Positions 1 to 64,000 of a DNA stretch of 64,000 nt are shown one piece after another (position 1 is the stretch's first letter; every line of letters starts with the position of its first letter). Origin of the DNA: Paraspadella gotoi (lineage: Eukaryota > Animalia > Chaetognatha); contig CM119271.1 in the NCBI GenBank assembly GCA_051294375.1, positions 10,469,427 through 10,533,426 of the forward strand, written 5' to 3'. Under the pieces are notes generated by a model that was not told the origin of the DNA, did not search any database, and saw only the letters and a program-made list of their open reading frames with translations. The position numbers and the translations under genes were made by a program.

Positions 1-2524
1 GCTGTTAATCGTTTTTCTTACATATCACATCAGCCTTGGTTGTTGACTGTGCAATCTAGTCAAATTTTATTTGAAGTTGATAATAAGGGAGATTAATTAA
101 CGAGGATAAAGCTGCAGATATATAAAGTTTGGGCTGCCTGGTGTGTTTTTGGGTAAAACTTCGAAATCTCTCTCCCAAAAGTGCTTACGTATTTGTTAAA
201 AAAATTTTCGACTTTTTTTGTGTGTTCTTTTCCAATTTCATTCTTGTGTTCTATAAACCGGAATCTTTCATTTTTACCATACAACTTCATTTGATATCAA
301 GACAAATATATCTTGCCATGATAGGCGGAATTATTTGTCAAATTTGATGTCGTTTTGAAAATTAGGCTTAATATTTTAGTTAATTCTTTTCTTTTATTTT
401 TTTTTAATTTTGCATTTTTACGCGTTGTGATTTCAAGCGTTATTTTTACTTCATGTATTTTTCTTTTAAATTGGTGCCACGACATTAACTGATAATGATA
501 ATATATTTTTTAAAGTTTAATATAATTTTTTTACATTCATTACCTTTAATAAAATTTTATTAACAACATGGACTAGTTGTGTAGCATCTAATTATTAATG
601 TGGTATAACGCCTTTTAGAGATCCTTATAGTAGTCATCGTTAAACGTAAAAAAACTAATAGTATCTATAATCTAAGTAAAATGTCCACTGGATTTGATCA
701 AAGAATGAAGCTGTGCGGACGTGGAATTAAATTGGGGATCCTTTGAAGACAATGTCAGTCCAAAAATCCGCGCGAAATTTCGATTCACGTTATGAAATGC
801 TTTTCACATTGACTGTATGAATGCTCATCGCATAGTTTTACGAAAACGTGATACCATAAATACACTACGAACACGAACCATCACATCACTGAAAATATAC
901 TCGTACTATTTTCACAATTTAATCTTTACACGTTTCAAACACGCATGCGTGTTTTCCCTTCCTTACCCAATCTCCCTCCCTTCCCTTTTTTTTTTATCTT
1001 TCTCCCCTTTTTTCCTTTTTAGACGTAAATGATCTCCTTTTTTTGTCTTTTCTGAATATTATGTCCTTTTTACCCAAATTTTTAAAATTAGATAATTATT
1101 CTTGAATACATTGTTTGTTCAGTTTCCTTGGTTCTTCACATCATTTACTGATATCCCATTCATTTCGGCAAGTCCGAGGCGTTTTGCTCTCGAAGTAATT
1201 AAAAAATATTCTCAGTAATATTATTAAAGAATTAAACTGCGATTAACCAAGCTAATTAAAATTGATAATTGGAAATAAAAAGAATTGGATAAAAAAATAC
1301 TACTTTTCTATCGTTTATTTTCCTTAATTCGGAATTTCATATTCATTTTTAGAGAAAATAAAATCTATAATATCAAAGGATGTTAGAGATGCTTTGCCAA
1401 AATTAGGTGGCTGAAAACTAAAATTTTCAAGAGCGTTTTCAGAAATGGGGGCGCGAAGCAAGCATTTAACCATTTGCGGCTTCATCTTTGCTCAGTCTTT
1501 TTTAATTTTTATTAAGGCCTCTTGCTCAATCCTGTTTAATATCTAGAATTCTTTGACGTTCATATTTACTGCTTGCAACCACACTTAACGGTAATTCAAG
1601 AGTCGGGGAACGAATCCACAATTCGAAAATTACAAAAAAAATTCCCTTTATTAATATTATTAGCATCATTTATCTGACGAACAACTATCTAGAAATTATA
1701 CAAAGCTCATTAACTTGTTACGGCTGATCGCTAAGCTTTTTAAAAAATCGGCTTCCGTTAATCTCCGCGATATTAGTTTTCGTCGCATGTTTTTTCGTTG
1801 CCCGTGAAAGCGCTTCCCTTTTGTTTAAAAAAAAAAAGAAAATCACACGGGAACTCTGAAACAAAAAAAAACTTCTATCTCGAGGAAGCTTTTTTTTTTT
1901 TTATTCATTATCTGTATTATGTCGTAGTATTATTATACCTAATGTTTTATTATTACTGCCGCCTTGGCTTGATTTTCAACTTCTTTGCGTGTTTTAACGC
2001 TAATATATTTACGTTTTGAAGTGATTTGTGATTTGTCTTTCTTTTTCTGAGACAGTTTGATTTTTTTGATGTCCGAAGGTAGTTACAACTAAAACAAGGG
2101 ACGAAATTTCGAGCGACTCAATAAAACCAGCGTCTCTTCGCGTTTATCTCTTGCGCAATTGTTCGAGGTCTAGAAACTAGAACGCCAAAGCAGCCTACAT
2201 GAATATTCGAAAGATTGGCTCAATTAGAGAACCTTGTCAAAATCAATTTAAAAGTGGCATTCCTGGAGATCAATACGCTCTGGAGGCATATGGAAAATGA
2301 AGAGCAAGGTTTTTTTTAAAGAATTAATGGAAAAAGAAGAGGAATGAAAGAAACATAATGAAAAGGATAAATTTCTCAGAGAAAAAATTAAAAGAATTCA
2401 GATATCATAATTTTTTAATATTTGTTATTTTTGTTATATATTTAGGTTAAACTTAAGGTCATGATAAATTATGGTTCAGAATAAATGTAAATTAATTTAA
2501 AAATTAAATTAGGGATAAAAATAA

Positions 2525-2711
2525 AGGTTAATTTTACTTTTGTCAACTGTAGTTTTGGCGACTTTTGAAAAACCACTTAAAAATATTTATTTAAAAAAAA
2601 ATTATACAATTACCTTAACCCTAAACCTTCTTAACCTTAACCACCCTTAACTTTAAACCACCCATAACCCTAACCCCTTTTTAACCTTAGTTGGCGAAAG
2701 TAAAAGTACCT
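2525..2711. mobile_element. Short non-autonomous TIR element (Kolobok-like MITE) with degenerate CCCTAA repeats, copy 1
   Basis: Imperfect TIRs AGGTTAATTTTACTTTTGTCAACT ... AGTTGGCGAAAGTAAAAGTACCT; flanks ATAA / TTAA; AGG...CCT termini; interior of degenerate CCCTAA/CCTTAA. A second copy lies at 26644-26816. Confidence 0.65.
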
Positions 2712-3570
2712 TTAACTCTAACTTGCCCCTAACCTATTTTGGGTTGAGTTAAGGTTAAGGGTAAGTTAGGGTTAAATTTAAAATTAAGTTTCAGCTTAAG
2801 TATATATTAATTTAAAATTTTAATAAATATTTTAATATTAATAAATTTATTAAAAAAATAATAATATTTACAAAGTAATAGGGTTTTTATTTATTATTAC
2901 AACGATCATTTAATAATTTAGAGAGAGAGAGGGGAGGATATCAAAGTTAAAATTACCCCTCTTTATTTTTAAGTTAGTATTCAAATATTTTTTAAAATTA
3001 TCAAAACTGGTTAATAAAGGTTCAAAGAATAAAAACCGAAACATGTCCGTATTGTAATCACAAATAAAAACTGTTACTTTATAAATATTTATCAAAGGTA
3101 ATAAAAAATATTATAAATATTAATATTTAAAAAAAAAAAGAAATCCTTTTCCCGTGAAGCTTATCAACGTTTTTAATATCATTGTTGTTGCGGTCTTATA
3201 TTTTATTTTCTGTAAAAAAACAAATTTTATTTTTTTATATTTTTTTTTTTGTTTTTTCATAAGCCTCCAGAGTGTATTCAACTCCGGGATCGCCTTAATA
3301 GTAGATGTAGAAATTTTGCGGTTCGTCTCTTCTCATTTCAACCTGACCTGTCTTGAATTTTCACTTTCCAACGATAATTTTGAGAAATATCGCGAGTTGC
3401 CGTGACCGGTTTCCCCCTTATTTTCTGATCGTTTCTAATTGTTTTATCAATTAATAGTATAACAGGGGGATATATGTATATATAAATGTTTTTTTTCTCG
3501 ACAAATCCATTACATGCAGAAATAGAATTTCTCTTCATAGTTCCAAAGGCTTCCCCTCAAGCTTCTAATC

Positions 3571-5428
3571 ATGGGCGATACTTCGACTTCCCCGACGTCG
3601 ACGCGTTGGGCGCTCCCCCCTCGATCGGGCGAGGTCATCGAGACGGTGGAGATGCACGCCGGCGGACAGTCGCTAAGGATATTCCGTCTCGACGATCCGG
3701 GGCTGGGTTCGTCCGGTGTTGATGTTTTTGATCTGGTTATTCGTTGTTCATTTGTTGTTTTATTTTCAATAAACTTTGAATTATTCATTTGTCCAAATTG
3801 TTTCCCTCTGTAAATTGTATCGTTTACTTTTCAACTTCGTGCCTTTTTTTCCCTGCAACGACAGCGGATTGCCCGACGTTATTGTCCAAAAGGCGTTTCA
3901 TCCGCGACCGATTCGATGATGTCCGCCGCCGCCTCGTGTTCGAACCCAGGGGTCATCACGACATGTACGGTGCCATCCTCGTCAAGCCCGATGATCCAGA
4001 TGCCGATATTGCCGTCCTTTTCATCCACAACGAAGGTCTCATTAATCCCCCTAAGGCATAAAATTAATTAATTAATTATTAATTATACGGCTAGATGCCG
4101 CTAGTTTATTATCCCTTTTTCCGGATCGTCAGGCTACTCGACGATGTGCGGCCACGGGGTCATCGCCCTCGCCCGTTTCGCCGTCGATTACGGGCTCGTC
4201 AAGTTTCCCTCAATCCCGGAAACCCCCGTCAACATCCAGTGCCCGTGCGGACTCGTCAAGTCTTTCGTCGAGTTCGACGGACGGAGAACTGGAAAGGTAA
4301 GGTTTGGGTCAGACTCGCGCGGCGTCTTTCTCTCAAGAATTGTGATGCGCGGAGAAGAGAGTTTTTAATAATCTATTCACGTATGTAATGTGATCCCTGA
4401 AATTTGAGGAATTGAGCCACCTCTTCCCGCCCCCCTTCCCTATTCCAAAGGTTCGTTTTTTCAGCGTGCCCGCCTTCGTGCATTCCCGGGATCTTTCCGT
4501 CGACGTCCCCGGTTTCGGACGCGTCACGGTCGACGTCAGTTACGGTGGCGGATTTTACGCCTTCGTCCCCGCCCGAGATCTGGGTCAGCATTTGCCGTAC
4601 GAGGGGAAAAATTCTGACTGACAGACTGACCAAAAAAAGCTTCTTTCTCTTTTAGGTCTGGACATCCGCCAATCTCCGGTCAAAGCCCTCACCGCCGCGG
4701 CCGCCGCCGTCACCGAGACGCTCAAAAAGACCCTGACGATCCGTCATCCCGAGGAAGAGGATTTGTCCTTTCTCTACGGGACGATCCTAACTTGCGGAGA
4801 TGACAGCTGGGCGTCGGACGCCGCCGCCGCCGTCAACCTGACCGTCTACGCCGACCAGGCCGTCGACAGGTCGCCCACGGGTTCCGGTGAGGAAGAAGTG
4901 TTGATTTTGATTTTTTTTTAGAACGAAGTTTTTTAGTTAATAGTAAATGCTTTCATGAAGTCTGGAGTTTGCATTCCTACTATAGGAGGGCAATATTCGC
5001 CTGAGGTAAAATAAGTATATTCTAAGATGTTCAGTGTAAACTTCGATATTCGACATGACCCTTGTTTTATACGGTTTCGGTCAAAACCCTCCCAATCAAA
5101 TTACCGATCGATCTCGTAGGCGTGACGGCGCGCTTGGCGCTTCAAGTGGCGCGCGGGCAAATCGAAGTTGGTCAGCGCCGTGAGTTTGTGGCGTCGGCGA
5201 CCGGCTCGAGCTTCGTCGGAATGCCCGTCGATAAACTCGATTATCACGGGTAAGTTCGTTAAATCCGGAAATGCTAAATTTCATAATTATTCTAATAAGT
5301 TTTAAAATTAAATCCTAAGACATTCGGCGGTCATCGTGGCGGTCGAAGGTCGCGCCTTCTACTCCGGAACTTCCCGCTTCACTCACGAAGTCGACGATCC
5401 CTTCAAAAATGGATTCCAAATCAGATAG
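3571..5428 (+). CDS. L3HYPDH: Trans-3-hydroxy-L-proline dehydratase (proline racemase family), 7 exons
   Basis: GT-AG spliced exons give RRRLVFEPRGHHDMYGAILV, HNEGYSTMCGHG, NIQCPCGLV, SYGGGFYAF, FLYGTIL, DRSPTGSGVTAR and EVDDPFKNGF*. The Cys (MCGH) / Thr (DRSPTG) active-site pair is the dehydratase signature rather than the Cys/Cys racemase one. Confidence 0.95.
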
Positions 5429-5789
5429 AAAATGTCCCCCGCGAGGTTGAAAAAAAAAATGACAGACTTCGAATGGTTACCGATAGGTTTTGTTTTAAAC
5501 GTTATCACTTCGCGAGATTCCGACTGTTGGTTTTTTTTTTAATCTAGTCGATCTTGAATATTTTTTTTATACTTTTTACAAAGATTCCGATTCATTTTTT
5601 GACTATTGTTCTTATATTTTACTTTCAGTAAAAAAATCCGTTAGAAATGTATCCTCAGTTAATTTCGTGAAATTAACCCCCCCCCCCACAAAAAAAAAAA
5701 AAACCCCAACCAAGTCATGACTATCCCATCCGCTGAGCTCGTCATAAATCGATCGAATTCATCCTGAAACTAAAAGAGCGACTCCGAAG

Positions 5790-8700
5790 ATGTCGTCGGA
5801 TAAATCGCGGATGGCGGAGCTGAGTTCGACGGTGGAGACGCAGCGCGACCAGTTGCGCCGCTACGAGTCGAAACTCCGCGACCTCGTCCACGCTTATAAG
5901 AGTCTGCAGAAGGAGAAGGAGGCGCTGGAATCCTCCGTCCAAGCGCTCTCTCAAGATCAGGCGGTCGAGGAGGCCGTTGCAAGATCCGACGCAGGTTTGA
6001 AGGGGACCTATCAATCAAATAATCCATTTTGTTAACTATCAATCAATCCATCAAAGTTTAAATAAAGTTCTCTTCCGCGTCGCCAGAATCCACCTGCTCC
6101 AACGAACCGTCTGTCCCTTCGATCGTCCCCGTCGTCGACTCTTCAAGAACGGATTCGGACGACGCTGCTAGCGACGTCAACCGCGCCTTCTCGCCACGAC
6201 CCTCGGCGTCACCGTCTCCCTCTCCCGGTCATGGCGGCGCCGATCATCCCAAGTTTCAAGTGGCGACGCTCTCCGCCGCCGTTGCCGCCATCACGCTGGA
6301 GAAGAACAGGATGGAGCAGAACTTTCAGCTGGACAGGAAGAAGCTGCTTGATGAGAACGAGGAGCTGGCGGCGCGGGTGACCGAGCTGGAGAAAAGGGGA
6401 GGAGAAGCGCAGACGTCCAAGGCGCTGATGCAAGATTTGCGGGCCAAAATGAGAAGTAGATGAAATGATTGATTTTCTTTGGTCGCCATTAGAATTAGAC
6501 TCGAACGAAATTTAACTCTCTTCAGGCCAGCAGCTGGAACGCGAGCAGGAGCAAAACGATCACGTCGTCATGCTGTCGGAGCTGCAGATGCTGCTGACGC
6601 AGCAGCGTTCCAACAAGGAAGCTCTCGAGTTGGCTCTCGAAGAAGAGAAGGCGGAGCGGAAGCGGGTTCAAGCGGCCTTGCAGGTTGCTTACGATCGTTT
6701 CGGTGATTTAGCAAAGGGTGAACATCTTGCGTACGTGATCCCTCTTTTCACGTGACAGGCGCGTGAGGCAATGATGGCGTTCGCGTCACGCCCGTCCACG
6801 TTGCCGAAGAGAGACGAGGAAAAAGCGCCCGAGTCTGAAGTCGTGATCGAGACTCATCCCTCTTTCGTCAAGATGAAAAAAGAATTGCAGGACACCAAGG
6901 CCCAATATCATCGGTACGAAATTTTGTTTTTTTTAATATTTATTTAAATCTTGGATGTTTTTCTTTTTTTTTTTACCAGAGCCCTGCAGCAAGAACGAAG
7001 CAGAACAAAGGACGCAGAGGAAAGGCTTTCCAGAATGTCGACATCCTCGGAGGAAGTCGTCCGGAGTTTGGAAGATCGAATCTCTGGTTAGCATCTCCTC
7101 ACCTCTCGATTTCTCCAGCCTCTTCCTCCATCAATGATGTTGTTGTCTGATTGAAGAAACCCTCTTCCTCGTTCAGAACTCTCCACCACCATCGGAACCT
7201 ACGAGCGACTCCGGCTGCAGGATCAAAGTTCCATCGAAACGTTGAAGGAAGAGTTGGAGAAGCGACTGACTTTGCAAGGACCCTCGTCCACGAGCGGTTT
7301 CGGTCGTCCGCCCGATAAACGGTTGTCTCCGGTCGGCGCCGACACGGACGACGAAGCGACACCGATCGATAATGTGGGGTTCGTTACTTAGATCGGAACG
7401 ATGAAATTAATTTGGTTACTTGGAAAAAGTACTACTGTAGAAGACGCTTTTCGGTCGGCTTGTCTGACATTTTTACAACGTTTAAATGATACGTTTAAGA
7501 AGCCCCAATGAGAATATAATATATATATATAATATATAAATTTCTAATAATAATATATAATATAATATTGATGACAATAAGAATGATGAGGATGAAATTG
7601 GTTTTCACTTCTCGAGTCGATCGACCTTACAAATCTTCCTCATCTTTTTTTAGATTTCTCCTCAACGAAGATCTCAGTTCCGACCCGCGATATCTCCTCT
7701 CGAAGATGAAGGATCTCAAGATGAAGATCGACGTGGTGACGACGTCGCCCGGATTCGATGGTCAACCCCTCGATCCCCAAGTCATCATCGAAAGCTTCTT
7801 CGATAAGGTGCGCGAGACTGAAAGATTGCGTGAAATGTGTGACTATGAAAGTGAGACTCGGTTAGAAAAAAAAAAAACCCGAAACTGTTTGCAGCTCGAA
7901 ATCGCCGAGATACATGAACCCTGTCGGCTCGAGATCTCCGATTTGACGAGCGATTTGGGACTCCTCAAAGAGCAGCTGCAAATAGTTACAGCGCAGAGCA
8001 AGCAGGATAGTCCCATCAAGATTTCCCTCGACGAGAACAAGAAATTAAAGGTGATTAATTTTATTAATATATATTTAAAAAATTAGTTAAAAACAAACTT
8101 CGTCTCCCCCAAGATGCGAATCGCGGAGCTGGAGAAGGAGGCCCTCCTCGGCCGGGAGCAACTCCATCAACGGGAGACGAGGACGCGGCTGGAGTTGGAG
8201 ACGATGAAGGAGACTCTCTTCCGAATCCAGCGCGACCACGAGGAAGAGAAAAAGTCCGTCGAGGAGGCGTGGAAGGCGAAGCTCGAAGACGTCGTCATGG
8301 TGAGGGGTTTTCTGTTGGTGATTGATATATCGATTCATTGATTGTTCTTGTTGATTGATTTAATGATTTATTTGTTTTATGATTGATTCAGGAGATGAGC
8401 AAGCAGCGCGACCGTACCTTGCAGTTGCTGAAGGAGAAAGATACGGAGGTTGAGATGGCCCGGACGGAGGCGGCGGCGGAATCCTCGTTTCCCACTAGAA
8501 ACATGTCTCGCGCAAGCTCTTTCCGGTAAACCGTGAAGGGAGCTGGCGGCTTTGTTAAAGAATGCAATTCATTTTTACATAAACTGCCGGTTTGAGTACT
8601 TTTAAAACCTCACTCTTTCACTCATTCCCTTAGCTCCCGCCACAATTCCGTTTTATCGGAGGAGAGCTATCGACCGTCGTCCGTGGAAATCGCTCCCAAC

Positions 8701-9492
8701 CCAGTCTTGCCCGATTCCGGGAGAGAACTCGAGAGGTTAGTACAGAAGCTTGTTGTAAAAAAAGTAAAAGTAAAAAAAGTCTTGCTTTCTTTCATAAACT
8801 TTTCCGTTCCTTTGCTCCAGCGCTCTCGATCCGGAAGGATCGGTCTTCTACTCCGGAAGCCAGTCGCTCCACGTCGCCTGTCGAGAGGCTTTGTCGAGGA
8901 TCGAGGCGGATCTGCGTCACGCCTGGCGACAGAAAATAGACTTAGAATCCAACGTCAGAAAATTGCAAAACAGGTTCGAAAACGCCTTGGCGCGCGAGTT
9001 TTGTTCCCAACTTTTGATTGATGCATTTTTGTTTCCTCCCAACTCCCGCGACTCAGCCTGGCCTTGGCCGAAGAGAACCACTCGATGGAAGTGGCGCGCC
9101 TCTCCGCCGAAATCGAGAGGAAGGCGAGAAACCAGGCGCGCGCCGCCGATCTCGTCGGCGAGAAGAACTTGGAATATCTCAAGAACGTCGTTTACAGGTG
9201 GAAGGACGGAAATAATATCATAACCCTTATAAAAAAAGTTTGATAAATAAATAATTAATAGTATAATTCAAAGAATAAATTAAATAAGAATAAAATAAAT
9301 ATTTACAAACAAAAACGGTAAAGAATTAATAAATTTAGTTAATTTATCGACAGACTCATCATGAGTCGAGATTCGACGAGCAAACTTCAACTCATTCCCG
9401 TCGTCGCCACGATCCTTCAATTCACCGCGGAGGAAAAGAACCGCGCTATGTCCAAGTATCAAAGTTGGTGGGGAACGTCCGCCAAAAAGTGA
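5790..9492 (+). CDS. GCC1: GRIP and coiled-coil domain golgin (GCC88), about 14 exons
   Basis: N-terminus VETQRDQLRRYESKLRDLVHAYKSLQKEKEALESS matches the GCC1 N-terminus; long coiled coil; C-terminal GRIP domain NLEYLKNVVYR...LIPVVATILQFTAEE...SWW; all introns phase-compatible; AATAAA near 9546. Confidence 0.9.
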
Positions 9493-10428
9493 TTCCGTCT
9501 ACCTCCGAGATTGTCGCGCTCTATCTCCTTCCTTCAACATTCAATAATAAAAAAAAAACAAAATATAAAGACTTGTCGGTTGGGCCTTGCCCTTTCCAAG
9601 GTCGTAGCCACGACCCGAGTGGAAGACTAACCTCCACGTCTTTCTCTAGTCTTCCAATTCCTCCGTGTTGCTCGTTCATATATTTAAAAATCCTTTTGTC
9701 CCCCACCCCCTATTCCTCCGTATTTTTTTTTATGCCCTCGTTGACGTTTTTATCTAAATTTGTAGTTGTTCAGTTTTAAATGCGGACATAAACGGTTGAA
9801 ATTTTAAATGTTGCTGTTTTTTTTGGCGGCCAAGAGGACGTGAATTTAGAGAGTTTAGCGTCGGGATCTTTTATCGGCGACTGGTTGCGTTAGGAGAAAA
9901 ATTCTGGGCTTTCCGCCGCGGGGGAAATTCGCCTTTTTCGTCAAAGTGGGCTCCCCCCATTAAATATAAAAGCCGAGAGGACGCCGATTTTAACGAGGTC
10001 AGTTCGCTACACGAGTTTTATCTGATAGACTTGCGTTTGTTTGAATTTTGTTAGAATTTGCATCATTGGAATTGTTTGGAAGAACTCATTTGAACTCTGA
10101 TTTCGCTTTAAAGCAGAGAAAGGGATGAAAAAACCGTTTTACGGTGATTGATTTTACTGGTCCACGTCCGTGGACCGTGGTGGATAAGAAAAATATTACG
10201 CGGGTGGGGAAGGAATGAGTAAAGCGGAGAGATTCTTATCTCCTCCCGGACCTCCTCCTCATATTCTAAAAATCATTTTCAGTTTACAACCGTGAAATTC
10301 GTGAGAGTCAAGCGGAGAATCAACGTCTAGACAAAAGACTACGACCAGTAGTTCCGTCCTTTTTTGTCGTTTACCAGCTGAGATAAAGATAATTTTGAAA
10401 TCAGTTGACGAGACTCAAACCGTAAATT

Positions 10429-12477
10429 ATGACGGAGACTTTGGCATGGGTCGCGACGCAAGTAACAGACCATCACGGAGATTCCAGGTATACAACCCTG
10501 ATGAATACTAAATTCAATTATTATAATTTTTTATTTTTCCCCGCTTTCTTCACGGCAGATGGAAAGACATGCACGATGAATTCGTGAGTGAAGCGAAAGA
10601 GAAAGAAGCCGACGTCCTTTTCATCGGTGATTCACTCGTGCAGGTATTCTTTATTTCACGCGGATTCTTTTTTAAAAATGTCACTTGTTTTGAATTTTGG
10701 GCAACCCGGTTTTGAGCTTTGGAATTTGGTCTTTAAGCTCTGAACTTTGATCTTTTTACTTCTTGCTGCCCTTTGAGTTAAGCCTAATGCCGGATCTTTT
10801 GCGCGTTGTTTACCATATAAGTTAAAGGATTAGTGAATGTGTAATTTCAAATAAAAAATAAAAATTCTTGTCAGTTTATTAGGATTTATCGAGGATTATT
10901 TTCGAAACTCGCTACCAAAATTTTCTCGATTTAAGTACAGTCGCGTCATTTTAATTTGGTTGAAGTAGAAATAGGGTAACTTTACCACAAATAAAAGAAA
11001 TTATATGGATTGTGATACGAACATCGGTTCACCCTTGAATAATGAATATTCTCATTCGCTAAACTCGAATGTACTTAAGGGGAATGGCGCTAACCACAAG
11101 ATCATTTTTTTATATATTATTAATTTGTTTTAAAACCTTAAAAGTGGCTCGATTTTTTTTGGCGCGATCCGATTGGTTGTTTCTACCACGAGATGTTTTT
11201 CTCGGCTTCTGATTGGTCGACAACCAGGATCTCCCGATTTTTCGGTGCCGACGAACTCGGGGTGAATCGAACAAGGCTTTGGATTCACGTTGTTAATTTT
11301 ACCTATTTGAGAAAGTAAAACAAGTTTTTTTGCTTCCTTGTCTTTCAAGATTGTCAATCTATTTTTAGATAGTTACGGGCGTTTGTTTAATAACTTCCTC
11401 CTGAGCGGTGAAAATCTTTTCTCTGTTGGTTTGGAGTGTACCGCAAGAATAAAAATTTAATCGACTTCACGAAGATTAAAAAAATCAGATTTCAAAAATT
11501 AAAATTATAACCCACAATATTTTCAAAATTTTCGTTTTCGTCAGCTCTTGAAACAAAACGAAGTTTGGCATCGCTACTTCGAACCCCTTCATTCGCTCAA
11601 TTTCGGCATCAGCGCGGATCAAACGCAACACGTTCTGTGGCGCGTGGAGAATGGCGAGCTCGACAACATATCGCCTCGGTCAGTAAATGGAGGATGGGAT
11701 AACGATTTGCGTCTACAATCGCCTCACCTCATTCCTTCACAAAATTCATTCCAGAATTTTTTTTTTTTTTTTTTAACGATTAAACGATGAGTATTGAGCA
11801 AGAAAAATTGCACTAATGCACTAATGCACTAATTCCAGAATCGTGGTTCTCCTCGTCGGCACCAACAACCACGACCACAGCGCCGAGGACGTCGCCTCCG
11901 GTATCGTCGCCATCGTCAACGCCATTTTACGGCGTCAACCGGAAGCGCACGTCCTCGTGCTCGAGATCCCGCCCAGGGGTCGTTATCCTAATCGGGCGAG
12001 GGACAAACTCGCCATGGTGAACGTGATGCTCGCCGAAAAATTAGGTTAGTAAACATTTCTCACTTGGCACAAAAGGAAAGTCAAATGATGTCGAATTTCG
12101 TACCAAAATATCATTGGTTGATTGATTAATTTCAATTGCCCCCATGATTTATTGATTGATTCGTTCGGTTGATTTATCTATTAATTGATTTCTATTGACC
12201 TAATGATTTAATGCTTCATTTATTTATTTATTATTTGTTTGATTAATTGATTGATTTGGTTGATTGATTGATTTATTATCCATTATTTTCCAAAGAATCC
12301 ATTCGAAAAGCCTCGCTCGTCTCCGTCAACTGGACATCTTGGATGAACGAAGAAGGGGAAATGTCTCCCCAGGATTTCTACGACTACCTTCACTTCACGA
12401 CCAGAGGCTACGAGAAACTCTGCGAACCGCTCGCAGAAGAAATTCAGAACCGACTCGGAGAATTCGGCCCGCGATGA
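10429..12477 (+). CDS. PAFAH1B2: Platelet-activating factor acetylhydrolase IB catalytic (alpha) subunit, SGNH hydrolase, 5 exons
   Basis: Exons at about 10429-10487, 10559-10643, 11545-11678, 11839-12044 and 12296-12477 give DVLFIGDSLVQ, LNFGISADQTQHVLWR, LLVGTNN and DFYDYLHF (catalytic Ser, Asp, His). Likely the single invertebrate co-orthologue of PAFAH1B2/B3. Confidence 0.92.
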
Positions 12478-13194
12478 CCCCGTCAAACGGGGGCCTGCGC
12501 ATACGCAGTGTGTGCGCGACGTTGTGGCTCAAAGAAGCGAGATGCTGCTCCTGCTCCTGCTGTCGTGCGATTAAAAAAATTGTATTACAGTTGTCGGGGG
12601 GGGGGCGTGGAAAGAGTCGCCACGAATGAATGTATATACAGAAATGAAAGCTAATTTGATCATGGTGTTACGGGGGAAAAATTATAGTCTCCCCTTATTT
12701 ACATCGTTTAGTTGGGAGATGATATCAGGCTTTGTTATCTTAACGATTTAGTTTGTGATTGGACCAACTTTACGGTTTACCACTTCTAAAGTTTTTCCGC
12801 GATCGTATTGTGAAATGTGAATGCTTTTCTAGTTCACGATAAAAAAAAAAAAAACTTCCATTTTCCTACTTTTTCCTAGTCTTAAATTTCGAGGCCTCAA
12901 ATCAAATTACAATCTCATTCGCCAAATCCAAGATATATAGGTTGTGATACCTTTTCGTATATTACCGCGTTTTGATGCTTTCACTATTCCTGCTTAATTG
13001 TGCAAGATCTCATATTTTTTTTTTCCATTCTAAAATTTGTACCGCCAATTTTGCTCCGGCAGCTTTTGTCGTACATGGTTTTGATATTCCTTCAGCGACG
13101 TAAACGCGAAATGATTATCAGTAAAACTTAATATCGGATGCCGTGGATCTTCTTTGCATAAAATCACAGAGTTGGAGATTATCAAAAAGAAACA

Positions 13195-16100
13195 ATGGAC
13201 GCACAAAACGGAGACGACGGGTCCGCCGGTGAACCAAAAGCCACTTTCAGGTACAACAATCTAACGTCACCACTCGGGCCCTAAATTGTTTTCTTTTAAA
13301 TCCGAAATCAACGCTTTGAATTTCTCAGCTTCGGATCGCCACCCCCTTCACCCACCACCACCGCCCCCGCCGTCCCCCCCTTTCATCTCGACATCTCGGG
13401 TCGCGGCGTCGGTGAGATCAACCCATCCCTCATTCACTCCATGAGCGGAATTTCCCTGCGTCAGGTTCGTTTGACTCGGGATCGACGCTGAAATCCAAGA
13501 TGGCGCCGAGAACTAAACAAAAAACAAAAAAAACAAATGATCTAGGGGGTTTAATGAGAAAACTATTTCAATTTTCTCTTTTCCAAAAAAAAAAAATATA
13601 TGTATAGCTTTTCGGCCCGTTTGTTCAGTCTTTTTCACAGTTCTTGCTTATGTAGATAATATTACTTCTGCGTGTATTATCGAAACCAACTTTAAATTTT
13701 GTAAAATTTTTTAAAACATTTTGAAAAATTATGAACGAATCGGGCCACAACTTGCAATAACTTATGATATGAATGACGTTAAAAGGGGAAGCCTGACCTA
13801 ACGTATCTGTCAAGTTGAAGATAAGAAAACTTGTATTTATAAGTCGTTCACTTCCTTCTTTAAATCAGGCTCTCGATATCAGTCAGGTTTTTTTTTCTTT
13901 TTATCTCAAATTTGATTGACAGTAATCTGCTTAATTATGTAATAGATTTTAGTTGGATTATTATATTGTAGATCATACTCTATCAATTAGGTCGATTTAA
14001 AGCCCCATCGATAAATAATCCGCTTCTCTCTACCTCTGCGAATCAAAAAAAAAAAAAATTCTATTTTTACCAAAAATTACATGATTTCCCATTGTAGCTT
14101 AAGAAAAGCGTTTTTTTGGCATCAATATTTCGGTGTCCAGTTTTTCTGTTTTTTTTTCTAGGACATCGTTGAGGAAGTGGTTCATGTACAATGAAAAAAT
14201 ATCAACGCATTTAACCAGTGGCTGAGGGCGAGTTAGGCAAGAGAGAAAAAAAGTGAATCAAGGTGAAGGGAATTTACGCTGCTCTTTAATTATTCATGCT
14301 CTTCCAAATCACGCATAACAAAAGTCATTTTTTCCGTTTTTTTTATTGGTTTATTTAGCTAATTGCATCGATATATTGACCCCCTTCTCGATTTTCTTTC
14401 CCTGCACCTTGCCATTTTTTTTTCTTTCGTGATTAAACTTTCTCAAAACGACTTTTTTTCTTTTTGCACTTTTTTCGAACTTGACTCTCTCTCCGATTCC
14501 TCTCGCCTCCCTCATTTTTTGATCCCTATTCTTTCTCTCTCTCTCGTAAATCACTCTAATTTTCCTCCTTTCTTTTTCCCTCTTTTCTTACTTTCTTTAT
14601 CTCCTGTCTTTTCGAGCTCTCTCTCCCTCTCTCTCTTCCTCTCTCCTCCCATTTCATCCCCCATCCCCCGAATCGTCGCCAGTCAATGGACAAGCGCGAA
14701 TTGACGGTGGCGACTCCCGAGGAGTTCGTCCATCGCTACGACGGCCGCCGCGTCATCAACAAGGTGCTCATCGCCAACAACGGGATCGCCGCCGTCAAGT
14801 GTATGCGCTCTATAAGGAGGTAGGCGATGATTACCCGTCGTTTGTAATTGTGATTGTGAATTATAAACGAAGAATCATTTTTCCTGTAGTCTTTGGTCTG
14901 TAGAGGGTAGATTTCGGTGAATCTTTCCTTGGGTCGTATTCTTAAGAGGTTCTGGATTATTATAAAATTGGTACAATCAAGATAATGTATTAATATATTT
15001 AAAATAATGTAAAATTGCACACTAGCCACACTAAGCTTCCCCTAATCCTTCTCCCTTGTCAGATGGAGCTACGAATTGTTCAAGAACGAGAAAGCGGTTC
15101 GTTTCGTCGTCATGGTGACCCCGGAAGATCTTCAGGCCAACGCCGAGTATATCAAGATGGCAGATCAGTATGTTCCGGTTCCTGGAGGCACCAACAACAA
15201 CAACTACGCCAACGTGCAGGTGTGAACACGCCATTCTATTCTGATAGAGCATAAGAAGTTAAATAGAAAATATAATTACAACTTTTTAAAATTCTTACGT
15301 TTTCTTGGTCAAAATTAAGAAAAAGTCATAAAATTATCGAGAGATGATGATTATTACCAGTTTTTCTTATTTTTCACCCAAATATAAAAAAAAAATTATA
15401 CTTTGTGTAAACAACATTTTGCAAGCAACCTGAATCTGTTCTTAAAAATGAAAAAATCTTTAAAAAAAATATTTCGCCTTTCCTATATATAAATAAATAT
15501 TAAAAAAATAATATACGGGGAATAGAATTATATTAAAATTTTTTTGTCTATTCAAATTTTTTAAAAAAATGTCTAAATTTTCGTATGAGCAGGTGCTCTA
15601 TTCAAATTTCTTAATCACCCTACTGAGTTAGTCTACCCCTAATATTATCCAGAAGTGTCAAGAGTCAATATTTATTGATAACAAATCCAGCTCCAAGTCC
15701 ACACCTATCATTTTTTACAAATGTTTATGCTTTGCAGTTAATTCTCGACATCGCCAAGCGAACCGGCGTTCAGGCCGTTTGGGCCGGCTGGGGTCACGCC
15801 TCCGAATTTCCCAAACTCCCGGAAATCCTACGCCGCAACGACATCGCCTTCATCGGTCCGCCGGAGCACGCCATGTGGGCGCTGGGCGACAAGATCGCCT
15901 CCACCATCGTCGCCCAGACTGCCAACGTTCAATGCTTACCGTGGAACGGAGAAGGTAAGATAATGGGATAAGATAGCGCCACCCGCTTCTGTCTTGTCGA
16001 TAAATTTGGGAAGCGTTGCGTTTCAGGCGTGACGGTGGATTGGTCCAAAGAAGATCTGGAAGCCGGGAACGCGATCACGGTTCCCGAGGACGTTTATCGC

Positions 16101-18895
16101 AAGGGATGCATCAATTCGGTGGAGGAGGCTTTGCTCGCTGCGCAAAAGATCGGCCTCCCGGGTTAGTCGATGAAAAGTTTCTGCGTGATCGTTGCTACCT
16201 TTAAGCAAAAGCGCAATTCCTCAGTTTAGTTTATTATTTTAGTTAAGATATTATTTTTTACTTTAATTCGAACGAATGAAATGATGAATTAGTAATTAAT
16301 GAGAGTGTGTTCCTTTCTTTCCTTCCCCCAAATTTCAGTGATGATCAAAGCCTCTGAAGGCGGCGGCGGGAAAGGAATTCGCAAGGTGGAGAACATCGAG
16401 GATTTTCCCACCGCCTTCCGCCAAGTGCAGACGGAAGTCCCCGGATCGCCCGTATTTCTCATGAAGCTCGCCCGAAACGCCAGGCATTTGGAGGTCCGTC
16501 ACTAACTTTGTTTTTTTCATATCCTCGTTTTAAATTCGTGAATATCCGCAATTGCCTAAAACTGACCTACTCATTTGCCGCCTCTAGGTTCAACTCCTTG
16601 CCGACGAATACGGCAACGCCATCTCCATCTTTGGACGCGACTGTTCAATACAACGTCGCCACCAGAAGATCGTCGAAGAGGCGCCCGCCGCCGTCGCCGA
16701 GTCCAAGGTTTGGGACGAGATGGAGCGCGCCGCTGTCCGGCTAGCCAAGATGGTGGGCTACGTCAGCGCCGGTACAGTCGAGTATCTCTACAACACGGAA
16801 GAAAACACTTACGCTTTTTTGGAGTTGAATCCGAGATTGCAAGTAAGATGCTCTCTTTTGTCGGGCATCGTAGATTTAATAAAATCTATGTAACACTTGT
16901 ATTTTTCTTCACTTTCTCACTTCTAGGTGGAGCACCCATGCACGGAGATGGTTTCCGACGTAAACCTTCCCGCCGCTCAGTTACAGATCGCCATGGGCGT
17001 CCCGCTTCACCGCATCAAAGACATCCGGGTCCTCTACGGCCAAGACCCTTACGGCACCTCCCCCATCGACTTCGACTCGCCCCCGAAACGCCCCAAACCC
17101 AAGGGCCACGTCATCGCGGCCCGCATCACGTCGGAGAACCCCGACGAGGGGTTCAAGCCTTCCTCCGGCACCGTCCAGGAGCTCAACTTTCGCAGCTCCA
17201 AGAACGTGTGGGGCTACTTCTCGGTGGCGGCCTCGGGAGGCCTGCACGAGTTCGCCGACTCTCAGTTCGGCCACTGCTTTTCGTGGGGGGAGACGCGGGA
17301 AGACGCCAGGGACAACATGGTCATCGCCCTCAAGGAACTCTGCATTAGAGGGGACTTCAGGACAACCACGGAGTACCTCGTCAAGCTGCTAGAGACGGAG
17401 GACTTTATGAAGAACAGGATCGATACCGGGTCAGAAAAAAACCGGTGTTTTTTTACTCGGGAATAGTTTTGCTTTAAATCTTTACTTATGTCAACAGATG
17501 GTTGGACAAATTAATCGCGGGTCGCGTTCCCTCTGAACGACCTGACATTATCGTGTCGGCAATCTGCGCCGCCCTCCACATCGCCGACCAAACCATAGTC
17601 AACAACTTCCAAAACTACCAGAGCAACTGTGAGCGAGGGCAGGTAAGTCGCGGCTCAGGTTCCAATAGTCTTTTATGGAGTAAAAGTAAACATTGCTCAA
17701 TGTTTTAAGATTCTCCCGGCGTCGGCACTGAGCAACAAGGTGGACACGGAGTTAATTCACGCCGGCGTCAAGTATTGCATCAAGGCGACCAAGACTGGAC
17801 ACTCTCGCTATTTTCTCACCATCAACGGGTCTTATCTCGAGGTGGACGTTCACCGCCTCAGCGACGGAGGTTTGGTCGTCGTTCTGCTGATGTAGTGTTG
17901 TTTGATTGACCAATGACCAACGGCTAACGAAATTTCTCGCTTTATCACTTCCAGGTTTGCTGCTTTCCTTCAATGGTGCTTCTCACACGACGTACATGAG
18001 AGAAGAAGTTGACAAATATCGCATCATTGTCGGAAACAAAACCTGCATTTTCGATAAGGAGAACGACCCGACTTTGTTGAGAGCACCTTCGGCCGGTAAA
18101 ATTAGCTTGGTTGATTTCTAACGTTTAATTATCATCAGTAAAAAAGTAGACTAAAATTTCAACAACTTTATTGCATCTTCAGGAAAACTGATCCAGTACC
18201 TCGTGGAAGACGGAGGCCACGTCTTTCAAAACGAAGTCTATGCGGAGATCGAAGTGATGAAGATGGTCATGGAGCTCAGGGTCAGCGAAAGTAAGTGCCG
18301 GGAGTCAGTTTAAAGTATTTGTTACATCTATTATCTTCATTATCTGTCACCGTTCGATAATTTGGAATACGACTATGATTTTGAACTAATTTTCCAGGTG
18401 GTTGCGTCCACTACGTGAAGCGGCCTGGCGCCATTCTCCAAAGCGGCTCCGTCCTCTGCAAATTGGACCTAGACGACTCTTCCAAGATCCAAAAGGCGAA
18501 ACCCTTCGAGGGGAAGTTCCAGCGGTCCGAGGAGAGCGCCTGGGAGTTGGACGGAGAGAAGAAGCACAATCGATTCCTCCGCCTCAAGTCAACCTTGGAG
18601 AACATCATGGCCGGCTACGTCCTTCCCGAGCCTTACTTCGGTCAACATCTCAATCAAGTCGTCGACGCTTTCATGGACATCATCCGGGACCCCGAACTTC
18701 CTCTGCTGGAGATGGAGGAGCTGATGTCCGCCATCTCTGGCCGAATCCCCCTCGAGGTAGAGCAGAACATCTGTCGTCTCTTGACGCTTTACGCTTCCAA
18801 CATCACGTCGGTGCTGTGTCAATTTCCGTCTCAACAGATAGCGTCTATCATCGATTCCTACGCGGGTAAGTGATGTTTGAGAAAGAATGATACTA

Positions 18896-18953
<58 letters not shown>

Positions 18954-21900
18954 CCGGATTTTCCACAGCGACAATCAATCGAAGGACAGAGCGCGACGTT
19001 TTCTTCATCACGACTCAAGGAATCGTCCAGTTGGTTCAACGCTATCGAAACGGCATACAAGGACACTTCAGAGCCACCGTCCAAGACTTGCTGCGGCAAT
19101 ACCTCAAGGTATCCTGCTTGTGATAAAACATACTAAAATAGGAATATCGACGGAACTAATGGCTTTTTATCTGATTTCAAAGGTCGAGCTCCAATTCCAA
19201 TCCGGCCACTACGACAAGTGCGTCTCCAAACTTCGAGAAAAGTACAAAGACGACGTCTCCGAACTTCTCGGTTACATCTTCTCCCACTCTCAAGTCTTGG
19301 CCAAGAACAAACTGGTCATCGCCCTCATCGAAGAAGTCTGCGACCAAGACTCCAACCTCACCGACGAGTTGGCCGCAATCCTCAGCGACCTCACTACCCT
19401 CAACAAGACGGAGAACGCCAAAGTGGCCCTCAAGGCGAGGCAAGTTCTCATCGCCTCCATCACGCCCAGTTACGAGCTCAGGCACAATCAGGTGAAAATA
19501 TTCTTCAATGTTAAATGCCGTCTAATTTGCAATAAAAAAAATTTTCTATATTTTTGTCGTCGTAAAACTGAATGGAATTTTAATTTTAATTTAATTTTAA
19601 ATTCTATTTCGCCCTTTAAAATTACATAAATTTATTATTATTACTATTTTTAAACACAGGTGGAGTCGATCTTCATCAGTGCCATCGATCAGTTCGGAAA
19701 CAAGTTTTGCCCGGAGAATCTCCAAAAGCTCATCATGTCGGAGACGTCCATCTACGACGTCCTGCAGGACTTTTTCTTCCATCCGATCGTCAAGGTGCGC
19801 ATGGCGGCGCTGGAGGTCTACATCCGACGCGCCTACATCGCCTACGAACTCACCTGCCTGCAGCATCAGCAGCTGCCGTCGGGCGTCTGCGTCGTCCTTT
19901 TCCAGTTCCTCCTGCCCTCGACTCACCCTAACCGACTCAGCGCGGAGGCGAAACAGTTCAACGCCAACAACATCCATTCTCCCGTCAACAGCAAGGTTTA
20001 AAATTTTTTGAGAGCGTAAGTCATTTGTTTTTTCGATTTTCCGCTCTTTTTCAGTTAACTTCTCTTCAAATGCCCCGCGTATCTTCTCTCTCTGACGAGA
20101 TTTTTGCCCTGGGAACGGACGCTTCGTTGCCATGTCAACGCATGGGCGCCATCACCGCCTTTCCCTCTTTCGAAGAGTTCGTCGCTCAGTTCGACAACAT
20201 TATGGAACAGTTCAACACGTCAGTGGTGAGTAAACGGTTGGGGTTCGTGAAGTTTGTACGCTTCACGTTATGTTGTTTGTGGTTTTTCGCGTCGTTTTAT
20301 TTCTTTAGCCTTCCTAAATCTTCAGAAAGTATAATTAAAAAAAAAACATTTGGCCCTGACACTTAAGCCCGGATTTCGACTTGGTTACGTACGTACAATC
20401 CTTACATTTTAAGGAGTTATCACAAATCCCGAAGAAATACTCTTTGACTCTCCGTCTCTCTTTCCCCCTTTTCATTCTTTTTCTTATCTCTCGTTTCGTT
20501 TTTTCCATAAAAAAGAAAACTGAAAAAGTTGAATTGTTATATTAATTAAACTGTTTACTGTTTAAATTCAGATATATTACAACCTTAATAGGAGAAAGGT
20601 AATGTGTATTTTAATGGGGAAGCGAAGAATTTTTTTTTTTTCAAACAAAAAATATCAAAGATTTGGTTCTCATGAAAAAGAGCCGAAATGTAATGCAATC
20701 GAACCTTGGAATGGAAAGAACAATTTACGCCCTGTACCAGTAACGCTTAGGAAAAGCGGGAAACCTATGCACCAATTATGGACAATTGTCATTAACACAC
20801 TGTTCGAGAAAAATATATGGAACACTTATACGTGTTCATACGAATTTTTGCTGATTTCATACATAGAAACACTCTGTACGATTGAAATGCCTTCGCTATG
20901 TTTAGCCGGTGACATCTCACATAGTTACTCCCCATTAAACTATCATAACAACTCGCTTACTCGAAACTTGGACCAATAGTGAAATTTGATTAAAAACTAA
21001 TAATTAATTCTAATCCAAGTCTCGAGTTTAAACTACGCCCACATGCTCTTCGTCGCATTCATTCTCCAATCCCACATTCCATTCTTCCCTTCGCTTCGCT
21101 TCTCAATCACCTTTCATTTCCTTCCAGTCGTCAGCTTCGTCCATCTCGGAATCCCGCTCTTCTTCGGCGAGCTCCTTCGTGCGCAGTCACTACCGTACCC
21201 CTTCCAACCAGAGCAACCCCCCCTCTCTGCCGCCGCAGCAATCCTTCGACGAAGTCAGCACCCCCGATCGCGAGGAGGAACCCATTCACATCCTCAGCGT
21301 GGGCATCCGCGTCGGGGAAAACGATTTCGTCAACGGCGAAGATGGAACCGATCAGAAGGTGAAATATTTTGTGTGTCACTCTCTCTCACTTCCACTCCGT
21401 CTTTATATATCTCTTTCTCATTCGTTTCCTTTTTGCAGGAGGACGCGATGCAGGCCAAATTCCAGGCGTTCGCCCTTTCCAGGCGAGATCAACTGAAGGC
21501 GCGCGGGATTCGCCGCATTACCTTCCTCCTCCTCTTCCACCGCGAGTTCCCTAAGTACTACACCTTCCGTGCGAGAACCAACTTCATGGAGGATCGAATC
21601 TATCGCCACCTCGAACCCGCACTCGCCTTTCAGCTCGAGGTCAACCGGCTCAAGAATTTCGAGCTGGAGACAATTCCGACGGCCAATCACAAGATGCACG
21701 TCTATTTGGGTTAGTAACGATAGCTGTTAATGGCCATAGCGTTTTGTTTTTAATTAAACCTAAGTTCTGTAGCTACTAAGTCGCCGAGTTTTACAATTTT
21801 CGTTTTTGTTTACTTTTTGGGAGACGGTGATAAATTAATAAGTATTTATTAAATATTAGATATTACTATTAATTCATTTTCAGGAAAGGCCAAGGTGGCG

Positions 21901-24900
21901 AAGGGACAAGAAGTGACAGACTACCGTTTCTTCGTCCGCTCCATTATCCGCCATTCGGATCTCGTCACCAAAGACGCCTCCTTCGAATATTTACAGAACG
22001 AGGGCGAACGTGCCGTGCTGGAGGCCATGGATGCCCTCGAGGTCGCCTTCTCCACCAACCCCACCTCCAAGAAGGCCGACTGTAACCACATCTTCCTCAA
22101 TCTATTGCCCACCGTACTCATGGACCCAACTAAGATCGAGGAGGCCATCCGCAACATCGTGCTGCGTTACGGTATCCGACTGTGGAAGCTGCGCGTGCTG
22201 CAAGCCGAGATCCGCATGACTATACGCAGCAGCGCGAACGCCCAGCGACAACCCATCCGCGTTTTTCTCTCCAACGAGAGCGGATACTATCTTGACATGT
22301 GCGTGTACAAAGAAGTGACCAATCTTGCCTCCGGACAGACCGTTTTTCAAGCGTACGGCACCAAGCAAGGACCCTGGCACGGAATGCTTACCTCCACGCC
22401 CTACATGACTAAAGACCAATTACAGCAGAAGCGATTTCAAGCTCAAACTCTCGGCACGACTTACGTGTACGATTTCCCGGAAATGTTCCATCAGGCTCTG
22501 CTCGTTTTGTGGAAAGAATACATGGAGGCGCAAAAGAGGGAAGACGGCGTCAAAGATACTACTCCCGGCGCTACGAAGCCACCGGACGCCGTTCCGAACG
22601 ATCTCCTTCATTGCATCGAATTGGTGTTGGACAAAAATCAACACCTGGCGGAGATGAATCGTCTTCAAGGAGAAAATAACATCGGGATGGTCGCCTGGAA
22701 GATGACACTGAAGACGCCCGAGTGCCCTAACGGACGCAGCATCGTCGTCATCGCCAACGACATCACCTTTAAGATCGGATCCTTCGGACCCTCGGAGGAT
22801 CGTCTCTTCCTTGAAGCCTCCGTCTACGCGCGCAAACACAAACTGCCCCGCGTCTATCTGGCGGCCAATTCCGGCGCCCGTATCGGCCTCGCGGAGGAGA
22901 TCAAGCACCTCTTCCGCATCGCTTGGATCGACCCCGAAGATCCCGACAAGGGCTTCAAGTACATCTACTTGAGTCCCGAAGACTTCAAGAAGGTCTCGAC
23001 GGCGAACTCGGTACGCGCCGAACTCATCACCGACGTCGGTGAGAAAGGAGAGACGGAGAGCCGCTACCGCATCACGGACATCATCGGCAGCGACGACGGA
23101 CTTGGCGTGGAGAACCTTCAAGGATCGGGGATGATCGCCGGAGAATCCTCTCTCGCCTACGAAGACATTGTCACCTACAATTTGGTGACGTGTCGCGCCA
23201 TCGGCATCGGCGCCTACCTCGTTCGACTCGGACAACGAACCGTTCAAGTCGAGAACTCTCACATCATCCTCACGGGAGCGGCGGCGCTCAACAAGGTGCT
23301 CGGCCGGGAAGTCTACACGTCGAACACGCAATTGGGCGGCATTCAGATCATGCACAACAACGGCGTCTCCCACGCGGTCGTGCCTAACGATTTCGAGGGA
23401 ATTTGCCTCATTTGCCGATGGCTCTCCTTCGTTCCCGCCGAAAAAGGGGGTCAATTGCCGATCTTGTCTGTCGGCGACCCAGTCAACCGAGAGATCGAGT
23501 TCGTGCCGACCAAGAGCTGCTACGAGCCGCAGTGGATGCTGGCCGGCCGACCAGATCCAGAAAATCCCGACCGATGGCAAGGTGGCTTTTTCGATCGGGG
23601 CTCCTTTCGCGAGATCATGGAGCCCTGGGCGCGGACGGTCGTCTGCGGTCGGGCGCGCCTCGGCGGCATACCCGTCGGCGTCGTCGCCGTGGAGACGCGA
23701 ACCGTCGACCTGGAGATTCCCGCCGATCCGGCTAACATCAACTCGGAACTGCGCAACATTCAACAAGCCGGTCAGGTGTGGTTTCCCGATTCGGCCTACA
23801 AGACCGCGCAGGCGCTGAAGGACTTCAATCGGGAGGAGATCCCGCTCATCATCTTCGCCAACTGGAGGGGATTCTCCGGCGGGATGAAGGATATGTACGA
23901 GATGGTGAGTTGGGGGGAAAAAGTCTCCCGAATTGCCAATTGCTTTGCAAATATATTGCTTAAGAATTCATATTATATTTTTTTTAATTTAGGTTTTGAA
24001 ATTTGGGTCGTACATCGTGGACGGACTTCGGGAATACAAGCAGCCTGTGATTGTTTACATTCCTCCGTACGCCGAACTCAGGGGCGGCGCTTGGGTCGTT
24101 GTAGATCCGACAATTAATCCTCAGCACATGGAAATGTTAGTCGTTCGCTGAAGTTTACGCAAATGAGTTTAATATTTAAATTTAGCCTTAAGTGTATAAT
24201 GAATGTACCCGAAATTCACATATTCATACCTTTTTTATTTTAGGTACGCTGACGTTCTTTCGCGCGGCGGCGTGTTGGAACCGGAAGGAACCGTTGAGAT
24301 AAAATTCCGCTCGCGTGAGTTGGTCAAAGCCATGCGTCGGTTGGATCCCCAGGTTGATGCGGTTTTGTTTCGTTATTTTATTTGGTCCTGACTTCATTTA
24401 AACTTATTGAGTATAGGATTTATTTGTTGTTTAGGTAAAGTCTTTGGCGCAGAAATTAAGCGACCCATCATTGGACGCGAAGACGAAGAACGATTTGGAA
24501 TCGGATCTTCTGGCCAGAGAGCAGTCTCTCCTGCCAATTTATACGCAAGTAAGTCGAGCCTACAACGTACAAATTTTTCGCAGTTATCAATCACTTTGAC
24601 CCAAATCAGGTCGCCATCCAATTCGCGGACCTCCACGACACCGCTGGTCGGATGCAAGAGAAAGGGGTGATCAACGACATCGTGGAGTGGCGATCCGCAC
24701 GGAGTTTCTTCTACTGGCGCCTCCGCCGACTGCTACTGGAGGATCGCGCCAAGAGGCTCATCCGCGACGCCGACGCCGATCTCCCCGAAGGCACCGTCTC
24801 TTCCATGCTGCGACGGTGGCTCGTCGAGCACAAGGGCGCCGTCAACGCTTACATCTTCGAGGATAACGAGGCGTTCGCCGAGTGGCTCGAGGATCAACTA

Positions 24901-25106
24901 GACCCAGAGCGAGAGAGCTCCTCCGTGGTGATGGAGAACATCGCCTGTCTGGCCCGCGACGCCGTCATTCAGACCATCAGGCGCCTCGTCTCTCAGCATC
25001 CCGAAGTGGCCGTCAACAGTGTCATCCACATCATGCAGACGGTCGATCCTTCCCAACGCGCCGACATCTCCAAGATTCTCGCCAATTTGGACGCCGCCGC
25101 GCAGGT

Positions 25107-25149
<43 letters not shown>

Positions 25150-25298
25150 AGATTGGCCAACTATGTTCCTATTACCAGGAGGAGGGCGAGGACGGCGGGA
25201 CTCCGCGGGGTTCGACGTCTCGAACGAGAACCGTGTCGGCTTCGGGGACTCGAACGAGAACGAAGAGCCTTTCCTCCAGCATCATGAACGATGAGTGA
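13195..25298 (+). CDS. ACACA: Acetyl-CoA carboxylase (multidomain eukaryotic ACC), about 26 exons
   Basis: BC domain: [50 protein letters not shown]. Biotin-attachment motif EVMKM at about 18251-18265. CT domain: [38 protein letters not shown]. Every intron traced is GT-AG and in phase. Confidence 0.97.
18898..18951. repeat. (ATA)n microsatellite in an ACC intron
   Basis: Directly visible run of ATA trinucleotides. Confidence 0.95.
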
Positions 25299-26643
25299 AC
25301 GAGATGATCGAAAGTGTGAGATAAAAAGATTGGAGACCATGTTAGTTATTCGCCCCCCTTTCGAAGACTTTATCTCGCGACATTTAAGATCATGCGGCTT
25401 GGCTTGCTTTGACATTAAGTGCCATATATTGCGTATGCAACTTTTTCCATCTTATTTCCACTTTTTTGGACGGTTCTGTTATACTTAATTTTTACTTAGT
25501 TTTAAGACGAAGCCATACTACGTATTTTAATACTTAGTCGAAATGTGATTAACGCTCACTGTCATAACCTCACTTCGTACAAATAGTCGGTCAAGTTTTT
25601 AAACCGCCTTTTTCAGATTTGGGAATTTAGTCTTAGATGTTTTAAATAATGGAATTTTTTTTATTGTTGATATTGTTATAATTATTAGTATTTTCCGACA
25701 TCCGCTAGTCATATTCGATAACATGGGTTCATGCTCTTTTCGTCAGAACATTTTATTAGTTCATTCCCTTTGTTGATTCGTTTATTATTTATCTCCAGCG
25801 GCCTAAAAAGAGGGCAGAAAAATATAAATTGGGTCTCCGATATTGATTTAAATTTAAAGATTACCTAAATCTAATAATTATAATGTTAGTATAAAATAAG
25901 CACTGGATATAAAGCCCTATCATTTATGGCTTCATCTCGGTATCTTTTCATTTATTGAGATCCGAGAATGTATTTTTCTGCTTCTAATTTAATTATGCCA
26001 TTTTACACAATGTGCTTGAACATATTTTTGTTGAAATTAGATTTTGGAAATAAACGCTGACAATTGGACTATCGAAAAGAGTGTCGACATCTCTTATGAC
26101 ATTCGCAGTAAAATCAGGAAAAAAGGAAGAAAAAAGGGGGGGAAGGAAAAAAGGACGCCTTTTAAGATTGGTGACAGAAATGATTAGATCAAACGGTCCG
26201 AAAGTTAGAGGGCATAAAATTGCGATTGTAGTCAGAGTCCCCATTTTATAAATAAGTGCGGGACATTTCTGCTCACAATACTTCTTTCAGAAAAATCTTT
26301 TATTGTACTTCTTGGTTAAATGATTTTTTGCAGATAACCATAACCTGTTCAAAGTAATTTCTAATTAGTAAACGAATAGATAATTTATTGGTTTATTTTT
26401 CTTAAGATAATGAAAATGGAAAAAAAAGAAGATAAGAATTATCGCTGAGTTTTTTAAAATGAAAATCTTCATTCGTCTATAAAATCTGATCGGTTTGACG
26501 ATTTCACAACTCTGGTCCGGAGCGCTACACGGTGCGGGCGTTTTTACTTTTATCATCGGTTGCCCGATGTAATTTGAAAATAATAGGTATCTTACTCTTC
26601 GAGGAAATTTAAATTTTACATTTCTTGCACTGCCTATCAAATA

Positions 26644-26816
26644 TTTTACTTTCGCCAACCGCGGTTTTCGCGGCTTTTGAAAATTTTTTTTTTTTAATTT
26701 AAAAAAAAATATTACCTAATTACCCTAACCCTAAACCCTCTTAACCCTAACTACCCCTAAACCACCCATAACCCTAACCCCTCCCTAACCCCAGTCGGCG
26801 AAAGTAAAAGCAACCC
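26644..26816. mobile_element. Kolobok-like MITE with degenerate CCCTAA repeats, copy 2
   Basis: TTTTACTTTCGCCAAC ... GTCGGCGAAAGTAAAAGCAACCC inverted ends; interior collinear with 2525-2711 (CTTTTGAAAA, A-run, AATTACCCTAACCCTAAAC, ACCACCCATAACCCTAACCCC). Confidence 0.7.
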
Positions 26817-28329
26817 TTTTTTTTCTGTACTTGTATTCTTGCAAGAATACATTTATAAATTGTTTTGTTAAAGTTAATGCCGATCTCGATTTTCATTGAG
26901 CTTTTCGTTTTATATTTTATTTTTTGATCTGTTTCGATATTCCGTTTTTTTTTTTCGATCCTCCAAAGTTTTCCTCGCCTTAAAAAAGTAATTCTAAACC
27001 GAAAAAGGAAAGAAAATAGCGCGGGCAGTCGGTTCACTTTGCACATAAATTCAATCCGCTGGAACTCCTTTCCTTATCGACTTTTGTTTCATCATCGTCG
27101 TTGATCGTCTCCATCGACGTCGTCGTCGTCACGGTTCATTTCGTTCACTTTCTCTCTCTCTCCTTCTCTTCTGCATTTTTCTCTCTATCTCTCTCTCTCT
27201 CTCTGGCTCTATCTCTCTCTCTCTCTCTGGCTCTATCTCTCTCTCCCCCTTTTTTTTCGAAAAGAAAAAAAACCTTTATTCTTTTCTCGGGGCCGCCTTT
27301 GAAAATCACCGACCCACTCCTTTACGTTTCCGCGTTTCCTCCTCCGCGGCCCCGATCGAGCATCTCCTTCTCCGCTCGATCCGGGCCTCAAAGGAAAAAG
27401 CCTGGTCGGCGTCCGAATCGTCGTCGTCGCTTTTTCGTAGCATCAGCAACAGACGACGATAAAAGCGGAGCTGAATTCGAGGGATTCAATCCATTCGTCG
27501 ACAGCACAAGTTAAAGAAGGAGAAAATACGAAAAAGAAAGAAGAAGCCCTTTTCTTTCTTTCCTCTCTCCTGCTGCTTCTTCTCACCTCCGAAGATTTTC
27601 TTCTTCTTCTTCGTCCCAAATTTTGTTCTCCTTTCGCTTCTTTTTTTTTGGGAGTAAAAACAATGAAAGAATTTGGTTAACTTTATTTTCGTCTCTTTCT
27701 GGCGGAAGAGGATTTTTTCGTTGTTTTTTTTATTAAAAAGATGTCGAAGAATGGAGAGTCTCTCTCTCTCTCTCACACACACACACTCACTCACTCACTC
27801 ACTCGTTGGTGTGTCAGCTTCCACCTTTCACTCTTCCTCTTTGTTATCCCAGTATTCGTGCGTACGGAACGCGATAAAAAACCTACCATGGAAAGCTTTC
27901 GCTTTTTTGAGATTTATCCCCCAGTTTCATTTAACAAATTTTCACCATTTTACCTTCCAGATTTATACAATGTTGAAAGTATAACTAAATTACTTTACAT
28001 CTCCCGCGCGAGACGCGCCGTCAATCCGTGACGGGTTAAACTCGTTGTGTAGTTTTCGAAGCCTCGATTTCGATCATGAACTAGGATTTATGAAACGCCG
28101 AATCAAACCTTGAATATAAATCCCGACGCGACGCGACGACTACTGTTTCTACGTTTCATCTCGTAATTGTTTTGAAAATAGTATAAAATGGGATTATTTA
28201 AATCGGATTAAAGTTTCAAAAAACCGGGGACGTGTCGAGTTTTTTAAAAAAAAAGTAATATTCCTAACGTCGTCCGACATTCGAGCTGCGTTCGTCACTC
28301 TTACGTCTAACTCCCCCCCCCGCCGTTGA

Positions 28330-31300
28330 ATGCGGGCGACGCGCGGCGTGACGCTCGCGACGCCGTCTCCGCCCCGTCGCCGCCACGACGTCCGCCAAGC
28401 CCTCTTCCGAGGAGCTCTACTACCCGGACCCCTTGGAGCCGCGGCCCCCCGTGCCGGGCGAGGAGCGGACCGGAAATGGTGCCCCCCCGGGGGTCAACAA
28501 CGTGACCCTCGGGGGGGCCTGGTCCTCGTCGGGCAACTCGTCCTCGGGCCGACCGGGCAAAGCCGCCTCCGTCGCCATGGCGTCGGTCAAGGCCGCCTCG
28601 ACGCCGCCCTCTGTCGCCACGCCGAGAAAGTCAAACCTGAGCGTCTCTCATTATGGCGCCGATGGATGCAAGGTTAATTTAGTTAATAGTTATTATTAAT
28701 ATTTATATAATATATAATTTAGAGTTTGCCGTGCTTTTCCATTATACGACTCCGTAATGAAAATAAACTTGTTAAGGGTTATTACATCAATATTACATTA
28801 AATAATCATCTCTTAGACACTTCCAGATAATTCAATCGAATACGTACTTACGTAATTTCTTGTAGATACAGAAGGCTTCATATTATAAAATGAGGTACCC
28901 CTTTTTTGTGACCAGAATCTGTTCCCACCAAACTACCCAATCGAATTTTATCAAATTTTACATATAAATGGAACTATCGACTATCGAACCGAATTTTGAT
29001 ATTCAACCCCTGACAAGAGATACAGGGTCCTGGGGTTGAACCCCTGGGGGGCCAAAAAAAGTTTAAAATTTTTTTTCATATTTTAATAATTTTTAGTTGC
29101 ATCAGGTGCATTGATATCTTAAACATATAAAAAAACATTTTAGAACTAAAATTGATAAATTTTTAATAATTAAGCATTGTTTGAACATGCATGATTCATC
29201 GTTTTACTTCTAATTTTCCAAAATTATTCCAAATCTGACTTGAACAGCTGATGTTCATGAAGATGAAAATTAAGGTAAATTAACATTTTTGAGGTAATAA
29301 ATACGTTTTTGTGGAAGAGTAAACGTCTGTGCTACTGTTCAAAACAAAAATAATTAAAAAATTTGGAAAAAAATATAATATCTCGGCTCAGGCGTCAAAT
29401 ATTGTAATTCGCCTCGATAGTTCTATTTGTATTCATTCCAAATTTCAATAAATTTGGTCAAGTAGTTTTCTCGGAACGTGTTCTGATCACAAAAAAAGGG
29501 TACCTCATTTTATAATATGAAGCCTTCTGTATTTATTCTTATGGATATATTTCTATGGTTGAATTTACTATCGGATTAATAGGATTATTTCTAATTTTTT
29601 CTATTTCGCCCAGACTTCGGAGGAGGATGCTCCTCTGGGATTCGAACCCGAAGGCAGCGCCTCATCGACGACGCCTCCCTTCACCGAGGCTTCCGGCACG
29701 CCCCCTTTCTACAAGTGGGCCGAGAACATCTGCTATCTACTCGAGGACGTGGACGGGGTCGACCTCTTCTCGAGGTTTTTGGAGCATGAGAACATTCTCG
29801 ACGTTCTACCGTTTTACTTCGCCGTCAAAGGTGGGTCACAACTTCGAGAGGGTAATGGGCTTTGTGGTTGTTCGGGTTATTTGATTTTGTCGCTACGAAC
29901 TTTGCTCTATTGTAATCATTGATGGCTCGGCTCCATCTGTCAAATTTTAAACCGTTCTTATACATATATTCTTTTAGTATTGTTTATATTTATTTGTGAC
30001 ATTTAGGCCTTCGTGACCAACAACTCCAATCCAAACCGGATAAAATCCAACAACTGATAAAACTCATCTTCAAAAAGTACCTTCGCGGAGACAGGGTCAT
30101 TCTGGTGCTAAAGGAAGGAACCAAGAAGAGTATCCAAGAGAAGATGTTGAACAAGAAGGAAGGGAACCAATTGGAGCCAGGTACATAGCTTAAAGAGCAA
30201 TACAATTAGGGGTTTGTGGCTAAATTTACATAGTGCGTACCACTCTCCGAATTCTTTATTTCTGTCATTAAATTACGTATAACCCGCGCGTTATCATTTC
30301 CCCCAGGAATCTTCGACGCGGCGCAGCAGGAAGTTCTAGACTACCTGGCCGGCGCCCCTTACGCGGCCTTTCTCAAGAGCGACCTCTACGTGCAACACAT
30401 CCAATGCGGCGGGCCCGAGTCTCTACCGGGCGAGAGCGTCGAGTCGTCGGGCTCTTCCTCCGGCGCTGGGAGCCACGCGGGCACGAGGCCCGTTTCGCAG
30501 GGGTAATAGAGCGACTGAATTGTCGTTACCTGCCCCACCTTTCGTATATTTATCCTAATTCTTTTCCTTCTCTCATTTCGATCATTAGTTATCTCCCGAC
30601 TCTCCACGAGAACGAAGAGCTCGAGCTCTCCGACGCTCTCCCTTCCGGCTCCGCGCGCGACGACTTCGTGCCCGCCGCCGCCGCTACAGCCTCGGCGCCG
30701 TCCGCCCGCTCCTCCGGCGCCGGGCCCTCGCCCAACGTGGTTCCGCTGAGTCTGAAGACGCTGATGGCGACGCGTCACTCTCGGTCGGCGACGGCCGGGG
30801 AATATCCGACGACGGGACGTGGACGGAACATCGATCATCAAGGGTAGGGGTGGATAGATGGGGTTGGAAAGGGTGGATAGATTGGGAAAGGGGTTGTTTA
30901 ATGGAGGAACGGAGTGGCTAGATGGGTAAAAGGGATGGATTCGATAACGAAACATTGAAATGTTTTTATGAATATATTGTTACGATTGTCGTTGTGGCGT
31001 TGTTATGGCAAGCAAACCGACAACACACACAAACAGAAGATGACCCCCTCATAAGCGTCCTGACGAACAGTGTTGAACCGTTACCAATTAGTTAATACTA
31101 ATAATCGTGACATTAATTTTTGTTTTCAGTCGATCAATCAATCCCTATCACATGAATTACTGCACATCGTACAATCCCGTTTCGGCACAAGACTCGGAAC
31201 TGCAGTCGCTCTCTAGCGACGCCTTGACCGACACCGACACCAAATCACTCACCGACTCCAGCGTGTGAGTAATTATTAAAAAAATAATAATAATTCGGCT

Positions 31301-33893
31301 ATTGATAATATTATGTGTCGTTTAGTACGTATCACACCTGGCTATTAGATGTGACGCGTGAATGAAAAGAGTATACGATTCTGCGAACCCCTCTCGTGCT
31401 CTTAAACCTAATTTTTTCCTGAATGTACCCAACCAACCTCTTGAAAAGTCTATCGACCCTCATGGTGACTTTGATCTCAACGCGCAAAATAGATTGGGTC
31501 GCGTTAATTTAACGGCTTTAATTATTCGCTCTTTACATGTGGATTATAAAAAAAAAGGAAAATAAGCCACGAATCGGTTAGAGGGGGAGAATAGAAACTT
31601 TTGGGTCGGTGAGCCTTCTCTCTTTTTAACGACGCCAATAAAACCTGCATAAAACGCCCGTCTGTTTACCGATAATAAAAAAAAAAATCTTCTGGGTCGG
31701 TTTTAATGAGTTAACCTCAGTGTAGAACCTCGTTATTTACATTTGACACGAGATTTTGTGGACTGAGCCTCTCCGAATAATTGGCCTTTTTGAAAAAAGT
31801 GAACTGAAGGTCTTTTTTTTTAAATTTTTACTTCTTCTCTCCTTGGTGCAGTTTTATGTGCGTCGTTTTCCGTGTTCGACATCCAATCGTTCATTCTGCC
31901 ATCGCAAATGGTTTATATTGTTTACGAGGGGGGGGGGAACAACGCGAGCTCGATTTCGATGTACGTGGTTGTTCTTGTTAAGACAGAAATCGGAGCTCAA
32001 ATGTTGGTCAATGCTATAATTATTACGAGACGGTTTCAATTGGGCAAATTTTTAACGTTCTTTGTCTCAAATGTTTTCTTCTTGAATCTCGGACACCCAT
32101 TGCTCCCCTTTTCTCTCCTTTGTCAGGAAGTTTGAAAGACATACTTCAACCACATGGCAAAAACACCGATTTAAAGAGGGGGAATAAAAATTACTTAGAA
32201 CCGAGAAAAAAAAATCGGTTTGCCTAATTTAATAATCGCGATCGGGTTCTTCTACGCAGCCTGGCCGAATCCCCGCTACCGAGAGCCCAAAACGCGAAAG
32301 CCTTAATAACAAAGTTTATATTATGAGACTCGCGTCCCCCTGCCGCGTCTTCGTTTGTGGCGAAGGCAGCGGCGTCTTTGATCTGTCTCTCTCTCGATTG
32401 GCTGGATTCTCCACCACTCTTCGCTCATTGGTCCAACCGGTTCATCGCCTTCGCCCTCGACTCGCCTTCTTTGAAGTTGTACCGGGCATGAAAATCCTCT
32501 CCCTTTCTTTTTTTTTTCTTTTTTTTTGTGTGAAGTAATCGTTTGACGTTGGGTGGAGAGTTTGTCTGTTATTATGCAATATAATAATAGAGTATTATTT
32601 GTCACCTTTTTTTGGTTGGGTGAGCATTGATAAAATTAAGTCTTTTGATAAAATGAAGTCATAATAGTTATATTTTAAATCAATTTCAACTTTTTTAATA
32701 ACTGGGGGAAAAAATGAATGTTATATTTCTAAAAAAAGATCCCAACGAAGCGAAAGACTTTGGCGATGAATTCTAGGTGAGAAGGTAGAAAGAGGAAAAT
32801 ATTTGTTTACACTTCGGACTCTGTTTACATTAAGATCCAAGGAAAGGCATCTGAAAGTAATCCGTTCGCCAGTTTAGAAGAGGGGGGGAAAGAATCGATG
32901 AAATAATAATATCCAGGTGAAGCAGGGATTTAAAAAAAAAAAGATTTTTTGGCAGGAATTTGTCGGGAACGGACGTGCTGTTTTGAAACTGTTTTTTTAA
33001 GTTTTTATACTTAGAAAAGTATTTGTAATTATATATTAATCGGATGGAGAAAGATATGAGCATTTCGTGGCGAGGTGGACCGATATAGAATTAATATTCC
33101 ATAAAGGAATTAAAAATTTGTATAATTTGCATTTTTCGTCTCTCGTTTAATCTCGGATGGCGACCAATAGTTTAAAAATTTATGCCTTTGAGTGATAGAA
33201 CTCTTTTTCCTAAGGTTTCTTCTCAATTTCCGATCCATCCGTCTTTTTCAGATGTTAAAATCTACGTACATCATTCAGACGCTTAATTCAATTATTGTGT
33301 CCTTGCCAGTTTGAATCCTTCCGCAGCCTCGAACACCTTTTAAAATTTCTGCTTTCAAAAATATAATTAGTCAAAATTAGTGTTAAAAACTTTGTTATAA
33401 ATAATTGAATTATAAATAAGAAGGCAATTATCAATTTAATTAAGGCGGGCTCTCTCTTTCTTCTTCAGGGATCGGTATCCTCTGAACGATCGGTTTCGCA
33501 AGCGACAGGCGAAGCAGGAGAACCGGGCCATCCGCCGCAGCGCCGACCAAAACCCGGACGAGCTCGTCACCCACCACAGATTCATTCCGGTAGGATGAGT
33601 GTCTCATTCAACACTTTAGTCGGGGAGGATTAATAATTTATTTGTATTGATATTTAAGTATATGCATTACTCAATATTGAGTCTATTTTACTGAAGAATA
33701 TATAAGCAAAGCACGCTTAGTGATGATACGAATGCCAATGCGGTTAGATTGTATTAATCTGCTGGGAGAGTTTTACTAAAGCAAAAGTTTAAAAAAGAAA
33801 AGGAATAAAATCCTGAAAGCCACAAGAATCACAACTTTTTTTCCTGGGCCGAATTTCGATTCTCTGGTGTATATTTATTGCTTTCCCGAACTC

Positions 33894-33954
<61 letters not shown>

Positions 33955-36900
33955 TCTTTTTTGTCTTATTTGAAACAGGAGCTAAACTAATACTGAGTGA
34001 CATAAAAGTAAAAACAACTCTGACACGCTTTGCTAAACATACAACTCATGCAATTTGCATCAATTGCCTACTCGATACAACCAAAATATCCATTTAAGTA
34101 TAAAAATAGTGTGAATAAATAAGAAAAGGGAAAAATGCATGTATATCTTTCTCTTACCTTGTCCCTCCCACTCAAGACCGAATCTGAAGCTAAGGTGATG
34201 ATAAATCTTTGTCTGTAACTAACAAATCAATGGTTTTTTTCGCTTTTCTACTTTTTATCTTCGAAATTACCCAATCACGCAATACGGTCCCCCCGCGATA
34301 AAAATCAAGAATCACCTTTTTTTTTTTACGCTCGAGTGCCGTTTGCTTTTTTTTTTATTGTCAAATTTAGCAACTGTTTTGGTTTTTTCGTGATCCGTTA
34401 ACTTGGGCACGTATCCCCGTCATCCTTAACGTTCATATAACCTCAATGCCGTCTCGCGGAAAAAAAAAAAGAAAAACAAACGAAATTAGTTGAGGGAAGA
34501 TTCAAGGATCAAAGTCGATAGATGAAACGCCGCGAGGGACGGGTTTTTCTCCGTGTGTGAGGGAGAGAAAGTTTTCTCTCTCTCTCTTCAGCTCTATCTT
34601 GCTCCCTCCCACCCCCCCCCTCCTTGACTGCCTCGTGTTCCGGGCCTCCAACTCTAAAAGTCGTAAAATCTGATGCTCGTAAATGAGGATCCGTTCCGCT
34701 CCGCGCGGATCGCCAGGATTTCGAGAAGATCGAGAAACCGGGGGGGGGGGAAGAAACCACCTCGATCGATCGAATCCAATCGCGAGAATTTCGCTTCGAC
34801 TTTAACAATTCATGACTATTGGCCAAGGTGGTCACTGGTTAATGAAATTCCTTTGCCCTCTTCTCTCAGTAATTGCCGAAACCTTTTAACGGCTGTCCAA
34901 ACTTTGACGTTGCTGCCTTGTTCCAGCATTTTATTCAGATGAGGCTTTTAAGCGGTCTTTTTCAAGTCAAAGATGAATAAAACCATAACGCGCATTGTGA
35001 AATGTGGATTTTATGGTGAATATTTGGCGATTGTCTTTTTAGCCTCATGTTCCCCCCCCCCGTCCCACATCGCCCTGATTTATTCGTCTCCCCACCTCTG
35101 CCCTTTTCGCTTCTCCTGTTCCGCTTTTTCGGCCTTGAAATTCAAACTTGCTCCATGTGGCCCGAAGCTTTGTTTTTCGCTTCTTTAGTTCGAAGAAATT
35201 TCCGTTAGCGTTGGGTGCTTGAGAGTGGAATCGCGCCTTTAACGAAAAGGCGGAACATGCGCTTCGACGATGGCTTCAAATAACGATTACTCGTAGAGAT
35301 AGAATAACGATGAAGTGAAGATTGGTCGCCTTTAAGATTTCAAGCTCCCGCAACGCGCCATGTCTTATCCACCCGACCCACAAACTTTTAATGCTAACCT
35401 AATCTTTTCTATTTCTCCAGAGGACGGAGCGTCTGCCCAAAGATGTGAAGCCTCTGGCGGAGAGCGATTGCGAACTCTTCGCCCGCGACCTCACGCAGAG
35501 ATTGGAGAAGGTTCTTGAAAAGCAGGTAAGGAGGGAAGAGGAGAGGGGTCCCGATCACAGTTAAGGTGAAACGTGTCCTTACTCTTTCCTCGTGCTTCCC
35601 AGATGAAAGAGGAAAAGCTGCAAGAGTCTCTTCGACTTTTGAGCGTCAACGAGAATCAAGAGCAGCACTCGAAGCAGCCCGTCGAGGAGCATCCGGCGCC
35701 GCCGCCCGTGCCGCGGAAGACCGGAGTTCCCTCGGCGCCGCCCGGGCCAGGCGTCGCTAATTCTCTCAAGGTGAGGGAGCGTCGTTAATTATTTACCATT
35801 TGGATGGAGGAATTAACAATAAGTTAATTGCGAATTTTAGGGATTAATCTTCACGACGCTCTTGGCTCCGCGCGGCGAAGGCGGAGGCGTTGACGACGAA
35901 GCTCAAGCTATCCTCGACGAGCACGTTTCCAAATGGGACAGATCGGGTCACCACACGCCGAGGTAAGATTAAAAAAAAAAATCCAACCCCCCCAAAAAAA
36001 CAAAAAACTGGACGTTTTGACATTTTGCTCAACTCTTTTCCCTCAGCCGAACGCGCTCTCCGCCCAACGGACGCAAAGGCGCCCAAGCCGGCGCCGCCTT
36101 CAACGCGCCGCCTCGGCATCGACGGCACAAGGGCGGCGCCATGTCGTCGTCGTCATTCGACGCCGGTTCCACCGACACCGCCTCCCTCGTTTCCAAAGAC
36201 TCGGGCGTCTCGCGCGACTACCTCATCCAATACCAAGGGCAGAATAAGGACCACGGCGTCGACGGTGAGAGAGAGAGAGAGAGAGAAAATATCAACGAAT
36301 CTCCAAGTGATACCGAGAGGCTCAGTGATGACCGAAAGGAGTCTGCAGTCCTGTTGCCTTTTCGAACCCACCTACTTCGTACTTTAAAAAAATTACATTT
36401 TATTTTTATATCTTTGATTAGTAATTTTCCCCATTATTTTCTGCAGTCGGCAAAACGGGTTTCCACCATCTCCACCCCGGCCACCCCCTCGCCTTCTACA
36501 AGAATCCTCCGGTCAGGTTTGGAGAAAATCGACGCGCGAAACGTCGCCCGCTTTCAGGTTTGAGATCCCCGATAGATAGCGTCTCCGCAGCGCACGAGAT
36601 ATGATATGGCAACAGCNNNNNNNNNNCCCCGATAGATAGCGTGTCCGCAGCGCAAGAGATATGCTATGGCAACAGCCGGGTTGCCTGTGATGCCCATTGG
36701 GATGGGGGCATCTCACTGTTGGCTTTGGGGGCTTCCGACCCTCAGTGACGCCTCCGGTCACTGGCGCGGTTACCCTAGGACGGTCTCGCTTTGCCAACGC
36801 AGAGGGAAGTCGTTAGGACTGTGGATGGAACACTACGCCTGGGATGGTGTGTTCCCCCTCTGAGCCAATGGATTTGGCTGAAGGATGGTGGACGTGAGGC

Positions 36901-39579
36901 GGTGTGAATATACAGCCACAATGCTTAATTAAATTCCCGTTCCGCTCCCCTTTTCAGATCCCACGATCCCAACGCGGGTCAAATCCCCGGCGGACCCGCC
37001 CCCACCTCCGCTTCTACCTTCGCTCGATCCAAGTCTCGCATGACGGTCCACTCCACCGACGCCGGAAGCTCCTGCGTCGATTCGGGCGTCTCCGGCGTCT
37101 ACGTGGGCGGTGCGTCGGCGACGTCCGCGTCCGAGGGTCAAGCGAAGCCGCTGCCCTTTAGCGAGAAGGTCATCGCCTGGATGCAGGACAACGAAAACTT
37201 TTCCGACTTAAAGAAGAGCGGGAGTTCGTACGAGGCGAGTTGTTTTGTTATGAACGTTGTTTTGTTGTGAGTTTTATTTTTACTGTGATTGTTGTTTTTG
37301 TTTCTAAACTTCTCGAATTCTATTAAGTTTAATTGCTCGCGACATATGGCAATATCCAAAATATACGTAGATAATTAATAACTCTTACTTAAACCTAATC
37401 TTTCAGGCCTCGGAAGGTCGCTCGTCCTCGGCGCGGAATCGGAGCGACCGCGGCAATGGGGACCGCGCCTCCGTCTCGCACAAATCCATGTCAGGAGGTC
37501 AGGGATCGCAGAGTCCCGCGCTCCACCGAACAGACAGGTGAGATCTCTCGAAGAGAGAAAAAGAATATATTCCTTTAAAAAAAAAAATTTGGTCTTGGCT
37601 TGCCATAAAAATGGATTTAAAAAATTTTAATTTGAATTTGTATTAAATCTTAAATTTTTTCTTCAATTTTTACGGCAAACCAAGACCAAAAAACTAATGA
37701 TTTTTTAAACTACAATCCTTGCCAAAATGATCAATCTGAAAAAGTACAGAACATAAGCCTCTTGTCGTTTGTTTGTTTTAACTTTTCTCTCTTTTTTCTT
37801 TAAATCTTTTCTTTTTAACGCAAAGCTGGAACGGATGGTCCGTCGGGATGATGGGTGGATGGTAGGCATTTCTTATTCTTTCCGGTTCTGTTTTCCGTTG
37901 CTAAGTTTTCGTCCTTAAAAAAAAATAATCAATCGTATTAGCTATGGAAAAAAAAAGAAGAAATTTTCAGATCATGCTTGGCAAATTCGTTGGGCTTTTT
38001 TTTTTTTGTCTATTTTCCGTAATTCTGTAAATTGATCGACAGCGAATGAATCCAGCGCGTTTGGTGCATCCCGATTCGTCTTCCTACGGAATTAGTAATC
38101 GTATCGTTTTTCGCTCACCATCGTTTTCTCTTCTTTTTTTTCCTAAGGCCGAACAAGCGCGCCGTGGCGGCCGTGGCGCCGACGATGCCGGCCGTCGGCG
38201 TCGGGTCCGGAGCCAATCACCCGACGTCTTATCATCACTTCGGTCCGCCGGGAACGCCGCTCGCCTCCAACTCTGTCTGGCCAGTCATTCCCAACGCTGC
38301 CGAAATGCACAGGTTGGTGGAGAGAGAGATAGAGAGACAGACACTCACGTACACACACTCACACAGACACTTAGACAGAGAGACATTTGCATCTCTTCCA
38401 TTCTCTTCACAGATCTGGCAGCGGCGTCGGAACTCGTCAAGGTTCGGGCGCGGCGTCGCTCATCAGCGAAAAGCCCTCCAAAAAATCTCCCTCTTCCGCC
38501 GGCGCCTCTTTGCCAATGAGCGCGGGCGCGCATCACGGCGTTCATCCCGGCGTCGCGCAACATCTCGGCGTTCATCCAGGGTCCAACAATCCTTCGTTGA
38601 CGAATTCTCTTTCCGGTAGGCCAGGAAGTGATTGAGATAATAAGTCTAATATCCCTTGTTAATAATAAGAAATGAGAAACTGAGGAAGTGATTGAGATAA
38701 TAAGTCTAATATCCCTTGTTAATAATAAGAAATGAGAAACTCTCGTGGATTTATCAAAGACTGAATTCAATTAACTTATTATTATTAAAAATTATTCGTG
38801 AATTTCATTCGAGCTTTCGTTTTATACCTGTCGAACATTGATGGTCTTAATATAAGGCGTAATTATGTAATAGTCATTTCCTTTTACATATTTTAACCAT
38901 TGTCGCTTTTCATCTCCCTCTTTTCAGGTCCCGGAGCTTTCACGGGCAGTTCGACCTCTTCGGACGTCGGCGGCTCCCAGTCTTCCTCTACGATCTGCGG
39001 CTACTACTTTTGCGGCGAACCCATTCCATACAGAGTCTCCATCCCCAGCAAAAACCCTACCCTCGCCCAGTTCAAAGCTTTGCTCACCAAGAGAGGCAAC
39101 TTCAGGTGAGTTCGATAATTTTTACTTTTTTTTTCTCATCTCATTTTTTACCCGTTATCTGCCATTTTGTTTTTTCGATCTTACCACAGATAATTTGCTT
39201 TTTGAGACCATGATCCATGACCAAAATACTAGACAGAACTGAATGAATTTTTATATTCAACCGCTGAGCCGAGATATAGCACCCTCGGGGGATTATAACT
39301 GTTAACTGGTACAAAATTGTATCGAATTTGGAGCAATTTGATCGTAACCGATTCTGGTCACAAAAAAGCGCGACATCTTTTTTCAAATAAGAAGCCTTTT
39401 GTATTCCGAATCTTTAATCCCCGATTTCCTCCAAACCCTTTTTTTCCCCCAGATTCTTCTTCAAGAAGTCTTCGGACGAGTTCGACAGCGGCGTCGTCTT
39501 CACCGAAGTCTCCGACGATTCCTCGCCTCTTCCCTTTTGGGAAGGGAAGATCGTCGGAAAGGTGGAGCGTCTCGACTGA
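28330..39579 (+). CDS. AXIN: Axin (Wnt destruction-complex scaffold), about 18 exons; start codon uncertain
   Basis: Tankyrase motifs PRPPVPGEE and GFEPEGSAS; RGS domain ([15 protein letters not shown]...[10 protein letters not shown]); [12 protein letters not shown]; [14 protein letters not shown]...SLTDSSVD; GSK3 helix [13 protein letters not shown]; beta-catenin motif [12 protein letters not shown]; DIX domain [12 protein letters not shown]...[16 protein letters not shown]. Confidence 0.95.
28869..29529. mobile_element. Tc1/mariner-like MITE in Axin intron 1
   Basis: About 49-bp near-perfect TIRs CAGAAGGCTTCATATTATAAAATGAGGTACCCCTTTTTTGTGACCAGAA, with the reverse complement at 29481-29529; TA on both sides; CAG...CTG termini; no ORF. 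Confidence 0.85.
33061..33116. repeat. Fragment of a dispersed repeat shared with 54134-54230
   Basis: CGAGGTGGACCGATATAGAATTAATATTCCATAAAG occurs at both sites; CATTTCGTGGCGAGGTGGACCG is the reverse complement of 54134-54155. Confidence 0.8.
33899..33951. repeat. (CT)n microsatellite
   Basis: Directly visible. Confidence 0.95.
36567..36915 (-). mobile_element. GC-rich, highly structured intronic insert carrying a ribozyme (retrozyme-like or non-LTR retroelement fragment); contains an assembly gap
   Basis: Several consecutive hairpins; composition unlike the flanking AT-rich introns; first 50 nt duplicated on either side of the N run at 36617-36626. Confidence 0.55.
36718..36798 (-). ncRNA. 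Twister self-cleaving ribozyme, P5-type circular permutation
   Basis: Minus-strand RNA reads GUUGGC AAA GCGA GA CCG UCCUAGGG UAA CCGC GC CAGUGAC-CGGAGGC-GUCACUG AGG GUCGGAAGCC CCC AAA GCCAAC. Assignments: P5 GUUGGC/GCCAAC; catalytic GA; T1 CGG/CCG; U^AA cleavage site; T2 GC/GC; 7-bp P3; L4 GUNNNAAGCC. One mismatch each in P2 and P4; P1 very short. Confidence 0.8.
37588..37690. repeat. Small inverted-repeat element (MITE-like) in an Axin intron
   Basis: TTTGGTCTTGGCTTGCCATAAAAA ... TTTTTACGGCAAACCAAGACCAAA, 24-bp arms with 2 mismatches. Confidence 0.75.
38623..38741. repeat. Tandem duplication with a 60-bp period in an Axin intron
   Basis: AGGAAGTGATTGAGATAATAAGTCTAATATCCCTTGTTAATAATAAGAAATGAGAAACT occurs twice, identically. 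Confidence 0.95.
39352..39401. mobile_element. Diverged right TIR of the same MITE family as 28869-29529
   Basis: TTCTGGTCACAAAAAAG...AATAAGAAGCCTTTTG|TA aligns to TTCTGATCACAAAAAAAG...AATATGAAGCCTTCTG|TA. Confidence 0.6.
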
Positions 39580-42500
39580 AGAGAAGATTGAGGAAGCCGC
39601 GGCGGCGTCAGCGAGGAAGTCGGAGGAAGAGGAAGGGGTGGGAAGTTCCTCGCCGCGGATGGAGACTGCGAAGAGAGTCTTCGAAGTCGGAGAGAATTTA
39701 TTCCCTCCCCCCTTCACTTTCGGCCCCACTTTCTTTGTAATAACATGTCGGTCACTCGCGATTAAGAGCTTATCCTTTTCTTTTACCCCTCCCCTCCTAA
39801 GTTTTTAGCTAAATGTTTAATTTTAGGAATGTTATTTATATTTAGTATGCCTCCTATTAGATCAGCGATGGCGGAGATTTCGTTCGTTTAATTCATTCCA
39901 GGGTTAGAAGATTATTATGGCCACGAAAACAATGAGGGGCGTATTTTATTTCTTGTCAAGGTCTTGAGGGGGGGCGGGTATTTTTCCGGAATTATCTTAT
40001 TTTTGGTTAAAATTTTTTGAACAATTTTTTTAAACATTTCTCGTTAAACAAGCAATTTCTCTGTTAAAGGTTTAAAAAAAAATTGTTTTCGGTTAAGCCC
40101 CTGAAATGCGTTTTTGAAAAAGTCAGTTTCTAGTTTTCGATCCATACATACTGAATAGGGCAGTATAAGACTTAAAATTAGTTATGTCGAGCTTTGTTCT
40201 CGTGGAGTCGGACCTCACGACGCTCTTCTGTTTTTAGCGAATAAATAGCATACGAGTTGCATTCGAGTTTCCTTTTATGATTCGCCTCATTTTCAGCTCG
40301 ATTAATAGTTTTCGAAAACGTTTATTGTGCCATTCGAAAAAAAAAGGTCGTTTCATCATGTTCATTTAGATCCGTATAATCATAGCTCCGTCACTCAAGC
40401 AAAAAAAAAATGAAAACAAAGAATATCTGCAACCTCTGTTGTTTAGTTAATTTCAACTAATTCGCTTTATTTATCCTGAAACTCTGGGATTTTTTTTTTC
40501 ATTTTTTATCAATCTCACCCGATAACTTCCGATGGCAAAAAGGTTTTTTTTTGTTTTTTTTTTTTTACAAATTTCTCAATATTACTGCAATGCGAATTTT
40601 GAAGAAAAAAAAACCGCATTGAAGAAGTTGCCAGTTTCATTGTTGCCTCGTTAACAATCGCCTTTCACACCGTTCACCATTTCATACATTTTTTTTTATC
40701 AGTGAGAATTCATTTTTTTTTTTCGATTTGAATAACGCCAACGTCTCTTCAATTGTTTTAGGGTCTGCGAGGGCTTTTTATCGTTCCATCGCGCGTTCGT
40801 GAAGGAAGTCTTAAAATGATTCGCGTTGCAGTTTAAAATTAAGATCTTAACTTTTCCCATCGCTTCCTTCTCGACCCCGCCCACGGAAAGACCCCTTTTT
40901 TGCCCCTTGACAACCGGAAGAGATTAAACTACCTTACCAAAGGGTCAGGTACAAGACGAATGCAATCATGTAAATATCGTTACATTCTTTTTTATAAAGT
41001 CTCTTTTTTTTCTCTATTCGAGTTCCCACGCTCGGTCCCGTTTTTTTTTAGGCGGAATTACGATTAGTCTTCTGTTTCCGCATTGTGTTTTTTTTGTATA
41101 ATGTCTTTTGTTTTTTATAAAGTGGCCTTTTGTTTCTTACTCTCTTTAGTCTTTATATCCAGAGATTCTTTTTCGTGTTTTGTCAGAAAGTAAATTCGAT
41201 CGTTTGTTGTAATGTAAGTTGGAGTCTAGACTCTAGATATATTATCCCTCGTATTTAATCTTTGACTTTAGGATGATTTTCTGACACAATCTTTGCCGCT
41301 TCTTCCATGTGGGAATAAAATATTTTTTTTTATTATTATTACTGTCTTTGATACGATAATTTTTTATTGTTTGCATTGTTTAATCATTGCAATTAAAAAC
41401 TATTTACAGTTTTTTGTTTCGTTTTTCTTTTTTTTTTTTTCGTCGAGGCTGGAAAGTTTACTTAGTTTAAAGTTAGTTAGTTAGTTTACTTAGTTACTTA
41501 CGGAAGATTGACTTACGCCAGAAGATATAAACCTAGAAAAGAAATTAATTTGCGAAACTCAAAGCTATTGGCGGTCAAACGCGATGGTATTGCCTCATCA
41601 TTGTGAGAATATCATTTTGTCTATGTCCGCCTTATAGGACCAGGAAAAACCTAAATAGGATACGATCTTTAAGGAGGAAAAATTAACAAGGGAAGAAACT
41701 TGGGACTGAATTAACTCGACTATGACGAGAGTGTGTCTTCATTGAAATCATGCCAGTTAGAGGGATGGATGCCTTCACCATTCTTAGCCTGTCCAATGGC
41801 CAGTGTCCAATTGTCCAAAGACTGGGAGCATATTAGCTTTTTTATTGAATAAATAACGAATTTTTATCTACGTTGCCAACGAAGGCCAAAGCGATTAATG
41901 CAATATTAATTACACTTTATAAAAAAGTGTTTTGTCGACGTGCCTTAGTCGGTAATATCGATAGTTAATTAGTTATGGTTCCGCGTAACAAACGTTGCAT
42001 TTAGGAAAAAAACGACTCTTTCCACTATTGTTCAGTTGTTACTTACAATGTTGATTACTTTGTACCACACACAAATTAGGCCGAACGAAGGATTGGTTAA
42101 AAACATCTCCACCATTTCTAATGATAAATAGTACCATTTTGGCAATTTTTAGCCAAAAAAATTATGTCCATTTTTGTCCATTTTTACTTACGACTTCTGA
42201 TTTGAATGCCAAGGAAAGTTGAGAAAAATTTTTTACTTTGGAAATCCGTTCTTTCTTATCTTCTTTACCTCTGGGTAAATTTATTAGCTTAAATCATTTA
42301 TAGTTTGCCTATAAATTAATTTTAAAGTTAACAAGTCAAAAAGTTGGAGTTTCAGTCTTTATCATAATTTGTTAAACAAAAATAAATCAAATTGGTTGAA
42401 ATTAACAGAAAATGTAGCCTATTGAATAAGCTTTTAACACCTATAAAATTATCAAAAAACTTTTCTGGTTTAGCCACAAATAATTTTTAAAGACGTCTTT

Positions 42501-42660
42501 TAATTTGTGACTTTTTGTGACTTGCATTTATTTTTGATAAAGAGAATATTTTCAACTCATTTATTAGTTTTAAAAGATGAGGTACATACTGACCTTGATT
42601 AATCAAAAAAAACCGCATCCTTTTAATCCACTGGAAAGCATCAGGACTTGTTTTTTCTCA

Positions 42661-42707
42661 AAATCGACAGATTTTGCGGAAAAATTTTCCGCAAAATCTG
42701 TCGATTT
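42661..42707. repeat. Perfect palindrome, 23-bp arms with a 1-nt spacer
   Basis: AAATCGACAGATTTTGCGGAAAA A TTTTCCGCAAAATCTGTCGATTT. Confidence 0.95.
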
Positions 42708-44382
42708 ACTAAATTTGCTAGGCAACCAAAATTGAAAGAAAAATCATGCGCTACCATTCATTTTCTTTCTTATAATGCTTATTAAAGAATTTCTTGATTT
42801 GGCTCAATGTAAATGTAGTGACAGTGAAGACGAAAGGGAAAACTATAAAAGAGAAGGGGAGAGAATGAAAGAGAGGGTGAGAGGCAAAAAACGAAGGCAA
42901 ATGGGGAAAAAATAGTGAAACAATTGTAAGGTAAGAAAGGAGGGGAAAATTGAAAGAAAAAAGAGGGGAAAAAAGGGAAAGAATGAAAATGAGAAAAAAG
43001 GTGAGGAAAGTGCATGAGTGACCGAAAAAGGTAGGGGCCAAAAAAATGGTAAGTGACAGCGTGAGAAGTAAGGGAGGAAAGAGGAAGAGGAAAATATAAA
43101 GTAAGAGAAGAAAAGAGGTGAAGAAAAATTATCAGGAAAAGCGTATGAAAGAAAAAAAATTGTATCAGATAATGTGGCGTCTTACCTAAAATCTTTTGTG
43201 TAAGTAAAAGACATGAGGATTCTTATAAGGAATTCGATCTTTAAAAATCATCTGTACCATAAAAATTCAAGCATACTTTTTTCTAAAATTAAGGGGACCC
43301 AGTGATAAAAATGATATCATAAGCTTAAGGGTCTATCATTAAAGGAATTCGAATGGTAATAGTCATTAATTTTTCTTTCGCGCGGGAAAGTGGAGAAAAA
43401 ATTGCCATCTCTTGTTGCAATTCGAACAAGGACGAGATAATTATTGGGAAAATTTTTCATTGATCTCCCTAAATACTGATACCCTCCATTCTCTTACTTT
43501 CACTTGGGAAGTCATTTTTCCATAATTTTCGATTTTTATTTTTTAAATGCAGAAAGCTGAAATCTTGCGTCTGGGCCTCCTTTAATAAAGGAATTTTAAT
43601 GGTGGTATTACATTTTTCATATGTGCACAGGAAAATACAGAAAAAAAAACCAAATCCTTCTTAAAATTCGAACAAGGATATCATTTCATTTGGTCAACAT
43701 TTGTCATGACCCCTGTAATACCTTTCCGGTTTCTTTGACTCTTGTTCATAACAGATTAAATGTTAGGAGAGATAAAGAGCGCATCCCTTCTTCTCATACT
43801 TGTACTAATGTTAGAGGTTATATTTTGATCAAATTAATGATTTGACTTAAAAAGAAACCTGAATTAAAATTTTACCATACCATAATTTTTTAACAATTCC
43901 CGATTTTTTTAAATTTTTTTATTTTTTGAGGAAAAAATAATAATCAGCGTACGAGGTGGCCGAGACGGAAAGTGATGAACTCAACATCGTACGGAAAAGA
44001 CTGGACTAATTCCAACAATAAATATGGCTATTTTGACCCTGAAATCCTATTATAAAGTTAGTAAACAATGAATGAATAACATTTAATTCTTATCCAATTT
44101 TTTAAATAGAAAAACCACTACGGTACTACGGTACTTTGACGTCTTCGTCGATGTATTCGTCGTTGTATTCATCATCGTCGTGGTCTTTGTTCGAATCATT
44201 TGAGCTCCCAAAAGCTAACCAGCAAGATACGTTTGCAAGGCTGTTGAATTTGAAAATTGAATTGATAATAAAATTGAAATGGCATATTAATTTTATCATA
44301 ATTTTATCTTTTCTTTCTCTCTCATCTCTATCTCACTCGTTTTAAACGTGTTCGTCTCCGCCATCTTTTTCGTCGTCGTCTT

Positions 44383-44745
44383 CGCCGTCGCTTTCCTCTT
44401 TGTCGTTTTCGTCTTCTTTGTCTTTTCGTCATCGTTTTTGTCTTCCTCTTCGCCGACGCTTTCCTCTTTGTCGTTTTCGTCTTCTTTGTCTTTTCGTCAT
44501 CGTTTTTGTCTTCCTCTTCGCCGTCGCTTTCCTCTTTGTCGTTTTCGTCTTCTTTGTCTTTTCGTCATCGTTTTTGTCTTCCTCTTCGCCGTCGTTTTCC
44601 TCTTTGTCGTTGTTTTTGTCTTCTTTGTCTTTTCGTCGTCATTTTTGTCTTCCTCTTCGCCGTCGTTTTCCTCTTTGTCGTTGTTTTCGTCTTCTTTGTC
44701 TTTTCGTCGTCGTTTTTGTCTTCCTCTTCGCCGTCGTTTTCGTCG
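44383..44745. repeat. Minisatellite, 68-71-bp unit, about 5 copies
   Basis: TGTCGTT recurs at 44401, 44469, 44537, 44605 and 44676; the unit length is not a multiple of 3. Confidence 0.9.
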
Positions 44746-45161
44746 TCAAATCATTTCGAGAAATTTCGATAGTGAGAAAGAAGAGAATCCTCCTCTCCGT
44801 CGGCGAGGTAAGTTCGCGGCTAAGTCGCGGATGGACCAATCTAGATATGTCGCTCCGCGCTTAGAAAAAATCCGAAGGAACGAAGCGGTTTCAGATAATT
44901 TTGGTTCCTAGGAATTTTTTTACCAGTAGCGCCGTAAATATTACAAAAACCATGGATGATTTCTGAAAACTGCAGTGTTTGGGCTATCTAACGCACCCGG
45001 AACAAAGAAAATCCATAAAGGTTTTTGACTAAAAAATACTGAAAATAAACACGGCGTATAGTCTGATCTTTTTAATTTTTTTTTATTTTGCGGTATTTAC
45101 TGTATAAGCCAAATAAATATACAGCGTCATGCACTGATTCCGATTCTGTTGGGTTAAGCCT

Positions 45162-45163
<2 letters not shown>

Positions 45164-45218
<55 letters not shown>
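45164..45218. repeat. (CT)n microsatellite
   Basis: Directly visible. Confidence 0.95.
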
Positions 45219-45228
<10 letters not shown>

Positions 45229-45233
<5 letters not shown>

Positions 45234-45874
45234 AGCCGGATCTGCTTATCAGCAGATTCCGGCTCTATAATTCACTTGGTAGGTCTGTCGGTCGCCACCC
45301 ATTATCTTGTCGGTAAGTCACTTATATCATCTTAGAACATCGAATTATAGAAAATTAATTCCAAAAAAATGATGTATGTCCGTCCCTCCGTCTGTCCGTC
45401 CGTCCCCCCTTAGCTTTGAATGCCAATTACTCATGTGTGTATGGGGCGATTGACTGGAAATTTTGTGTGTGTGTAAAGAAGTGTGTGATTAAGCAGGAAT
45501 TAAAGTTTCGATGAAATCGTCCTCGTGGAAGTGAGTTTAATAAATCAATCAATTAATTAATCAATTAATCAATTAATTAATCAATTAACTTATTAATCTA
45601 TCAATTGATTTATCAATCAATAAAAAATGATTAAATAATATTCTAATTAAATAATTAATCAATCATTCAATTAATCATCGTGATGTATTGTCGTCGTCGT
45701 CATCATCGTCGTCGTTGCTTTTGTCGTGCTCAGTGATCTGACGAACAGAAGTAAAAACAATTAAATAAATAATTATTAATTAATTAATTAATGTGTAATT
45801 AAATAATCTTTAAACTAATTAATTACCGCTAATAATCGTAGGCAGATACGCCGTATTGTTTGCTCAAACTTGTT
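45229..45874 (+). mobile_element. Helentron-associated non-autonomous element (HINE/DINE-1-like), copy 1
   Basis: T-rich 5' end; subterminal repeat plus partial IR GGATCTGC-TTATCA-GCAGATTCC; (GTCY)n microsatellite; 3' subterminal repeat GCAGATACG; small hairpin GTTTG-CT-CAAAC; TTGTT end in a T-rich site. Confidence 0.7.
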
Positions 45875-46069
45875 TCTTTCTTTTTTGCTTTATTCTTCAT
45901 ATCTTTGTTTCTTTCTTTCTTTCTTTCCTTCTTTCTTTCTTTCTTTCTTTGGTTCGTTTTTTTTTCTTTTTTCTTTCTTTCTTTTTTTTTCCTTTTTTTC
46001 TTTCTTTTTTTTCTTCTATCTTTCTTTTTTTTTTTCTTTGGATTGCTGAACTGTTCGTTTCAGTTCATG

Positions 46070-46470
46070 ATCTTCGCCTTCGTTTTCGTCTTTGTTTTCG
46101 CCTTCGCTTTTATCGTCTTCTTCGTCGGTGTCGTCGTTCGTCTTTGTTGTCGTTTTCGTCGTTGTTGTTGTCGTTTTCGTCGTCTTTTTCGTCGTTGTTG
46201 TTGTCGTCTTCTTCAATGTCGTTTTTGTCGTTTTCATTTTTGTCGTCGTCTTTGTTGTCGTCTTCATCATTGATGTTGTCGTCGTCTTTGTTGTCGTTTT
46301 TGTTGTCGTCTTCGTCGTTGTTGTCGTCATTGTTGTTATCGTTTTCGTTGTCATCTTTGTCGTTGTCGTCGTCTTCATCGTCTGTTTTTGCTTTCATCAT
46401 CGTTTTTGTTTTTGTTGTTGTTGTTATCGTCTTTGTTATCATTTTCGTCGACGTCTTCGTCGTTGTGGTC
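46070..46470. repeat. Compound (GTC/GTT/TTC)n low-complexity tract
   Basis: Degenerate trinucleotide repeats; the minus strand reads as D/N/E/K runs but changes frame. Confidence 0.8.
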
Positions 46471-47510
46471 TTTTCATTGTCAATTTTTCTATTGGTTTCG
46501 TTACCTCGATTGTCGGATTTCAAGAATTAATCTTTAGTGTAAGTTGGGAAACAAAAAAGAAATTTTATACCATCTTTACGTGAAAAAAAAAATCGAAACT
46601 TTGAAAAGAATTTTCCCCTTACCGAATTTTTAAACAAAAATCGGGGGAGCTTACAACATCGAAATTTTTTGACCACTTTCCCATTGGACTAGAGAAGAAA
46701 GAATTACATATTTGGAATCGGGAGTTGAAGGACCAAACGTTATGATATCAGCCTTTGACCCCCTCGATCACTGGGTTCCCTTAAGCAGTTAATGAGATTA
46801 GATTGACAAGCATTGAAGAAATCATGTCTTACCGTATTTTTAACTCATAGAAATTTACATGGGAAGTTCTAGTGATAAGAAGGAGATAACTTGAGACTAC
46901 CGTTTTTTTAAATGAAGAAAGCTTAGTACTAACCAATGAGATCAGAAATATGGTAATTATTGAAGTTCAGATTTCGTTGTCTAAAAGACACCGATTGTAT
47001 GCGAAACCTTATGCGATACTGCCGCTGTACGGGGTTGTAGATGATTGTCTTCCCATGTCAAACCTCTTAAATCAAATTTGCATATTGAATGTTCGAATTG
47101 AAAGCACGTGCGATACAGCTCTTGTTCAATCTTGACTCTTAACAAGTTATAACTTTGAGGATAATGCGCTGAGTCGGCTAACTTCTTTAACCCCCTCTAG
47201 CAGCTAGCGATTCACTGCTAAATAAGTCATGCTTATAAGCGTTTGGGTATAGATTTTTGGACAGTGTAACTCAAATTTGAAGGGTGGTCACGGATCAGTG
47301 GCGAATTCTTAGGTAAAAAGGTCATTACAAGTATTTTACTTCTGTCACGAATCAGCGAGAGGCTTTGGAAAAGGAGCAGTGGGTTGAAGAATGCTATCCG
47401 CAACATCTTTTACCCTCTCAAACAGACATGGAACGGGTCTTGGAAGCCGGCTTGAGAGTATTCTACGCCCCCAAGGCGGCTTACGGCCGTCATCACGCTT
47501 CGCGCAGGTT

Positions 47511-47584
47511 TGGTAGCGGGTTGGGATTGAACCCAGTACCTAGTGGACAAGAGCTGATGGCTTTACATAATGAGCCAGCGCGTC
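47511..47584 (-). mobile_element. tRNA-derived SINE head or tRNA pseudogene; body probably extends leftward toward about 47150
   Basis: Minus strand GACGCGC TGGCTCATTATGTAAAGC ... TGGGTTCAATCCCA ACCCGCTACCA shows an A-box-like motif, a B box and an intact T arm, but the acceptor and anticodon stems are unpaired. Confidence 0.65.
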
Positions 47585-48034
47585 ACAACTGACGATGTTA
47601 TGCTTATAGGCGGGGTGAACTTAGGCAATGCCCAATATCGTACATATTGGTGAACCCTAAAAAAAAAGAAAAAAGGTAGCATAGCAGTCTCACCAAAAGT
47701 GAAACCGGATCGGAGGATCGGGCAATCGCCGCCAGAATGGAATCGCCCAATGCTGAATGGCCGAGCTGGAACCGGAATCGACATTTTTATTCTGATATTT
47801 CACTCCCTTCTCCATTATAAAAATAAACTAATACAATTATTTTTACCTTCACGTTTACCTCATTTTTTGGGATCATCGCAACTCTTTTGTATCACTGCGC
47901 GGTTTTAATCTCCGACATCAATCCAATGCAATGCTGGGATCGAACCAAAACGTGACTTCCGCTAAAATATGGTTGGAAGCAAAAAATGTTGGACGTCGGA
48001 AGTTATCGGAATTTTTTTTTTCCGCGTTCCCTAT

Positions 48035-48893
48035 TTTTATAATCATTTTGTCGGTCCGTCGGTCCGCCCCCTCAATCTTGTCGGGCACTCAATTATATAT
48101 ATTTTTATATTGGTTGTACCAATTTCATATCATGTCAGAACATCTAATTATGATACTCTGGGAGTGAATAAACGAGACTGTGAGAGAGTCTTGATTGAAA
48201 GCTTGCAGGGACCTGCTATGTCATTATCTTGTAAGAGTGATGGAGGCCTTAAACCACCAAAGCCTGTCCAAAGTCAGGGGCAAGATAGCTTATTTATTAA
48301 ATGAATGGATAATTTTTATATTGGTTGTACCAATTTCATATTATGCAAAAAAAAATTATGTCCGTCCGTCCGTCTGTCTGTCCGTCCGACCGTCCCACCT
48401 TAGCAAAAAAACACCAATTACTCGTAATTGGATTGATGGATTGGAATGAAATTTTGTTTGTGGGTAGGGAAGTGTGTGATTGAGCTGGATATGAAGTTTC
48501 GATGGAATCGTCCGAGTGGAAATGAGTTTAAATGGAAAAAACCAAAAAAAATATTTCACTATTTGAACACCAATTGCTCATGAGTGGATGGGGCGATTGA
48601 TATGAAATTTTGTATGTGGGTAGGAAAGTGTGTGATTAAGCTGGAAATCAAGTTTCGATGGAATCGTCCGAGTGGAAATGAGTTTAAATGTAAAAACACA
48701 AAAAACCTGTTTCACTAATTGATTAATAATCAATTAGTGAAACAGATTTTTTGTGTTTTTACATTTAAACTCATTTTGCTTCTTTTTCTTTTTATATTAA
48801 ATGTAAATGCATTAATTAATTGATTAATTAATTAATATTAATTAATTAATTAATGATCGTGGGCAGATCCGACATTGTTTGCTCAAACTTGTT
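48035..48893 (+). mobile_element. HINE/DINE-1-like element, copy 2, with an internal tandem core and a foldback
   Basis: Shares (GTCY)n, the core GAAATTTTGT...AAGTGTGTGATT.AGC.GGA...GTTTCGATG (twice) and the 3' end GGCAGATCCG..ATTGTTTGCTCAAACTTGTT with copy 1. Confidence 0.75.
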
Positions 48894-50193
48894 CTCGTAA
48901 TAATCGATCGTAAGAAATGATAATTATGATGATGATGATGTTGTTTCTATTGTTTAAAAAAAAACGTTTCAGAATGAAACTGATCATGTCCATTGTCCAA
49001 CTTGAATCAACGATATTGCCTGTGATACGCGGATGCGTCGACCGAGGGTCCGATGTTCCGACCGTCAATAAGCTAGGGACTTTACGAAGAAAATCGACAT
49101 GAGCCGCAGTGTATCCATCCTTGCCGAATGACCCGAAATTAAGAACGCGTATTACGTTATGGTCGCGTACAAAACTTAATACATCGACAATCTTGGAAGC
49201 TTCTACGAATCTACAGTGTGATTTTTCTCAATTGTAACATTTCCTGTGGCGATATCTCAATTCTGATAAGTGTTTAGTATTAACTTCTTTGCCCGCCCAA
49301 CTCATCATACATATTTACGTCAACGCCCAGCTCAGTCTTGCTTTTGCTTCTAATCCTCGACGGAAGTACGAAGCAGCATGACCCCAGAACGACTTTTCAA
49401 GCAGACGCCTTTCAATGACCCACAAACACCAGAAAATTAACGCCTTTCAAATTTCTAGGATCGGAATAGACCAAAAACGATTTTGTGTACGTAAACGTAA
49501 ATGTAAATCTGACAATGTTGCCGCTAGGAGTCGCAAAGTAGCTAAATTTTAAAGTTCACGATGTTGCTTCTGTTGTTGTTGTTGTTAAGATTATTTTCCG
49601 GCATCGTTGTCGTTGTCGGTGGCAAATTGTTGTTGTTGTTATCGCCTTTTTTAAACTCCATTTATAAATACTGATAAAATTAATACAAAATATACAAATA
49701 TTGTCATTCGTCAAAATATTTGAATTTTTTATATGTACTTACGTAGGTAGCAAAGTGTAGAGCTTTAGAATTTTTATATTTTTTTAAGAATTAATGATAG
49801 TTTTTGATAAACTTAAAATGTTATTCCTTACAATTTTTTAAAGAAAATCTGTGTCGTTTCTTTCCCCATTCAAAAAGTAAGTCTAAAGAGCGGACCAATC
49901 GCAGGCAAGTATGTTCAATCTCTTCTCTAATTGGCTCTCACTGACGCCGAAGTTTTCCCGCCAAAATAGTTTCGAGTCAATGTCTGACAACTCTTGATAA
50001 TGAATAATCAGTTGTTGAAGCCGATTTCATCTGAGGCCTTATAAATTGTAGCTCCGTGGATGGTTTTAGTACGTATATTATAATTAACTACGTAACATCT
50101 TCAATTCGGGGAAAGTAAGTATACCGTGACTTTTAGTTTCGTGCTTTGAATATTTAAGTTTTATTAATTTTAAATCCACTTTCTTGCATCAGA

Positions 50194-52894
50194 ATGCCGT
50201 CCCCACTTCTGCTCATCGTTCTCATCTCCCTTACCTCGCGAACTCACCCGGCTACCGCCGATGATTGCCCGAGTCCCCACAACGATTTCACCGAAGCCTA
50301 CTTGTCTTACGTCGGCGCTCCGGGTACGCAGCTTGGTCGGCCCTGGAACGATTCCGATTATTACGAGACCAACGCCAATATTCCGCAGCTGCCGCTTCTC
50401 CACGGCTTCGTGGGCACCGCTGGTAAGGCTTCTCCAACTATTTTGTAATCGGGAATAACCTTACCTTCGATTCTTATTCTCGATACCAGGAACTTATCGA
50501 TTCATGGGCGTCCTCAGCCAAACCATGATCATGATCGGCGAGCCTAAGCACGGCCTTTGGCGTTATCAGGAAAACGGATTCGTTCGCGAATATAGGAAGA
50601 ACGCTATGGTGGGGATTTCGGCCGACGTTGATCCTAATAACATCACGGACCTTACGCAGGTATGAAAATGTTAATTAATTGGATACTCTTAGCTCTGACT
50701 TAACGTTTTGATTCGATCCCAAGATAAGGACAGGACCCGACTCTGCAAACTTTGATCAGTTTTCTTAATCGAAATTTTCACCCGCAGGCAAATTATAACA
50801 AAATCGTCAACAATTACGATAACTACATTCCCGAAGAGGGTATTAAAGGATACAAGTACCCCGACCAAGAGGAAACCCAGGGCTGTACTCCGATGCTCAA
50901 TTTTATCGGTACGGGTCACGTCTTCACTAAAACGTCCTCTGTATAAATTCTAAACCCTTATCTTTTTGTCAGATCTCACGATCTATCACCCGAAATACGG
51001 CAACAAATACCACGCCCATCCCCCGATCGATCTGCCCATTTACTATTGCCTCGTCTCGCAATACGATTATCCCTACTTGTTCGACATCTGGAAATACGTG
51101 ATCGCTCAGAATCACGCCAACATTATCGGAGAGCTGGGAATTCGAGCGGGTGAGGTTTTTTTTTATAAGTTAAATTTTCGTTACCCTACTTTTTAAAAAC
51201 CTTAACCTTTTCGTTTCAGGTCTGGACATTAAAGAAAACTACCGCGACGTGGTCCGCCTCTATTATTTCCCCGATGCTTCCATCTGGGCCAACGTTGGCG
51301 TGGGAGACAACGAGACTGACTTTCCGCGAACGACGCTGGGCGAAATTAACGGGACCGCGCAAACTATCAACTATCAGTGAGCCACGCCCACTGACTTAAA
51401 ATTCCCCTCTCACATTTACAATCTCTTCTCTTCTCACAACAGGCGAGTGGACCTCTCCAAGACAAACTACGAATTTTACATCGTCGATAAGATAATGTAC
51501 AACCAGCCGACGGTCAACTTGATTCTCGTTATGGAGAACGGCTTTGGTAATTACTCTCACTCGTACGTCCGTCCCGAAGGGTAAGTTAGCTGTTTTGAGA
51601 TATAATTTAACGGGATTTAATAACCTTTTTCCTAACCTCCCCCACAGCCATTACTGGGAAAACCTCTTACACTTCAACCCCAACGCCTCTTTCAATTTCA
51701 ACACCATCGAGGACAACTTCCCTCAAGTCTGGATCGACGGCGAAGTTGAACCCCAAAGAGCCAAAGGTCTGCCAGTCTACGGACACGCCCATCCGGATCG
51801 TAACGAGTTCGGTCTTGGGGGCGGCGCATGCCCGAACATGGGCGGCGACATGGCTTATTACCCTTGGGGAGTAACGGGCGGCGCTTTCGGCACGGCGTAT
51901 CAGGTAATTCTGTTAATTTTAACTTTATTTAACAAATGTTACCTCGCCGGTCATTCTTTTAACTTAACCGGCCAGTTCTTTCCACGGTCTAATCGCTTGT
52001 ACGAGTTTTCTTTTTGCCGTTTATTAGAGAAACGAATCGTTGATAAACTATTTTGTAAGTCACATCTTTCAAATCACAACTTTAGTTTTCACGTTTGTAA
52101 TTTCTCATTTTTAACCACATTATTCACGATTTATCCTCACGAAAATACAGACAATATTCTGCATCAGTTAGCCCATGTTAAAACATTCTTTCGGGCGGCC
52201 GACGCCTGGAACGCTCGACCTAGCGGGCATGAATCCTCGAAAATTTTCAGCACCATTGGTTTACAAGTTTTAATTGATTAATCCGCCAAGTAGGGTTAAT
52301 TCACAAATTTCACTTACCCTGAACTAAATTCCATCTCGAAATACCTTCTTCCGCCAGGAAATAACGACGATCTGCGACGCCATCTTGCTCGATGTCAAAT
52401 TCTGGTGCAACTTGGCCGTCGAGACTTGGGCCGATTCGTCTCTCAACGTCGGCAACTCTGCTTTCGACGCGGAGCAGATTGATTACGTCATGGACAGGAA
52501 TATGTAAGTTCGGAATTTTAAGTTATTGCCATTTTCGGGGTCATTCTTTTCATTTCCTACTTCCCTCCCACCCGACCATTTTAGGTACGGCTTCTACACC
52601 GACCCTTACCTCACGTCCAACAACGTGACCAATCCTTACGCCAGCGATTTAACCGGCGAAGGACGAATCATTAACCCGGACTCTGATAAACTCGACACGC
52701 TCACTATTCCGCTTAACTTTACCAGAAAGGGAAAGATTATTCCCTACGTCGAAGTACCCGACTTACCCAGGTAAGTTTTTAACTGATAACTTTTTCCTTA
52801 CCTTTTTTTAATTTAATTCTCCATTTTTTCCAGTGGAGTGGGCGGCCCGCGAAGCCCTGCCTACGACCCTCCATCGGGTCCACGCGTCAACTAA
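50194..52894 (+). CDS. Uncharacterised secreted glycoprotein, about 545 aa, 10 exons
   Basis: Signal-peptide-like MPSPLLLIVLISLTSRTHPATA; nine canonical GT-AG introns join ten exons with no stop or phase conflict; codon usage matches neighbouring genes; no family recognised. Confidence 0.85.
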
Positions 52895-54133
52895 ATGCTT
52901 TATCTTCAAGACAACCACGCTACTTAGCTTTTTTTGCCTGGAAGTATTTTATCCATTTTAGTCATTAGCTTTTTATGATGTACAATGTTTTATATGGCCT
53001 TGTATTTACATTCATTTAATACATTTTTATACACTCACGTCGCCTTTTTAATTACGTTTGTCAAGATTAGAACTGATCATGCAGATACACAACTTTTTCA
53101 ACGTTCGAATGAAAATATCACTTACTAAGTTGCTGAGTCCCTTGTCTGGGACTCAAATCTGTCCTAACTCAAAAACAAATTATTTGAATGATCGAACAAT
53201 GATATTTAGATGTGAGATAGTATGATTGACTAGTACAAAAATTTTGTTCATATTATGTTGAACAATAAAATATAATATTTGTAATATCCTAATAAAATAA
53301 TAAATTTTAAAAATAATTTTTATAAAGCTTAATAAAGATTCAGATTCTTCATAAAAAGTTTGAATCAAAAATATAAAACATGTTATCAAAAATTCTGTCA
53401 TCTTCAATGTTTAAAATAAAGGTAAAAATTCCTGACTTTTTTATTCTCTGTAGTAATTTATATATGTTAAAACGTTTTAATCATTTTTTATGATCTAAAC
53501 ATTAAAATATCTTAACATATTTATTAAAGTTTTTTAATTTTTTATAGCGAATCCAAATCAGTTCTTAAAAATAAAAATTATTTTTTGAAATTTAACGATT
53601 TTATAAGGATATTATTACATAAATAATTAAATTTGCTATACTGTTATGCTAAAAATTTTAAAAGGATTTAAAATTCATTATATCCATAGGCAGCAAAAAA
53701 ATGTTCAATCACTCAATCTTTTCATCATTCCACCCTACTACCTATCTCTGAAGTCCGCCACTACAACTGATTCAAATGTTCGGTCATAAAATTAACAAGT
53801 CAAAGCCTTCTGCAGTCTCCCGAACAAAAAGCTAACGTGACGGGCAAACTGATAAAGAATCTAAATTGTAATGGCCACTGCCGGGGCATATCGAAGACTA
53901 TCTCACTTTTCCGACACAGGGCCATCATAAGGATTAGACGGAACAGTTTGAGTGCACTCCCCCTCTCGGTTGGCGTAATAGTATAAATTTTTATTAAACT
54001 TAAGTTTCGGACATGTTGTGGCTTCAACGTGAGCTTTCATCAGCGCACAAACGACTTGACTTGTGAAACAAATATTTTTACAGACTTTCTTCAAGTTTTT
54101 AAATATTTTTAATTAAAATAAATATTCTCATAA

Positions 54134-54230
54134 CGGTCCACCTCGCCACGAAATGCCCTTTTGTTCGCGATAGTCGATAGATCGCGAGGTGGACCGATAT
54201 AGAATTAATATTCCATAAAGAAATTAAAAA
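54134..54230. repeat. Inverted-repeat end of a dispersed element (shared with 33061-33116), followed by GGTTAG-like repeats
   Basis: CGGTCCACCTCG ... CGAGGTGGACCG 12-bp inverted repeat; downstream GGGTTAGGGTTGGTTAGGGG at about 54263-54282. Confidence 0.7.
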
Positions 54231-54681
54231 TGTTTGTTATATTTTTTCAACGGTTTGCAATTGGGTTAGGGTTGGTTAGGGGAGGTTTTCAAATGAAATT
54301 TGTAAGTTTTTTTTTACCTTTATCAATATTTTCTTTTGCGTAGCGAGATTTCTATACGTCGCCCATAAATAGCGATAAATAAATGACCGACCGCGAAATT
54401 CTGGTCGGGGAATAATAAACCAACTATTAGACCACCAGACACTGTCATTAACTCTGGCCTCCCGTTTCATAAATGAAGAGGCGAAAAAAGTGTTCGAACT
54501 TTAAAAAAAAACCGGCCGTTATTTTCCAAGCTTATATTTAACTGTTAAACATTTTATAAAGCCTCATAAGTTGACCGAGGCGTATAACTTCAAAATATTT
54601 TCTTTTTATAACCATTTCATAATATCGAGAGTTTAGCCTCTGCTCTTTTTTTTATTTCCCTAATAACGGCCATCTTCCAAG

Positions 54682-63415
<8,734 letters not shown>

Positions 63416-64000
63416 TGGAGTCGCGCCGGTTGGAGCCGACGGGAATCCGAGCAACGAGGTGCAAAATTCCAAGTAATAAAAAACATTTTAAACCAAAATA
63501 TTTTTGAAAGAAGATTCTTTTGATATTTTTGATACATTAGCGAAAATATTTAGCGATTACTGAATTGTGAGATTCTTGAATTTTATTAGCATGTAATCAA
63601 TGTGTAGATATTAAAATTGTACCTGTTTTATTAATGCAAATATACATAAGAACGAATTGGAAAAAAAATATTTTGTTTTTTTTTCTCGTGTTCCGCGCTT
63701 TTTTCTGGTGAGGAGAAGGTTAAAACCAAGAGTTTCTGTCATTTAATTAATCAACAAAATAGCAAGGGCTAAGTTTTTTTTTTATCCCCCTTTGCTTTGA
63801 AGGAAAAATCAAACTATAAATAAAATATTAATTCATAGATGCTCTTCCGTCGCAGACGCTTATTTTGGCTTAATCGTGCTAGTTAGAAATACATAGATAG
63901 TTAAAAAAAAAAAACAAGCCTTATGATTACGTCACTACAATTTTATCTTTCGCAACGCCCAGTCACGAAAATCGTTAATTGTTAACCGATACATTACTGT

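What the first reader, a model, noticed from the sequence alone, without database searches (positions are those of the whole stretch)
36718..36798. P5-permuted twister ribozyme antisense within an Axin intron
Seen: the minus strand reads GUUGGC-AAA-GCGA-GA-CCG-UCCUAGGG-U^AA-CCGC-GC-CAGUGAC(loop)GUCACUG-AGG-GUCGGAAGCC-CCC-AAA-GCCAAC. Established: twister (O. sativa and env22 structures) has U^AA, a 4-bp P2, a GC pseudoknot T2 pairing with the AAGC of loop L4, a C-G-closed P3, P4, L4 = GUNNNAAGCC, and a GA-N'N'N' strand whose three bases pair with NNN (CCU/AGG in env22, CCC/GGG in rice). Here CGG/CCG covaries exactly, all elements are in register, and the ends close through a 6-bp P5 stem, which is the P5 permutation. 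As I recall, the best-known animal twisters are P1 or P3 type, so this topology in an animal intron is notable. Deviations: C.A mismatch in P2, A.C mismatch in P4, and a minimal P1. Predicted cut on the minus strand between 36772 and 36771. Because it is antisense, it would not cleave Axin pre-mRNA (inference).
Basis: partly seen in the sequence, partly recalled or inferred. Interest (0 to 1): 0.9.

Follow-up and report, generated by a model that had tools for sequence, protein, structure and literature searches.

The report
Twister ribozyme in animal LTR-like repeat
An 81-base stretch with the layout and key bases of a self-cutting twister RNA sits in the middle of a 256-base repeat found at hundreds of places in this animal's genome, likely the leftover end-repeat (LTR) of a small retrotransposon that would use the cut to copy itself as plant retrozymes do; cutting is untested, and the Axin gene is likely just where this copy landed.

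Summary
The motif is there as described: a twister-type core in P5 order on the minus strand (36718-36798), antisense in an Axin intron. None of 17,000 simulated windows gave it, but neither Rfam nor my phage-trained model detects it. About 200 different flanks stop at one end in a single run. The element has two sharp ends (TGTGG...CCATA), only a 6-bp terminal inverted repeat, an RTAY target and a 4-bp duplication here. The two mismatches are the family's majority state, not decay of this copy, and their equivalents are tolerated in the rice twister. Frequent variants avoid the core and fall mostly in loops. Best reading: a solo LTR of a small Gypsy-dependent, retrozyme-like element that uses a twister where plant retrozymes use a hammerhead. 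I found no such animal element in print. Not shown: cleavage, a two-LTR form with PBS/PPT, phased covariation. The monomer is predicted to misfold by about 11 kcal/mol; its palindromic P1 may favour cutting as a dimer.

The parts
36665..36920 (-). 256-bp high-copy dispersed element, LTR-like; minus-strand ends TGTGGC ... GCCATA (6-bp imperfect terminal inverted repeat)
   Evidence: Summed contig depth 0.4-2.2 million over the element against 24-243 on single-copy flanks in DNA runs X1, X2, X5. Loose ends pile up at 36664/36665 (186 contigs in X1, 199 in X2) and at 36920/36922 (89, 92). Inverted repeat extent. Single copy in the window.
36661..36664 (+). left copy of the 4-bp target-site duplication (ATGC)
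   Evidence: Seen in the sequence. Flank consensus of other copies ends in ATAT/GTAT/GTAC/ATAC, i.e. RTAY.
36921..36924 (+). right copy of the 4-bp target-site duplication (ATGC)
   Evidence: Seen in the sequence. Flank consensus of other copies starts GTAT/ATAT/ATAC. Junction bridged by a single-copy contig of run X5, 36889-37600.
36718..36798 (-). twister-type ribozyme motif, P5 permutation
   Evidence: Sequence; descriptor and simulated-window control; base-by-base match to the rice Osa-1-4 residues listed in the supplement of PMC5113685.
36793..36798 (-). P5, 5' strand (pairs with 36718-36723)
   Evidence: I16
36781..36789 (-). P2 strand GCGA (36789-36786), predicted general-base G (36785), conserved A (36784), T1 strand CCG (36783-36781)
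   Evidence: Positional equivalence to A41-G44, G45, A46, G47-G49 of Osa-1-4; role of the G from PMC9901934 passages.
36773..36780 (-). P1 region UCCUAGGG: 2-3 bp hairpin as a monomer, self-complementary as a dimer
   Evidence: No stable monomer fold; duplex with itself -11.0 kcal/mol; palindrome CCTAGG (I17).
36770..36772 (-). U^AA; predicted cut between 36772 and 36771
   Evidence: By analogy to the twister cut site (PMC8501958 sections 17 and 19); untested.
36764..36769 (-). P2 strand CCGC (first pair is C.A) and T2 strand GC
   Evidence: Sequence; no variant at >=1% at either base of the C.A in 4 of 4 runs.
36743..36763 (-). P3, 7 bp, C-G closed; its loop holds the only frequent variants of the ribozyme (36752, 36756)
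   Evidence: I7
36727..36742 (-). P4 (3 G-C pairs plus A.C) and loop L4 UCGGAAGC, with T1 strand CGG (36737-36735) and T2 strand GC (36732-36731)
   Evidence: Sequence; weak partial Rfam twister-P1 alignment over 36723-36766.
36799..36920 (-). 5' part of the element: hairpin 36863-36879 and a branched domain closed by 36800-36806/36856-36862; more variable than the ribozyme; a CCAAT box lies at 36865-36869 on the + strand
   Evidence: promoter function untested
36665..36717 (-). 3' part of the element: two hairpins (36689-36712 and 36668-36685)
36558..36957 (+). Axin intron that hosts the element; about 80 bp without the element, its duplication and the gap artefact
   Evidence: Spliced contig 25 of run X9; GT..AG ends and length; Axin domains.

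Best explanation
The 81-base motif has the layout and conserved bases of a P5-permuted twister and is predicted to cut its own RNA between 36772 and 36771; it lies in the middle of a 256-bp high-copy element that is likely the solo LTR of a small non-autonomous, Gypsy-dependent retroelement of the retrozyme kind. Shown: the motif, the element's two fixed ends, the RTAY target, the 4-bp duplication at this copy, and the family's constant ribozyme core. [quoted passage not shown] The P5 order suits this, because both sides of the cut are encoded by the element, whereas the P1-type twisters of RTE elements borrow their 5' strand from the host. Cutting is likely slower or more conditional than in model twisters, and may be helped by pairing of the palindromic P1 of two copies. 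This copy is antisense to Axin and would not cut its pre-mRNA.
For: Motif beyond chance. All invariant core bases seen in 21 phage P5-order twisters are present except the swapped T1 pairs. In the rice twister the equivalent changes keep activity at a 2-h end point: G44A 0.97, C20A+G35C 0.90, G44A+C20A 0.75, C27G+G47C 0.86, C26G+G48C 0.74, C21G+G34C 0.83 (read by column count from the supplement matrix of PMC5113685). P1 is dispensable (PMC5408937). Element: depth jump of three to four orders of magnitude, two sharp ends, RTAY on both sides; the non-consensus target ATGC is repeated on both sides here. The 5' end TGTGG fits the TGTNR pattern of Gypsy LTRs (PMC2836005). 4-bp duplications mark plant LTR retrozymes (PMC4918200) and the ant PbTRIM family, which prefers ATAT (PMC3532108). 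Constraint: of 17 sites with a variant at >=4% in any run, 13 are unpaired and 4 paired (102 and 154 positions; Fisher p 0.002). Only 2 lie in the 81-nt ribozyme, both in the P3 loop, against 15 in the 122-nt 5' part (p 0.018).
Against: No two-LTR form, PBS, PPT or internal region was seen: no genome is held and loose ends are merged by place. The 3' end is ATA, not the ACA of the TGTNR pattern. No AATAAA or well-placed TATA. No covariance model detects the motif. The twister fold lies 11.0 kcal/mol above the predicted minimum, against a median of 2.6 in 21 phage examples that I had chosen for clean stems (2 of 21 above 8); pseudoknots are not counted. P1 and P4 have pair probability near 0. 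The P2 pair next to the cut is standard in 21 of 21 phage examples. One related rice double mutant, G44A+G35C, drops to 0.25, and the combined changes were never measured. No compensatory change inside the ribozyme could be phased. The loop bias loses significance on the unconstrained minus-strand fold (p 0.21) and also appears on the plus-strand fold (p 0.017); the ribozyme-versus-5'-part contrast is p 0.08 at a 5% threshold. A young, homogeneous family looks conserved without selection.
Confidence: 0.48

Rival explanations
1. The element is a non-autonomous derivative or solo pseudo-LTR of a Penelope-like (Naiad-type) retroelement that carries a P5 twister in place of the hammerhead and is inserted by target-primed reverse transcription at TA-rich sites.
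For: Naiads lack canonical hammerheads and prefer (TA)n targets (PMC8557442). Animal retrozymes are proposed to derive from Penelope-like elements (bioRxiv 10.64898/2026.07.22.740005). Unchecked notes of this scan report P5-order twisters with a palindromic P1 in clam Naiad tails, and this P1 is palindromic too. Fewer contigs end at the 5' end than at the 3' end (89 against 186 in X1).
Against: Both ends are fixed to the base in many copies, with RTAY on both sides and a clean 4-bp duplication here. Naiad duplications were often not discernible and insertions form tandem or inverted structures with a 30-40-bp tail at one end. No head-to-tail joint was among the 15 joints shown of 92. DNA depth does not fall towards the 5' end.
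Confidence: 0.18
2. The twister fold is inherited from an active ancestor, but the present family barely cuts: it misfolds, and the element spreads without needing cleavage.
For: 11 kcal/mol gap to a competing helix that pairs the P1/L1 strand with L4/P4; two family-wide mismatches; no model hit; an upstream stretch (36891-36901) can pair with the P3 loop (I5).
Against: Every catalytic and pseudoknot base is intact, and no variant at these positions exceeds 2% in any of the 4 runs. Frequent variants avoid the core. Equivalent mismatches are tolerated in the rice twister. The folding model omits both pseudoknots.
Confidence: 0.2
3. The element is a MITE of the Ginger2 DNA-transposon kind, moved by cut-and-paste, that happens to carry a captured twister.
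For: Ginger2 has TGTNR ends, 4-bp duplications and AT-rich RTATAY targets, and a non-autonomous member of 252 bp is listed (PMC2836005).
Against: Ginger2 inverted repeats are about 45-180 bp; here only 5 of the first 6 bases match and then none. The duplicated 4-mer is RTAY rather than the TATA centre of RTATAY. A DNA transposon has no evident reason to keep an RNA catalytic core.
Confidence: 0.1
4. The motif has a role in Axin regulation, for example in processing an antisense transcript.
For: It lies in an Axin intron.
Against: It is one of hundreds or more near-identical insertions, and this copy differs from the majority of the family at one loop base only among the variants at >=1% over 36655-36815. 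It is on the wrong strand to cut Axin pre-mRNA.
Confidence: 0.03

Closest known systems
Twister ribozyme, type P5 (Roth et al. 2014, not read; described in PMC5408937 and PMC10085705, passages; Rfam clan CL00120)
   Same: Order of elements; U^AA; P2, P4; both pseudoknots; catalytic G and A; termini in P5.
   Different: Not detected by the Rfam twister models; two of three T1 pairs swapped; C.A at the P2 pair next to the cut; 2-3 bp palindromic P1, where 21 phage examples have at least 5 bp; lies in an animal repeat.
Plant LTR retrozymes (Cervera, Urbina, de la Pena 2016, PMC4918200; passages)
   Same: Self-cleaving ribozyme with a closed, internal cut site in the middle of an LTR-sized unit; 4-bp target duplication; solo LTRs common; non-coding.
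   Different: Twister rather than type III hammerhead; animal host; unit 256 bp against 300-400 bp; target RTAY against WWRR; two-LTR form, PBS, PPT and circular RNA not seen here.
PbTRIM, ant terminal-repeat retrotransposon in miniature (PMC3532108; passages)
   Same: Animal non-autonomous LTR element; 4-bp duplication with ATAT preference; many solo LTRs, some in introns.
   Different: No ribozyme was mentioned in the passages read; no sequence comparison was possible.
Twister T-variants at the 5' end of Perere-3 (RTE) in Schistosoma mansoni (PMC8501958; abstract and sections 3, 17, 19)
   Same: Twister tied to an animal retrotransposon, with weak P1 tolerated.
   Different: Those are P1-type, cut at the element's 5' end and take part of P1 from the target site. 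Here the cut is 149 nt inside an element whose two ends are fixed.
Metazoan non-LTR retrozymes (PMC7229834, PMC7761336; passages)
   Same: Short non-coding animal repeats with a ribozyme; some cut as dimers because one helix is weak.
   Different: They carry type I hammerheads, are tandem, have GC below 50%, have larger duplications and lack LTR features.

Membership tests
Twister ribozyme, type P5 | Stems P2 and P4, loop L1 with U^AA, loop L4, in the order P5-P2-GA-T1-P1-UAA-P2-T2-P3-P4-L4-P4-P5 | tested here: met
   Sequence and descriptor; one mismatch each in P2 and P4.
Twister ribozyme, type P5 | [quoted passage not shown] | tested here: met
   CGG/CCG and GC/GC; such swaps are tolerated in Osa-1-4.
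Twister ribozyme, type P5 | Conserved core bases, including general-base G and general-acid A | tested here: met
   Equivalents of A7, A8, G13, C14, C15, G19, G23, U24, C25, A28, A29, G30, C31, C32, G45, A46 of Osa-1-4 are present (residue list); compare invariant columns of phage examples.
Twister ribozyme, type P5 | Stem P1 | tested here: inconclusive
   Only 2-3 bp and no stable monomer hairpin; P1 is reported dispensable.
Twister ribozyme, type P5 | Score above threshold against the Rfam twister models | tested here: not met
   my own phage-trained model also missed it. So: works like a twister, but is not a member of the Rfam families as curated.
Twister ribozyme, type P5 | Covariation among homologues | tested here: inconclusive
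   Family too uniform and variants unphased; frequent variants avoid the core. No outside relative found.
Twister ribozyme, type P5 | Site-specific self-cleavage | not testable with these tools
   Only assembled contigs were available.
LTR retrozyme / Gypsy-dependent non-autonomous LTR element | 4-bp target-site duplication | tested here: met
   ATGC on both sides of this copy; RTAY consensus at both ends of the family, not phased per copy.
LTR retrozyme / Gypsy-dependent non-autonomous LTR element | TG...CA termini (TGTNR) with a short inverted repeat | tested here: inconclusive
   One end fits TGTNR; the other reads ATA instead of ACA; 5 of 6 bases inverted.
LTR retrozyme / Gypsy-dependent non-autonomous LTR element | Two LTRs enclosing an internal region with PBS and PPT | not testable with these tools
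   No genome held; this copy is single and flanked directly by the duplication; merged loose ends cannot show a minority internal sequence.
LTR retrozyme / Gypsy-dependent non-autonomous LTR element | Type III hammerhead in the LTR | tested here: not met
   No CUGANGA or GAAA on either strand; no Rfam hammerhead hit. The ribozyme is a twister type, so this is not filed as a member of the plant family.
LTR retrozyme / Gypsy-dependent non-autonomous LTR element | Circular RNA intermediate | not testable with these tools
   One RNA-like run, as contigs only.
Ginger2 non-autonomous DNA transposon | Terminal inverted repeats of about 45-180 bp | tested here: not met
   6 bp, imperfect (definition).
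Penelope-like / Naiad derivative | Shared 3' region with an autonomous GIY-YIG/RT element; tandem or inverted, 5'-truncated copies | tested here: inconclusive
   No such ORF next to this copy (by eye); both ends fixed; no genome to search.
RTE-associated P1 twister (Perere-3 type) | Cut site at the element's 5' end, P1 completed by host sequence | tested here: not met
   The cut lies 149 nt inside the element, which supplies both sides.

The most novel reading that the evidence does not exclude
An animal LTR retrozyme: an abundant Gypsy-mobilised non-coding element whose LTR carries a P5-permuted twister instead of a hammerhead, cut as a P1-swapped dimer between the two LTRs of one transcript and spread through a circular RNA. 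This would be the first twister-based and the first animal LTR retrozyme that I can find.
Probability: 0.35. Interest if true: 0.82.

Novelty: new variant of a known kind. Interest (0 to 1): 0.62.

Why it matters
Published retrozymes split into plant LTR elements with type III hammerheads and animal non-LTR elements with type I hammerheads. Published animal twisters with a known role are P1-type heads of RTE elements. A P5 twister inside an integrase-inserted, LTR-like animal repeat would cross both lines. It would show that ribozyme classes are interchangeable in this life cycle and give the P5 permutation a biological job. It would also mean Rfam misses a whole twister family with hundreds to thousands of copies in one genome. 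The family gives a direct test of whether a weak, palindromic P1 makes cleavage depend on two copies meeting.

Tried and rejected
Whole-genome search: no genome held. Rfam: no twister hit at threshold; the two miRNA-family matches at 37590-37688 are far below gathering and taken as chance. Own covariance model from 21 phage P5-order twisters: I dropped 3 poorly aligned rows of 24, themselves picked by hand from the best-paired of 94 loci. The model missed the motif: 10 hits at E<=10, none here. It has GGG/CCC almost fixed in T1, a long P1 and treats P3 as an insertion, so the miss says little, but it is a miss. Relatives elsewhere: 0 matches in viral contigs; 62 matches to a looser pattern, 0 of 62 fitting the descriptor; 0 in metagenomes. 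Of 20 viral and 29 metagenome matches to the swapped-T1 pattern, none had fewer than 2 mismatches in P2 plus P4, and blastn found no likeness to the element in any stored locus. No second copy in the window. No tRNA; no B box, AATAAA or hammerhead core in the element, so a tRNA-derived SINE is not supported. Helitron rejected because of the target duplication (recalled definition). Expression: no run is on record as RNA. X9 holds a spliced Axin contig and many element-bearing contigs, and its depth relative to DNA runs is lower around and 5' of the predicted cut than 3' of it. Contigs cannot show level, strand or ends, so I draw nothing from this. Earlier notes: nothing on this genome or sequence. 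One paper search returned only irrelevant papers.
Full report
Observation. It holds, in P5 order, every element of the twister consensus described in PMC5408937 (passages) and tabulated in PMC8501958 (section 17): P5 (6 bp), P2 strand, GA, T1 strand, P1 region, U^AA, P2 strand, GC of T2, a C-G-closed P3 of 7 bp, P4 and loop L4. T1 is CGG/CCG and T2 is GC/GC. A descriptor of the core matched only this site in the window. It matched 10 times in 928 simulated windows and 154 times in 17,000, none of the 154 with both P3 and P5 of at least 5 bp. The descriptor was written after the motif was seen. Against this, Rfam finds nothing at the gathering score, no twister in 2.5 kb at E<=5, and only a partial twister-P1 match of 13.4 bits, E 2.6, in 141 nt. 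A model I built from 21 phage P5-order twisters also missed it.

Host gene. The window is animal DNA: an acetyl-CoA carboxylase fragment has its best hits in diverse animals at 65-68% identity, with no close relative listed. Axin is on the + strand. A spliced contig of run X9 places exons on both sides, giving an intron 36558-36957 with GT..AG ends. The motif is therefore antisense in an Axin intron.

The motif belongs to a repeat. Nine public runs from three studies hold the region. Laying four of them on 35800-37600 shows summed contig depth of 0.4-2.2 million over 36665-36920 in the DNA runs, against 24-243 on the flanks. The tool warns that this is not a copy number; thousands of copies is my rough reading. 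The firm lower bound is the number of distinct contigs that leave the element at its ends: 186 (X1) and 199 (X2) at 36664/36665, and 89 and 92 at 36920/36922. The flank consensus is RTAY on both sides. This copy has the non-consensus 4-mer ATGC on both sides, which is good evidence of a true 4-bp duplication. A single-copy contig of X5 bridges the right junction with 32 bases inside the element, so the insertion is not an assembly artefact; the left junction was not bridged. The ends are TGTGGC and GCCATA on the minus strand: 5 of 6 bases inverted and then nothing. Without the element the intron is about 80 bp.

What kind of element. PMC2836005 (passages) gives TGTNR as the terminal pattern of most Gypsy LTRs and of Ginger transposons, but Ginger2 has inverted repeats of about 45-180 bp, which are absent here. 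Plant LTR retrozymes have a hammerhead inside 300-400-bp LTRs, 4-bp duplications and many solo LTRs (PMC4918200, passages; PMC9695139, passages). The ant PbTRIM family shows that animal non-autonomous LTR elements with 4-bp ATAT duplications and many solo LTRs exist (PMC3532108, passages). Animal retrozymes are described as lacking LTR features and having larger duplications (PMC7229834, PMC7761336, passages). Known animal twisters with a role are P1-type heads of RTE elements (PMC8501958, abstract and sections 3, 17, 19). Here the predicted cut lies 149 nt inside an element with two fixed ends, which does not fit that model. A solo LTR fits best, with one departure: the 3' end reads ATA, not ACA. 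The decisive two-LTR form with PBS and PPT could not be sought. A Naiad-type origin stays open: Naiads lack canonical hammerheads and prefer (TA)n (PMC8557442, passages), and unchecked notes of this scan describe P5-order twisters in clam Naiads.

Variation across copies. A second laying on 36655-36815 listed all 27 variants at >=1% in runs X9, X1, X4, X6. The window copy equals the majority except at 36756 in the P3 loop. Neither base of the P2 C.A varies at that level. At the P4 A.C a minority of 0.9-3.9% carries a pairing base. The mismatches are thus the family's usual state. Combining (one search hid 32 less-supported rows), 17 sites reach 4% in some run. Thirteen are unpaired and 4 paired in the twister-constrained fold (p 0.002); only 2 lie in the ribozyme, both in the P3 loop, against 15 in the 122-nt 5' part (p 0.018; 0.08 at a 5% threshold). 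The loop bias is not significant on the unconstrained minus-strand fold (p 0.21) and also shows on the plus-strand fold (p 0.017). One pair in the 5' domain (36832/36850) varies on both sides, at frequencies that imply a G.U intermediate only on the minus strand. The minus strand also folds better against shuffles (z -3.0 versus -1.3). Variants could not be phased, so this is a sign of constraint, not proof of covariation.

Would it cut. I read the whole main text of PMC5113685 and rows of its supplementary matrix, by column count from a PDF extract. In the rice twister the change that makes the same C.A in P2 keeps relative activity 0.97; the same A.C in P4, 0.90; the two T1 swaps, 0.86 and 0.74; the P4 swap, 0.83. 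G44A with C20A gives 0.75, but G44A with G35C gives 0.25. These are 2-h end points that hide rate losses, in an RNA with a full P1, and the combination was not measured. Folding counts against an easy monomer: the twister secondary structure lies 11.0 kcal/mol above the predicted minimum, against a median of 2.6 for the 21 phage examples (chosen for clean stems; pseudoknots not counted). The competing helix uses the GGG of P1. P1 is a palindrome that pairs with itself at -11 kcal/mol, so pairing between two copies, such as the two LTRs of one transcript, could free the core. This is inference: the predicted minimum for two copies does not show that pairing, and low-frequency variants in the P1 loop (up to 3% in X1) would weaken the palindrome. 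I put the chance that natural copies cut measurably at about 0.7.

Novelty. Searches for twister with type P5, permutation, LTR, retrozyme, Gypsy and animal gave no paper that describes a twister in an LTR or an animal LTR retrozyme. For most hits I saw only the listing; passages were read for PMC6765202, PMC10085705, PMC9901934 and two preprints. The library lacks most subscription papers. Roth et al. 2014 and its supplement, which list the hosts of P5 twisters, were not seen, and preprint supplements are closed; these may bear on the claim. No relative was found in viral or metagenome contigs.

Verdict. A real twister-type motif in P5 order, outside the Rfam families, carried by a high-copy element whose ends and target duplication point to integrase insertion, most likely a solo LTR of a retrozyme-like element. 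The Axin location is likely incidental. New variant of a known kind; interest 0.62, and about 0.8 if the two-LTR form and cleavage are shown.

Noticed in passing
window 36567-36676: A 50-bp duplication (94% alike) around the 10-N gap, including the first 12 bases of the element; likely an overlap of two contigs or haplotypes at a scaffold join, not a real tandem copy.
   Followed up: partly
window 36447-36557: A small Axin exon in which the window differs from the laid runs by three single-base indels (36505 and 36515 in 4 of 4 runs, 36547 in the 3 DNA runs), so the window's frame here is probably wrong.
   Followed up: partly
window 36749-36759 with 36891-36901: The element's 5' part is complementary to the P3 loop and 3' strand of the ribozyme and displaces P3 and P5 in the full-length fold; a possible switch, with no covariation seen.
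   Followed up: partly
window 28863-29535: Inverted arms of 96 nt (82% complementary) 481 nt apart in an Axin intron; MITE-like.
   Followed up: no
window 37590-37688: AT-rich hairpin in an Axin intron with weak, sub-threshold miRNA-family matches; perhaps a tiny foldback element.
   Followed up: no
window about 38623-38743: A roughly 60-bp unit repeated twice head to tail in an Axin intron, seen by eye.
   Followed up: no
window 45419-48721: A 156-nt repeat in three copies, two of them tandem (D15), and a 68-71-nt tandem array at 44291-44772 (D10).
   Followed up: no
window about 14700-25120 and 56700-61040: Acetyl-CoA carboxylase gene upstream of Axin and a TPR-like gene downstream that resembles TTC25/ODAD4 (name recalled, not tested).
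   Followed up: no
loci L063-L119, L140, L143: 33 distinct phage sequences with a clean twister core in P5 order and, in all but two, a long P1 hairpin; many have no evident P5 stem. Strong covariation in 21 aligned. Not checked against Rfam.
   Followed up: partly
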